From: Tubulanus polymorphus | Lineage: Eukaryota; Animalia; Nemertea | Direction of reading: 5' to 3' | DNA length: 64,000 nucleotides | NCBI RefSeq assembly: GCF_964204645.1 | Contig: NC_134034.1 | Span: 4,374,814-4,438,813 of the forward strand | Shown: positions 1-64,000 of the stretch, one piece after another | Position numbering within the stretch: the stretch's first letter is position 1 | How the letters are laid out: the number at the start of each line of letters is the position of its first letter | Program-made: the position numbers and the translations under genes | The notes under the pieces: model-generated | Database searches by the model: none | Seen by the model: only the letters and a program-made list of their open reading frames with translations | Told to the model about the DNA's origin: nothing

Positions 1-4
1 ACTC

Positions 5-219
5 CAGAGCCGTTGGAAGGAATTTTTCAGTGGCGAGGCTTATTTCTGAAGGGGGTCTGGGGGCCCTCCCCTAGAAAAATTTTGAAAATTCAATCGCTGG
101 AGATGCGTTTTGGGGCCATTTCACGGTCTCATTCACAGAAGCTTTTGAAAAAAAATTTGTTAAGGAAAAAAAGTGGGGCGGCTTTGGCCGCCCCTGCCGC
201 CCCTGTTCCGACGGCCCTG
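5..219. mobile_element. Small non-autonomous DNA transposon (MITE)
   Basis: Imperfect TIRs CAGAGCCGTTGGAA (5-18) versus reverse complement CAGGGCCGTCGGAA (ending 219). Flanks ACTC (1-4) and CACTC (220-224) fit a 5-bp TSD clipped by the window edge. Confidence 0.65.
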
Positions 220-1278
220 CACTCAAAAATGAATATGGCGAAGCAGTTTTCTGCCTTTTGGCATAAAGAAATCTAATTTGCACTTGCTGCATGACATGTA
301 TAATCATTGGGACAGAACTAGGTTTAAAAGACCTTAGTAAGGTTCCAATTTGATAATTTTACCCTCGAGGCTCTCTACGATAAAGCACTCAATCTATTGC
401 ATTTCATTTTCGCGATGAGTTGAGCAATCAAACAGATGAAATTCAGCCATGTAGCACTTAACGCTTGTATGGATTGTTTGGTCTTTTGGGATATTGTCAC
501 AGACAATAGGCCCTACTAGCACAATAAAAATGAATTTATGAGCCTGTCATTTACATGTATATTACGCAATTTCGTCCTGTTCTTTCGACAGCAGATGATG
601 TAATGGAAACGTTACGTTACTCAGCAATATGGGTAGCTCTCTTCAGTTCGGGTTTTCTGATGACGGCCATCTCGGCGAAGACGATGCGAGTCGGTAAGTT
701 TTTATGGACTTTCGCTTTAGTTCCTATGCTTCACACACGTTCGCGTAATACAGAACCGCTGCTATGAGGTTTGATCTGTGCATATATATCAAAAGCGCGT
801 CTCGCGTGTGCATCTTTAGTTTAAAGTTTTATTGGAAATTGCATGATTCCACTGCCAGGATTCGTCGCGGGCTATAAGGGCAGCGATGAATAGCAGTGAA
901 TTAAAAAAAAATATCATTCACGGCCGTGAAAAGTAGTGGATTTTTTTAGAAGGACTGTGAATTTGGAAAATCTTGGAAATAGTTCAATTTATAAAAATAG
1001 ATTTTCTACCAAATTTCACAGTGTAGCCTACGTAATAAATGAAATCGTTCAGCATGCTCAGCTACTAAAACATTTTAAAAATTCGTTTTCTTGAAGGAAT
1101 GTACGTAAGTGCTTATTCAAGACAAAGCGGGCGACAGTACCATAAAACCGGTACCATTTAAATCATTGAACGTTTGGCCAAAAATATTCCGTATAGGCCC
1201 GGCCCAAGTGTAGAATCCGAGTAGTTCCAGTACAAATGCTATATTGATATCCCTCCGCGAAAAGGAGTATATACGCTA

Positions 1279-1736
1279 GATGACTGAATGACTGGTTGAC
1301 TGGTTGACTGGATGACTGGGTGACTGGATGACTGGACGACGGGCCGACTGGACGACCGGCCGACTGGATGACTTGATGACTGGATGACTGGACGACCGGC
1401 CGACTGGATGACTGGTTGACTGGATGACTGGACGACCGGCCGACTGGATGACTGGATGACTGGACAACCGGCTGACTGGATGACTGGTTGACTGGATGAC
1501 TGGACGACCGGCCGACTGGATGACTGGATGACTGGACGACCGGCCGACTGGATGACTGGTTGACTGGATGACTGGATGACTGGATGACTGGACGACCGGC
1601 CGACTGGATGACTGGATGACTGGCCGACCAGCTGACTGGATGACTGGTTGACTGGACGACCGGCCGACTGGATGACTGGACGACCGGCTGACTGGATGAC
1701 TGGTTGACTGGATGACTGGACGACCGGCCGACTGGA
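1279..1736 (+). repeat. Left subterminal tandem array, 8-bp unit GACTGGAT and variants
   Basis: Directly visible array of GACTGGAT/GACTGGTT/GACCGGCC units; mirrored by the array at 5598-5754. Confidence 0.95.
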
Positions 1737-1843
1737 GGCGAATTTATCGAAACGTACTCAGTTCCGGGTATGGTACCTGACGAGTATAGGGTACCCAATT
1801 TCGAGTATCCTTCGTGGATAAATGAATTACCAGCACGCAAGCC

Positions 1844-3310
1844 GTGTCAGATATGACCGAAGCGTTGGAGAAAAAGCCAGCCCTCGTGGTTTTATTTTCA
1901 GATTTACTGAAACCGGTCGACTCGTGTATGTCATTGAGCAATTCCAGTAATGATATGCTTTTGGTTAGATCCATCAACGGACAGTCTATGACTAGTGGAA
2001 TACCAAACCACCTACCTAAGCACACAAAACTGAGGAAAATTCCTCACGCATCCGGTTTTGTGGAGGAGACCGTGCCACGGTTTAACACGCTTGAGTTCAA
2101 GATGCGGTTCAGGTAGGATTTCGTTCTTCACAAAAATAGGTTTCCAAAAGTGATGTGTGATTTTGATAAAAATTATAGTGGGATAGTGGTATTTTTATTT
2201 TTCAGGATGATGCCCACTGCTTTCGAAAAACTGATGGAAGATCTTGGTCCACGGATAAAGAATAAATATGAAAAACCAGATCAGATTATTCGTGTGGATA
2301 AACAAGCACTAATATTCTTATACTTTGCAGCAACTTAAGTTCCACTCATCAGAGTTGCAGATGCATTTGCAGTATGTGAAGCCACCGTTTTCAACATAGT
2401 TGGTAGGTAATAGTTATATATAGTCCTCTGTTCATCTTGAGTTCAACCATGCCTATAACAAAATCATATCTAACACCGATCCCAATTAGGCCAAATGAGG
2501 TTGGAGGTTAGCTCGTCCAGTTTGCTTTATTCCAAAATTTGACCAAAAATATGCATTTTATTTCCAGGGCTCCTTTCACGAATACTTGTCGGATAGATGA
2601 TGCAAAACTACATCAAATGGCCGACAGGACACCGCATCCAAGAAGTTTGGGATGCTTTCGCAGCTGTTCAAGAATTCCCTAAAGTGATTGGGGCGGTAGA
2701 CGGGACACATATCCCTATAAAGACGCCTATCAAAGATCAGGAAATTTACATAAACCGGAAAAAATGTCACAGTATTAATGTTTGCGCAATATGTGATCAT
2801 CAATATATGTTCACGGATATTACTGTCGGATCTCGTCACGATTCGCGTGTGTTCAAAAACAGTAACCTTTATAGGAATATTCAAAGTGATGCTGCAATCA
2901 AACATGCCACTTTCCCTGATAATTCGCATTTGTTGGGAGACTCTGCCTATGAGCTGGACACTTTTTTAATGGTTCCATTCAAAGACAATGGCCATCTCAA
3001 CGGAATGCAAAAAGACTTTAATTATAAGTTAAGTTCAACTAGAATGATGATTGAGAACACATTTGACATTTTGAAAGGCCGTTTCCGGCGATTGAAATAT
3101 ATAGACATGCATGAACGTCGATTACTCATGTTCATTACAAGCTGCTTTGTGCTTCATAATGTATGCATATTGCTATCTGACGATACTAATGATTATTTGC
3201 ATGAGGTTCAGTTAGTAGCACAAGAGGAAAATCCTGATGAAGTCGGTGGTTTCCTAAATCCCACCGCCGTACCGAAGCGTTATGCGATAGCAACAATGTT
3301 GTCATTGTAA
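1844..3310 (+). pseudogene. PIF/Harbinger (HARBI1-like, DDE_Tnp_4) transposase, three exons, disrupted
   Basis: Motifs VIGAVDGTHIPI, GSRHDSRVF, LLGDSAY, IENTFDILKGRFRRL. GT-AG introns at about 2113-2205 and 2405-2567. In-frame stop at 2336-2338. The 5' start is uncertain. Confidence 0.9.
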
Positions 3311-4115
3311 ATATATACCGACTTAAAATAAAGTGTCACATATCAGTATCATCATTTCCTGTCATTTTAATTGCCGTTCGTCCCAGACTTGTCCAGACCT
3401 TATGACTACAATGCCTGCTGCTTTGGGAATGAAGAGAGATGATTCACTTATGCTTCAGGAATGTTCCAATGTCCTCGGAATGTTTCAATGTCCGGTGCTT
3501 GCTTGACGGGTAATGGCAAAGACTTAATTTGAGGTGACGGTACTTATACCAAGGATATGGAGATCTGAAATCTACTAACATAAGAATTTCAGATGATTCT
3601 CGGCATTTTATCATGCATGGATAGGCATTTTCTGTAAATTCATGTACTGTCAACCCCCAATATACCGCCCACGTCAGTGCAAAACGATTTTGGCAGTATA
3701 GGGAGTATTGCGGTATATTGGAGTGGTTTACTATGTATTTGTATAGAGACGTGCATTGAGAAAACCTGGCGGTAGGCGAGGGTGTCGGTATGTGGGAGGG
3801 CAGTATATCGGGGGTGGACTGTAGTAGGGAAAATACACTTTTTGACAAGGGCCTATCATCAAATAATGTATCCGTATATAATGCATAAAAATGTAAACAT
3901 AATGTTTTAGATACTTGAAGAATTAAAATCTATTCAGATCAGTACAATTTGAACTGATCCATAGAATTGTCAAACAAAAATTCAATTCTGAAATACCAGG
4001 ACCGGTCCAAGTTACAAGCTTACTACATGTCGCCTTTATGTTTGTCATCTGATGAAGAGCTTTGGACCCTGAAATCGATCGTGTGGCTTTAAAAACTCTA
4101 CCTTAATTATGTAAA

Positions 4116-4960
4116 TCAAATTTTTTCGAGTAGTTTCTCAAAAACAGATATCTTCTTCCTTTCCACCTCTAACTTCTCGTTCTCCAAAGTCAAAACCTCT
4201 TTATGATTGGCCTGAATAGTTTCCATTAATCTTAATGAGTCCTCTTTACGAGACTCTTTTTGTTTTTCCACCAACTCCATAAATGTATCGGATTTTGCAC
4301 TAGCGGAACTACGGGAGTTTCGTAGTTTCTTAGCAGGTGGAAAATAAATTGGTTCGAATGGGTCAACATCCATCTCGGCATTGCTGGCGGAATCCGTGGA
4401 GGTACTAGATGACTCCATATTGGTGCTTGCGATAACAAAATTTGGACGGACATTGGGTTTACAACCGAGATACGCATCCAGCTCATCATAGAATACACAT
4501 GTTTTTGGTTCTACACCTGTCTTGTTGTTATGGTCGACAGTTTTTCGGTACTTCTTCATGAGGTTTTTCCATTTATTCTTTATCTGATCAGCCGCAAAAT
4601 CAAATCCTGCATCTAAAATATCATGAGCTATTTGTTTCCATATAGTGGCTTTTTTATTTTCGGATCCGAGGATTTTTCAGCATAGTCCTTATGTAAATCG
4701 ATGAGTTTTAGAATTGCAGCCCACGGCATGAAGCTATCATCGCCTGGAATATTAAAAAGCAGTAATATTATAATCAAGGAATTTTCTGAAAAATGTTGGG
4801 TGTTTATCATAATACCATTTAAATTCAGGCTACAACTTACCAGACTGCGAGGACTGCTGAAGGGAGGTCGAGGACTGCTGCAAGGAGTTCGAGGACTGCT
4901 GCACGGAGGTTGTGGCTGCAGGGCGTCGTGAAGCTGTCGGCAATTGCTCTCTTTAATTTG
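4116..4960 (-). pseudogene. Myb/SANT-like (trihelix) DNA-binding protein, Harbinger accessory ORF
   Basis: W-AAILKLIDLHKDY...QIKNKWKNLMKKYRKTVDHNNKTG...CVFYDELD followed by a C-terminal coiled coil; convergent with the transposase as is typical for Harbinger; frameshifted near 4630. Confidence 0.85.
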
Positions 4961-5137
4961 TCAGCAAAGACTGCAACACGTTCACATCAAGAAAAAGACT
5001 ATTAACAAGAAGTGAAGCCAAGTACATGATGATACCTAAAAAAATGAATGGGGCCTACAACTGGATGATTGGGTGACTGGGTGATCGGAGGACTGGTCGA
5101 CTGGTCGAATGAGCAAGTAGGCATTTGTGTTATAGCC

Positions 5138-5572
5138 ATGGAAAGTTCCAGACCTGTTGCGCCTGGAGTTGTTGAATTCGTCCAAACAATAACTGGTAGT
5201 TTGGATAAAACGATCAAGTTTCTTCTGAACAATATAATTCGAAGCAACTGTCACTGCATTTACTGCTCTTGTGATATGGAACTGAAAGTTAACCTGTCGA
5301 ATTGGGTGTGCGGAATATGTGCCAGTAAACAATCTGTCCGGAAAGGCTCATTTTTCTCGAAATCAAATGTCACACTGCAAAATCTGGTTATGATAGTGTA
5401 TTGTTTTGCGCTCGACCTGCAACAGTACGAGTGCCACAAACTATTACCGAATGTTGGATTGAAGACGATCATGGAGTGGTATCATCGTTTACAGGGGGTT
5501 TTATCCGTACACGATGAAACGCAAGCCGGTGCTTATGGGCGGTGAAATCGAGGATAACGTCATCGAAATCGC
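5138..5572 (+). pseudogene. Merlin/ISXO2-like transposase N-terminal fragment
   Basis: CxxC...WxCxxC...SVRKGSFFSKSNVTLQNLV...KTIMEWY, then a frameshift into MGGE..NVIEI; truncated just before the first catalytic D. Confidence 0.75.
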
Positions 5573-5597
5573 AGTTATTGGTATAGATTGTTGTACT

Positions 5598-5754
5598 CCA
5601 GTAGGCCAGTCGTCCAGTCAGCCAGTCGGCCGGTCGCCCGGTCGCCCGGTCGCCCAGTCATCCGGTCATCCAGTCGGCCGGTCGTCCAGTCTACCAGTCA
5701 TCCAGTCAGCCGGTCGTCCAGTCATCCAGTCGGCCAGTCCTCCAGTCATCCAGT
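5598..5754 (-). repeat. Right subterminal tandem array (ATCCAGTC units), inverse of 1279-1736
   Basis: Reverse complement of the left array unit. Confidence 0.92.
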
Positions 5755-6742
5755 ATACCATGTAAATAATGAAGAACCGAATCACTACCAACCTATCGAA
5801 TATGTTCCTACACCCTTGCACTATTACTACGTATTCAACACTTGGGCCTATAGGCCCCCTATCATTAGATAGGTTTAGAATTTACATTTTTTATGAAACC
5901 CCTGGAACAAATCCTGGATCCGCACCTGTGCAGTTGTGTGTGAATACTGCAATATAGTAAATGGCTTCATGGAGATCGTGTCAATAGAAAAGGGCACTCT
6001 TACAAAGTCGCTGCAGTTGACCGTGAATTTGGCTTAGCACGGGCAGTGAATGGCATTCAATTTGGTTCAGCAGTGATATAATCAATGAACCCTGTACAGT
6101 GCACTGCTGCGCTTAACACTAACGACAGGCAAAATCTAAATTCTAAATCTTTAAAAATAAGGAGTAGGCCTATAGCGAAATCTTTATGATTTACTAAGAG
6201 TACGTATTTACTGACGTTTAATTTTGGTACTGGATTAAACATACGCCATCATGTAAATTTTGGAAAGTCCATATTAAGAATTTCGTTTCTTGTTATGACT
6301 GTTCGATTCAAATAGATTCATTAATATCGTTCTACCACTCGTTATCTGTGTCGCTCATATCGCGTGTATAATAGTTAATTTACGCTCAAATCGTAGATTT
6401 GGGCTCCACAATATTCAGAATTAAATTCAATCAGATCAATGGACACAGGTACGTAGGCTTAATTCAGGCGCTTGCCATAAAGAATGTGGTTCAAGTCCGA
6501 TATGCGGCACTAAAGTGCAATGTGTAGGGTTACTTTTTGAGTAAATCGGGGATTAAGAAATGGAGGAGGGGTTTCTCGGCTGACGGAGTGCTTTATCGGC
6601 AACCCCGTTCCGTTCGGTCTGTTTTGGATTTCGGAACAATGTTTCATAATCTATTGCAACAAAAACTTTCAATAAACCTTAAATTTTCGGCGCTTCTTCT
6701 AGGCATCAAATTATTTACTTTTGATTAAGTCTTGTTTTTCAG

Positions 6743-9700
6743 TTTGTATCGTCACCGAGGATTTTGCAAATATGCAAGAAAGAGTCGAATATTTTTCGTC
6801 CACGATCGCGCGAGTTCAAGGTCAGCGAACGAATGCGACGAAACCGTCTATCGATGTTACATTCGTCGATGTCCGACCAGAGATCAGCACAGGCGTCGGT
6901 CTCAATGAGAAATGTGAGTATCATATTGATATTTTATGGAACTGTGGAGCAGTGTGGCTTAGTGGTAGAGTGCTCGCCCCCCCCCCCCCCCCAATCGGGA
7001 GGTTGTGTGTTCGAACCCCGGCTGTGCTGTAGTGTCCTTAGGCACGGCATTAATTCACAATTGCTACTGGCTGGCGACGCCTTGATCGCTCTGCAGCGTA
7101 TCGGTGTTTCATCTCCCCAGGGAGAGTAAGAATGTACTGGATTGGTAACAGAAGCTGGGTAATAATTGAGTGACAGCGCTTTGAGCATTCTTTGGAAAGG
7201 CGCTATACAAGCACTAATTATTATTATTATTATTATGGAATTGTTCCACCGCTAACAGTGTGCGGGTAGGCAACACTTTGAAGGCCGTGATCCCGTCGCG
7301 AGGTACAATGATCAATCCGATAAGGTTAGTGTAGGCAAACCATGATCCAAACGACGTAAATCCAGCAAGATTGAGGTGAATAAAAATCAAAATGCCGTAC
7401 CGTCGACCACAATTGTAGCAAGTGAGGTCTTCAATGGGATCCACCAGGTGTCGCTAGTGGTTGCTCGGTACAACACGCTTTTCCATTGAATTGACATGTT
7501 TCATTAGTAAATCAGTTTTCAGCGCAATCTGTTCCATACACTGAGTGGAAAATCTCATATCTGTTCGAGACTTGGTTCATAATGTTTGGCGAATAAGTAG
7601 GCCTCGAAATCCAGTTCAAATGTGATCAACGAAGAAACAATCGCAATGATAATAACAATCATTAACGTCGATGATAATGCTAATGATAATTTATTGATCC
7701 ATTATAAGATATGCTCATCGACTAAAAATGCTTCAAATGAAGGAAACTGAAGGTTAAAAACTTGATTTAAAAACATTTAGTCGGAATACTACAGCATTGC
7801 AGAGTATATTCGTGCACAATACAAGAAGGCTCTATGCTCGCGCTTCAGACTAAATTAACACACAAGCATTACTAGCACGGGTTTCATGGGTTATATCTTA
7901 AAACTCTAGTGGGTGACGTCCGTCGGACAGTTGACTCTTAATACGACAGCGCATTAATTTCTTAAGATCATTTTCATTGCATATATCGCGTGCTATATGG
8001 TGGGCACCGGGGCACGTGCTCCCGCTGGAAGTATGGGGACAAATTATGGAACAATCTTTGAAGTGCATTGCGTCTTGAGAAGCAAGGGTTCTCACGTTGG
8101 ATTCAATGCTTTCAAATACTATCTTTTGAATGAACAGAGAACGAAATTCTACGAAGAACTATGATAGAGCAAGTGTAGCCTATTCATCAAAATTCTCATT
8201 ATGATCGCATTCAATAGATTACTAAGCTACGTATACACCATTATAATAAATGTTATTTTGTTCGATAAACACTGAACTTGAATAAATACGTGGGTTCTGA
8301 AAAATTAATAACATCAATAACGCGAATTTTCTGAACGCGCAATGCACAGTGTGACGTCATACTGAATATAAAGTGCGCTGTACACACATTTTCGATTAAG
8401 CTTTATCGTTTTCTTGCTACTCGATGTCAACTGAATTCATGATTAAACATTCGTATTATCTATTTCGATCAGACCTTTAATCATTTTGATATAATCAAGA
8501 TATGACACTATTTTTACCTTCAATCGGCGCAGTACAGCGCAGTAACCGGCGAGGATCAAAATGCTTCTGAAAATTCGTCTAGCGGGATTGCGATCTAATA
8601 GGGGACCCCTTATTAGCTGAACTGGATCATGGGCCCTACTTCATTAACGCCCGTCCCCCTCAATTGAACTCCTAGGTCCACCCATGGGAATCTCAGATGG
8701 ATCAAAACAATCTCCAGATTCTTGATTCATCGGAACAGATTTTGCAACATTATTTGGTGGTGAAACAAACCACGTATTTTCAGATAAATCAACTTTTGGT
8801 TTTTTCAGTGGAAACGATACTGCAAGCAAACTACGACGCCGCGATCGGACCGCCGGTAGATTATTTTCAAAGATACGTAGGAACGGAATATTTCGTTGTG
8901 GGGACCGGACTTCAAGCTAAAGCATGTCCGTCGAACGATAGATTACATAACGTTCCGCCGAATTTGGACCAGGCGATGAGTCTTGTTTTCCGCTTCATTA
9001 AATCTTCAGAGGAGACACTTTGTCATCGTTTCATTATCATCACACACAATACAGGTAAGGCTTAACAACAATGATAACTCGTTTTTTTCATATTCGGCCG
9101 GGTCGTTTTGTAAAGTACGATGAAATTTGTAATCAGTTCATTTCTATAGCTGCCGGGTCTAGTTATGGTATTACTCAAATAAAATTGATCCTGATTTTAA
9201 AGAAAGTTATGTACATGATCAAAGACGGTCAGCTTTTAAACTTAGCAGAAAGGAAAAACAATGTATCAAAATAGAATCACATGAACAAAAAGCCACCGAT
9301 AGACGCGCGTCAAAAATGTATCGAAAGGCTGAAATAACTATAAGGACTGTTATTGTTCTCCATTTGCTGGGATTTCAAAGGGGCTGCAGTCACTGTTTAG
9401 TGTGTGACACCTTGGCAAAACTTTTGATCCTCCAAAAATACAGCTAATTGAAGCTTAATTTTGGTGTAATTTCCTTCACATAAGCTCAATATATTTCCCA
9501 AGCTGTTATCAGCATTGATGGAATATTGAAATCTACTAAGGTAGGTGCAGCAGATATTTTAGGAGTTACTGATTCATAGAGGGGTGGATGTAAAAAAACC
9601 GGTGGCCGCCCCACTGAAACCTGTTGTGGAGAACAATGACTGTATCATAAGAGTGTATAGATCATAATAAAACGGATGGATGGCGGCTTCATTTTCCAGG

Positions 9701-12700
9701 TGAGCTCCACGATTTTCTTCGCGCGTTCAGGTCGTACTCGCAGCGGTTTAGCGGCTATGAGAGGCTCTGTTTCAGACATTACCCGTTCGTAACGGGCTGG
9801 CGGAAAGCGGATAGTACGTATGGATTTATCGAATCGGGAACGACCGATCAAATGAGGACGGCACGGAATCTGGGCATATCGCATATCGTTGTGTTTTCGA
9901 GAACGCCAAGCGCGTATCATCCGTTCGTCGCGGTAAATATAATGAGATTTAAGAGGTTGTGCTTTACGCGAACTATCATTCATCGTTCAAAGCCAAACCA
10001 CGATTTAACGATTTAAGTCTGTGAACGTTGTCAATGTAGGTGCTATTTAATATATTTCAGGCAACTATGTTTGACATGAACTCATATCTTTATCGCTGGC
10101 TTTATCTGACGTATGTGAGTATTGCTTTTCGTACATAATGAGAACTATTCGATTTACATTAGGTTGATGCCTCTCAAAATATCACTTGGATGATTTATTA
10201 TGCCAATAAGTTATGCATCCTCATCGGCATCAAGCATGTTTTATGACGCTTTTGACTGCAGGCGTAAAGTGATTCAAAAGCGCCAGCATAAACACATCTG
10301 GTCGAATAACGACTATTCGATGCGAAGCCATTACCGGTACATGTATTTTAGGCCATTTTGAATTACTCGAATGAATGCAATTTTTCTGGGAATAATGGAT
10401 GTCAAACAGAGAAAAATATTGAAATATATTTTCACATTTTCATTTAGAGCCACATATTTTACATTATCCCCGGCAGGGATTCGAACCTGATTGCATTGAG
10501 ACTTGCCAGGGTACGAAACCCTTCCATTCCTTGTCATTATTAGCCAATCAGATAACCCATTTTATTTTTGCCCGGGTTTTCCGTTTTTAGTTCTTCCGTA
10601 AAAATTTCCTCGGTGATTATACAACGAGCAATCTATTGGTGCTGCAGGTTTTCGTGCGGCAAACCTGCGCACCTGGTCTAGTGTGGCAAGGTTCCGTACC
10701 GTGGTGAGTCTCGATGCAATCAGGTTCGAATCCCTGCCAAGGGGCATTAAATTATGTGCCTGTGAGTAATACAATAATAAGTAATTTGAAAACAAGTTTT
10801 GATAATTTTTTCCCTTTGCTCTTCGACTTTTCCCTGTATCATGTTCTTCAAGTAATTGGTAAAAACACATAATGCTTTTCATTACTTCCGATGGCGTAAT
10901 CAGCATCACAAACCATGTTTCGTTTTTTACATTAATTACTTATATGCGTTATTCAAGGGGCTGCGAATCTAGGTGCACTGCGTCATCGGTATAGGTGTTT
11001 CAAAGTAAATGTGAATGAATATTAATATTGGCGTTTATCTTGCAATCAAATATCTTTTTATATTCAAATATGTTTTACGCCTTTTTAACGATTAATTTAT
11101 TAGCTATCAGTGTATTGTGTGCTTGTTTGTGCAGTACGTCATCAATGGGGCTAGACTGGATGTCGGTCAATTCAATTCAATTGATATATTCAAATTATTT
11201 TATTCATTGTGGATACGATGTATTATCAAGCAATAGGTATACGTTAATTTCCAATGCTTCACTAAAATTTAAGTTGGCTTTCTTATTTCTTTCTCAGGAG
11301 AACGTACCGTACGATATTTTCGCCAGGGGCAAAATCTCCCAAACGAATGCATCGCTGTCATTCCTCGATATGTTCAATGGAAATCTAGTAAACACGTATA
11401 ACCTGACCAGATTATCAACAGACCACAAGAGTCGTGATTATGGATTGTTCGATACGCTTCTTACTTTGAATAAATTTGCCGAGCGACAAATTGAAAGAAG
11501 ATCGGAACAGTTTTTTGTAAGTGAGGGGTTCACTATCGTCATTTATATATCACTATATATCATATACCTATCGACAAAACATAACGAGTTAACTTTATCT
11601 TCATTGACAACCTTCTTATTCTCAATGACTTCAATAATTCAGTGAATTTATGATCAGATACCAACGACGAACTTCTCATTCCCAATATCTTCAATGATTC
11701 AGTGAAATGATAATTACGTAATGTAGTTACTATTGAAAGCCTTCTCATCTACAGTAACTTCAACACTTCAGTAGATTTTATAATGGGTAACTGATTTTCA
11801 ATTTGATTCGATTCTAGGATTCGAAAGTCGAAGTTGATGGTTTAAGCGGTCGTTTCAACTTCTCGCTGAAGATATGTCGTGAGGCGCCCGCCGTTCAAGT
11901 TTGTGAGACGAACGCGGATAGAAATAGAACTCGGTGTAAAATGACTGGGTTAAAGGTAAGAAAAGCTTTTTGGCCAGTGTCAGCAGCAGTTGCCGATGGA
12001 AAGTTTGGTTAAAGCGAGAATTTCCTTTGACCAACGTAACCTTCTTTTCGTTTACGAAATACAAGTTTCTCATGTTATCAGCTTCAACGACTCTCGAATT
12101 CAGATAGATATCGTTGTTTTCAGTCACGCGGTACTGTATCCACCTGTCGTCCGCTCGTCCAAGCAGGTTTCCGTGCCCTATCCCTTAAACCGTTGAAGTT
12201 ATATTCCTAAAATTGGACCATATATGCGTTGCTCTAAGTTTGCGTGCTGTAGGTCAATAGTCAAGGTCACTGTAGTGTAGATTATCTAAATCATTTTTCA
12301 TATCTGGGTTTTAACTCATAAACGGTTCGAGTAAACTACGGGGGATTTGATGGATGGGCTACCCTAGGGACAGTGGATAACCGATAAAGTATTGAATACT
12401 GTCAACGTCACAAGAAGCCAATTCTATTGACATACATCGTTGTCTTTTAATTTTTAGTTCACGGATTGGAAGAAACTCGACAAAGGAAAACCGATTAGTC
12501 CTATTCCAGGTCCGGGCGTGAAAGTATATACTGGTAACATGGGCCGGATTATCTTAAGACTGGTCAGTAAAAGTCTCATGGTCGAGTGACGCAGTTTTCT
12601 TCAAACCAGTTGCAATAAGACGATTTCCAAGCCGTGCCGTATTATACGTACATGTAGTTCATTTACATATTATCTATTCGAATAGGAGCCCCCCTTCTTT

Positions 12701-14193
12701 ATGAAATCGAAAGATGGAAACCTCACGGGATTGTTTTACGATTTACTCGAAATGTACCGCAACGAAATTAACGTCGAATTTAAATACGTTCCATTCGCAC
12801 TAAGTACGGATATTTTGAATCAATTTAAAAGCTATGTGAGTATTACTCTGGCATCATCACATCTAGTTATTCAATTCGCTATCTGACACGAGAACGTGGT
12901 AAGTAAAAGATTTCAATTTTCTTCAGGGAGAAATATCGGCTGGCGGATTTTCCATCGACCTTGGACGGGAGACCAACGACATCGATTTCAGCGACCCGAT
13001 CTACCCGGCGTCACTACATTTAGTATCGAAGCTGCCCGGAGTTGAGAAGAATCGCTGGCAATTTCTGAAACCGTTCGTCAACACTTTATGGGTGGTCGTT
13101 CTGGCGACTACATTCATCATTAGTATATTGCTGTCGTTGTTGACGTTTATAGACTACACAACCGACACGATCTCGTTGGTGGACAGTTTCTACTTCACAG
13201 TGGCTCGACTGAGTAGCGGCAGTTCGGAGACTAATCCTAACGCCATTCCCAGTAGGATCCTCGTCGCCGTTGTAATGTTTTTCGGTCTCGCCCTATCCGC
13301 TGCATATACGGCCAATATGACGGCGTTTCTTCGCCTGAGAGCCGATGCAAAAACGATTACAGATCTGAACGAATTGGTCGAAAGAGGCGAGGGGAATTTC
13401 GGCGTAATTGGTAATTCCGAAGTCCAGAAAATATTGTCGAAAGCTCGGAAATTCCCTGATATTATGGTATGGAACACTATACGCCGAACAGGTAACGTCC
13501 TGCCGGATTTAGAAATCGCCGTTGAAAGGATCGTCAACGACAGTTTCATATTGCTAACCGATACGTTGACGGCGCGATACGCGGTAGCGCAAAGATGTGA
13601 TTTAATCGAGCACGGACTGAAGCAGTTGTACGGATTACGATTCGCGCTCGCTTTGCCAGAGGGCGCTATGGTCAAACGTCCGATCAACGCGATGATTGCT
13701 AGCATAAGGGAAAGCGGCAAGCAGAAAGAAGTGGAAGATAAGTAAGCTTTGGTCACGATCACACGGATACGATTAAACAGACGTGTAAGGCGTCGTACGT
13801 GTCTCAACACGGGGCAGATGTATAGTAGTATTGTAAAACTATGTTCTTGATTACGCAAAAGAAATTAGTTTTGGGACAGTCATCAAAATCTATTTTCCGT
13901 ATCGTAAATGATGTTTCGACTTTGAATTTCGATGTTTGCTCTTTTTTTTCAGGTACACCACGCGTCAGTTTAAATGTGACTATCGCGACGGGTGGTCAAG
14001 CGAAATATCTGAGACTGAACCGCTGACGTTTTTTGAAATGTCTGGTGTATTTTTCACATTGATTATCGGACTAGCCGTTGCGTCATTTGTAGCGCTTGTA
14101 GAACATCTGGTACTCATCTACAGAAGAGCAAAATTGCAGGAAAATGGCGGCGGTGATCAGGGTCACGTATCACCAGGATCTGTACCTCTTTAG
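6743..14193 (+). CDS. Divergent ionotropic glutamate receptor / IR-like subunit (ATD + S1 + M1-M3 + S2 + M4); first exon not located
   Basis: Phase-consistent GT-AG exons: 6743-6913, 8809-9054, 9700-9932, 10061-10114, 11298-11516, 11818-11955, 12458-~12562, 12686-12835, 12927-13741, 13953-14193. Motifs VDGLSGRFNF (ATD), EPPF, IDFSDP, FLKPF...LW, AAYTANMTAFL (SYTANLAAF gate), PLTFFEMSGVF (M4). Confidence 0.9.
6946..7232 (+). mobile_element. tRNA-derived SINE in an iGluR intron
   Basis: A box TGGCTTAGTGG (6955), B box GTTCGAACC (7009), LINE-like 3' tail AGCGCTTTGAGC...AAAGGCGCTATA and (TTA)n. TSD TTATGGAACTGT (6934-6945) / TTATGGAATTGT (7233-7244). Confidence 0.88.
10468..10744. repeat. Inverted pair of tRNA-like (SINE head) sequences
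   Basis: 10468-10525 is the reverse complement of 10683-10744; shared core ATGCAATCAGGTTCGAATCCCTGCC containing a B box. Confidence 0.75.
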
Positions 14194-14796
14194 AAGGTAG
14201 TTTATCTATTAGACAGGAATATCGATTGTATTCTCTGTATACGAGTGTCATGGAATAAGTCTTTGATTAATTGTAACTATGTTCTATGGAACGAACAAAG
14301 AGCTGCAATCTTCCTTTTCATTTTTTAAACATCGTTATAGAGCGTGGAAGATGTATTTCGATCGGAACCGTTCGGTTTACTGCATGCCCGAGGCTGAGGA
14401 CCTGGATGTGCTGACTACATCGCTCAGATGCTGAAACATAGCGGCTTGGTGCAGTAAATGAGTTTCACCCAGTCCCACAGTAGTTGTGAGTTGAGATAAA
14501 GCCAGCGTTTGAAACCAACCGAAATTAAATGTCTGACTCTGGATAAAGATTGAAGGCTTGTAAAGTATTCTACGTCGGAATTCCGTCTGTTCATTGTCAT
14601 GGCATGCAATGGTTCATGGCATGCATACGTGAGCTACCTTCGCTCTGCGACTATAACCACTGAGACAAGGTCGTACATGCACGGGAACAGTGTCGAACTT
14701 GTAGAGCAAAAAATCCTTTATAGATACCATTTCTTAATGAGGTGAACTTTATTTTTCCTAATTTAAGAACATTTATCACTGGGGCTTGTAACCTGA

Positions 14797-14880
14797 ATTT
14801 TATTTCCTTGCTGTCGATAATCTCACTAAAATGGCGCTAAATTTGAACTGCGAATAAACTCAAAATATCACGGAAATAAC
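14797..14880. repeat. Dispersed repeat; inverted copy at 25799-25880
   Basis: GATAATCT...AATGGCGCTAAATTT.AACTGC.AATAAA.TCAAAATATCACGGAAATA matches the reverse complement of 25799-25880. Confidence 0.75.
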
Positions 14881-16211
14881 TTGCAGGTTTCAAGCACCTG
14901 TGCATATATTAATGTTTTTACAGCACAAGACCCAAAGATCTTAAGGAAGCTAGCAGTATTTAGAAAAGGGCACATAGCCTCATCTAGCCATTCTGTGCAC
15001 TGTTGTGACGCGGCGTTCTTCTCATAGTTGGTGTGTGACTACTTTCTCCACCAATGGTGTTGACTGGCTTATTTGGGTTTTCCTCAGCTTTCTCCTCTCT
15101 CAAGTTAATAGAACATAAGTTATAACAAGTCTTCTAATACGACTGCACTGCTTCTTTATTTTATTCTTATTGTTACATTCTTTTTCTTTCTCTTCTTAAC
15201 TCTTTTGTACTCTCCCTGAAGCAACAATCTAAGACTTATATGCTAATATGTACATTTCTCACATTCCTAAACTATTACCTCACCCACTTCTCCAATCTAA
15301 TATAACCCTATTTGGTATGTCCAATCCTTGCTACTTCCATTTTACTCCCTCCTGAACTACGCTAACCATCGATTATTAGTCCTTTTATTTTAAATATTGC
15401 AACTAATGCAGTTCTATCTTTTTCCCACCTTGTAATGTGATCCATTTGCCTCCAGTGTGCGCACCAGCACACATCTAGTGTGCACTATCGCGTGCACACT
15501 GCGCACACTACCTTTTCCCATGCACATAAAACCCTAAAACTGTTGCCTCTTCAGCACACACGTCCTAATTGCGTATATAATAATTATATATAATGATTAT
15601 ATGAAAGAAATAACTGTTACTGTATATTGTAAATATGGCTGGAATAACTGTATTTGTATAGCTGTAAACTGTTTATTTTTTGTATCTGTGCTCCAAAAAA
15701 TGTATAATTTCTGGCGCAATAAATTCAAATCTGAATCTGAGCTAAAGGAAGGACAAGCAAATATGCCCGATGACCCATCGCGGCCTTCACTAGCAAAAGG
15801 CAATATACATAAATTATTGTAAACTTTAAACGAATATGCCAACACCCAGGTAGAATTACTATACGCCTCATTTTAATTAATCTCATCAATCCAAGTACTT
15901 CATTATATTGATAACAGTAAAACGCACTCGTCACTGAAATCCTAATGATTCATATCGTTCATTGTTTATTGTTTACTAGTAATGATATCGGATATGATGA
16001 TTAAATACTTGTCGCTGATTGGTCGCCAATTAAAACCAAGTATATACAGGTTGATTTTAATACCGGTGTTGCATGTATTTACTGTTTAATCGGGGACGAA
16101 CTCGACGAAACTGACGAGACGTATCTTTTGCTGCGCAGGAGAACCCGTTTGTGACGAGAGAATTTCCCGATCAGGAAGCTACACCACGGGCGTCACGGGG
16201 TGCTAATAGAA

Positions 16212-19200
16212 ATGACACGGATTAAACCTATCGGGGCGTTTCTTATCGTCTGTGTAATTGCCGCAGCAACCAAAGCAGTCCATTCTCGTAAGTAATACAA
16301 ACAAAGCAGGGGTGGATTTAGGTTGTGGTAGGAAACCCGAGCCGAGTATCTTTTGTCAAGATATGCAACAGTAACATTATTGGTTGTTTTATGGTTATTT
16401 TGTTTAAGTATCGCTCCAAAAGCTCAGAAATTATCAATTTTTTTAAAGAATTTTCACTGGAGAGAACTAAAACCCATTATAGGCTTTAAGCTTAAATGCG
16501 CCTGCTCTTTGTGTACTATAACGCATACGCAACTAGGCCTAGGATGTTTTGTTGATATCTGGATTTACCCGTGCAATACCAGTTAAGAATTGTTTCCGTT
16601 ATGAAACTATGGTGGCTGGTTGCCGAATTGAAAAAAAGATGAAACTCCAGGCGTGCCCAAGAATTTGTATTTAAAGCACGCAAACGAAACGAATCGATGT
16701 TCGTTTTAGCATGGTCTTTTCGGTAAAAACCGATATTCTATTATAGGAAAGCGTTCCCTCTTAACATGACCCGAAATCCACCAAGATTTGGTTGCTATGT
16801 GGCGTTATAACGGAAAATTGTCATTTCAATATTTAATAGGAATCGACCTTAATGTTATTTATTTGATAGGTCGATTTAGTTGTTTTTTTTCTTTTGGTTC
16901 ATGGTGTCCCTTAAAAAACCACCTCATCTGCCGGGTGCGTGACAGTGGATTCTTTTTTTTTAAACCGGAAATTATCGAAGTACAGAATAGTTCTGTAATC
17001 GGCGGTGACACAAAATTGTTTGTTTGAATCGAAGTACGAGATTGGAAATGTCGGTTCCGATTCTTTCAAACAATCTCCCTTACCAGTTTGAAACGGCAAA
17101 CGACTGACTGGCGTGGCGTTTAAACGGACAAAATGGGTGCGCATTGGTTTAGAAAAATCTAACCTGCTTTTTTCGTGTTTTGAAAAATCCATGAATTTAA
17201 AAGCCCAAATTCGCTATCCGAACCAGCTTCCGTATACCTAGTTGAAGAGTATTTTCAAATTTCTTTTTCAGAGGATCGAAACGCTACGTCATGCTTTCCG
17301 GGACGCACGACTTGCTCAGACAATACCTGTTCTACGGAACATGATTTCAACGGCTGCCATTGCGACAAGTATTGTACACTGTTCGGCGACTGCTGTTTGA
17401 CCTACGCCGACCTAACGAACACCTCCTGCGCGCCGAGCAACCACTCCGACGACTTTCTCAAACGCTACAACGCGGTTCGCGACCAAATCGGCTGCGTGGA
17501 TGTGCCACTACCGTCTTTTTCATTAGGTATGGTCAATTCCTGCCCATTGTCATCGATCGAAAGGAGCGATATATCTAATTATTATTGTAACTCAGATTAT
17601 ATTCGTTACACATTACCGTACCAAATAATCCCGGTCGCTGATCGTTTTGGAATCGTATACAAAAACGCCTACTGCGCCATCTGTAACGGAGTTCGATTCG
17701 GCGAGTTGTCATTCGCGCAATTGAACACGAGCTTGTGTCCGAATGGACTGGGCGATATGGCCGACGGATTCGCCGAGATCAGAGGTCATTTGGATCCGAC
17801 GTGCGAAGAAATCACAGCTAAATTCCCTTATCGCTGGGACCCGAACGTCACGGCATTAGTTAGAGTATGCACGGATAGGGCGGTCGGTTGCCCCGTCAAG
17901 TCCGAGGCAGTCGTTTCGCGATCTACGGCGCTTTGTAACGAATATTTCGATACCGTACTGCATTTCGACTACACGACCGGGTATCAGACTCTGCGAAATG
18001 TACATTGTAACGAATGCTTGTACAACCGAACAGAATTACTGAACGAAAGCGGCACGTCTCTCGTCTGCACGGGGGCCTTTCCGGACGCCAACCTGGATAC
18101 AGTCTATTTCAAAACCGAATACACCGCCCATAAACCTCATTTCCATCGGCGATTCAACCGAACTGCGCCGTCCGTCGAAAAAAACGTCACCGCCGCACTG
18201 CTTTGCGGTTACGGTCACGTGATGTACACCGGCTCGTGCACGGCGGATCCGTTTTGCGACGACTGTCACCCTAGCAACGACAACAATAAGAAACCTATCG
18301 TTTCGGTGGAATTCGATGTGTACTACGACGCCGCTTACTCGACCATGACGATTATCAGCGAAGATTTAAAATCCACCGAGACGCATGCTGAATTGCACAT
18401 TCCTCTATTCCTCGAATGGTTGGGTTTATCCGGCGATGATCGACAGCCTTATGAAAATGTTTCTCTTGCTGTTAAGACCCCCGAATATTACGACTATACC
18501 ACGTACTTCTACCCCGATAACGGCCACAGCATACATGAGAAGGGGGACGGTTGGGAATCGATTTACTATCTAAACGTTACAATGGCGACAGAATTGGCGG
18601 CTTTTGACGTGTTGAAAACTTTCGTGTTGTCTCTCAGACAGATTACACGTTTCGGGGAGTTCCACGCGATCGCCATGAATTTCGACCTGTCTCTGATCGG
18701 CGGCGCCGATTTAACGTGTGACCTTGGCCGCAAAATGGAGATGAACGTAACAGACGATTTTTTGGAAAGAGTCTCGTCAATGACCGGGGGTGCAGGGCAT
18801 AATCGATGGTCGTCGATTCGTCTAATCGGCAACGTCACTGATCATATAATCAGCCTCCGTTTCTGTGACCCAATCGAAGCACGTTTCGGGGCGTGCTCGA
18901 TCAACACAGCCCCCCTAGCGGACGTTCAATTTAATACGGATGAAACCATTAGTTTAAAAAGCGACAAAGATGTAAAATACCCAACTTACTACGTAGATTC
19001 AACCAGCAATGAGGTTCATATTTGCGCTTCGGAAGCTGTTTCTACTCGTCAGAGAGAAACGCATTTTCAGAGGATTCTCACTATTCCAATATCCCTCGCG
19101 TTGCTTTTGGTCACCCTGATAATTTATACGGCGCATGCACAACTCCGTGCCGATGGCCTATCCCTATTCATTATAAACATAGCTATCGCTCTATTGGCGG

Positions 19201-19850
19201 CTCAGGGTTTGCTTCTCATGTCTTATTTCGCCCCTGAATGGGGAAATGTAGCCTGCATCGCCATTTCTATCTTTCATCATTGCGCCTGGTTGGTTGTCTT
19301 CTTCTGGGTCAATTCTCTCGGTATCTACGCGACTAAACTATTCACTCGTGGCACCATCTTTATTTTCTACGCGTACGGTGTACCCGTAGTCATAACGGGC
19401 GCATGCACCGTGCTGTATTTTAGAACATACCCCGCGTTTTACGGTACGGATCATAAAACGTGTTGGATCAGCGACCGCAACGCCTATCTATTCGCGCTAA
19501 TAGCGCCACTAGCGGCAACCGTAATCATTAATTTCGTTTGCTTTGTGGCCATCTTGAAAAACATCCTCACAGCTACCTCTCTGGACGATGATTGCGAGAA
19601 ATCATCCACCAAGAAGCGCTGCAGTAATTTCGAATTCATATCGGTCGTCTGCTTAACGGTTTTGATATCTGCTATCTGGATTTCTGATTCGATTGATCGA
19701 TACTTATTCAATGACGTCATCACGCAGTATCTATTTCTGGGTTTTAACGCGGCCTCCGATATTTTCGTATTCATCTTTTTCGTATTCAGACCACGAGCTT
19801 TGAAACTAATTCTATCGAGTAACTGGTGCGTTAGCAAAACACCTGAATAA
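16212..19850 (+). CDS. Somatomedin-B-domain secretin/adhesion-class (Methuselah-like) GPCR, ~884 aa
   Basis: Exon 1 16212-16287 encodes signal peptide MTRIKPIGAFLIVCVIAAATKA and splices in phase to exon 2 17272-19850. SMB motif CHCDKYCTLFGDCC, Cys-rich YKNAYCAICNG and LRNVHCNEC, and 7TM_2 motifs (CIAISIFHHCAWLVVFFW, YAYGVP, TCWI). Confidence 0.9.
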
Positions 19851-21285
19851 TTGCGCATTCCATTTGAGGCTTTTGTTAATCCGTCAAAATTTAATAATTA
19901 GATGCACACAGAAATTATACACCGCATTAACTGCGCAATGACCGCATAATGGTGTTTGCTTTGAAGCTACTTTAGAATTGCACATGTTCTTCGGAAATAT
20001 GTCAATGCTCGTTTTCATATCATCAATATCTTAATACGAAACTATGTACCTAATAGTGTCGCCGTGGAAATGAATTGGGCCTTGAAATTGTGTGTGGTAG
20101 TCAATCATCGTATGATGTGGTAGTTGATCATTGTAGCAAAGGCTATGAACGGGTGTTACTTATTTTTTTGGAGGGTCAAACAGGGGCTGACTAAATTTCA
20201 GCCAATCAGTAAGCAGAAATTCGAATTAAAGACTTTCACTGCATCACAACAATTTTAAAGCGCATGCCTGTTATGCAGTCGCAATGACCCATTTGGTAAA
20301 GCGCAAGACTTATACCTGGCGGGTTAGGAGTTCGAGTGGCGCGTAGCTCCGTATATATTTTGTTAATCTCCGATAGTTCCCGATCGGCACGGTTACAGGC
20401 CATCAAAGCTCATATGGTCTCCAAGACTGAATTCAATTGCCAATAAATTGAACAGTTTGAAATTCTGGGCCAAAGAAAATCACCCCTGGTTTCCACTACT
20501 CTAGTATATCATATAAATTTCACTTTTGCACCAGGACATATATATTAACTTCTCATTTTCTCTAGTTTTTGCATTTTTCTCTTACAGTGACAATTGGACT
20601 TTCTTAGTCGTAGACGAATAAAAACGGCGATCAATTTTCCCGGTTAATACAATGAGCACATTTGACTTTTTTTCTCTATAGAGCTATTTGTTGTCTATTT
20701 CAGTGTTTCAAAAATAAACGTATGAAAATGGTAAAGGGTTATTTGTTGTTTTGTGCTCGCTGTTGGGTTTTGATCACATGGAACCTTCATGAACTTTAGG
20801 TCGTATATTCGCCAGGGGCAAGAATAGAAAATTCGAGCCTCATACATGTACATAAGACTTTTTATGAAATGATTTTTTTAAGTCATGTATTGCGCAGGGT
20901 CCGATCTAAGCATTGTCCGATTGCCTAGGACAAGTATATTATCATCAGGGCGAGTAGGTTATCATTATCACATGTGCCACGGGTTAGTGCAATTTTGTGT
21001 CGCAAAGTTTTTTTTTTTCAATTCGATACAATTGGACGTAAAAGATGTCCCTCAATCGAGATTTTATACTTAATACCAAATAGGTATTTTATGTTTTAGC
21101 TTCATGACGTGGAAATTGGTTCATCTAGTAAAGCAATATGAAATGTATCTCTTCAGTCTCTAATCGTCGGTGATAATTTCAAAGTTTACTATTAGATATC
21201 GTTGGTAAAAGGCTATTCGTTCAATTAGGTTTGTCACCTCACTTGAAACAGGAGTGAATCCGATGAATGTCAGAGTCAAATAATC

Positions 21286-21852
21286 GGGGTCGTGTTATTA
21301 CTCCGAATTCCAATTACTCCGGTGTCCCAATACTCCGTAGTCACATTTTTCCGAAGACCCGTTACTCCGGAAATCTATTAGATAGAATTTAGTAAAAGCT
21401 GGTCCCATTACTCCGAAATAGCATTGCTCCAAGGTTCAAATACTCCGAACTATTTATTTTTGAGGATTAACTAAGCAGGACTGAAAGCTAGGCCTAATTT
21501 TTAAAGAAAAACTTACAAAAAATGATTAATTTAAAGTGCTGAAATAACATCTCTGAAAATGTTGTATTGATTTTTACAATAACATAATGCAGAGGGTAGA
21601 CCTATGATAATGATACAGGGTGCGACGACTTAACAGTAATTCTCCGTTTTGGAAATTCCGTGGCCAGGCGAGCTGTTCCAAAACGGTTTGCTAACGCCTA
21701 AACCACTCCCCATCTGAAACCCTTCAAATGAGGTTCATCAGTGTCGTCATTGAGATAATGTGCTCCATTTAAACGCGATTTCGGAATGGTATCGGCACTT
21801 CGTAGTTATGGGACTTCGGAGTATTTGGACTTCGGAGAAATGAGTATGCCCC
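21286..21852. mobile_element. Merlin-like MITE with subterminal TACTCCGAA repeats
   Basis: GGGG...CCCC termini, repeats TACTCCG(AA) on the left and TTCGGAG on the right, 8-bp TSD AAATAATC / AAATAAAC (7 of 8). Confidence 0.7.
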
Positions 21853-22859
21853 AAATAAACACCACGTTTGCGTTATACATATAGATTTGATCAAATTGGT
21901 TGAATCTTCACCGCGCACGTATTTACCTTATTCAGTAATAATCATGTCGTAATGTACATGTTTAGAAAAATTAGATTATTTAAAGTGTATGATAACGGAA
22001 TTATACTGTTACTGATATCGTTGTTTGCCAGTCATGTATGCAAGCGTGATTAGGAACATACGTTCTTCAGAATTATTTCACTGGCTTTCTGGCGAACCGT
22101 TCGTACACGTCGACTAAGCGTAACATCCTATCGAAAAAACTTTCGTTTCATTTGTATTAATTTGATATGCATCAGACAGCTGATTTCTCAGGCTAATTAA
22201 TTACTTAATATGAACGCAATTGGCGAACCGTCGAATATCCAGGGTTTATATCTAACGAATATGGGGAATCAATTAGATCGGTACAATGTAGACCCTCTTT
22301 TGGGACTATATATGTAGTACGTACGCTGAATCTCCCGATGTTTAACCCCCTCTTGTTCTTTTATGCAGTCATGGCGCTCTCCAGGTTCGAATCTCAGCCG
22401 AATGATCAAGCAGCTGATACTTCAGGAGGATCAAGTTAACGGTTAACGAACGACCAAACACAAGCAAAAGCTAATGCGAATAGTATCGGTACATCGATTA
22501 ATGACTAGATCTTTTTGATGATTTATTTTGGCTCATCATCTCACATAAGTCTGGGATCGACACATATCGCTAGTATTTTACAACCCATTTGGCTGGGGAA
22601 AATAAAACGCTTACGTGAATCTGAGTCATATGAACAATGGTTATAAGAGATTGTTCTATTGTTCTAATTCAGGCAATTCAGTAGTGTAAGGATCTTTATA
22701 TAGCTGCGCCGAGTTGAGGACCATGGAAAAGGTGATCTTAACGAGTATCTGAGACTACTAGTCTATTCGATCGGCGACTTGAGGAGCATGTTAACCCGAG
22801 TTGACTGTTACTGAGTATAGATGATGACATGGTATGATTCATTTTCTCCAGAAAATGCA

Positions 22860-24720
22860 GAGATAAATTACCTGATGTTTTTCATTTAAATGATACCAAA
22901 ATATCCGGAAAACAAAATATAGCTGATGAATTCAAGCAAGTTCAATACCAAATTCAAAAACTCACTTCAGTGTTTATTTCGAGGATCCTGCTCGTGAAAA
23001 TGTTTTCTTCTTTCCGACAGATCCTAATGAAATATGTGAAATAGTCAAATCATTTTCTTGTAAAAAGGTATCGGTGTTGACGGTATCTCTATAAAGGTTA
23101 TAAAAGACGTAATTGATATTTTTTAACATCTTTTACTGCAGTCTCCAAACTGGAATCATTCCTGAGGAACTAAAAACAGCTCGAGTGTGCCCCATTTTAA
23201 GACAGGTAACACGGCGTCGTTCGATAATTATCGACCAGTCTCGGTATTACCATGCTTTTCAAAAATTCTTGAAAAATTGTTTATAATCGCCTGGTTTCAT
23301 TTTGTGATAAATTCTCATAAATCGAAATCAATTTGGATTTAGAAGAAAGCACTCAACAACTTTAGCTTTAGTAAAGATTACTGACGAAATTACAGCTAAT
23401 ATGGATGTTAACCGTCCAACTATTGCTATATTTTTAGATTTGTCGAAGGCATTTGATACGGTTAATCACGATATTCTTTTAGAAAAATTATGTCATTACG
23501 GAATCAAAGGTGTCCCACTAAATTGGTTCAGGAATTATTTAAGTAACAGGACCCAAATTGTTCAATTAGATCATATAAATTCAAAACCTCTGCGTATACA
23601 TTCTGGAGTCCCTCAAGGATCAATGTTAGGACCACTTTTATTTCTATTATACATTAATGACTGCACTAAAGCCTCCAACATTTTGAAATTCATTTTGTTC
23701 GCAGATGATACGAACTGTTTCCTTAGTGATTGGAACATCACAGAATTATGTAAAACTTTTAACTCAGAACTATCAAAACTGGCTGATTGGTTTCGTGCCA
23801 ATAAATTGTCACTGAATGTAAAAAAAACCTTTTTATGGTATTTAGTAAAGTCAATTAATATGCCAATATTAGATTATACATCGATGGTAAAAGAATTAAT
23901 CAGGTCCATGTTACAAATTTTTTGGGAGTTTTAATTGATGACAAGTTAACTTGGAAAGACCATATTAAATCGGTTAGTAAAATAGTTGCCTGTAGTATAG
24001 GCATTTTAAATAGAATAATAAATAAACTACCATCTAAATCCTTAGTGACTCCATACTTTTCTATGATTGACCCTTATCTCCAATATTGCAATATGATTTG
24101 GGGTACAAATTCTGGAACTATTTTGAACCCACTTGTACTATTACAGAAGAGGGCTGTAAGATTAATTTCTCATTCAAATTACCTAGCACATACAGATCCC
24201 ATATTCAAACGTTTAAAAATCTTGAAACTCCGCGATATTAATGACTTACAATTAGCTGTTTTCGTTTATAAATTTGCCAAATTTTCCTTACTGCCTGCAT
24301 CTTTCAACGGTTATTGGAGATCAAAATTCCAAATACACCGACGTAATACTAGGAAAAAGTTCGATTTAGAAATTGATAGATTCAAAACCCTAAAACGAAA
24401 ATTTTCGGTCAAATTGTCTGCACCAATCCTCTGGAATAAGCTACCAAATTCGCTTAAAGAAAAACCTAGTATTAATTCATTCCGTCTTAGCTATAAAAAA
24501 CTGAAGTTTTCCTTATAAAGCTATTTTGTGAGCTGTTCAGATGCTCCAATTATTCCTAATTCATATATTTCTGTGTGGTGTGTTATTATGAACATGTGAT
24601 CGAGTGTGTGAGGGGTGTGTGTGTTTCCGCGTGCATGCGTACGTCTGAGTGTGGTATGAATGTAAGGGGGCCTTGCATACATAAGCATTCTTTTGCTTCT
24701 CCAAGACCCTGCCCTTTTAT
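22860..24720 (+). mobile_element. 5'-truncated LINE (CR1/L2 group, Crack-like), reverse transcriptase with frameshifts
   Basis: NYRPVSVLPCFSKILEK, FLDLSKAFDTVNH, GVPQGSMLGPLLFLLYIND, FADDT, LQKRAVRLI; ORF pieces 23401-23934 and 23922-24518. Confidence 0.93.
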
Positions 24721-25164
24721 TACAACATGAATATCACGTATAGACTAGACCTTAACACTAGTCTATGTGCCCATGATGACACTTATATATAACAGTACCC
24801 TTGTATTCTTTTATATAACTTTATAATCGTGTTGTAATTCGAGGGAAAATAAAAGTTATTATCAAATGAAATGTTTTTCATAAATAACATAAATATATAA
24901 AAATATAGCTGCCAAGCAGCGATAACGGGGTTTCTGTACAGCTTGTTCGTATTTTTGATCGTGTCTGGATACTGTGTCGACCACGATCGCGTGCTAGCGA
25001 AACCGCACCATGCTATTGCAAATGAAGGGAATTTTGAATCATCTTCGACGATCAAGATGGGTTTATAAAAGGAAGGTCTAGAAATAGTCAATTAGGCCTA
25101 CTTGAAACCATGGATGAAAGGACCATATGGCCTTATTTGACACTGGCAAATCGAAATTTTAGGC

Positions 25165-25440
25165 CTTAATAGTCTTTATGGGATTCGACAAAGCATTTGA
25201 TAAGGTTCAACATCAGTGATTACTAAACAAGCTATAGAAACGGCGTCAATAATGGGTCGCTTAAATTGACTGAGCAGTTTTCTACGAACGGAAAACAGGT
25301 TGCCAAAATCAACGGAATTGTCTAATCTTGGAAATAAGTAGGCCTAACTATAGGAGTCGTGATGAATGATTTACAGAGTAATCCAAAATGTACAGGACCA
25401 AGTAAATTTTTAATATGATCTAAACAAGCTGTGGAAACTA
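25165..25440 (+). mobile_element. Degraded CR1-like LINE RT fragment
   Basis: Translates VFMGFDKAFDKVQHQ*LLNKL. Confidence 0.6.
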
Positions 25441-26287
25441 TGATACGAAAAATATTTGAGAATAACTTACATTCAAATGCATCTTTTGTCTATGAATTAT
25501 ATATTTGATCATAATTTATTCTTTATAAGTTATTAATTTCATATGAATCATAATCTGACAATTGATATCGGTCTGTGAATATGTTCACTTCGTGTTGAAG
25601 TCTTAAATGTGAATACATCATCAGAATGGCATGTGACTGTCCCAACTTTCTGGCTGAAAATTTAAGTACAGCGGAGGCCTGGCGTTTCATCCCTTGTGAT
25701 TTTATTTAGTAAAGCGTCACGACCGCCTGATAATGATCCTTCACGACCAATTGTTTATCGGAACTTTATAGCGGATAAATAAACAATATTAACACTAGGT
25801 ATTTCCGTGATATTTTGAATTTATTTGCAGTTAAAATTTAGCGCCATTCTCCCAAGATTATCAACAACCCAAAAATAAATGTAAATGCGGACATATCACT
25901 ACGCGATTGCTTAACCCCGTCTTATCTACCAGATAACTTACGAGAAAAATGCGATAGACTATTTTTTCGGACCATTAAACCAATAAATCTGGCGACGCTA
26001 TATATGTTGTGGGGAATGATTGAACCATTATTTTGAGTCATTTCCAACTGTTTCTAATGTTTTACGCGAATGGAGTGACAATTTGACCAGACCATTTCGG
26101 CCACAGCGTTAAGGTAAGAAAGCCTTTGCACTTTTAACAAAAACTGTGTGGAAAAGGGAAAAAAATAATTATCACGAAAATTATAATAGGGTTTTCTGTG
26201 AACAAACAGAAAACCCTAAAAATGGTTAAACTCGTTGGCGATGTTTGTATCACCAGGAAAAAATACGTTGACCATAAGTAAACTTCA

Positions 26288-27660
26288 GGGGCCGGTTGCT
26301 CAAAGGTTGTTAAGTCTTAAACAGTAGTTAAATTGCTAAACGAGTCGTTAAAAATTGAACAGTCGTTATTTCCGGTTGCTCAACGATTTAACGGTCGGTT
26401 AAATCACTTAAACGACCGTTATAGTTAAACGGTCCAAGGTAGGTTGTTCTCACCTAACGACTCGTTAAATCAACAAAAATGGCCGACGACATAGGTTGCT
26501 TTCTTCCAAATTTTGAAAATGAAAGACATTTTAGACATAATTTCGAGCAATATGAGGAATTCACTGATGATCAATTGCGGCAGAGATTCAGATTTGGTCG
26601 GCATGGTCTGGAATTTATCAAGAACCTAGTCGGAGACGATATGAACAGGGCAACTCACCATAATCATTCAATTAGTGTTTGAAACCAGATTCTGATAGGA
26701 ATCCGATTTTTCGCCTGCGGTTCATTCTTGGAAGTGGTTGGTGATGGTTTTGGTGTGCATAAGAGTACAGTGGTTTCACGTATTGTACAGCGGTTCGTTA
26801 ATAGTATTTGCGAACACGCCGATTAATTCATTAAATGGCCGGCAGTCGACGATTTGAATCACCTGAACAGAGACTTTTTGACCTGGCCGGATTTCCGAAC
26901 GTTGTTGATGCCGTCGACTGTACGCGCATTCGCGTGCCGGAGGTTTCTGCTTACTCTGTGTTTACATCCGCACTCAGGGCAGAGAGAAGGTACAACGGCT
27001 CTCATAAAAGTACGAGAAGCATCATAGAAAGGGCTTTTGGAATCTTAAAACGCCGATTCCACATTCTACACGGAGAGATAAGAATGATACCTGGACGTGT
27101 CTGTAAGATCGTTTTGTGCTGTGCCATACTACACAACATAGTTATACAGTTGAATGGCCCGGAGCCCGCAAATGTCGTCGACGAAATGGAGTTTGATGAC
27201 GTCATGGATCATGGGAACAACCTTTAATAAAATTGAAAAAAAACATTAAATCATACGTTGTATTGGATAATTATAAAAATGAAACGGAATCTTTAAATTA
27301 TTCTTCTAATTTTCTAATTTCCAGAAGTAATTTTTGTTTTTGGAGTTCTGCCACTTCTTTCTGGACTACCAGCAACTCGCACTGAAGCTGCAATCGGTCA
27401 TCAGTGGTAAACTTCCTCTGTTTTGGCAGTTTTGCTACTACTGACTCCGGCAGCGTAGGTGTCAGCTTCTCTTGCTCCTCTGTAACTTTCGTCTTTGGTT
27501 CCGAATTGCTGTCTATCAGCGATTGTATTTCATAAGCATCTGAAAATGAGAAATCAATCCAATGAGTTAGATGAGGTAATAAAAGCTGATTGACATAGAA
27601 TTGAATTGGACCGAGCCAAATTCCAAATCCGTAACCGCAATTTAGGTACACCCTCCATTA
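26288..27660 (+). mobile_element. Truncated Harbinger transposon (transposase + strand, accessory ORF C-terminus - strand)
   Basis: Left end GGGGCCGGTTGCTCAAA with TTAA-rich subterminal repeats. Transposase fragments LRQRFRF, FFACGSF, GFPNVVDAVDCTRI, IERAFGILKRRF (26479-27227, internal deletion); coiled-coil ORF 27298-27540 on -. No right TIR found. Confidence 0.85.
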
Positions 27661-28487
27661 GTAGTTTGGAGCTGACTATTTCAGATGACTCAAAACCAGA
27701 CCGTTCCGTCTACAGATAGTATAACGGATTAGCATTTTACATTAGCATGTTGAATGACATATGTATGGCGGACAATTCGACATTGTCTGCGCTGTCATCT
27801 ACTGACTGTAGTGATTTTAAGGCCGCCCAGAATGCAATTAAAGAGTATAGCATTATTTGTTGCAATAATTTGTTACCTGCAATATGTGTTGGTACATACT
27901 AGCGCCGTGCTTATCTCTAACAAAATGTTTTGAGGACTGAATGTGTCTTAACATGTAGGCCTAATTGGTATTGGTCTCTGGTATTGATGCTTGATAGTAC
28001 CCTCTGTATTAGTAATGTGACTATTGAATTCTGTTTATCATAGATACCGGTAAACAGTATATTTTAACTCACATTCAGACAGTAGTAATTATGATTCTAA
28101 GTAGTATTTTTATTTAAACTTTTTGATACGGTAGGGCCTACCCAGTGACTGTTGTTTGTTTGTTGTGAAAATCTATTTCACTGAAGCAAAAAATAAATAT
28201 ATAAATATATGCCAATATAGTTTTTCTTTTCTGTTGTCTCTTGTTTTTTCTTCCTCTAATTTTACAAAGGCTTGTGTGGAATTTTGGGATTTGTAAGTTA
28301 CCTCCCTTCCCTCCAGGGAAAGCCCTTTAAAAATCGAACCTAAAAAATCAATCCAGAGTACACTGAGGTACTGAGATGAAAACACCTCACGCCAGTTATT
28401 ATTCATTAGTTTCTATTGAATTTCGAAATATTGCGCTTCTAAAAGGTTGTTTGTCAGACACAAAGCCTTTCCACCACTGCCGATCTG

Positions 28488-28700
28488 GGTAGGTCTAAAG
28501 TACGAATCCACGAAATTACGAAATAAAAAACGAAATTACGAAATATGAAATAAAATTACGAAATGCTTACGTACGAAACGAAATGTGTAACGAAATGCTA
28601 AACTACGAAATTAAATGGCCCTTCTTTCGCGGGTCCTGCTAAAGTATGAAATGAAATACGAAACAAAATTTTAATTTTTTTTCGCTTTAGTATTTGACTC
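28488..28700. repeat. ACGAAAT short-repeat cluster, probable MITE relic
   Basis: Many ACGAAA(T) units; only weak terminal inverted similarity. Confidence 0.5.
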
Positions 28701-29249
28701 ATGGCTGCTCTAGTGAAGCAGGGTTCCGCACCGTGGCCAAATTTGGCGATATCATCAGGTTTGAATCCCTTCTTGGGGAAATGATCTGTGCATGCCCATA
28801 AACAACTTGAAGGTACCGATTGATAAATTACGGGCTAGAGAACGAAGTGTGCTTAAGGCATATCCTACAGTAATTAGGCTTAAAAATGATACTGTGTTTC
28901 TCCACTCTGCTGAGCTTAAAATGTTGACCCGACCGGCCACCTATCTGCCCTGTACATTACTTTTTAAAACCATTATCAGACATACAATAACAGACCCGGC
29001 AGCTATAGAAATGAACAGAACAAAAAATTGGAATATACAAAATGACCCGGCCGTTGCGTTGAAACAAGGTATTTATTTTTAGCCTAAGGCTTCATTATTG
29101 CTTTCCGGCAAACCCTCACTTTGAAATTACGCTGATCAAGCCACTTTTTGGTTCCTTAAAGCAAATTATGTTGTTTGATCCACGATGGAGGAAATGAAAA
29201 CGACCACGCACTAAAAAAGCTAGAATGCTGGGAAATTATTGTATCAAGT

Positions 29250-29985
29250 GTTTCGACTTGAAAAGCGCATTCAGATCGGGCCAGAATATTTATAAAAAAC
29301 AGAGTACAAAGGAATTAGCTGCGTAAAAAATTAATGTATAGTAATACAAAAGGCATTTCAAGAAATGTGTACGTATATCAAAGCAAAAGCTGATAGAAAA
29401 ACTGTGCAAAAATGATACTAAAGCTCTGTGGCAACAACCTAGCAATAAGAAATGCAGTACTGACACAAAATATATAAATGATCTTTTTGACCATTTTAAA
29501 GAGATGAATAATGTAACAGAGCATGGGGAAATCGATCAACCCTCAATCTTTATAGATATTGCAGCAACTGTTGACAGCCTTGGCGAAGAGTGTACCGTAC
29601 CTTATCAGAGATAAAAAAATATATTGAATTATCGAAAACTGATAAGGCTGCAGGCACATACAATATTATCAATAAATTCCTAAAGGCATCGAATGAAGAA
29701 ATGCAAAATCTGTATGTGAAGTTATATAACTTTATTTTAAAAACAGGGCATGTTCCAGATGAATGGTATCATACATCCTATTTTCAAAAAGAAAGGGGAT
29801 CCTAAAGACTCTATAAACTACAGAGGTATAACACTTCTAAGTTGCTTAAGCAAGGTTTTTACCACTTTATTGAACAACGGCAACAGATTAAAGAATTTTT
29901 TAGAAGAAAACAATATTGTATTGTAGGACTTGATTTAGAGACGGGTATTCAACTCTCGATCACATTTACATCTCCGTGCTCTAAC
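29250..29985 (+). mobile_element. Degraded RTE-like LINE ORF2 fragment
   Basis: KAAGTYNIINKFLK, ILKTGHVPDEW, PIFKKKGDPKDSINYRGITLLSCLSK across frameshifts. Confidence 0.75.
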
Positions 29986-29989
29986 ACAG

Positions 29990-30965
29990 GTAAAGCTACT
30001 ATTCAGTTTGAAGATTTTGATCATGTTAAACGTGGGCGAAAACCAAAACATGTAATATTTCCGTAAATCGTTAGTGTTGCTACAAAGTTTATAAAACCAC
30101 ATGGCTACAGTGCACAAAGTCGTCGTCGGAGTGAAACAGCCAATAGTTCGGTGTATCCCTTGCCATGGTTCAAAAGCATTTATTGGATACCATCCCAGGT
30201 TTGAAGGATAGCGGTGGAATTAGTAGAAATATCATTCATAGGCTTATGGTTACCGAAAAAGACTCAAAGCCCTAGGTATTACAAAAGTCTAAATTGCTAG
30301 GGTGCCTTCAAAAATGAATAATTCATTTTACAAAGATCATATGGACAGGCATTTGTGTGCAAGTCTTGTAAAAGGTCCTGTTGAGTTTGCAAGTGAGCAT
30401 AATGATGAAGTGTGTGTAATCTCATGCGACAACATGAACAAGGTGAACAGTCGAACTTTGGCTGTCTCACGCTACTACCAGCTACGCATGTTTTTCCCAC
30501 AGGATGTCTCCCCGAAATATAATGATCATGACTTCCCTTGTGAAAACAGCATCTCCCCAGCTGGCTATTTGGTCCCCAAACCTGCAAAATCCCCAGCTAC
30601 TGCAACATTCCGTAAAAGTCGTTCTTTGAGTCCATGCCCGGGGTGTAATGTTGATAAAACCCGCTATCGTGGTCTTTCTTCCGTAGCCAATAGAATGGAT
30701 GATACAGGTAGAACATTTGTAAAAGATAAATTAAAAAGACTGCATTACAAATTCCTTAGATCAGGTGAGCTACATATTTACCCTTAAATATGCAGGTATG
30801 ATACTATTGATGGCCAAACCCATGGTAATGATCTCTTCATGTTATATAAATAAGGGTAAACAAGGTGTTGTGTTAATAGTGGATGGGGGCCAGACTTTTC
30901 CCCTAAGTCTGTGGTGAATTTACATCATGTGGGAAGAGTTTGGCATGACCTAAATCTTGATTTCA
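29990..30965 (+). pseudogene. Zator-related DDE transposase fragment
   Basis: RGRKPK, ISRNIIHRL, VISCDNMNKV...AVSRY...PKYNDHDFP...PAGY, LIVDGG-DFSP resemble the Zator SxDDK...PDHDF...DGGPD motifs; several frameshifts. Confidence 0.6.
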
Positions 30966-31724
30966 CGACTTTTACGAATGAAAACTATTCTTGATTCCAT
31001 GGGGTTCCCTACTCTTGCGCCTGTTGCCCATATCTGTCAAGACCTGATTAACCGCAGTAAAGAATTTGTGCCCTATATTGAATATATTGAAGCAGGAGAA
31101 ACTATTTTAGAGGTAAATAGCCGAACGCATGAGAAGAAATTAGCCTCGTTTATTGTACTGAATGAACCAAACAAGCAAATCGAAAGAGCTTGTATTCACT
31201 TGTCTGAAAACAATCAGCTGCATGATTATGATAAATTCAAGAATGAAATCTGGGTGAAAATCGGCCTAGACAAAGGTGGAAAAAGTACGAATATGGTATT
31301 TTCCATCATTAATGGTCATTATCCAAATAGCCCAGATTCAACCGATTTATTAGGTTATTTTGAGGCAATAGAGAAGAGCCCTGACAGCCCTGAGATATTC
31401 TTCGGAAAATTCCGTGATGAATTTGATGCAATCTCCTATGTACCCATATAATTAAAGCAACACCCTGTCGGCGACATCCATGATGGGGGATCGAGGCTGT
31501 TCAGTCTCATTCCCATGTCTCTGGTGTAACATAACACTCGATGACCTGCGTAACAAGAAAGGAACGCCTCATAGTCCAAAAAATATAATTTATCCACTCC
31601 GTGACATAAACACATACATGACCTAAACGTGGTCATGATGAATTCCAATGGATCAGCTGGACCACGCAGTCACAGCATAAATCGACCCATGCTTTTCCGA
31701 CCATTGGACATTGCTCATTTAGTT

Positions 31725-31996
31725 CCCCCAAAAAAAACTTTTTACAATATACTTGTTCGAACGAAAAACTTAATGTTCTGACAAGAAATTCTGTTCGATC
31801 TGCTCGATCAAACGATTGTTCGAACGAAAAACCTTTCGTTTGGACAAAAAAAGTTTCTTCAACTTTGTTCTAACGATTTTTTCAAATTCGTCCAATCGAA
31901 CAGAATATTATTGGTTCGAAGTAAATTTTGTTCCGACGAAAGAATTTTCAAGCGAAAGGTCTTTTGAACGAAAAAAAAGATATTTCTGGGGCTCCG
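31725..31996. repeat. TTCGAACGAAAA repeat cluster, probable MITE
   Basis: Multiple GTTCGAACGAAAA-like units between CCCC and GGGG ends; interrupts the transposase reading frame. Confidence 0.55.
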
Positions 31997-32009
31997 CACA
32001 GTAACTTAT

Positions 32010-32337
32010 AGTCGGACGTAGGTCGGCCTTGAGACGCGATGCGATCCTTGCGTTGCATCGCAAGTTTCTGTGCAAGTCGGTTGGGATACGATTGTCAGCG
32101 ACTGTGTGCGACTAGTTCCTGCCAGTCGCAAGAGTGCGTAGGTCGGTTGTGACAGTCATGTAGCGTCGCAGTAAGTAGAACACGTGCGACTCCTTGTGAC
32201 TGGCGTTGCTGACAGTCGCAACCCATCGCAAGGGAGCAAAGGTCGATGAGTCGTTGCGACACAATCGTCACTGGCGGTCGCAGTGAATGGAGTCGCAGTG
32301 AGTCACAAGCCGTCGCAAGGCCGACCTACGACCGGCT
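32010..32337. mobile_element. Harbinger-type MITE
   Basis: TIRs AGTCGGACGTAGGTCGGCCTTGAGAC / reverse complement AGCCGGTCGTAGGTCGGCCTTGCGAC; internal GTCGCA repeats; flanks TAT / TAA. Confidence 0.8.
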
Positions 32338-35300
32338 TAAGTCATTAGGAATTAATGAAATACCAGTTTCATTTATGATGAAAAAACTCAAATGAAAAGT
32401 CTTGCTTATAAAGCTGTCTGCTCAGACGAAATTTTCAAAAAATATCTTCATTTTTGGCAATAAAATTGATAATTGATAATTGTTGATCGTTGCAAGCCAG
32501 AGCCAGTTAATCACTAATTAACATGTATTTTAATAAATCTGATTCCTCCTTTACAGTGAACTTAGCATTAACCAAGTAGAGGCTACTAGCCTATGTAGGC
32601 CAATGTATATGCGTAGGCCTAACATCCGGACAGATTGGTCGTAGGCCAACTGAATAACAACCCTCCTAAATATCGTTAATTTTGTTTTGAAGTTCAATCC
32701 AATGAGTCCGTTAATAAACGCAACAATTATACTGTGTTTGTTTGAGACAGTAAAGGTCAGTACCGGTTGGCCTAAAGCCTTAAGGTCGCGAAAAACTCGA
32801 TAAACACTTCAACCGACACAGCGAAAGATCTCCTTTTCCCCACAGCGAACGCTTACTCCGAATGTCAAGTGTGAGTCCTGCATACGGATAGGAGTGTGTT
32901 ATATACTTGTATTTAGTAAATACCTTGTGCATTTGACAATGATCGGTATGCACTATAGGAAATATAGAGTATTGATGGTATTGATATAGAGGTTGAAGCC
33001 CGCGGCCGGATAAAGTAATATATTCTTTTATTTTGATACCTTGTCGACACAACAGCTTTTCTCCGCTATTTCTCTTCGGCGTGTTTAGTTTAGGCCTACA
33101 ACTCCCCGGTAAACTAAAGATTTATCTTAGTAAATACACGGTTAATTTGGTAAAGAAAAATAGGTATTTTTAAACTAACGCTTTGAAACCCGCAGCCAAA
33201 ACACTGGTAGTAATAAATTAATTTGTACTCGATTTGAATCTCATGATGAGGAGAAACTCGCGGCTGATCCCCGGAACGACGATGTAGTGACACGCGTCGA
33301 TTCGTCGATGTTTACGGCTCGACAGTGCTTTTAAAGTCTAAAGTAGTAAATTTCCTGTGTATCGGTAATGATTTGATGAGGAAAATGGGCTATTGTAAAA
33401 ATTACTGTTTGAAGACCGCAGCTGAATGTGAAGTCTGCTGCAATAAATTTGTTCATTTATATTTGAATTGATAATCGAAGTGACAATCGGCCTGCGAGTT
33501 GATTTCGGGATAACGACTCAAAAAACATGTCGCCCCATTGAATGGGGCTAAATTTTCGATGTTTAAGGCTCGACAGTGATGTAACAGAAAACCCTAATTA
33601 ACTTCTTCGGCAAAAATCACAAAAAATGCTATCTGCTGCAATGAAAAAAGGTTCCAGTCCCTTAAACTGTTAAGCCGCTATTTGTTTGATTAGAGTCATA
33701 GATGATCCAAAACCAAGTCAGTATGTGTACTGCACGAAGTGTGATGCGCCACATCATGAACAATGTATTCTTATTCATCAGGGCAGTAGTTATGCGTTTC
33801 ACTGCCATCAATGTACTACTGGCAAACGAATTTCACCGACTATGTTTCGTTGAATGCCTGCTAGATTATCTTTGAAGTCAATTCATTCAGAAATTCAATC
33901 AAATATGGGTCCTCTTCAAAAAGCACTTGACAACAAGTTACATGAAATTGGTATTGATCGACAGGCATCATTCTAATAGTTTCATTGGTAATCATATTCA
34001 CAAGCTATTGAAAATTGATGACCATAGTAACAATCCCTCGGAGATATTGAGTGTTTTGGATCGATTTCCACTCGAAAAAGCCAAATTACTTACACTTTTC
34101 ACAAAATTCAGTGAAATAAATGCATTATTCACAGCATGCTGCTTTTTATTTCAAGATGAAATTAACAGATTAGAACATTTCTGTCATGATTTTGGAGAAT
34201 GGTTTCTGACAATGTTTACCGAGTCAAAAATAACTCCAAAATGCATATACTCGTATATCATGTTCCAGAGTTTGTTAAGACCTAGCAATCACTCAGGCTC
34301 TTTGGTGAATAAGGCTTTGAGAGCAAAAATGCAATCATGAATAAAGATTGTCGAACTTATAGCACTCTGCGCAATCAGGTTCTCCGCACTAAACTCACGT
34401 TCGTCAATCAAGGTCTATATTCCAGTAGAAACATTGTGTCATTGCCAGTTACAGTGCGAAAGTGTAGTTGTGCTGGCTTTTTCGTAAATCCCCTTCCAAT
34501 TTAAAAAGACGCTGTCAAGCATGTCTTAACGATGAATCCATTTAGACCGCTGAAAAAGAAAAATATCTTGCGTCAATCATATAACTTGACAGTAGAGCAG
34601 TGGATGGGAAATGGGCAATTCTATGGTAATTGTATAATTATGACCGGATTAAAATCCCTCCCGCTCACTCTACTGTAGTAGAGAAGTTTGTTGAATACCA
34701 GTCGTTGATGTTCAAAACTCAACTGTTATCACTTCCTATTTGGAATACTTCCAATACCGGGGAATCTATATTTGAAATCATCAAGAAAGAATTAATTGGT
34801 CACAACTCCTGAGTCTAGTTTGTGACAACTGTTCGGAGATGACGGGGAAGAACAAAGGTACCATTAGATTTGTGCATGATCAAAACCCTAACGTCCACCA
34901 GGCAGGATGTGTCTGCCATCTTTTGGATCTTGCTGTCTCAAAAGGTCTGAAATGTCTATATGATGAAGTTAATTTGATGACATTCTTAGAAAGTTAAACT
35001 GGTATATTAGCAAGTCAACTAAACGTGGCGCAGCTTTGCAGAAAGTACAAGATGATCTTGCAATACCAATTTGACAAGGAGTGTCGTGATGCATCTAACA
35101 ACAGCGAGGAATACATCGATGAGATGGGGGGCCGAGTCAACTGGTTCCATAAAGAAGAAACTAAAGTCATTTTTCAAGAGACGAACATCACAACTTTACA
35201 CAACATTCGTCGTGAAAGCTGTAGAGGTAATTAAGTTTTACTTGCAAGTTTAATCTTCCAAATCTAGTGGGCGATTAGTAGCATTCAGTAATCATGATGT

Positions 35301-36285
35301 CACTACTACCATCAGTGTGGTGGTAGTGTGGTACTTGGTCTGTTTGAGCCACTCGAGGGTTAGACCTTGGAGTAATCATTCAAATGATTACTCCAAGGTT
35401 AGACATTCACAAGTCTATCATAGGTTAATTTAGAACAGTGTAGCAAATAATCATTTCTTGAACTCTTATTATGCAGATCTTGGAATCCACAAATGCCAGT
35501 GTGCAAAGTGAATGTTCGCAGGTTTTCAGAGTCAAGAGACTTATCGAAAAGCTTCTGATGACTTTACTGAAACGGATTTGCGAACCGCCTGCATTTATGC
35601 AGGAACCGATTACGATGAAGGTAGATTAAACTAGTTCATACAACATCAACGCAAATAAGGATCTATTTATTGGATCTGCAACCCAAGAAGTCGTAGCAAA
35701 CGGTGTGAGAACGGCTACAAAGGATACATTCTACAAAGATGTTGTGAAATCCAACCAGGCCATATTAGATTACATCAAACTCAGGATAAATCCTGATCAT
35801 CAACCGTTATGGAAACATGCTGAAGTAAGTTCAACACATAACCTAGGCCCGATAATTCATAGTTTTTATTTTGTTTTAAAACATTTCAGGAGACGGAAGG
35901 TTTGCATTGAAATAAAAAAGATTAAAATATTTGTGGTACCGGTATCGTTATCACAGACCCCTCAGCTCTGTCTGAACCAGGATTTCCCTTTGTCTTATCT
36001 GATCCATCCCAAACCACTAATTATGGCTATTCATGGCTGTTATATCATGTTGTACCAATTATTTGCAGTTAGCGGATATATCACTCAGGCAGAACAAAAA
36101 GTATGCTGATATGAAATTCTTCGTGGACAAGTTTCCATGCATTACAGACGGACAGAATATTGATGCTATTGAAGAAGAATTTATTGATTATACAACGCTG
36201 AGCGATGGTGATCTCCCAGCAAATCTATTCTTACTAACAGCAACCAATGGATAGATTGTTCACCGACCTGCTGAGGAACAATAAA

Positions 36286-36474
36286 AGTAATAGGGGAATG
36301 TGGCTTCCATACCAAAGGTCGAAAGGTCGAGCTCGTAAAAAATGAAAATAACAATAATTTCCAGTTGAATTAGTCGCGCACACTTCTAATTCAACTAGAA
36401 ATTATTGTTATTTTCATTTTTTTACTCACTCACCCTTTCAACCTTTGATATGAAAGCCACATTCCCCTATTACT
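36286..36474. repeat. Terminal palindrome inside the left TIR
   Basis: Arm 36286-36373, loop TCGCGCACACTT, then a complementary arm ending CCCCTATTACT at 36474. Confidence 0.95.
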
Positions 36475-36677
36475 CTTAAAATATTCATTTACATGGATAA
36501 AATATATATGAATAACATATAAAAGTAATTAGAAAAGTGGGGTTTCAAGCCAGAGATCGGAGGTCGAGCTCTTATAGCATAGATATATAGATATATTTTA
36601 AACATATTTCAATATTTATATTTGTATGAGTTAGATTTTTAAACATTAAAAGTGTCAGTAAAGTGTGATTGAAATAA

Positions 36678-36846
<169 letters not shown>

Positions 36847-36894
36847 GAATAACATATAAATGAATAAAATATAAAATCTATTTAGTAAAAAAAT

Positions 36895-37560
36895 ATGTAT
36901 AATAAATGGAACCAGAAACCACAAACTATCAATATTACAAATAACACCGGCGTTATAAACATATACTACAAGAAGTGTTCTAAATGTGAATAAGATAAAT
37001 TAGCTATAACAGAATTTAATAAGCGTTAGATTAGCAAAGATGGTTTTCAATATTGCTGTAAAACTTGTATTAAACTATATGCCAAACAATACCGAGAAGA
37101 TAATAGAGAAGCTTATAATGATTATATGACAGAATATATGAGAGAAAGATATCAAACTGATTTTAATTTTAAAGTGAAACAATGCTTAAGATCTAGATTA
37201 ACACAATTATTCAACAAAGAAACACATTCAGAAACACTATCTAATTTGTTGGGTTGTACAAATGAATTTCTCAAATCATGGATGATATATCAATTCGACG
37301 ATAAAATGAATATAGATAATTATGGTGAATACTTTCATATTGATCATGTGTTGCCGATTTCTAAATTTGACATGAGTGATGATTATAATAAGAAGCTAAT
37401 ATGGAACTGGAGAAATTTAAGGCCTTTAGAAAAGAAGGAAAACATAATTAAATCTAATAAACTAGATTTACAGTTATATTTAGATCAAGTGGTTCAAGCA
37501 AAGACATTTGTTGAATTATGGAATAGTGATCCAAATAGTATTAGCCTAAAGAGATACTAA
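36895..37560 (+). pseudogene. HNH-family endonuclease (large-DNA-virus type) with N-terminal Zn ribbon
   Basis: KKCSKC...YCCKTC, then LRSRL...LLGCT...NYGEYFHIDHVLPIS.FD...NWRNLRPL...ENIIKSNK; two in-frame stops upstream of 37126. Confidence 0.8.
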
Positions 37561-37611
37561 TATCATTTTATAATACTGATAATATTTTTTTCGCTTTTTT
37601 CTCTAATATAA

Positions 37612-38190
37612 ATGTCAAAGAAATCGGGTAAGAATAATAGCGATATTGAAAAACGTTAGATGATTTAGGTATTAGTGATGATAAGGATATTCCGACCAAA
37701 ATAATATTCAAGTTAATAACAATATAGATTATGAATACTATTTATATTGTAAACACCATCTTGAGTTACTTATTGCTGGCGGGAAATCTACGGAGTTTTT
37801 AAATAGAATCATTACTTTTCAAGAACTAGACTCTATGAAACCAGATAAAGTCATAAAATATTTCAAGATTTATGAAGAAGCTAGATTAGCTAGAGTAAAT
37901 GATTCTATTTCAGATGGTATTGTCAAATGTAATTCAAAATTATGTAAACGGTTAATACCAATTGATGATGAAAATAAATTATATAGTGATTTGAAAAATG
38001 ACTTCTTAGTTATGACTGAATTACAAAAAAGGGTTGGTTACGCTTCATTTCAATTAGGATCGGTTATGACATTAATTTCTACTGGTGTCATCTGCGAACA
38101 TCAAACCTATGGAATATAAATCAGGTAAGAACGAAACAGATGTACTACAACCAAACGGCGAAACAGAAAATGAATCAGAACAAAAATTAA
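37612..38190 (+). pseudogene. Viral hypothetical protein, frameshifted
   Basis: Starts at TAAATG (37612); includes ORF 37835-38119; no recognised domain. Confidence 0.55.
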
Positions 38191-38199
38191 CTAAAATAA

Positions 38200-38595
38200 A
38201 TGAGTGATGGTATTGCCGTACGGCACCCACACAGTGACGTTAAGAAAAAGGTTAGATCTGAAAAACAAATTAAATGGGCAAGAGAATTAGGTAAAAGATC
38301 TGCAGAATTAAAAAAAGCTAAGAAAAAGAAATTAACTGATATAAATGAATCACAGACTTTATCTGATATTGATTCAAATAACAATCCATCTAATTCTTAT
38401 AATGCTGGAAGAAATAATTACTTATATATTACAATTGGGTTAATCACAATTATTATATTATCCGGTGTAATATATAAATCAAAATTAAAATCTGATGATA
38501 AAGATGATTCCAATGATGATAAACCTATTATACCAGAAAATAAGTCAAATCATAAAGCCATTGAAACTAAATCTAAATTATTATTAATGGATTAA
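38200..38595 (+). CDS. Basic single-TM viral protein
   Basis: Intact 131-aa ORF with basic N-terminus (RSEKQIKWARELG) and a hydrophobic span YLYITIGLITIIILSGVIY. Confidence 0.75.
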   Translation: MSDGIAVRHPHSDVKKKVRSEKQIKWARELGKRSAELKKAKKKKLTDINESQTLSDIDSNNNPSNSYNAGRNNYLYITIGLITIIILSGVIYKSKLKSDDKDDSNDDKPIIPENKSNHKAIETKSKLLLMD

Positions 38596-38601
38596 AATAA
38601 G

Positions 38602-39696
38602 ATGAAAAAAGAACAATATTTAAGAGATTTATATTATAACCCAGAAAGTGAAGTATCATATTCTAACGTTTCAGAATTATGGAGTAAAAGTAAATCTGAT
38701 AAAGAAAATGGTAATATAAAATATAGTGAATTAAAATCATGGTTACAAAATCAACCAACATATCAAATACACAAGAAAATGGATAAAACTTATTTAACAA
38801 GAAAAGTTATGGTTTCATATATCGATCAACAATGGCAAGCAAATTTAATTGACATGAAGAACTTAGAAGAACACAACAAAGGATATTTCTGGATATTAAA
38901 TGTTATAGATGTATTATAGATGTATTCAGTAGATACGCATGGTCAATTCCAATCAAAAATAAAACTGGTATAGAAGTAACAAATGATTTTAAATCAATTT
39001 TTAAAGAAGCTATTCCAGATAAGATACAATTTGATGAAGGTAAAGAATTTTATAACAAACATTTTAAAAAACTATTATCTGATAACGATGTAGAATATTT
39101 TTAAACACATTCAGATAAAAAAGCATCTATTATAGAAAGATTTAATAAAACATTGAAAACTAGAATGCGGAAATATTTTACTGCAAATGAAACATATAAA
39201 TATATCGATGTATTAGATGATTAAGTGAAAGATTATAATAATTCTAAACATAGTTCTATAAATATGAAACCTATACAAGCTAGAAAAGAAGATAATTCAG
39301 AAATAGTTTGGAATAATTTATACGGAGCATTTGTTACACATGATTTCGGTGAACCTAGATTTAAAATTGGACAACATGTTAGAATATCTAAATATAGAAA
39401 AACATTTTATAAGGGTTACACTCCAAATTTTACTGAAGAAATATTTAAAATCAAAAAGATAATATTAACTAAACCATTTGTTTATAAATAAGAAGATCTA
39501 AAAGATGAAGAAATATTAGGTTATTTCTATGAACAAGAATTATCACTTGTACCAAACCCAGATGAAATAGAATACAAAATAGAAAAAATATTGAAAACAA
39601 AAACTCTTAAAGGAAAAAAGTATTCTTTGGTGAAATATAAAGGATATGAAGATAAATTTAATGAATGGATTTTATCTAGTAAAATTAAAAGAATAA
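38602..39696 (+). pseudogene. Retroviral-like (rve) integrase with C-terminal chromodomain-like region
   Basis: YYNP, QWQANLIDM, IDVFSRYAW, IQFDEGKEF, ASIIERFNKTLK, YNNSKHSSINMKP, KGYTPNFTEEIF, VKYKGYEDKFNEWI; stops and a frameshift. Confidence 0.95.
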
Positions 39697-40302
39697 ATGA
39701 ATAAAGATTTATTTATATTTGAACCGCATAATATGTTAGTTACTGGAGTAACAAACTGCGGTAAAACACATTTCATATTAGATTTGTTAGAAACTATTTA
39801 TAAGAATCATTTTGATAATATAATATTATTCTGCCCTACTTATGAAATGAATAAAACATATAATAGAGATATAGTTAAGATAAAAAGGTTTATTATATTA
39901 GATCCTAAAACAGTAAAAGAAAATTTAGATAATTGTATAAAAATAGCATTAGATATTTATAAAGGATTAAATACATTATTCATTATAGATGATTGTGCTA
40001 ATTTACATGATTCAAAAGTTAGAGAAAGTGAGTTATGTTATCTAGCTTTCTCTGGGGGACATTTTGGGATAACAACATGGGTTTTAAATCAAAAATATAA
40101 TTCAATTGTTAAAGACTTTAGGGAGAATATAAGATTTTTAGTTTTATTCTACAATAAAGATAGAAAATCTATGCAACAATCATTGGAAGAAAATCAAATT
40201 ATACCTACTGAATTACATGATGAATATATGAATAAATTAAAGAAAGGTTCAAAATTATTACTGAGGCTTCAATTTCCCTATGAATATAAATTTATAAAAT
40301 AA
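39697..40302 (+). CDS. A32/FtsK-like DNA packaging ATPase
   Basis: Walker A GVTNCGKT, Walker B LFIIDD, SG(G)HFGIT...Q...REN. Confidence 0.93.
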   Translation: MNKDLFIFEPHNMLVTGVTNCGKTHFILDLLETIYKNHFDNIILFCPTYEMNKTYNRDIVKIKRFIILDPKTVKENLDNCIKIALDIYKGLNTLFIIDDCANLHDSKVRESELCYLAFSGGHFGITTWVLNQKYNSIVKDFRENIRFLVLFYNKDRKSMQQSLEENQIIPTELHDEYMNKLKKGSKLLLRLQFPYEYKFIK

Positions 40303-40344
40303 AATCCTAATTTGGAATATTATAGAAACTAATTTATATTTCTA

Positions 40345-40578
40345 TATACTAGACGTACGTAAGAATCCAAGATTCTTGCTAAGAAAGTAAGAAAGTAAGA
40401 ATTCTTGGATTCTTACTCGTACGTCTAGTACATAGATGTATAAATTATCAAATGAATTATATAAAAATGAATAAATTATATGTTTTCTCTTAATAAAAAT
40501 AAAAATACATTATATTATAACTATTTCTATACTTAGATTAATAGTTTTATGTTTTTAATTTTTTTGAAAATTATCATA

Positions 40579-40649
<71 letters not shown>

Positions 40650-40727
40650 TAGACGTACGAGTAAGAAAGTAAGATTTCTTGGATTCTTGGATTCTTACCA
40701 AGATTCTTACGTACGTCTAGTACATAG
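40345..40727. terminator. Two related palindromes between convergent viral transcription units (putative terminators)
   Basis: TACTAGACGTACG...CGTACGTCTAGTA at ~40347-40430 and ~40647-40722, separated by an AT-rich spacer and a (TA)n run. The function is inferred. Confidence 0.5.
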
Positions 40728-40750
40728 ATATAAAAATAGTTTTATTATAA

Positions 40751-41224
40751 TTATTCTAATTTTGTTTCTAATACATTTATAAAATCATCTCTGTTTATAT
40801 CTAATTCATCAAAAGTCTTAGGTAGATTTATTAATTTTAGTCGAGTCATCTTTGAATGATAATTAGTAGGTATATTAGCTTTTTCTCTTAATTTTTCTAA
40901 GTATTCATCAAAATCATCATTATCAAAATCAAATTGATATCCAAAATGTTTTATTAGATAACTTAAATCAATTTTTCCAAAATATAATAAAAAATAGATT
41001 TGTTCAGGATTATCTTCTGCATAAGCTAATAATTTATCAAATAACAACTTATAGAATATATAATATTGGTTAGTTTTAGGATTAAAATATTTGATATATT
41101 TCTCTGGGTTATTTAACAATGGTATCATACCCATTATTTTATAAACATTTATTAGATGTAATTTTGATTTATAATGAGTGTTTTCATCAACAGGTTCAAT
41201 TCTTTTATTACAATATTGGCACAT
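40751..41224 (-). CDS. Viral protein with N-terminal C2H2-type zinc finger
   Basis: MCQYC...HYKSKLH; intact 157-aa ORF. Confidence 0.7.
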   Translation of the reverse strand: MCQYCNKRIEPVDENTHYKSKLHLINVYKIMGMIPLLNNPEKYIKYFNPKTNQYYIFYKLLFDKLLAYAEDNPEQIYFLLYFGKIDLSYLIKHFGYQFDFDNDDFDEYLEKLREKANIPTNYHSKMTRLKLINLPKTFDELDINRDDFINVLETKLE

Positions 41225-41225
41225 T

Positions 41226-41947
41226 TTATTTCTTTCTATTTCTTCTAATTTCTTTTCATGTTCTTCTAACTTCCTTTCATTTTCGATATGCGCTTGAGAT
41301 TTTTTATGTTTAGAAAAATTACTTTTAGAAATATCTAAATCACAAATGTTACAATGTTTTTTAGAATCATCAATTGTTTCATTATCATAAGTTTCAATTA
41401 TATAAACATTATCTGTTATATTATCTATGGTATCATTTGTTTCAATTGTATTAACATTATCTATGATATTATCTATTATATTATTACCAGATATATTATT
41501 ATCATTATTATTCTTTTCTTTTTCTATATGTTTCTTTGATTTCTTATGTGATGCCCAATTTTTATATGATATATATTTCTTACATACATCACAATATTTT
41601 TGATTATAATAATCTTTTTTTTTGATTCAATATCATATGTAGAGGGTATATTATAAGATGTAGATGCTGTTACATCTTCTATTTTAGTTTCAATATTATT
41701 ACTATCTTCTATTTTAGTTTCAATATTATCTTCTATTTTATATTTAATATCATTCTTATCTTCTATTTCAGGTTCAATATTATTTTCTTTTTTTTGTTTC
41801 AATATTCTTATCTATTTTACTTATTCTATATTTGAATTGATTAAAGTATTCTCCAAAATACTTACTGTATTCATCATAAGGTAATATATAATATATATCT
41901 GATATCATTTCACTTGGAGTTTGTATTTCATATATTCCACCTTCCAT
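41226..41947 (-). pseudogene. Viral protein with C2H2 zinc fingers and acidic/Asn repeats, frameshifted
   Basis: Starts MEGGIYEIQTP at TAAATG (41947); IETKIED repeats; CDVC...HIRNQ and CNIC...HKKSQAH pieces. Confidence 0.6.
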
Positions 41948-41979
41948 TTAATATAAGATTTTTTATTAAAGTTAAAATT

Positions 41980-43155
41980 TTAATATTTCATAACTCCTTT
42001 TTTCTTTTTCATGAATAATTGTATTCCATCTTTAGTATTTTGTAGTTTTTTCTCAGAACCATGTAATGAATTATCCTCTGTTGTTCTAAAATCTAACCAT
42101 AATGCATATTTATTACCGGTATAATAATCAATTTGATTAATATTACAATTTTCAAATGATTTTACTTTTTCATTCATAAAATGTTTTCTAATTTCTGGCC
42201 ATTGATCTATCATTCTCATTCCTTGACGAAATATTTTATTTGCTATACCTTCAATTGTTATTTCTACTTTTGTTATTTCAGGATTAAAATAATTATCAAC
42301 ATTTATTGCACCATTAGTATATGTTGCAATGGTAAAAAATATTAATATACCTTTAATAGATCTTCTTGGGATGTTAACATTCTCATTAATTATTTCATCA
42401 TTTGCATAAATAGTTACAGTTTTAAATTTTTCAATATAATCATATAATAATGAAAATCCTTGGTTGTAATGAGTTTGAATTATGCTAGCAATATTTTCAT
42501 CAGTTACTGTATCATATTCTAAACATATATTCGATAATTCATAACCCATATCTTTAACAACGCTGGATAATACAATTTCATTTACAGGAGCAAATGTTAT
42601 TTCGAATATAATATCTTCTTGTATAACATATTTGTATAAAGGCGCATTATTATTTATCAATTCAAAGTCTAATGGAATTTTATATTTGCTTCCATAAATC
42701 TTTTTTATCAAATTATCTGTAGCATTAGTTACTACTGCATTATTAGCCTCAGATCTTAATTTATTTTGGTTTTCTGATTGGATGCCTTGAAATATCATAT
42801 TATTTCTATTTTCTTTTGTTAACCATAAATCTTTATAATGCATGAATAAATTATAATTATCTCATGAGAAAACTGTTTCTGGTCCAATCTTTACAGCTAA
42901 TTTTTTAATCAAATATCTCCCAACATTATCAACAACATAATTATTATTATTACCAGTTACTTTTATATCGGCTGATAAATAAATACTATTTGGAACATAA
43001 AAAGTATTTTGTGTTAATCGAGGAATTCTAACATATAAAGTTTCATCGGGATTAATATTAGAAGGGTCATGAGTAATTATATGATGTGATCTTTCTGCTT
43101 TTATAGCATTAGATATTATATGATTCTTCGAAGGACTTATATAACTCCCACTCAT
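41980..43155 (-). pseudogene. Major capsid protein (double jelly-roll, Polinton/adintovirus type), frameshifted
   Basis: ITHDPSNINPDETLYVRIPRL, VVDNVGRYLIKK, YKDLWLT, KIPLDFE, NICLEYDTV, NPEITKVEITIEG, KYALWLDFRT..DNSLHG. Confidence 0.82.
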
Positions 43156-43184
43156 TTATTTAACAAAAAAATTAATTATTAATT

Positions 43185-44590
43185 TTATATCATATTCACT
43201 AACCCAAAAATAATTGCACTTACAACTGTAATTAAAAATAAAATGATATGTTCAGCAGCAAAGTTAAGAATATTCCCAGCAGATTTCAATATAAAACCAA
43301 CAATTGACGCAATAACTCCGGGTAAAGCTGCAGCAGATTTTGTAGATAGTTCCCATAAATATTTTGCTAATTTCTTTAAACCATCCTTAACTTTATCTTG
43401 TATAGAATTATTATCATTCGGGAGTTTATCCGGTTTATTGGGAGTAGGAGTAGATTTCAGTGAGTTTTATATAGCTAAACCTATTGTTGTAAATTCCATA
43501 GTTACAGCTGTTAGAATTGAAAGAATTGTGATTCCTTCACTCTCAAATAATAATTTTATTCTATCTTTCAATGATATTTCAGAATTTGGTTTGATTATTA
43601 AATCTTTAACAACAACTTTTAATCTATTAATACAATAATCATGTGATTTTTTTAATAATTTAATTTCTTCTTTCTGAAATTCTATGTTATATTCTAAATT
43701 ATCAATTTCTTTTTCGAAATATACATTTCTTTTTTTAAATTCAATTTCTTCAATAACTTTATTATCTCTATCTAATTTTAATTGTTCTGATTCTTTTCTT
43801 GATTTAAATAATTTATCTTCTAAAGTTCGAATTTTAAAATCTCTTAACTTTTATCATGCGCAAATTTATCAGCTTTATTTTGTATACTAATAATTTCTCT
43901 AATTGCTTTATCAGAAAATATATTTAAATCTTCTAATTCTTGTTTTGTTGCATCAAGTAATCTATTTGGTAAAAGTTTTTCAGTTTGAACTCCTCTTGAA
44001 TTAGGTTTACTAGTTTTGGAAGTTATATTCTGTTCAGAAGTTGTTTCTGTTTCTAAATTATTATCGATTGTTTCAAATAATTCATTAATTCTTTGTTTAA
44101 ATACTCTTTCATTTTTAATAATTTCTTCTTGTGTTACATCTTCTATTTCATTACTATTTCTTATTCTTTTAATTCTAGATAGGTCTAACTTAAGCAAAGT
44201 TGATTCTGCTAATATTTTGTTTTGTTTTTTATAAGAGATATCAATATAATAATCATCTTTCAAATGATAATAATATTCATCATCTAATGATTTTAATTCT
44301 CTTACTAAATATCTAGCACCTCTATCATTGATATTATATCCTGATCTTTCAAATATAGGTTTGAAATTATAAATATATTCATTATATTCTAAATTTAGTT
44401 TTACTAAATCTGGATTTTCATTTTCAGGATTTATTCTCGATCTAATTCTTCTATCAAATTCATCTGTTAATGGGCCTTTAGAACCACTATCTGCTAAATT
44501 AGAATTATATGCTGATTCATCATCATTATCAATATTAGTTTCTGCATCATTATAATCATCATCAATATATCCTTCATTATTAATTCCCAT
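43185..44590 (-). pseudogene. Coiled-coil protein with long hydrophobic/amphipathic C-terminus (putative membrane-active virion protein)
   Basis: ORF 43844-44590 continues after a frameshift into LKDRIKLLFESEGITILSILTAV...AAALPGVIASIVGFILKSAG...HIILFLITVV. Confidence 0.65.
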
Positions 44591-44600
44591 TTCTCCGATT

Positions 44601-45085
44601 TCATAATCTTCTACACCTTCTGAGATTAATATTATTATCCAATTCCTTAAAATATTTAGATCCGGGTAAAGGACATTCTAATTCATTTAATATTATTCTG
44701 ATTTGAAAATATGTGTGAAATCTAAATATTGTGTGAATTAATTTTAAATCAGAATAATTCAAATTTTTATCTAAGTTATTCAAATGATCATTCCAACTTA
44801 TACCGCAACCAGTTGTTGCACAATAAACAGCAAAATTTAATTGATTCTGCCAATATTTCATATTAGATTTTACTTTATATATATGATATTCATCTCGAGT
44901 AAAAGTAACTTCATATGTATTAAATATATTTTAGAAATAAAAAACTGTGATTCAGTAACATAAATTTCTAAATTAGTTAATGAATTTAAAACTAAATTTT
45001 TATATGTAATATTTTTGTTAAAATCTATTGCAGGAATATTATATTTGATTGATTTATTATATTGCAAAGCTTTTGGAAACCCCTT
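44601..45085 (-). pseudogene. Conserved Polinton-like-virus hypothetical protein (YWQNQLNFAVYCATTGCGIS)
   Basis: Two ORF pieces 44870-45067 and 44601-44861; the start codon appears mutated (TAAAAG for TAAATG at 45085). Confidence 0.65.
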
Positions 45086-45116
45086 TTATATAATAAGAAA
45101 ATTAATAATTTATTAA

Positions 45117-45523
45117 TTATTTTAATAATTTATCTTGTTCTTCAACTGTTATATTACCATTTAAACTTATTATATAATCTAGTGTATTCTTCAATTTATT
45201 AATTTCTTTTATATTAGTTTTAATTTTTTCTTTATTACTTTTTATATTTAATTTTGAACTTATGCAGGTTAATACACTTGATGATAATCCTAACACACCA
45301 ATTGATATAGCTACTGAATATTGCTAGAAATGATATTACAGAACTAATTGTAACCGAACCACTGATAATAAGATAATATATAATTTTACTTTTTAAATAT
45401 TTTTTTCTTTTTTATCTTTAAGTCACTTTCAAATTGTAATATTCGTTTTTCTAAATATATTTTTAATTTAGTTTTATTTATATCATGAGGAATAATATTA
45501 ACACCATCAACTTCATCATCCAT
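45117..45523 (-). pseudogene. Small two-TM viral protein
   Basis: MDDEVDGVNIIPHD..., hydrophobic spans IIYYLISGSVTISSVI and ISIGVLGLSSSVL, ends DYIISLNGNITVEEQDKLLK; frameshifts. Confidence 0.6.
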
Positions 45524-45588
45524 TTATTTAGAAAAAAATTACTAATTAGTAAATTTATAAGCAACAAATATAACAATAACTGTTCCCC

Positions 45589-45942
45589 CTAAATTCCAAT
45601 TTTACTTGGGGTATAATAATCTGATATTGTAGGTTTATGTAGATGTAATTTTTCTTTATTGGTTACTGCGTTATATAAACTCATTGCATCATCAACTGAT
45701 TGAAAATCTCTATGTGAAATCTTCTGATTATATAATTCCTTGTTAATATAATCCATATAGTTTTGTCTTTTTTCTCTGTATTCTTCTGCAGCTTTATTAT
45801 ATTTTTCTAATGCTAAGTTATGTCTTTTTTGTTCTGTTAATGAACCATTTTTATCAATATGTTTAAATAAATAACCACCACCAGTAAATGCTAAAGCGTT
45901 AACTTTTGCTGATCCTAAAATAGTTATAATTGCAGAAGCCAT
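45589..45942 (-). CDS. Viral protein with hydrophobic N-terminus and coiled coil
   Basis: MASAIITILGSAKVNALAFTGGGYLF...EQKRHNLALEK; preceded by the conserved motif. Confidence 0.75.
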   Translation of the reverse strand: MASAIITILGSAKVNALAFTGGGYLFKHIDKNGSLTEQKRHNLALEKYNKAAEEYREKRQNYMDYINKELYNQKISHRDFQSVDDAMSLYNAVTNKEKLHLHKPTISDYYTPSKIGI

Positions 45943-45967
45943 TTATTTAGCAAAAAAAATTATGCAA

Positions 45968-46189
45968 TTATATGGGAGGAATATATTTTTGTTTTTCCAA
46001 ATAATCAAAAGTTAAATTAGATAAAGTAACTGCTAACGTTAATTTTAAAATATCATTTATATCAAATCTATCAACATCAACACTTCCCATTTTAAATACT
46101 TTTTTTAATACCATTGAATAACCAACAGTTCCAACTGATAGTAATGCTCCATTATATAATCCAGTTATTATCCACTTATTATCACTCAT
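45968..46189 (-). CDS. Small hydrophobic viral protein
   Basis: Intact 73-aa ORF with two hydrophobic segments; preceded by the conserved motif. Confidence 0.75.
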   Translation of the reverse strand: MSDNKWIITGLYNGALLSVGTVGYSMVLKKVFKMGSVDVDRFDINDILKLTLAVTLSNLTFDYLEKQKYIPPI

Positions 46190-46204
46190 TTATTTATAAA
46201 AAAA

Positions 46205-46532
46205 TTACTTTCTTCAAAATATTTAGTTATCTTATTTATGATTAATTCAACATTTATAGTATTATTAGGTTCATTTTCATATATTTCAGTTATTATTCTT
46301 TTAATATCATCAATTATAAAATCTTCATCTAATTCATAAAATCTTAAAGACTCGGTAATCTTTTCTACATTAAAGTTTCATTATCTATTGTTTTTTCATA
46401 CTCAAATGATGTTTCATTAGAAAATGCAATATTTTTAATATGTGTTATTACATCATTAATGTTAAATTTCATTTCTTTCTCATGTTTAAAATCAAATCCA
46501 AAACATATACTCGATCCAACAGTTATATTCAT
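46205..46532 (-). pseudogene. Viral hypothetical protein
   Basis: Starts MNITVGSSICFGF at the conserved motif; frameshift near 46380. Confidence 0.5.
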
Positions 46533-46548
46533 TTATATAGTGAAAAAA

Positions 46549-47055
46549 TTACTCTTTACATCTTATAATTACAGGAAAGTTATTCAAATCAATTAAATAA
46601 CCATTATGATTTCTAATTTCTAATTCAAAATTGTTAAATCGTGAAATACAAGGTATAAAATCACATTCTGTTAAATTATATATTATTTTCGTTCCGAATT
46701 GTTTAACATTTTGTAATGGTATAATATTTAATATACTAGAATTACAAGTTATATCTTTAGTTGCTTCAAAATTTTTTGTAGCATCAATTAAATCGCAATA
46801 AATATAAAAATGTGTGTTAGGTATTAAGTTTGGCGTAGCATCAATATTTGTGAAAGACCTGTCTGGAGGAATTCCTAACAGTTTAGCTATAGGTTTTTTA
46901 CCATAAATTTATTTTTTTCACTATTAGACAACCTTATCTTTATTCTATCAGAACTCTCACTTTTTAAAAATCTAATACTAAAACCGGAATTACTACCTAA
47001 TTTGTGCAAGGCTTTTTATTAATTTCTTGTTCTAATGTATCTAAAATTTCGTTAA
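46549..47055 (-). pseudogene. Minor capsid (penton-like) protein, 5' part deleted
   Basis: IAKLLG...FYIYCDLID...SSILNIIP...NNFELEIRNHNGYLIDLNNFPV, a typical single jelly-roll penton C-terminal pattern; not in the ORF track. Confidence 0.72.
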
Positions 47056-50000
47056 ACATTTCGTGATCTTCTGATCTTAAACATTTCATCTTATGTTTTC
47101 TAACTTCTTCATTGAATATACAATTGATATAATCTTTGAAATGAATATTCTTTTCTACTACACTTTTGGTTATTCCTTTTAACTTTTTAGCTTCATGTTC
47201 TTTAGTTTTATATGAATACATTTTTGATCTAATACCAATGAATTCAATCATTTCTTCACCGCCTAATTCATTCTTAAACTTCCCGGGTCGCTTTTTATTA
47301 TCATTGCTAAACAATTCATGATTTTTAGGATAGTTACTAAAATCAAAATGATGTTTTAATGTTTCTAAATCATCAGTTATGTTATTAGTTTTTATCTTTA
47401 ATATGTAAGAATCTGTATCAAAATATAATATTTCTATATGTTTTTCTCCAAAATGAGGTTGTAATACATTATAATAGAATTCATACATCAATAGCTTTGA
47501 TATTTCTAAAACTGAAGCACCAACATAGATTGGTTTATTAAATTTCATAGAAGTTCTTCTCATTTTAACTGCAGCTAAATTTTCATCAAATATTCTGTTA
47601 CCTATAAACTTAGGATATGTTTGTAAATGTCTAATTCTTTTACCATTACTAACTAACTCAATACCATTTCTATTTCTAATATTTTCACAAGTCTTACCAT
47701 AGAATGCATTGTTCATTAACTTAAAGAAATCTTTTTCGAAATCAGTTTTAGCTTTAGTTCTCTGTTTGGTGTTAAAATCTATATATTTTTCTAACCATTT
47801 AGATTGACTAAATGAAATATATCTATGTACTTTTTTAAATACCATTCCTTGATTCAAATAAAACTTTAACATTCTATAATGTTTTACATAATTATATTTA
47901 TCTTCTTGAGTTACCATTAACTTTTCTGTATGAATATGATTTTCGGGTTTAATTCTTTTTTGATAATTTGATAATTCTTCATGAGTTACAGTTTTATGTT
48001 CGGGACAGTATGCTAGATTTCTAGTTTTAAATTTAATATGGTCAGGATATTCTAAATCTACTACAAAGAAGTAACCAGTATCTGAATAATCTGCAATATG
48101 TAGGATTCTTTTCTTCCAATCAAATTTATCATTATTTTCATGTTGTAAAACTTCACTTATTTCAAATACTCCATAAGGTTGTGGTTCCATCATTGCCCAT
48201 CCATATAAATTATTTGCATCTATATATAATAACTTATATCCAGGGTTATCATTTACATTGAAATATCTATCCCCTAATACACCTGAAACTCCTCCTCTTA
48301 TACATTTTTCAAATAATAATAATTGATCTATATTTGTTAACAAATCCATTTTTATATCTGTAAATTTTAAACCACAATCCCAAGTTAATCCTGGACTAGA
48401 ATAACAATGACAAGGATCAATGTTAAAATATTTTAGGTTTACATCTCTAAACCTTTCGAATATATCCGATAATAATAATACATCTGATTTTAAATATAAA
48501 TCTACTAATTGTCCATGATTTTTCATTCCAAAATGATACCAAATATTCAATGTTCTATTATAGACTTCATCTTTAACATGTTCATTTTTTAATTCATCAT
48601 AAAATTGTTCTTTTAATAATTCAGTTATATTGAAATCATTATGTGATATATAAAAACTATATGGTATTGCTCCTTTATACCTCATTAATTGAAAATCATC
48701 ATTATTTGGATAGTGTTGTTTTAATATTTTTAATTCATCATCAACTAATGATTTTGATAAATTATCTAATGAACTATTTAAAAATCTATATGAATCTATA
48801 AATCTTAGGCAACCAAATTGGAATGATATATAATTCTCAGATGTTCTAGCTAACATTTTTAATTTATAAGTTGGTATTTTATCTTTTGATCTATTTGAAT
48901 TTAATCTTTCCATTTCATTATTAATTTCTTCTATTTTATGACATAACTGTTTGATGAATAAATGTGCATCATATCCTGATAGATTATGAAATATAACTGG
49001 AACAAAATTCATTTTCTTTGCTTGCAAATTACAATTCTCATGCGCAGCGCCTCTAAACTTTCCGTTCAAATGATCATGGTCTCTTACTTTTTTAACTTTA
49101 TAATTAAATATCTTTTCACAATAATAACATTTACCTGAAAACACAAATTCTTCTTTATCTTCTTCTGTCATAATCATTTTTTTATTTGTATTCAATAATT
49201 TACTAAATCTTATTTCATATTCAATTAATAAGTCACAAAAATGATTGATAACATTTTAATTTCTATAATGATAATATTCACTTTCAATTAGTTTTGGATA
49301 ATCAGATTTAATATATAACCCGAAAGCAGCAGCTGATTGATGAATCTTTTTAATTGTATTTGTTTTTGGTGGTTCATCTGAAAAATCATTTTCATTAGAA
49401 TTTAATTTCTCTCTTTTATAATATATTTCTTTTCTATCTTGATCAGTTAATTCTTTATTTAATGATTCAAAATCTCCATATATAACAAATGGTACTTTAT
49501 TTTTGTAATCATATTTTTTGAATTCTAATATTTATCCTTTTCATTTGGTGAAACTAATTTACAATAATCATGATTATCACATAATTGTTTATGATTTAAT
49601 AATGTACTTTCATTACTGAATCTATGTAAACATTTTCTACATAGATCAATTTTACGATGATGATCACTTTCTGTTCTAAAGAATAAATCGATTTGTTTAA
49701 TCCACATATAATGATTTTCATAATATAATATATCTACAACATCATTTGAATCATAATCTTTTGATAGGTATAAAGGTTCTAATGTAAAATGTTTTATATT
49801 GATGCCTTTTGTTTTTGGTAATTTGATTAAATCAAATACTTTTATTCTTAAATTATTATCTCTTTCTATTTTTTGGATATTTTTAATTCTAAATGGATAC
49901 TTATCTATCTTATAATTATTTTCAAATTGTTTATAATTTGTTAATCTAAAACTATGTGTAATATCTTCTGTTTGATGTGAGCAACTTATAATTGTCCATA

Positions 50001-50910
50001 GAAAATATTTATCATCAAAATTTTGTACATTTATAACAGCATTAGTTTTAAATGGTAGTTTAATATAACTTGATGCTTCAATATCTGGTTCTTTATAATA
50101 TGATACATTATTTTCATCTATTGGTTTTGATTTAGTTAACTTATTATATTTTGTGTTAGACACATGTAAAGTCTGATGAAATATTATTTCATCAAATATT
50201 AAACCAGATCCTTCAAAATATTTCTCTTCTATTTTAGTTTTTACTTCATTATAACATTTATCTAATTTATCATCTATATGTTGTTTAGATATAATATGTT
50301 GTGAATGAGAATTTATATTATATATTGTTTAATCTTCAGATTTTATAAATTTAACCATAGAAGATATACTAATTTTAGGGTATTCAACATCAGTGATTAT
50401 TTTTATAATATTTTTCATATTTTCTAAATGTTTTTTATTTTCTTCTAAAGTTTTTCCTTTATGAAATTTAAACTCAATAGCAGCTGGACCAATATCACTT
50501 TTAACTGCTTTTTTATTATCTAATGAATTAATATAATTTCTTACATCTTCCATGTATGGTCTTTTATTGTTTAATTTATTTCTTATTCTTTTAATTGTCT
50601 TAAGTTTCTTATCATTGTCATTATCAAAATAATCCTCACCTAAAATATCATTATTCATATTTCTAATATGGCTTTTAGATTTTAAATGTTCATTATAATA
50701 TCTTTTATCACTGAATGATTGATTACATGTATCACATTTGTATGTTTCTTTTTCATTCTTTAATTCATCTAATTTAGTTTCTAACATATCATCTTCATAT
50801 TCTAATTTCAATTTATTCTCTAAATGAGTTTTGGTTTTATTGTGTCTTGATTTTTGGGATTTATCTATATTGATTTTACATGTTGAACAGTAGTACTTAT
50901 TTGTTTCCAT
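47056..50910 (-). pseudogene. Protein-primed family B DNA polymerase (pPolB), disrupted
   Basis: N-terminal zinc fingers; PFVIYGDFES (exo I), VRDHDH...AHENCN insert, FHNLSGYDAH (exo II), YIDANNLYG, KLMNNAFYGK, YFDTDS, KLKGI. Several frameshifts and the C-terminal end is missing. Confidence 0.96.
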
Positions 50911-51208
50911 TTTAATACTAAAAATTTTTAATTTTTAAATTGATTTTACACATTTTATTCATTTATATTTTATTCATTTATATGTTATTCATGTATATAT
51001 ATGAATTATTTCAATCACACTTTACTAACACTTTTTATGTTTAAAAATCTAACTCATACAAATATAAATATTGAAATAAGTTTAAAATATATCTATATAT
51101 CTATTCTATAAGAGCTCGACCTCCGACCTCTGACTTGAAACCCCACTTTTCTAATTACTTTTATATGTTATTCATATATATTTTATCCATCTAAATGAAT
51201 ATTTTAAG

Positions 51209-51395
51209 AGTAATAGGGGAATGTGGCTTTCATATCAACGTTGAAAGGGTGAGTGAGTAAAAAATGAAAATAACAATAATTTCTAGTTGAATTAGGAGTG
51301 TGCGCGACTAATTCAACTGGAAATTATTGTTATTTTCATTTTTTACGAGCTCGACCTTTCGCCCTTTGGTATGAAAGCCACATTCGCCTATTATT
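51209..51395. repeat. Terminal palindrome inside the right TIR
   Basis: AGTAATAGGGG at 51209 through CGCCTATTATT at 51395; mirror of 36286-36474. Confidence 0.95.
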
Positions 51396-52252
51396 AATAA
51401 AGAAAGATGTCTCAGCTTCTTGACATTACAGGATCTAAAAGGGAATTACATAGCATTGTTAATATTGTAGTATCCCAAAATGTTCACAATAGTCAAATAT
51501 CATGTTTGTTACAGGTAATAAAAATACCCCTTTATTCTTTATTCTACAGGTTCAAGTTCCTTCCAAGAGTAATGGTCACAATCCTCTTGTTTCCTGTCAG
51601 TAATGCCTGCTGTGAACGAGTGTTTAGCACAATTAGAAAGAACAAGACAGATTTCCAATTCTGTCTTTCACCGAAAACTCTCATCTGCTTTGAGTCCTTG
51701 ATGATCTTGAAGATACGTGGTAGAGCCTGTCACCTGAATTGTCACAGTGGCAGCCTTTTGAACAGCTGCAAATCTTCAACCAGGCAGTCATTGCAAAAAT
51801 AACTTTCTTAACCGGAATGTTTTGAGAGACATGTTTTATCCTGTTAATATGATTGTTCTCATATTAAGTAGTTTAAGATGATATTCTCTGTTGGTTAACA
51901 AGTTTTTTTAGTATTATTGAGTGAATCACGATGTTCACTGTTTTTGTTAGTTTTCATTTTTATCATATTTTTAGCATGACAATCAAACGATCTAATCAGA
52001 CGATGTAACAGTTATTTTCACGTGTTGCTACAATCAAAAGTGTAAAATATAGTCATTTATTTGGTTGTAAGATTTACGTTTTTGTTCCTGGTAGTACTGA
52101 ATAGGATAGGACTTGGATTTATAATATCTCAACACTTCATTGATTGTTGACTGATTATTGACTGTTCAAATACCTGGTATATATGATATTTTGGTTAGCC
52201 AGAGTTACTTCCTGCATCATACTTTATCTAGAATTGATGATAAATTTTCCTT

Positions 52253-53467
52253 TTGGCAACTATTTTCTATGCAACAAATCTTCAAGGAGAACACAACCTT
52301 GTGAAGCTTTTACGTTGCTCTACCTCTACACCACATACTGGCGAAAATGAGTATAGAGAGCATCAAGAAGTATTATCTCGTCGTATTTCCATGATGCACC
52401 TAGTTCGAGAATCAGTTAAAGTTGATGGTGATTGTGCTTTCAGAAGTGTTGCTTTACAGTTACTTAAAGTTCAGAAAGATGAACATAACAACATTGATTT
52501 TAATGACCATCTTAATGCAGTTGGCCTTTTTAATGACTCTGATGCAAATACTTACATGTTACGACAACTATTAGTCGATAGATTGCTGCAAAATACTGAT
52601 ATGTACAACGGATTCTTTAGTATGAAACCAACTGAACTAACCTGAGCCGTCAGTGAATTTCGTACTAGTGGAGTTTACTCCGGTGCGGTTGGCGATATAG
52701 TGATGCTTGCCTCAAGTGAAAAAATAAGTCGTCCTATTGTTGTTGTCACTTCAATGCAAGCTATCCAAGTAATTCCATTCATTCCAGATCATTCCTTGTG
52801 TCCTACACCAGTTATAGTTGCATACAATAGCTATGGATCCGGTCATTATGATTCTACAAGGGATCAGGAGTCAAATTCATCTGTAAAAACCGTGAAAGTT
52901 GATGTCATTGATCACAGGGATGCTGCAACACTGCTTTCATGCCGCTGTGGAGGTGATCAAATAAAAAGGATTCCTGATTACAAGTTATGCGTTAACCTCA
53001 AAGAAAAAGTCAGGAATAGTTTGTAATTCAAAGTGCAAGTGTAAAAACTGTTTCAATCAAAATGATAAAGACCTTCAGTCTGTCCCTGGTATTGATTCCG
53101 ATGGAAACAAAGAAAAACAGAGGATGCGACAAAGCAACCGATATAAAAGAAAATGTGGCCTTCAGTACATGAAAGACCATGGTGAAGAACCTGGGAACAG
53201 GGAACCTGGACAGCATTTAAAAACTGCCTCATATAGTGCATTGAAGGGATGCTTTCAAAAACGAAAATAGCTGTTAATGAAGACAGCGTAGGCGAACTTT
53301 ACCACAATGTCTTCATTGAATCGGCACAATTGGATAAAAAAGTACCGATTCGTCAAAAAACTGGAAAACAGATACAAGGAAAATTACGTTATCAGAAGGG
53401 AGAAAGCATTGTAGATTTACAACTTGTGGCAAATCAACTTGGCCTGGAAATTGAAAAAAATAATTAA
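52253..53467 (+). pseudogene. OTU-like cysteine protease domain protein, probably transposon-borne
   Basis: VKVDGDCAFRSVALQL (catalytic Cys motif) and GSGHYDS (catalytic His); stop at 52643; downstream CRC...CKC motif. Confidence 0.75.
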
Positions 53468-53534
53468 TTGGTAAGCTTCTCAGAAGCCATGATTTTCTCC
53501 ATATTAAATGTTATGTACATGTGCCCTTATGAAA

Positions 53535-53720
53535 ATAAGTGCACTTTAAATGCACTTTAGCAGTGCATTTTAATGTGCACTCAAAAGTGCACTGAATTGA
53601 AAAAAAGTGCACTTTCTCCTAGAGTGCACTTTAAAAGTACATTTTGAGTCTATTCTAAAGTGCACTCAAAAAGTACACTAAAACTGCACTGAATTGGAAC
53701 AAAGTGCACTTCTCCGCCGG
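53535..53720. repeat. AGTGCACT subterminal repeat cluster ending in CCGCCGGG; candidate transposon right end
   Basis: About ten (A)GTGCACT palindromic units directly 3' of the OTU ORF; no matching left end found. Confidence 0.6.
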
Positions 53721-55799
53721 GAAAAAATCCTAGAAACCTAAATAGAAACTTGAATGCCCAATTTCATTCATGTCGTCTCCATTATTATTCGGCCTTATTT
53801 ACAATTTTAATAGTAATACGACTTTTCATATTGTTAGGCTTCTTCCTCCATGAATGCTGCTCTTTCAGCATTTGGGATTCGCGCTCACATAACCTGAAAT
53901 AACAAAAAGTGACAATGAATATAAGTAATGGTACGAAATGCTGTCTTAGTCAGTTATTGGGTCATGAATTTTAATCAAGTCTTGAGAGTGGGTCGTATCA
54001 GAGAGCCCCGAACCTTTGATGGGCACCGGCCATTTTAAAAGGTATGCAACTTTAAACCTTAGCCACCTGCATATTCTTACAATTACTTTGACATATAGTC
54101 TTAACCTTGAGCAGCAAGTTATCATTTAATGCTGTAATAAACAATGTGAACAAAGTTCTGTTTAAAAAGGAAATAGGTCAGGCCCCCCTAATTTTAAGTT
54201 CGATTATTATTTGCAGATCTGTAGCAACGTCAGCTATGGATATCAATCTGTTTGATTCCGGTTGTCAATGAAAATGAGGCACCTGTAAAACTCAAATACT
54301 ACAAACTACTAACTACTAATTACTTGCACTTGGTTTGACGAAAGAGAAGCCTTTATTGAATGACCAATCCCTTTGAGCATATGGCCTTTTAAATATTTGG
54401 TGTCCAGTACAGCAATCATAAATAAATCGCCCATAGACATGCTGAACAATTTGCTGCTATAATCAAGAGCCAACTTCTTTATGGAAAGATCTAAGACCAT
54501 CCACAATATAAGTCAACTGGAGAAAGATTTTGTCTTTGTTTCGCGTACAATCTAAGCGAAGCAAAGACAAAATTAAATGGGGTTCTTGTAACAAGTTGCT
54601 CGACAACAGTTTTCAATCAACACTTACCATAACACAAATCCTCGATTTCAGTAATTTTTTCTTGCTGAAAGTACATATACTTGCCTAAATCAATAGAAAT
54701 AAATGGAAAATTTAATTTTATAAGTTATTATATAAATGTAGAAATAATTGGCACATACTGTGCAATACCTGATCATTCAGTACATCATAATTATCGGAAT
54801 CGTGGCGACTATGGTTAGTCGTTTTTCGCTACTGGACACCAACGACGACGACAGGCAGCCGGACCATACGAGTGCCAGTGCGCCGCCACCTTCGACCGAC
54901 GACTTGGTCGTTTTTCGCAACTGGACTCGATGATGATCGTACGTGGTTGCCGGCCTCCAGTATCCTTGTAGTAGTTTCATCTGTAAAATGTATATCAATA
55001 ATACCATACAAACCAGCCTCTTTCATTACTGGACAGATTGTGATTTAAAAAACGCTCATGGTGTAATCTAGGCCTACTTATTACTTACATTAACATTACA
55101 TCCCATTCATCATGAATGAAATTGAAATTATTCATGTATAATTACATCAGCTCAGAGTTACCTAGTTCTTTTAATTCCTATTTTCAAAAGGGCACCAATT
55201 TCCGCAGTTATGTTACTCGAAATAATAACTCATTTCGCATCGATACCGAAAGCCACATTAATTGCGAAATCTAACTAGATTTATAGTGTCGTATTCTTCT
55301 TATTTTTTGCCTTCTATCATGGAGTAATTTGAAAATGAAAATAAGAGTCTGCTGCAATTAAAGGAAAACCCCTACGACAACGAAAACTGAAAGTTACAGG
55401 CAAAAAGAAAGATTTTATTGAGCGGTAAGTTTGACATTGCTTTGACCGTCCCGGGCTCATCAAATTCACCGCAACCTCAATAACGCGGAATATTTCCAAG
55501 TAGTAGTATTTGAGTGTTTAGATTTCATAGATGAATGTTTAATTTTATGATATTTAGGGATTATTATTGGAATGTGACTGCCTTGTTGGCAGAGCTAATT
55601 TGACAGCTGACTCTCCGCTAGCGCCATCTATCGAACATAAATTGAAGCTTTTGTCAGCTTTTAGAGCCACTAAACATCATTTTTAGCTTTGTTTATTTTG
55701 GACTTAAAACAATGAATAATGAAAAATCCATCAACTTTTGACATTTGCAGTGACGCCGGTAATCACTAATACCTTAATACCATAGGCCTCACATACTCT

Positions 55800-58700
55800 C
55801 GATGGATTTTTGCATTGAAAAAAGACATTCATTCAGGAGTTCATTCGATTTTTCCATCTGTAACATCGAACAGGATGAATGAATTTTTTCAATGTAACGG
55901 ATTGACTGCAGAGAAAAAGTTTATAGACTTGTATAAAGAAAGGTATTTTTGTTTTAGAAATTTTTCGTTTTTTTAATTAAGTTGTAATTTCTTATATTTA
56001 TGCTGTGATTTTCTACAAAGGCTTAAGTGCAGTTCAGCTGAATAGAATGTAGATATGAATCAATTTTGGTAGAATATATTTTTTTCAAATTTCAGATATC
56101 TCAGATAAGTTCGATCTGCTCAGGTGGGCGATGTAGTTTTTGTCACATCCTGTGTTTGGGCTGAGATGAAAAAGACAGTAAGTTACAAGGTTGATCTAGC
56201 AATAGACAAGTTAGGAGTCATTATAGAATCTCAGTCTGATTGCGCAGTGGGCCAGGGACCATCCGCCCATTGCAAACACGTGGGCTCTACTCTGTATGGA
56301 CTGACCAAATTTTGTCTGAATAAATTCATTCTAACAGAGCTGACTTGTACGCAGGTAATGAGCATTTTAGCATAATGTTGATTCAATTATAACAAACGAT
56401 TTAGTTTATGTTGATAACAATTTTTTACCTGAGGATGTGAAGAAAAAGATTGTAATATTTGGTTAAAATCAAAGCCATCATTAAGATTAATTTAGTGTTT
56501 TTTGGTTTACCTTTGTCAGCGATATGAAGTTGGCATTGAGCCAATTCATGTAAAATCGCGGTACGTTTTTTATGTGAGCATTTGTTTCATTAATTCTCGG
56601 CTTAAACGACGAATTATCGATGCGATTGAAGACACGGCGAACCTCCGTCGATGACATGGTCAACATTGATAAAATTCTACAAAAAAATGTTTTTGGCGGG
56701 AAAATCCTTATCTCTCGCGTATAAAATTGCAATGACCTCGATTGAGGTGCGTTGTCTCTACGAGCGAATGTTGTTTTTGGGATATACGGGGAATTCCGGC
56801 GCTACTAAAATAATTATGGGAAAGTCATAGAATGGCGAACGTTTCACTGGACTAGGTGCGTGTACGTGCGAATTTCAAATGCTCATTGCTGGTGAAAATG
56901 TAAATTATCCGCCATAGGTATTGTTTCATTTTAATACCCGGTGATTGATTTGATTGACATTGAAGTGTAAGCGAACATTCACTTACACAAGGCCTTCACG
57001 TGCGCGCGGAAATCATTAGACTGCTGCACACACAAACACACGCGCGTACAGTATACACTACTATAGTGGTACTGTAACGCTGCTTGCTGGAGCGTTTGAC
57101 ATTTCATCAGCAGAAGATGAGCGCTGTGTTTTCTGTTTGATAGAATTTGTAATAAATTGTAATTTCTTGTGACCTAGAAATACTAAGCAGCAAACTATAG
57201 GTATAGGTCGAGGTCTGAATATTGTAATGGTAAATTCCAGGATTTAAATCGATCTAATACGCCGATTTCTTACTGCACTTGTATTTTAGCTTCCGCGGCC
57301 ATAAAATTCAGCCATCCTCTGATATGTGACATCATATGAATTTTATTTGAATATTTTTTTCATATTATGAAAAATATTTCTTTGAAAATATAAGATAGTT
57401 TGTTTCCATGCCGCGCCTACCTGTACCCTACGAAATGTTGGATGTGGACCGTAAACAAATGTATATCTTTGGTCTTATTTGACTACAAAATAATCCTTTA
57501 AGAAAGATAAAATACAATATTTAAACTTGTAGAACTTTGAAGTCTCGAATTAAAAAGATTTTTCAAGCAATGCCCTTACCCCAAACAACCTCTAGCTTTC
57601 AAGGTAAACCACACTCTGCGATGGGGAATTTATTTTTTTTTATTTAAAGTTTCATCGAATTAAATTGTGTATATAACATTTATTCTTCTGCAGGTTTTGC
57701 AAAAATTCCATCGGGCTACAACCAGGGAATTGTACCAGGTCAGTGGCAAAAAAAAATTGCCACTATACGACCCTCGACCTCTGTCAACAGGCGGAATCCA
57801 GGAAGAAAGCCACTATATATTTGGATGGATATATGAAAGCTGTGGGTACTGGAGTGTGTAATGGGTAGTGTAGTGTGATCACACAGATCACATTGTCCAT
57901 AGGGGTTTAGTCCAGGACTCGCGAGATTTTCAACAACACGGAAGTAACGTGTAATAAATGATGACTTGAATTTTATGACTACCTACCACCCCTCATTATT
58001 GTTGGAAAACTAAACGTTCCGCACTGACTAAAAATTAGTAATAATAATCAATAACATTTTAGAAATGGCCAGAATTTTAACTTAGGTTCTATCTCATTTT
58101 TATTTTACAATTGCGATTGGTATGATTTTTTTTAAACGACCGTTAAGGCTTCATGTTTCGTCTGCAATTCACTGCAAATAGTTACGCAACTACGCACATT
58201 TCAGTGTTTTTGGCAGCCGTACACTCAATCGGCACCGTTCGTGACTAGCTTCACTGCGGAATTATCATTAATAAACATCGCCATATCACATCATCAACTT
58301 ATATTGTGCCTTAAAACGCTAACAGCCGAAATAATTGAAATACACACACGATTTCTATCATTGAAAATTGAGAGAATGGCCGTGTTTGTGTTCTGCTGCT
58401 TCGCGTAAATCCCGCGGGGTGGCGCCACCGCGCGGAGTGGGGCCAATACGTCCAGAAGTCAATCAACTGATGATGCAGCAATAAGTTTTGAATCATCAGG
58501 TTAGTATAAATTGACAAAAATTACTTTTATGTAAAGAAATTTTGAGCCTTGACTGACACTTATGTGATTTTGAAGTATTATTATTTTTAAAATTCGCAAA
58601 AAGATGAATTTTCTATTTCTATCTTTTCAGACGAAGTCAAGGTTACCAGTGCTGCATTTATACGAACCAGCTAACATCAGAGGGATCGCCCATGACCATG

Positions 58701-59480
58701 ACTACATGGTCCTCTCATACGAAGACCACTATCTCGAAAAAGCCAAGGTAACTGCTGTTTATTTGAGAGTGACATGTAATATTATAAGTAGCTTCTCTTC
58801 CTACTTTCTCTCCTTTCGGATCAGAAACATACGTGATTCTGATATAGCGGAAATTCAGAAAAGACACTTGGCCAAGCGGTTCTTGGCGACAGGAGCGATG
58901 CATGAGACTCACAGCATCAAAATTTGGTGAAATAAGTCATATGACAGACAAGAAAAATGTTCCGAATTTGTTATTACGGTTAACATCAAATTCAAAACTA
59001 AAATTTTATGCAATAAGCCATGGAGTAAAATATGAAGGTATAGCTGTGGAACAGTTTGAGAAGCTGACTGGATTATCAACAGTGGAGTGTGGTTTCAAAG
59101 GACAGACCGATGTTGGCAGCTTCCCTGATAGACCGATACCCTCTTTTGACTGTATTTTGGAAATCAAATGCCCATTTGCAGCGAGAAACCACGAAATTTC
59201 TCCTGTGACTGTACCATATTTAGTTAAAGTTGACGATGGAAGTTTGACTCTAAAGCCTGACCATCCTTACTATTATCAGGTTCAGAGTCAAATGTACTGT
59301 ACCGGGAAAAGGAATTGCTCATTTGTTGTTTATACATTCAAGGGACTAGAAATTATGCTGATACCGTATGATAAAGATTTCGTAGACACCATGCTCCAAC
59401 AACAAGACACATTTTATCTGAATCATTTCAAGAAGTATATTATTCAAAATATCTGTACAAAAATGTTTGGAAATATAACT
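55800..59480 (+). pseudogene. SWIM zinc finger + YqaJ (lambda exonuclease-like) protein, ISL2EU second gene
   Basis: Exon ~56096-56354 with DCAVGQGPSAHCKHVG (SWIM); 58902+ RLTASKFG, HGVKYE, SFPD, LEIKCP, YYYQVQSQM (YqaJ); GT-AG exons ~57694 and ~58631-58747. Confidence 0.88.
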
Positions 59481-60369
59481 TTTGGTAACCTGATTTTACA
59501 GTCGTCTCGTACTTTGGTCAACTCGTACCTGGTCAACTTGTACCCTATCTTCGGTCAACAAATTCAATCTTTTGATCAGTTCAAATGCACCAATATCTCG
59601 AGCACAATTACAGTATTTTGACCAAAGATAGAGTATGAGTTGTCCAGAAATGAGTTGACCCAGATACGAGATGACTGTACTTCGTTTAGAATAGAATGAC
59701 CGTTCTTCTTATGCATTTACTGGAATGATACATGGTCTGAAGTTACATAAATAAAAACAAACCGATATTATTGCAAATCTGTCTCTGTAGTATTTAATGG
59801 CGTCCTGAGGATCCTATAAGTCTTGGCTAACCCAATTATACGTTCAACATGAACCCACTTGCTGGCAATTTTCCGGTCTCTCGTCACACTTTTACCTGAC
59901 ATTCTACTTTTCTTTTTAAAAAATTCTGGTATGTTAATTTGAACATTGGAAGAAAAAACAAGTCCTGTACATTAAATCCTTCGTCCGCCATTATAGAGTC
60001 GCCTTCATCGCATATTTGACAAAGGTGTTCCCATTCACAATTATGTCGGTCACTTACAGCACCACCATAAGCACTTGACACATACTACACACAGCCACCT
60101 GGTGTAACACCAACGAGAACTTTAGCCAGTCCATATCGAAAAAATGACAATACATAAAGTTTATCCACGTAATGAAAATATTTGAAACCTCTTTTTCGCT
60201 TATTTCAAACAACACAGACAATTTGTAATTAGTTTGAGCTAAACGCAGCTTAACAAGTGTCAGAAATAATTGATCGATGGGAGCGATTCTGGGTTTGACC
60301 CCAGGTTTGACCCCATAGTAGTAGTGAAGTTCATCAACAGCATCCCCTAAGATAATAAGTATCAACAGG

Positions 60370-61682
60370 CGGTGTTGTCATATCGCGGAGAGACGGAATC
60401 GCGGAATTTTTTCCAAAAACGCGGAATTTCTTCATTTTTACTTTAAAAAGTAAACGGGTTTTCCCACGGGGATACCCACTGTCGGACAGGGCACCGGACC
60501 GATCGATGCAACGAGTTAGGTTCGAATCCCATTATTTGCAGGCAATTTTATATGGAATTGTTATATTACGATACCGTTGACTGGGCCAAATTCGGTTTTC
60601 GTATCTAGTCAACTAGTGGTCGGAACTAATAACCGAATGCGCTTGATTTTCGGACTATTTCCGGAATATAGTTCCGACTATCGGACATTCGGTTTCGTTT
60701 AGTTCGACTATACTCGACTAACTCAGATAACCGAAGGTGGCCCTGGCTGCCACCTGTAGAAGAAGTCAGAATCAAGTGGGGTGAAAGAGACCAGGCACCT
60801 AATGTCTATTTCTACTGGGCAAACTTCGGTTATCGAAGTTCATCGACTTTTTGAGAACTTCAGAAACGAATATTATCAGATAAATATTGAGCACGTTCGC
60901 GGTGTCGGACCGTAGTTGTAGATGGTTGCAAACATGAAATCCTACGACCAAACAAGTACCGGTTCAAATTCCTTTGCAATTATTATAATCTTACGGCCGT
61001 CCAGTACCGGTACCAATAAGATTCTTTTGATCCAAATAATCAGCATAGGGACATATATGTTATAGCAGTCACAAAGTTAACATTAAAAAAAACGAAACCA
61101 TTTTATAATCTTTCATATCATTTAATTCTAAAAGATAAACCACATTCGCTTATAACAACAATGTAGACACACAACACGCATGAACAATCCTAAGCCAGAA
61201 TGAAATATACATAATGTCTATTTATTTTCGTCTGACATCGATCCAGTTCCACAGTTGTGAGTTAACTCTCAGTTACTTAGAATCAATTCATTTCCAATGT
61301 TTTAAATCCAGAGACCAGAGTCAAATGTTAATTCGGAAATGAGTCCTGGAGAATGACCCATGGTGTCATCACAAATCCTACGTTTACGTACCATCGGTTT
61401 GTATTCCTTCAGTTAATGCAGCGATACTCTGTATCACTGAATTCGCAAAGCACGTATTGCCTAGGTTCTCCATTATTTGGAACAGTATCGTTAAGTTGTT
61501 GACTGGCGATATAATAAATTATCAAATACTAATTCCCGGTGTTGAAAACCTGGGTCCGGTGCCCTGTCCGACAGTGGGTATCCCCGTGGGAAAACCCCGT
61601 TTACTATTTATAGTAAAAATGAAGAAATTCCGCGTTTTTGGAAAATTCCGCGATTCCGTCTTTCCGCGATATGACAACACCG
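60370..61682. mobile_element. Non-autonomous MULE-like element inserted in the ISL2EU transposase
   Basis: ~130-bp TIRs (60370-60500 / 61553-61682) and exact 9-bp TSD ATCAACAGG; excision restores the frame ...YETALLILIILG.... Confidence 0.92.
60584..60742. mobile_element. Small Harbinger-type MITE nested in the MULE-like element
   Basis: GGCCAAATTCGGTTTTC / reverse complement GGCCACCTTCGGTTATC; CTG on both flanks. Confidence 0.6.
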
Positions 61683-62238
61683 ATCAACAGGGCGGTTTCA
61701 TAGGATTCGAGCCCGGTATAATACTGTATCCGCTGAGGCTTATACATGAAATTCAACACACTCATTCCGCCAGTTGATATTGTCTGTGTCCAACTATCTT
61801 GCAGGCATATTTTTCCATTTTTTTTAGTTCCTGAAATATAAGTACAAGAAAAACTTTCAGCTTTTTGAAAATATTTATAGAAACCTGAAAAGGGATGCCA
61901 TTGGATTTTAAGAAAAATTTTATCAGAAGCTTGCCATCCAGATCTAGCAGTGCTTACCCTCAGAACTTATATCTTCAGTTTCTGGTGTTTCAGTTATTAC
62001 TTCAATGTCAGCTCCAATGTCACAAGGCACAATCGAACTGTCCTCTATAAACAACCTTTTCTTCTAATCGCTGTTTTCTTTTCTCAGCAGAAGAAGAAAC
62101 CTGTCTCCAGGGAAAAATGTGTGGCACTACCCCAGCTTTTAAAACTTTATTAACAGTGGTCTCCTCTGCAAAACACAATGAAAACAATACCTAATTATCT
62201 AGCTTTTTGAGAATAAACGAAAATGAAAAACAATCCCT

Positions 62239-62501
62239 AATTGATAAGTTAAACGAGACTTACCTGGAAGTTGAAGTTTGACTGTAATTCTCCGGAGTGA
62301 GGTCGAACTGGTAGGGATAAAATGAGATATGCACGCATGCGCCGAACACTCAGTATTTAACAACTTTTTATGAGCCCAAATCCCATAAACATTGGGTAGG
62401 GTTTATTCGGATGGGCATTTTATCCCTACCAGTTCAACCTCACTCCTGAGAATTACAGTCAAACTTCAACTTCCAGGTAAGTCTCGTTTAACTTATCAAT
62501 T
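62239..62501. repeat. DIRS terminus / internal complementary region, 86-bp inverted repeat
   Basis: 62239-62324 is the near-perfect reverse complement of 62416-62501. Confidence 0.9.
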
Positions 62502-62717
62502 CTCCGTCGTTTCGGTCTCACTAGTAGGGATCCAATGAGACTTTAAAGTGGGTGAATAAAAAGTTTCTACAATCAACAGAGATTGAAAACAACAATCCAT
62601 ATCGAAACAATAAAATCACCTCTTTATTTACCAATAAGATAAGACTTATCAGAATCATCAAAATTTTACAATATACCAATTCCTGAATCATAACTCACAT
62701 GGATAGATAAAATATAC

Positions 62718-63640
62718 CTATTCACAGTCCAAACCAGCTATTTGAAAACTAGTTGACGCTGTATTAGACAACTCTATGTCTTTATTGTAAAATCTCGCAA
62801 AAGTGGACGATCTAGCCCAACCAGCTGTCTTCATAATATGATCCAATGGCACTCCTACTGACTTTGCCTTGGATGCCGCTGCTGATCTTATACTATGAGG
62901 CTTATATTTATCAACATCAACTCCTGCTTCAGACATAGCCTGTTTAACCCATTTTACTGATTGTTTGCTTACAAACTTTTGTATATGGTTTAACATAACT
63001 AATAAAGAAACTAGTCTCATTTCCTCGCATTATCTTAGTTCTCTTCAAATATTCACAGATGGTTATATATGGACAAATCTTTTTATTTTTGTCAAATCTA
63101 GGTATAGATGCTACATAGGCCTTTTGCCCTTGTCTCGACTGTTTCAAAGCATTCGCTTCATAGAAAAATTCAAACTTATCCAGTTCTTTCTTCATACGAG
63201 TACAATCTAACAAAAACATATTCTGCCCTCTTGCAGCAATAACTAAAGATAACAAAATTACAGTTTTCAATGTTAACTGCTTCAAACTCAAAAAACGTAA
63301 CGGCGACAGTTTTTCTGCCCAACGTAAGACGATACTCACATCCCAAGTAGAATTATACCTGGGCTCTGAGGGCCTCATATTATATACCCCTCACATAGAT
63401 CTTACTACTAATGGGTGCGAGCCAATATTCGACATAGTAATTTGTGATATAGCTGATCTGGCAGTATTTAACGACCTATACGATAAATTATCATCAAAAA
63501 GTTCTGACAGAAATTTCAAAACTTCAGTGACATCCACCTGCATTGGATTAATCTGTTGTTTATCGCAAAACTGTTGCCATCGCGTAATATGTGTGGCATA
63601 CTGTTTCTTAGTACTGCACTTCCACGAACACCACATAAAC
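62718..63640 (-). pseudogene. Tyrosine recombinase, frameshifted
   Basis: SLNTARSAIS, HPLV, RP..PRY..TWDV, AAR, HSIRSAAASKA, AGW...TFARFY. Confidence 0.92.
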
Positions 63641-64000
63641 TGAGCAGCCCGTTCTGGAATTCTATGTTGAGCCTGTGCAGTCCAGAAACCTTGCAGACTA
63701 TCAGTTTCAGTCTTTCGCGCATCGGGTGTAGAGTTGTTTGATCCGGTAATGTTAACAGATTGTTCATGTTTGGTAAAATCATTGGCCGTTCCACGAGGAG
63801 GTGCATCAACTGCTTAAACCAAATCTGCGTCGGCCATAGAGGCACTATGATGACTCCTAACGCTTGGTCCTGTCGAATTTTCTTTAAACATCTGGATATC
63901 ACACTGAAAGGAGGGAACAGATAACTATTATAATTTGTCCAGCTAATCGTGAATGCATCAATAAATTTTGCCCCTGGGTCTGGTTTCCACGACGCATAGA
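63516..64000 (-). CDS. DIRS DNA N6-adenine methyltransferase-like domain (partial)
   Basis: YASWKPDP...IDAFTISW...YLFPPFSVISRCLKKI...IIVPLWPTQIWF; overlaps the recombinase ORF as is typical for DIRS. Confidence 0.85.
   Translation of the reverse strand, partial: YASWKPDPGAKFIDAFTISWTNYNSYLFPPFSVISRCLKKIRQDQALGVIIVPLWPTQIWFKQLMHLLVERPMILPNMNNLLTLPDQTTLHPMRERLKLIVCKVSGLHRLNIEFQNGLLSLCGVRGSAVLRNSMPHILRDGNSFAINNRLIQCRWMSLKF

What the first reader, a model, noticed from the sequence alone, without database searches (positions are those of the whole stretch)
36286..36474. Each terminus of the virus is itself a ~190-bp palindrome
Seen: the outer ~88 bp of each TIR is repeated in inverted orientation immediately inside (36286-36474 and 51209-51395) around the loop TCGCGCACAC, so the AGTAATAGGGG end occurs four times. 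Known: Polinton TIRs usually start with short tandem AGT-type repeats for protein priming; long fold-back termini are typical of parvo- and poxviruses. Inference: the hairpins could allow self-priming or resolution-type replication, provide internal second origins or integrase sites, or let each end move as an independent ~190-bp mini-element.
Basis: partly seen in the sequence, partly recalled or inferred. Interest (0 to 1): 0.72.

Follow-up and report, generated by a model that had tools for sequence, protein, structure and literature searches.

The report
Strand-biased hairpin ends of a Polinton
Both ends of a 15-kb virus-like Polinton element are 189-base fold-back sequences, shared by related copies in the same species, whose odd mismatches all favour folding of the strand that ends in the free 3' end, so they likely act as a folded cap and restart signal on single-stranded DNA during the element's copying, which has not been tested.

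Summary
A degenerate 15.1-kb Polinton (36286-51395, 6-bp TSD, pPolB with OTU domain, integrase, ATPase, capsid) starts and ends with a 189/187-bp palindrome that pairs right up to the terminus. It is neither an assembly artefact nor a MITE. Both ends share the same 8 arm mismatches. Raw reads show roughly 200-280-fold flank depth over the hairpin tip, covarying stem pairs, and a sister subfamily with a different, shorter stem. All 8 shared mismatches are G·T or G·A on the 3'-ending strand. On that strand the "loop" closes through tandem G·A pairs, and five natural tip variants keep this. No flip/flop and no abundant solo unit was seen. Best reading (0.5): a selected 3'-strand ssDNA cap and local origin for protein-primed restart, working like Streptomyces telomere hairpins. 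Rivals are self-priming, an outward RNA hairpin, and neutral arm copying. Terminal palindromes are already in print for Halocafeteria virophages and a PLV, mostly without pPolB. This scan also noted hairpin Polinton ends on other DNA. Verdict: new variant of a known kind.

The parts
36280..36285 (.). left 6-bp target-site duplication (AATAAA)
   Evidence: identical to 51396-51401; both flanks are parts of a hAT-transposase relic (right: PF05699 E 7e-5; left: by translation only)
36286..36373 (+). left outer arm (true terminus)
36374..36385 (.). left 12-nt centre; on the minus (3'-ending) strand a predicted tandem G·A-closed tip (this copy departs from the right end at one letter)
   Evidence: tip variants table 5c
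36386..36474 (-). left inner arm, inverted copy of the terminus
36475..36523 (.). A/T-rich spacer joined to the inner arm; its first ~25 bases are among the most deeply covered TIR parts in related copies
   Evidence: depth about 1980 at 36475-36485
36524..36574 (+). third, degenerate direct copy of the terminal motif (includes GGTCGAGCTC); low depth, so subfamily-specific or diverged
   Evidence: 36 of 52 columns identical; depth 80-230 over most of it
36286..36724 (+). left TIR (aligned part; a (TA)n expansion follows at about 36684-36843)
   Evidence: 94% to 50961-51393 over 437 columns
38602..39704 (+). retroviral-type integrase with chromodomain, in pieces
   Evidence: PF00665 E 2.6e-6 (below curated cut-off), PF00385 E 4.8e-6
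39697..40302 (+). A32-type packaging ATPase
   Evidence: PF04665 E 5e-10
40309..40762 (.). central inverted repeat where the two gene blocks converge: two ~85-bp hairpins around a (TA)n run; little or no strand bias (control)
41980..43155 (-). major capsid protein, in pieces
   Evidence: 36% over 302 aa to P0134, which carries PF16903 above cut-off
46997..50910 (-). protein-primed DNA polymerase gene (Zn fingers, OTU domain, EndoVII/HNH-like insert, PolB), broken by stops and a frameshift; starts just inside the right TIR
   Evidence: PF03175 E 3e-13, PF02945 E 4e-5; tblastn with P0121; OTU fold Z 7.6, rmsd 3.1, 99 aligned
50961..51395 (-). right TIR
51209..51295 (+). right inner arm
51296..51307 (+). 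right 12-nt centre; on the plus (3'-ending) strand GAGTGTGCGCGA
51308..51395 (-). right outer arm (true terminus)
51396..51401 (.). right 6-bp target-site duplication

Best explanation
Each end of this Polinton is an old, family-wide palindrome whose mismatches favour folding of the 3'-ending strand, and it likely serves as a folded cap and local double-stranded origin on the displaced or excised single strand, from which the element's terminal-protein-primed polymerase would restart. Shown: the palindrome, its pairing flush to the terminus, its presence in hundreds of related TIRs, covarying stem pairs, and G·T/G·A-only shared mismatches on the 3'-ending strand. Inferred: (1) the fold is under selection; (2) the folded molecule is single-stranded DNA, not RNA; (3) the 5' end is capped by a terminal protein and the 3' end by the hairpin, which explains the strand bias; (4) folding rebuilds a paired AGTAAT end without a 15-kb panhandle; (5) the tandem G·A elements in stem and tip are read by a protein, perhaps the polymerase's N-terminal zinc fingers; (6) TIR-to-TIR copying spreads the arm mismatches to both ends in one fixed orientation.
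For: 8 of 8 arm mismatches shared by both ends are G·T (5) or G·A (3) on the 3'-ending strand, and C·A or C·T on the other strand (binomial p 0.004; about 0.03 if adjacent ones count as 5 events). The 3' strand folds 11.0 and 9.6 kcal/mol better with DNA parameters, while the two central hairpins differ by 1.9 and 0.2. Two of the stem G·A pairs are tandem 5'-GA/5'-GA, and the right-end centre begins and ends with GA on the 3' strand. In one search table 5c, 9 of the 12 rows shown (of 47; 65 reads) come from a sister subfamily with a different, shorter stem. Its five tip variants all keep the two G·A pairs. The next pair is G-C or G·T and the one after is T·G, T-A or C-G on the 3' strand (read by eye). 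Mirror pairs covary in reads: 36361/36398 (41%/46%), 36362/36397 (42% T-A vs 60% C-G), 36364/36395 (40%/27%), 36310/36450 (34%/31%). The polymerase has the OTU domain of TP-vOTU-pPolB enzymes (architecture from bioRxiv 10.1101/2024.03.18.585575, passages). Precedent: Streptomyces 3' overhangs fold into G:A-closed hairpins that are bound by Tap before TP-primed synthesis (PMC4513846, passages).
Against: No function was tested, and no free or single-stranded form was observed. The mismatch count is small and clustered. G·U wobble and tandem G·A are equally typical of RNA, and RNA parameters give the same bias. Reads are unphased, and reads far from the tip can be laid on either arm, so the distal covarying pairs are weak. 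Arm-to-arm copying alone also yields covariation. Two of the G·T sites could be CpG decay. Most Polintons manage without such hairpins: none like it was seen at 76 ends of 38 distant loci, many of which are not true termini, and the 493-bp TIR of L141 has none. The terminal-protein domain itself was not identified.
Confidence: 0.5

Rival explanations
1. Self-priming: the paired 3'-OH is extended directly into the genome, as in parvoviruses, and the closed end is later opened by a nick, perhaps by the EndoVII/HNH-like insert of pPolB or by the integrase, in a way that keeps one orientation.
For: The geometry is a primer-template junction flush with the last base, on the favoured strand. The nuclease insert has an intact-looking motif (PF02945). 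The terminus AGTAAT is not a perfect tandem repeat like the vertebrate (AGT)2 or (AG)3 motifs (PMC8097293 section 7). The same model was proposed for Halocafeteria elements.
Against: No flip/flop: both ends have the same orientation, and 784 reads vs 5 join the expected vs opposite arm type to the spacer (only the best-supported rows are shown). No Rep/HUH family hit in the ORFs scanned. The nuclease motif is present in 47 of 47 aligned homologues, so it is not specific to hairpin-ended elements. The OTU domain implies protein priming. Caveat (recalled, not confirmed): the left end of some parvoviruses keeps a single orientation.
Confidence: 0.15
2. The selected fold is RNA: an outward transcript from the TIR promoter region has the 3'-strand sequence and forms a long hairpin (decoy, small-RNA precursor or terminator).
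For: G·U wobble and tandem G·A are RNA hallmarks. The 3'-sense strand folds 23-25 kcal/mol better with RNA parameters. Weak Rfam matches all lie on that strand.
Against: All 7 Rfam matches are far below gathering score and are generic hairpins. Pairing runs exactly to the DNA terminus. The tip variants imply a 2-nt turn, which is more typical of DNA mini-hairpins (recalled). No RNA run was available (one search listed none).
Confidence: 0.15
3. Neutral relic: an ancient fold-back duplication of the end, refreshed by occasional arm-to-arm template switching and spread by TIR homogenisation, with no function.
For: Template switching gives covarying arms without selection. Centre deletions and one perfect fold-back joint are seen in reads (table 5). 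Stem length varies among subfamilies.
Against: It does not predict a strand bias, G·A tandems, or a tip kept while the neighbouring stem is replaced. Deamination of displaced strands would mostly hit 5' ends and so give the opposite bias (inference).
Confidence: 0.15
4. The 189-bp unit is an independent MITE-like element, or offers a second internal integrase site.
For: It carries two inverted copies of the integrase-type end, 189 bp apart.
Against: No TSD of its own and no solo copy in 64 kb. Depth is unchanged across the inner end (1962 vs 1983), and none of the 6 best-supported of 153 loose-end rows lies there. Outer-arm depth is at most about twice that of the first internal ORF, as expected for two TIRs per element.
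Confidence: 0.04
5. Assembly artefact (fold-back chimera).
For: Fold-back chimeras exist; L119 looks like one.
Against: The arms are only about 88% alike, with the same 8 mismatches at both ends. Independent raw reads and contigs span the tip.
Confidence: 0.01

Closest known systems
Terminal palindromes of Halocafeteria seosinensis virophages (subtypes 1, 2, 5, 6) and PLV subtype 4 (bioRxiv 10.64898/2026.07.28.741278; section 7 and passages read)
   Same: Palindrome inside the TIR, next to the TSD, in an integrated virus of the same broad group; hairpin priming proposed, untested.
   Different: There it is 52 nt in subtype 5, preferentially in elements without pPolB, and in a protist. Here it is 189 bp in a pPolB/OTU Polinton. 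The text I read does not mention strand-biased G·T/G·A mismatches or a covarying tip.
Polintons/Mavericks/adintoviruses (PMC8097293 section 7 and passages; PMC8502044 passages; PMC4196379 passages for the racket model)
   Same: Size, TIRs, 6-bp TSD, AGT start, two gene blocks pointing to the centre, pPolB-OTU, integrase, ATPase, capsid.
   Different: The terminus is AGTAAT, not a perfect tandem repeat, and it carries a long terminal palindrome. 'hairpin' and 'palindrom' occur 0 times in the main text of PMC8502044; PMC8097293 was not searched for those words.
Streptomyces typical telomeres with Tap/Tpg (PMC4513846, passages)
   Same: Linear replicon, 5' terminal protein, 3' single strand folded into hairpins closed by sheared G:A pairs, terminal sequence able to pair with an internal copy.
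   Different: Several short hairpins rather than one 88-bp stem; internal origin with end patching; unrelated proteins. A functional analogy, not membership.
Parvovirus/AAV terminal hairpins and poxvirus flip-flop telomeres (search listings only; bocavirus passages; mechanism recalled)
   Same: Terminal fold-back of similar length with fixed mismatches, and a 3' end paired flush.
   Different: No Rep/NS1 found, no flip/flop seen, integrase-type ends with TSD, protein-primed polymerase.
Adenovirus/PRD1 panhandle origin (PMC11886824, passages)
   Same: A displaced strand must regain a paired end before protein-primed restart.
   Different: There the pairing is between the two ends of the genome; here each 3' end could do it locally.

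Membership tests
Polinton/Maverick | TIRs of some hundred bp on a 13-25 kb element | tested here: met
   15.1 kb, 437 columns at 94%
Polinton/Maverick | 6-bp TSD | tested here: met
   AATAAA on both sides
Polinton/Maverick | protein-primed PolB | tested here: met
   PF03175 E 3e-13, above cut-off
Polinton/Maverick | vOTU domain in the pPolB N-terminus | tested here: met
   top rows are all OTU domains, best Z 7.6, rmsd 3.1, 99 aligned; Foldseek had no hit at E<=0.001 but its top rows are OTU as well; catalytic columns conserved in 46 and 47 of 48 rows
Polinton/Maverick | terminal-protein domain | not tested
   region present by homology to P0121 but not modelled whole
Polinton/Maverick | RVE integrase | tested here: met
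   fragment hits PF00665 E 2.6e-6 (28.1 bits, under the 32.6 cut-off), followed by a chromodomain
Polinton/Maverick | packaging ATPase and major capsid protein | tested here: met
   PF04665; 36% to PF16903-bearing P0134
Polinton/Maverick | Ulp1/adenain maturation protease | tested here: inconclusive
   no Pfam hit in the ORF pieces scanned; the copy is degenerate and not all pieces were scanned
Polinton/Maverick | short terminal tandem repeat | tested here: inconclusive
   AGTAAT is one letter off (AGT)2; the motif is known to vary
Rolling-hairpin/terminal-resolution ends (parvovirus, poxvirus) | 3'-terminal hairpin paired to the last base | tested here: met
   left end
Rolling-hairpin/terminal-resolution ends (parvovirus, poxvirus) | flip/flop isomers | tested here: not met
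   same orientation at both ends; 784 vs 5 reads; rare isomers are not excluded
Rolling-hairpin/terminal-resolution ends (parvovirus, poxvirus) | Rep/NS1 nickase or resolvase | tested here: inconclusive
   no Rep hit; EndoVII-like insert present, but in 47 of 47 homologues
Rolling-hairpin/terminal-resolution ends (parvovirus, poxvirus) | covalently closed or snap-back free genomes | not testable with these tools
   needs extrachromosomal DNA
MITE / solo mini-element | own TSD | tested here: not met
MITE / solo mini-element | dispersed solo copies | tested here: inconclusive
Halocafeteria-type palindrome-ended virophage/PLV | palindrome within TIR next to TSD | tested here: met
Halocafeteria-type palindrome-ended virophage/PLV | non-pPolB replication genes (reported as a preference) | tested here: not met
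   the element encodes pPolB
Streptomyces-type telomere (works-like only) | 3'-strand hairpin with G:A closures | tested here: met
   by sequence only; sheared geometry is inferred
Streptomyces-type telomere (works-like only) | Tap/Tpg proteins and several short palindromes | tested here: not met
   one long stem; no such Pfam hits

The most novel reading that the evidence does not exclude
A family of pPolB Polintons uses parvovirus-like hairpin self-priming together with protein priming: the G·A-marked 3' hairpin primes second-strand synthesis on the excised single strand, and the polymerase's built-in EndoVII/HNH domain opens the closed end without flipping it. That would give a first function to this nuclease insert and a hybrid replication mode between adenoviruses and parvoviruses.
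Probability: 0.15. Interest if true: 0.82.

Novelty: new variant of a known kind. Interest (0 to 1): 0.57.

Why it matters
How Polintons replicate has not been shown; the single-stranded 'racket' intermediate is a proposal, and even for PRD1 and adenovirus direct evidence of panhandles is described as lacking. A strand-biased, covarying terminal fold is a sequence fingerprint of a single-stranded stage. It identifies the strand and a ~190-nt substrate that can be probed in vitro. It also extends terminal palindromes from non-pPolB protist viruses to a pPolB Polinton and suggests convergence with Streptomyces and parvovirus 3' ends.

Tried and rejected
A 14-nt motif scan of viral contigs gave 117 stretches; all 80 listed had a single match each, were taken as chance and not examined. 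A gapped end-motif scan of metagenome contigs gave 3 GC-rich bacterial-type loci with no similarity to the element. A single-protein locus search found 0 relatives. Alignment-based searches found 22 viral and 16 genome loci at 26-43% pPolB identity; 3 of 76 locus ends had a self-inverted match of 50 or more columns, and none was a flush terminal hairpin. Rfam: 7 matches, none near gathering score. The sigma-70 scan is not meaningful here. The Atlas look-up gave no answer. The original 2006 Polinton paper was not held; its model is cited second-hand. Paper searches showed no paper, in the listings seen, on strand-biased hairpin ends in pPolB Polintons; subscription journals, Repbase reports and preprint supplements were not seen. 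Also read without bearing on the hairpin: PMC11296320, bioRxiv 2024.01.15.575659, 2022.07.28.501842 and 2023.08.22.554363 (passages; the last reports HNH inserts in pPolB2). Runs X1-X3 held only 0.28-0.45 of the words and come from one study; they may include the source sample.

Full report
Observation. The left end 36286-36474 and the right end 51209-51395 are imperfect palindromes with arms of 87-89 bp around a 12-nt centre. They fold at z -19.6 and -15.6, with 0 of 200 shuffles as stable. The left arms pair to the terminal base. The 11-mer AGTAATAGGGG occurs exactly three times, and the right outer end differs at two letters. A more degenerate direct copy of the end motif lies at 36524-36574.

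The element. It spans 36286-51395 between identical AATAAA hexamers inside a hAT-transposase relic. TIRs align over 437 columns at 94%. Genes: integrase and chromodomain pieces, A32 ATPase, major capsid protein by homology, and a polymerase gene starting just inside the right TIR, broken by stops and a frameshift. The polymerase has zinc fingers, an OTU-fold domain and an EndoVII-like insert. This is a degenerate Polinton. That the host is an animal is inferred from the adintovirus-like gene set and was not tested.

Not an artefact. The two arms of one end differ at 9-12 sites plus a gap, yet like arms of the two ends differ at only 4, and at 1 plus 2 gap columns. Eight arm mismatches are the same at both ends. 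The palindrome is therefore older than this insertion and was copied TIR to TIR (inference). Contigs of X1, X2 and X3 span the centre. Raw reads of an independent study (X4, about 12% of the run read) cover it at about 880 at likeness 90 and about 1150 at likeness 80, against 4-5 in the flank. That means some hundreds of related hairpins if the flank is single-copy, which is not known.

Not a mini-element. The unit has no TSD of its own and no solo copy in the window. Depth is 1962 over the last 11 bases of the inner arm and 1983 over the first 11 of the spacer, and none of the 6 loose-end rows shown (of 153) lies at the inner end. Outer-arm depth peaks near twice that of the first internal ORF.

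No flip/flop seen. Both ends have the same orientation. In reads, 2020 outer-type arms run out into low-agreement sequence (0.67-0.71), 784 reads join an inner-type arm to the spacer (0.81-0.89), and one listed joint of 5 reads links an outer-like arm to the inner end (15 of 29 joints shown). Rare isomers are not excluded.

Covariation. Of the 22 listed variant positions within the palindrome that I tabulated (40 rows shown over the whole stretch, 54 hidden), five mirror pairs vary on both sides in a complementary way: 36310/36450, 36324/36436, 36361/36398, 36362/36397 and 36364/36395. Two more restore a pair, two lie in the centre, and eight have no listed partner. The three pairs within 25 bases of the tip are the more reliable. 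Reads are unphased. Single reads in table 5c show a sister subfamily whose stem next to the tip has a different sequence and is shorter, yet is fully paired in most rows, around a 10-nt version of the same centre (9 of 12 rows shown, 65 reads, read by eye).

Strand bias. I checked this after reading scan note e1-10595815. All 8 shared mismatches are G·T (5) or G·A (3) on the strand whose 3' end is the terminus (p 0.004, or about 0.03 for 5 clustered events). The five substitutions private to one end are mixed: 2 G·T, 1 G·G, 1 C·C, 1 C·T. The 3' strand folds 11.0 and 9.6 kcal/mol better, while the two central hairpins, used as a control, differ by 1.9 and 0.2. Two stem G·A pairs form a tandem 5'-GA/5'-GA. 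On the 3' strand the right-end centre reads GAGTGTGCGCGA, which can close as G·A, A·G, G-C, T·G, G-C around a 2-nt turn. The five tip variants of the sister subfamily keep both G·A pairs and keep the next two positions pairable on the 3' strand; three of the five would have a C·A mismatch on the 5' strand. That tandem GA pairs are sheared and stable, and that 2-nt turns occur in DNA mini-hairpins, is recalled knowledge.

Mechanism. Protein-primed replicons displace a single strand whose 5' end carries the terminal protein and whose 3' end must regain a paired origin, usually drawn as a panhandle or, for Polintons, a racket. Here each 3' end can fold on its own inner arm. This would hide the 3' end and present a paired AGTAAT end with G·A landmarks. 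It matches how Streptomyces 3' overhangs, closed by sheared G:A pairs, are bound by Tap before terminal-protein priming. I give this 0.5. The same geometry allows self-priming (0.15), but no flip/flop or Rep was seen, and the EndoVII-like motif is in 47 of 47 homologues. An outward RNA hairpin (0.15) fits the mismatch classes equally and could not be tested, as no RNA run was listed. Neutral arm-to-arm copying (0.15) explains covariation but not the bias or the kept tip.

Known systems. A 2026 preprint reports palindromes within TIRs next to TSDs in Halocafeteria virophages and one PLV subtype, preferentially without pPolB, and proposes hairpin priming (supplements not seen). The adintovirus paper's main text has no 'hairpin' or 'palindrom'. 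None of 38 distant pPolB loci showed such an end, though few include true termini. This scan noted hairpin-ended Polintons or PLVs in three other genomes; those notes are unchecked leads, not support.

Verdict. A real, family-wide and probably selected terminal fold; a new variant of a known kind; function inferred, not shown. Interest 0.57.

Noticed in passing
window 40309-40762: Central inverted repeat where the two gene blocks converge: two related ~85-bp hairpins flanking a (TA)n run, with little or no strand bias. Possibly a two-way transcript 3'-end signal like the giant-virus hairpin rule (recalled), or a small inserted element.
   Followed up: partly
window 36500-36521, 36837-36873 (mirrored at 50963-50999, 51161-51182): A 22-bp direct repeat brackets a ~200-bp TIR module that holds the third copy of the end motif. 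Read joints skipping 197-280 bases show relatives without it, so the TIR is built from modules.
   Followed up: partly
window 36314-36335: The outer arm carries a tandem AAAGGTCG repeat followed by the palindrome GAGCTC. It resembles nuclear-receptor half-sites (recalled) and is the most deeply covered part of the TIR (about 3100).
   Followed up: no
window 36684-36843 and 40576-40645: (TA)n expansions, one in the left TIR only, each preceded by a similar TTGAAA..ATT.AT context.
   Followed up: no
window 37030-37560 (+): First left ORF has an HIDH...N motif suggestive of an HNH nuclease (by eye); no confident Pfam hit.
   Followed up: no
window 40751-41626 (-): ORF with several zinc-finger-like motifs resembling those at the polymerase N-terminus (by eye); a candidate end-binding protein.
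   Followed up: no
window 1202-1737 and 5581-5762: Two arrays of an 8-bp-period repeat in inverted orientation about 4 kb apart, possibly the subterminal repeats of another element.
   Followed up: no
L141 1-493 / 9332-9821: A 9.8-kb viral contig with pPolB and 493-bp TIRs, without a long terminal palindrome.
   Followed up: partly
L119 1-4316: Whole contig is a 95% fold-back palindrome, likely a sequencing chimera.
   Followed up: no
L143-L158: Sixteen contigs filed in prokaryote MAGs encode Polinton-type pPolB, likely misbinned viral or eukaryote DNA.
   Followed up: no

What the first reader, a model, noticed from the sequence alone, without database searches (positions are those of the whole stretch)
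43153..46551. Poxvirus-late-like TAAATG promoter motif on the virion genes of the endogenous Polinton-like virus: a possible animal virophage
Seen: five - strand genes start with nearly the same motif: TAATTTTTTTGTTAAATAAATG (MCP, ATG 43155), TAATTTTTTTCTAAATAAATG (45523), TAATTTTTTTTGCTAAATAAATG (45942), TAATTTTTTTATAAATAAATG (46189) and TAATTTTTTCACTATATAAATG (46532). TAAATG also opens genes at 36906, 37612, 38200, 39697 and 41947, TAAAATG opens 41224 and 50910, and a mutated copy sits at 45085. The element is intronless, very AT-rich and shows no RNA polymerase gene. Known: TAAATG overlapping the start codon with an upstream T-rich tract is the poxvirus late promoter, TTTTTNT is the poxvirus early terminator, and virophages such as mavirus carry their helper's late promoter. 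Inference: this element may be transcribed by the polymerase of a co-infecting cytoplasmic large DNA virus, i.e. an integrated helper-dependent virus and possibly a host defence.
Basis: partly seen in the sequence, partly recalled or inferred. Interest (0 to 1): 0.88.

Follow-up and report, generated by a model that had tools for sequence, protein, structure and literature searches.

The report
Integrated virus with poxvirus-style promoters
A decayed 15-kb virus-like element in what is likely an animal genome, and its whole branch of relatives, start nearly every gene at a signal built like a poxvirus late promoter, so these elements likely borrow the RNA polymerase of a co-infecting large DNA virus, which would make them animal counterparts of the virophages known from protists.

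Summary
The motif is real and wider than reported. The window holds a decayed 15,110-bp Polinton-like virus (inverted repeats, 6-bp target duplication, pPolB, integrase, ATPase, double-jelly-roll capsid, no RNA polymerase hit). TAAATG opens 10 of 12 surviving gene starts, against 42 of 622 ATGs overall. In independent relatives it opens 39 of 47 starts in the same capsid clade but 5 of 273 in other members of the family, which use ordinary A-rich start contexts (3 of 46 in AT-rich ones). Upstream lies an A-then-T core peaking at -13/-12, and divergent genes sit 24-30 bp apart, as in a poxvirus locus. Stop-start overlap (3 of 79), poly(A) signals and splice acceptors do not explain it. It marks replication genes too, not only virion genes; TTTTTNT is not enriched; 41224 is not a gene start. 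Best reading: promoters read by a helper virus's polymerase, most likely pox-type, though iridovirus-like genomes use a looser version. No helper, transcript start or defence effect was shown. My paper searches found no report of this; the scan noted a similar case in another genome (e1-8580207).

The parts
36286..51395 (.). Integrated Polinton-like virus, 15,110 bp, 23% GC, decayed (many genes broken); nested in a hAT transposase remnant
36280..36285 (+). Left 6-bp target site duplication (AATAAA)
51396..51401 (+). Right 6-bp target site duplication (AATAAA)
36286..36875 (+). Left terminal inverted repeat, begins AG, contains an expanded TA run; first 189 nt form a near-perfect palindrome
   Evidence: 418 of 430 identical to right repeat; z -18.8
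50962..51395 (-). Right terminal inverted repeat
36906..37560 (+). Endonuclease VII/HNH-like gene, broken by stops; starts at TAAATG; first gene after the repeat, no upstream gene
   Evidence: (phrog_1035, E 1.6e-12)
37612..38119 (+). Conserved gene of unknown function, broken; T-tract plus TAAATG
38200..38595 (+). Conserved basic protein gene; TAAATG
38602..39704 (+). rve integrase with chromodomain, broken; start lacks TAAATG in this copy
39697..40302 (+). A32-type packaging ATPase; TAAATG
   Evidence: Pox_A32, E 5e-10
40330..40447 (.). Long hairpin between the two convergent gene blocks (a second related palindrome at about 40643-40727)
   Evidence: z -12.4
40751..41947 (-). Accessory zinc-finger-like gene, broken by frameshifts; TAAATG at 41947; 41224 is internal; present in a minority of copies
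41980..43155 (-). Double-jelly-roll major capsid protein gene, one internal stop
43153..43174 (-). Promoter-like motif 1 (T7, 6-nt spacer, TAAATG) of the capsid gene
   Evidence: -15..-1 identical at 15 of 15 to L001
43185..44590 (-). Remnant of conserved about 485-aa gene, 5' end and promoter deleted
44601..45085 (-). 5' remnant of conserved about 442-aa gene; upstream tract kept, start codon lost; intact relative has no fold match
45105..45523 (-). Two-helix membrane protein gene (SLATT-like, below cut-off), broken
45521..45541 (-). Promoter-like motif 2 (T7, 5-nt spacer, TAAATG)
45589..45942 (-). Conserved small gene with hydrophobic N-terminus
45940..45962 (-). Promoter-like motif 3 (T8, 6-nt spacer, TAAATG)
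45968..46189 (-). Conserved 73-aa gene
46187..46207 (-). Promoter-like motif 4 (T7, 5-nt spacer, TAAATG), inside the end of the upstream gene
46186..46532 (-). Small acidic gene, broken
46530..46551 (-). Promoter-like motif 5 (T6, 7-nt spacer, TAAATG)
46549..46908 (-). 3' half of a 254-aa gene, likely the minor capsid protein (inferred from size and place, not tested); 5' half deleted
46997..50910 (-). Protein-primed family B DNA polymerase with endonuclease VII domain and N-terminal zinc fingers, broken; starts at TAAAATG after a T-tract

Best explanation
The element is an integrated Polinton-like virus whose genes start at a fixed A/T core, 5-7-nt spacer and TAAATG, and this signal likely serves as a late or intermediate promoter read by the RNA polymerase of a co-infecting cytoplasmic large DNA virus, most likely of poxvirus type. 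Shown: the anatomy, the motif at replication and virion genes alike, its conservation across the clade, its absence from sister elements with the same genes, and its match in geometry to a poxvirus locus. Inferred: the helper's polymerase would open at TAAA, slip on the A run to add a 5' poly(A) leader (recalled poxvirus mechanism), and so express integrase, polymerase, ATPase and capsid only after the helper has entered its post-replicative phase; integrated copies would stay silent until then, as with mavirus. How a nuclear copy reaches the cytoplasmic polymerase is unexplained. Whether this harms the helper and protects the host is not shown. Odds: about 0.7 for some large-DNA-virus polymerase, about 0.5 for a pox-type one, about 0.25 for a defence role.
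For: (1) 10 of 12 surviving starts in the window, against 42 of 622 ATGs. (2) Homologue-supported starts in 14 loci of the same capsid clade: 39 of 47 TAA-ATG, 0 TAG, 1 TGA; out-of-frame internal ATGs 30 of 620; 53 other loci 5 of 273; 14 AT-rich other loci 3 of 46; 3 clade loci at 36-44% GC 8 of 10. Four of the 8 exceptions carry TAAAT one to three bases earlier or a one-letter variant. (3) The same gene families occur in both groups: e.g. ATPase 10 of 12 versus 0 of 46. (4) The window sits in a 15-row capsid clade, support 100/99, with 14 TAAATG and one TGAATG. (5) Among 79 TAAATG starts, T at -12 in 63 and at -13 in 59, versus 35 and 39 of 120 non-start TAAATG; A at -18 in 47 versus 33. PMC11980589 gives a conserved T ten bases upstream of TAAAT for late promoters and an AT-rich patch 15-19 upstream for intermediate ones; PMC5294985 gives a T core 5-7 bp from TAAAT(G/A). 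(6) One orthopoxvirus-type locus shows the same profile (10 of 24 starts; A at -19..-17, T at -14..-12) and divergent gaps of 30 and 24 bp; the elements have back-to-back TAAATG pairs at 14, 24, 28, 28, 28, 29, 30 and 72 bp. (7) L140, fetched by polymerase similarity and not by motif, has TAAATG at 7 of 7 ORFs. (8) No RNA polymerase, TBP or TFIIB family among 29 window pieces or the relatives' proteins scanned. (9) Precedent: virophages share the helper's late promoter (PMC10945749); Polinton-like viruses occur in entomopoxvirus occlusion bodies (PMC11296320).
Against: No helper virus was found and no transcript start was observed. A weight matrix of the upstream core scores poxvirus and iridovirus-like TAAATG starts alike (means -0.21 and -0.80, p 0.97) and both below the elements' own starts (3.6-4.0); L140's starts score only -1.0 with T at -13/-12 in 2 of 7. 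The poxvirus comparison rests on 10 starts of one locus. I found no poxvirus-derived gene in the element or the scanned relatives. The label needs 3 changes on the capsid tree, with non-TAAATG elements (L015-L018) nested among TAAATG ones. The integrase start in this copy lacks the motif. The element has reached a high copy number, which must be squared with dependence on an infection reaching the germ line. Hosts of the related loci are unknown.
Confidence: 0.55

Rival explanations
1. Same helper-dependent mechanism, but the helper is another large DNA virus (iridovirus-like, asfarvirus-like or undescribed) rather than a poxvirus.
For: In 75 iridovirus-like loci fetched by VLTF3 similarity, TAAA lies within -10..+1 of 428 of 596 distinct starts and 111 are exact TAAATG; several such contigs carry the near-identical AATTTTTTT..AAATAAATG; the core matrix does not separate them from poxvirus starts. 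L001 carries a deoxynucleoside kinase whose look-alikes include large-DNA-virus clusters.
Against: Their spacing to ATG is loose (19% exact TAAATG, 29% AAA-ATG) and TT at -13/-12 occurs in 24 of 111, against 38 of 61 in the elements and 5 of 10 in the poxvirus locus. Asfarvirus-like and other orders were not compared.
Confidence: 0.18
2. The motif is a nuclear promoter used by host RNA polymerase II, either as an initiator or through a transcription factor encoded by the element, with no helper.
For: Several conserved genes have no known function; other scan notes describe Polintons with their own TBP and private boxes (unchecked); integration requires a nuclear phase.
Against: A TATA-like box at -18..-12 would place a polymerase II start downstream of the ATG, and a start inside TAAA leaves a leader of about two bases (general knowledge, not tested). 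T at -3 in 85% of starts runs against the A at -3 seen in 55-78% of sister elements. No TBP or TFIIB hit; the conserved unknown genes are shared with elements lacking the motif; the 442-aa protein has no fold match.
Confidence: 0.13
3. TAA-ATG is a translation-level device: stop-start coupling on polycistronic RNA, or an in-frame stop that insulates the start codon.
For: TAA is in frame with the ATG by construction; genes are tightly packed; 3 of 79 starts do use the upstream gene's stop.
Against: 76 of 79 do not; TAG and TGA would serve equally but occur 0 and 1 times in 47, even in loci at 36-44% GC; variants TAAAT-ATG break the frame but keep TAAAT; it does not explain the fixed core at -18..-12 or divergent pairs.
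Confidence: 0.09
4. AATAAA overlapping the ATG is the polyadenylation signal of the upstream gene, or the T-tract is a trans-splice acceptor.
For: AATAAA ends at the ATG in 29 of 79 starts and TATAAA or ATTAAA in 28 more.
Against: The motif occurs at 22 starts whose neighbour points away (23 rows, one due to a spurious ORF) and at the first gene after the repeat; T at -12 is as common there (19 of 23) as in tandem genes (38 of 50); only TAAA is invariant; AG is present within -12..-1 in only 15 of 79.
Confidence: 0.05

Closest known systems
Poxvirus late and intermediate promoters (vaccinia; PMC11980589, PMC5294985, PMC12917281)
   Same: TAAAT(G/A) overlapping the start codon, T peak ten bases upstream, A-rich patch at about -18, back-to-back promoters sharing 24-30 bp.
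   Different: Sits on a 15-kb integrating element with no polymerase hit; used at over 80% of genes including DNA polymerase and ATPase, with no early class evident; activity untested.
Mavirus and endogenous mavirus-like elements of Cafeteria (PMC10945749)
   Same: Integrated rve/pPolB capsid-encoding element, no RNA polymerase, one promoter type resembling a large virus's late promoter; different element types carry different motifs.
   Different: Different motif, different capsid lineage, animal-type host, helper unknown, reactivation and protection not shown.
Entomopoxvirus-associated Polinton-like viruses (AHEV_PLV1/2, CBEV_PLV1; PMC11296320)
   Same: Small Polinton-like viruses of animals proposed to parasitise poxviruses.
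   Different: Those were found in occlusion bodies and the paper's main text has no promoter analysis (0 hits for TAAAT, motif, transcription). AHEV_PLV1 has a cysteine protease and a PF21738-like capsid; their capsids look unlike this one by eye (not aligned). Their DNA was not held, so their starts were not checked.
Maverick/Polinton elements (Polintoviricetes, adintoviruses; PMC8502044; bioRxiv 10.64898/2026.06.19.733378)
   Same: Inverted repeats starting AG, 6-bp duplication, pPolB, rve integrase, A32 ATPase, double-jelly-roll capsid.
   Different: No cysteine protease hit and no PF21738 match (0 of 39; weak Capsid_N in 15 of 39); may belong to the animal-derived elements outside the two main Maverick groups noted in that preprint (not tested); sister elements of the same family use ordinary A-rich start contexts.

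Membership tests
Poxvirus-type late promoter | TAAAT followed by G or A, overlapping the start codon | tested here: met
   10 of 12 window starts; 39 of 47 clade starts
Poxvirus-type late promoter | T-rich core 5-7 bp upstream, conserved T about ten bases before TAAAT | tested here: met
   spacers 5-7 in the five motifs; T at -12/-13 in 63 and 59 of 79 versus 35 and 39 of 120 controls; definition
Poxvirus-type late promoter | Distinguishable from promoters of other large DNA viruses | tested here: inconclusive
   fixed spacing and T peak favour poxvirus but the core matrix does not separate pox from iridovirus-like starts, p 0.97
Poxvirus-type late promoter | Initiation inside the A run with non-templated 5' poly(A) leader | not testable with these tools
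   needs raw RNA reads; feature recalled
Poxvirus-type late promoter | Activity depends on viral RNA polymerase and late factors | not testable with these tools
   needs a reporter or in vitro assay
Maverick/Polinton (Polintoviricetes) | Terminal inverted repeats and 6-bp target duplication | tested here: met
Maverick/Polinton (Polintoviricetes) | pPolB, rve integrase, A32 ATPase | tested here: met
Maverick/Polinton (Polintoviricetes) | Double-jelly-roll capsid protein | tested here: met
   model pLDDT 90.6; Foldseek E 1e-16 to iridovirus and PBCV-1 capsids
Maverick/Polinton (Polintoviricetes) | Adenovirus-type cysteine protease | tested here: not met
   no such Pfam family in 29 window pieces or scanned relatives; the window copy has deletions
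Maverick/Polinton (Polintoviricetes) | Capsid of the Maverick lineage (PF21738 or placement with reference groups) | tested here: inconclusive
   0 of 39 match PF21738; no reference sequences were available for a tree
Virophage lifestyle (mavirus/EMALE-like) | No own RNA polymerase | tested here: met
   (profile and fold searches; a very divergent factor could be missed)
Virophage lifestyle (mavirus/EMALE-like) | Promoter shared with an identified helper of the same host | tested here: inconclusive
   matches poxvirus design but no helper identified; no host genome held
Virophage lifestyle (mavirus/EMALE-like) | Silent without helper, replicates with it, lowers helper yield | not testable with these tools
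   needs infection data
Lavidaviridae (virophage family) | Virophage-type major capsid protein | tested here: not met
   no Sputnik-type capsid Pfam in 39 members; mavirus capsid ranks 44th in the fold search

The most novel reading that the evidence does not exclude
A widespread branch of Polinton-like viruses integrated in invertebrate genomes, in tens to hundreds of copies, are parasites of still undescribed poxviruses: their promoters are a genomic footprint of those poxviruses, the switch between host-type and helper-type promoters happened more than once within one virus family, and the integrated copies act as an inherited, infection-triggered defence, the first in animals.
Probability: 0.25. 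Interest if true: 0.92.

Novelty: new variant of a known kind. Interest (0 to 1): 0.72.

Why it matters
How Polinton-like elements in animals are expressed, and whether any depends on a helper virus, is open; no virion or helper is established for them apart from the entomopoxvirus-associated cases, which were not examined for promoters. A two-state split in start context inside one family gives a sequence-only way to sort these elements into likely host-transcribed and likely helper-transcribed kinds, predicts large cytoplasmic DNA viruses in hosts where none is described, and is testable with a 30-bp reporter or with 5' ends in existing RNA data.

Tried and rejected
No host genome was held, so sibling copies and host gene starts could not be analysed. 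No RNA holder was listed and the one possible RNA run gave 0 laid contigs: no evidence either way on expression. Capsid searches of viral contigs found nothing. The entomopoxvirus-associated genome KJ683044 was not held; records behind five viral loci were not held. TTTTTNT: not enriched in the element; in coding strands it is depleted against synonymous shuffles in TAAATG loci (26 versus 53) but also in the others (43 versus 59), and A-runs are depleted too, so I do not count it. Hairpins at convergent junctions as a clade feature: RNAfold shows them in the window, L002 and L004, but a strict finder scored 1 of 10 junctions versus 0 of 41 and missed the window's own: unresolved. Looking for a poxvirus-derived or transcription gene: none in Pfam, NCBIfam, PHROGs, PDB or fold searches; the endonuclease gave only 4 unnamed homologues. 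Short divergent gaps alone are not specific: non-TAAATG elements have them too. Rows dropped: 10 near-duplicate loci; 9 capsids under 300 aa, 4 without an in-frame ATG and 8 partial matches left out of the tree; 7 of 8 near-identical poxvirus loci. The six 'other TAAATG' loci were chosen by their capsid start, so only their non-capsid starts count: 16 of 19 (from the list).

Full report
What is there. Positions 36286-51395 hold a 15,110-bp element of 23% GC in flanks of 32-50% GC. It has terminal inverted repeats (418 of 430 identical; the left begins AG), a 6-bp duplication AATAAA on both sides and sits in a hAT remnant. It encodes a pPolB with an endonuclease VII domain, an rve integrase with chromodomain and an A32 ATPase, and a capsid protein whose intact relative folds as a double jelly roll (pLDDT 90.6; E 1e-16 to iridovirus and PBCV-1 capsids). 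Most genes are broken and two internal deletions removed two gene starts. An animal host is inferred from a secretin-family GPCR and a ligand-gated channel fragment in the flank. In an independent DNA run of the same species label, depth over the capsid gene is about 800-990 while only 106 of 14,934 laid reads are 99% or more alike, which points to roughly a hundred or more diverged copies (rough, different individual).

The observation. The five motifs are exact and their ATGs match the N-termini of intact orthologues in L001. Because the long pattern was drawn from these hits, I used fairer tests: 10 of 12 surviving starts carry TAAATG against 42 of 622 ATGs in the element. The exceptions are the integrase and the polymerase (TAAAATG). 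41224 is internal, and TTTTTNT is no more frequent than in shuffles (84 versus 103).

Independent relatives. A capsid alignment fetched 80 metagenome loci and 3 contigs in prokaryote bins. On a 62-row tree the window lies in a 15-row clade (100/99) in which 14 capsid genes start at TAAATG and one at TGAATG; a 39-row group has none; four further TAAATG rows lie outside the clade and the label needs 3 changes. Counting only starts supported by a homologue, after dropping 10 near-duplicates: 39 of 47 in the clade, 16 of 19 non-capsid starts in six other TAAATG loci, 5 of 273 in 53 other loci (3 of these from two loci that could not be labelled), 3 of 46 in the AT-rich ones, 8 of 10 in clade members at 36-44% GC, and 30 of 620 out-of-frame internal ATGs. 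The other elements have A at -3 in 55-78% of starts; the clade has T in 85%. The two groups share their gene families, so the difference lies in the signal and not in gene content. The motif marks ATPase, integrase and polymerase genes as well as capsid genes. L140, found by polymerase similarity, has it at 7 of 7 ORFs.

Architecture. Among 79 TAAATG starts, A is favoured at -18..-16 and T at -14..-12 (T at -12 in 63 of 79 versus 35 of 120 non-start TAAATG). A matrix trained on relatives separates the window's 10 starts from its 32 other TAAATG sites (p 1e-4). The upstream gene's stop supplies the TAA in 3 of 79 cases; 22 starts face a divergent neighbour, with eight back-to-back pairs 14-72 bp apart (six at 24-30); AATAAA covers 29 of 79 and AG lies within 12 bases in 15 of 79. 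These counts remove stop-start coupling, poly(A) overlap and splice acceptors as general explanations.

Comparison with large DNA viruses. Reviews describe the poxvirus late promoter as TAAAT(G/A) over the start codon, a T core 5-7 bp upstream and a conserved T ten bases upstream, with an AT-rich patch at 15-19 in intermediate promoters (PMC11980589 and PMC5294985, passages); the TAAA is read by the viral polymerase itself (PMC12917281, passages). One orthopoxvirus-type locus (label from an exact match to the paper's G8R scaffold and recalled gene names) gave 10 of 24 TAAATG starts with A at -19..-17, T at -14..-12 and divergent gaps of 30 and 24 bp. Against this, 75 iridovirus-like loci (label from VLTF3 similarity, Pfam hits and recall) have TAAA near 428 of 596 starts but exact TAAATG in 111 and a weaker T peak, and the core matrix does not tell them from the poxvirus starts (p 0.97). 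A pox-type helper is therefore favoured by the fixed spacing and the T peak, not proven.

Mechanism. No polymerase or general transcription factor was found in the window or the scanned relatives; the largest unknown conserved protein has a confident model but no fold match. A box at -18..-12 is too close to the ATG for host polymerase II (general knowledge). The simplest reading is that all genes are transcribed by a helper's post-replicative machinery, starting inside TAAA with a slippage-made poly(A) leader (recalled), as virophages use their helper's late promoter (PMC10945749, passages). Unshown: the helper, the start sites, silence without infection, the route from nucleus to cytoplasm, and any benefit to the host. 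Notes on TBP-bearing Polintons (e1-8146203, e1-8577431) prompted the test of a self-encoded factor.

What is known. Polinton-like viruses in entomopoxvirus occlusion bodies are published, without promoter analysis in the main text (PMC11296320: passages, section 6, first part and searched rows of the supplement; its four figure files were unreadable). PMC8502044 (passages, section 10), PMC11131425 (passages), bioRxiv 10.64898/2026.06.19.733378 (passages, section 7) and 10.1101/2024.03.23.586382 (passages) show no promoter analysis in what I read; preprint supplements were not seen. Searches pairing Polinton or Maverick with TAAATG, TAAAT, late promoter and poxvirus listed no paper on this by title or abstract (open-licence PubMed Central and bioRxiv only; most listed papers were seen as listings only). 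The element is not filed as a Maverick of the main groups (no protease, no PF21738) nor as a member of the virophage family; it likely works like a virophage.

Verdict. Observation largely confirmed and much strengthened; interpretation partly supported. New variant of a known kind; interest 0.72.

Noticed in passing
window 36286-36474 and the matching end of the right repeat: The first 189 nt of the terminal repeat form a near-perfect palindrome starting at base 1 (z -18.8), suggesting hairpin ends or hairpin-primed replication; a terminal hairpin also occurs in L070 and L034, which lack TAAATG.
   Followed up: partly
window 40330-40447 and about 40643-40727; L002 3044-3208; L004 3183-3255: Long hairpins of unrelated sequence at the junction of the convergent gene blocks, possibly terminators or an origin.
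   Followed up: partly
L140 1-9034: A separate pPolB/integrase/ATPase element with TAAATG at 7 of 7 ORFs and an integrase with a long N-terminal extension that looks protease-like by eye.
   Followed up: partly
L138 1719-13579: A contig with a Sputnik-type capsid gene and a related pPolB; 0 of 10 starts are TAAATG.
   Followed up: no
L001 10340-10981: Deoxynucleoside kinase gene in the closest intact relative, with TAAATG start.
   Followed up: partly
proteins P0183 and P0185: Polymerase relatives (58% and 45% identical) carrying intein Pfam domains.
   Followed up: no
window 45105-45523; L001 2541-2975: SLATT-like two-helix membrane protein (NCBIfam E 3.8e-5, below cut-off): a candidate effector under the same promoter; similar genes occur in non-TAAATG elements too.
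   Followed up: partly
L141-L215: Iridovirus-like genomes have TAAA within ten bases of 428 of 596 start codons with an A-rich patch about 16 bases upstream: a possible general initiator not described in the review I read.
   Followed up: partly
L015 6543-7052: A non-TAAATG element nested among TAAATG ones has a weak VLTF3-like gene (Pfam E 6.4e-4).
   Followed up: no
window 36033-36285 and 51396-51802: The element is inserted into a hAT transposase remnant; the flanks hold a Harbinger-type transposase, a LINE reverse transcriptase, a secretin-family GPCR and a ligand-gated channel fragment.
   Followed up: partly
proteins P0020, P0124-P0131: Capsid proteins 54% identical to the window's are filed under Bartonella assemblies on short contigs, probably host DNA carried along.
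   Followed up: no
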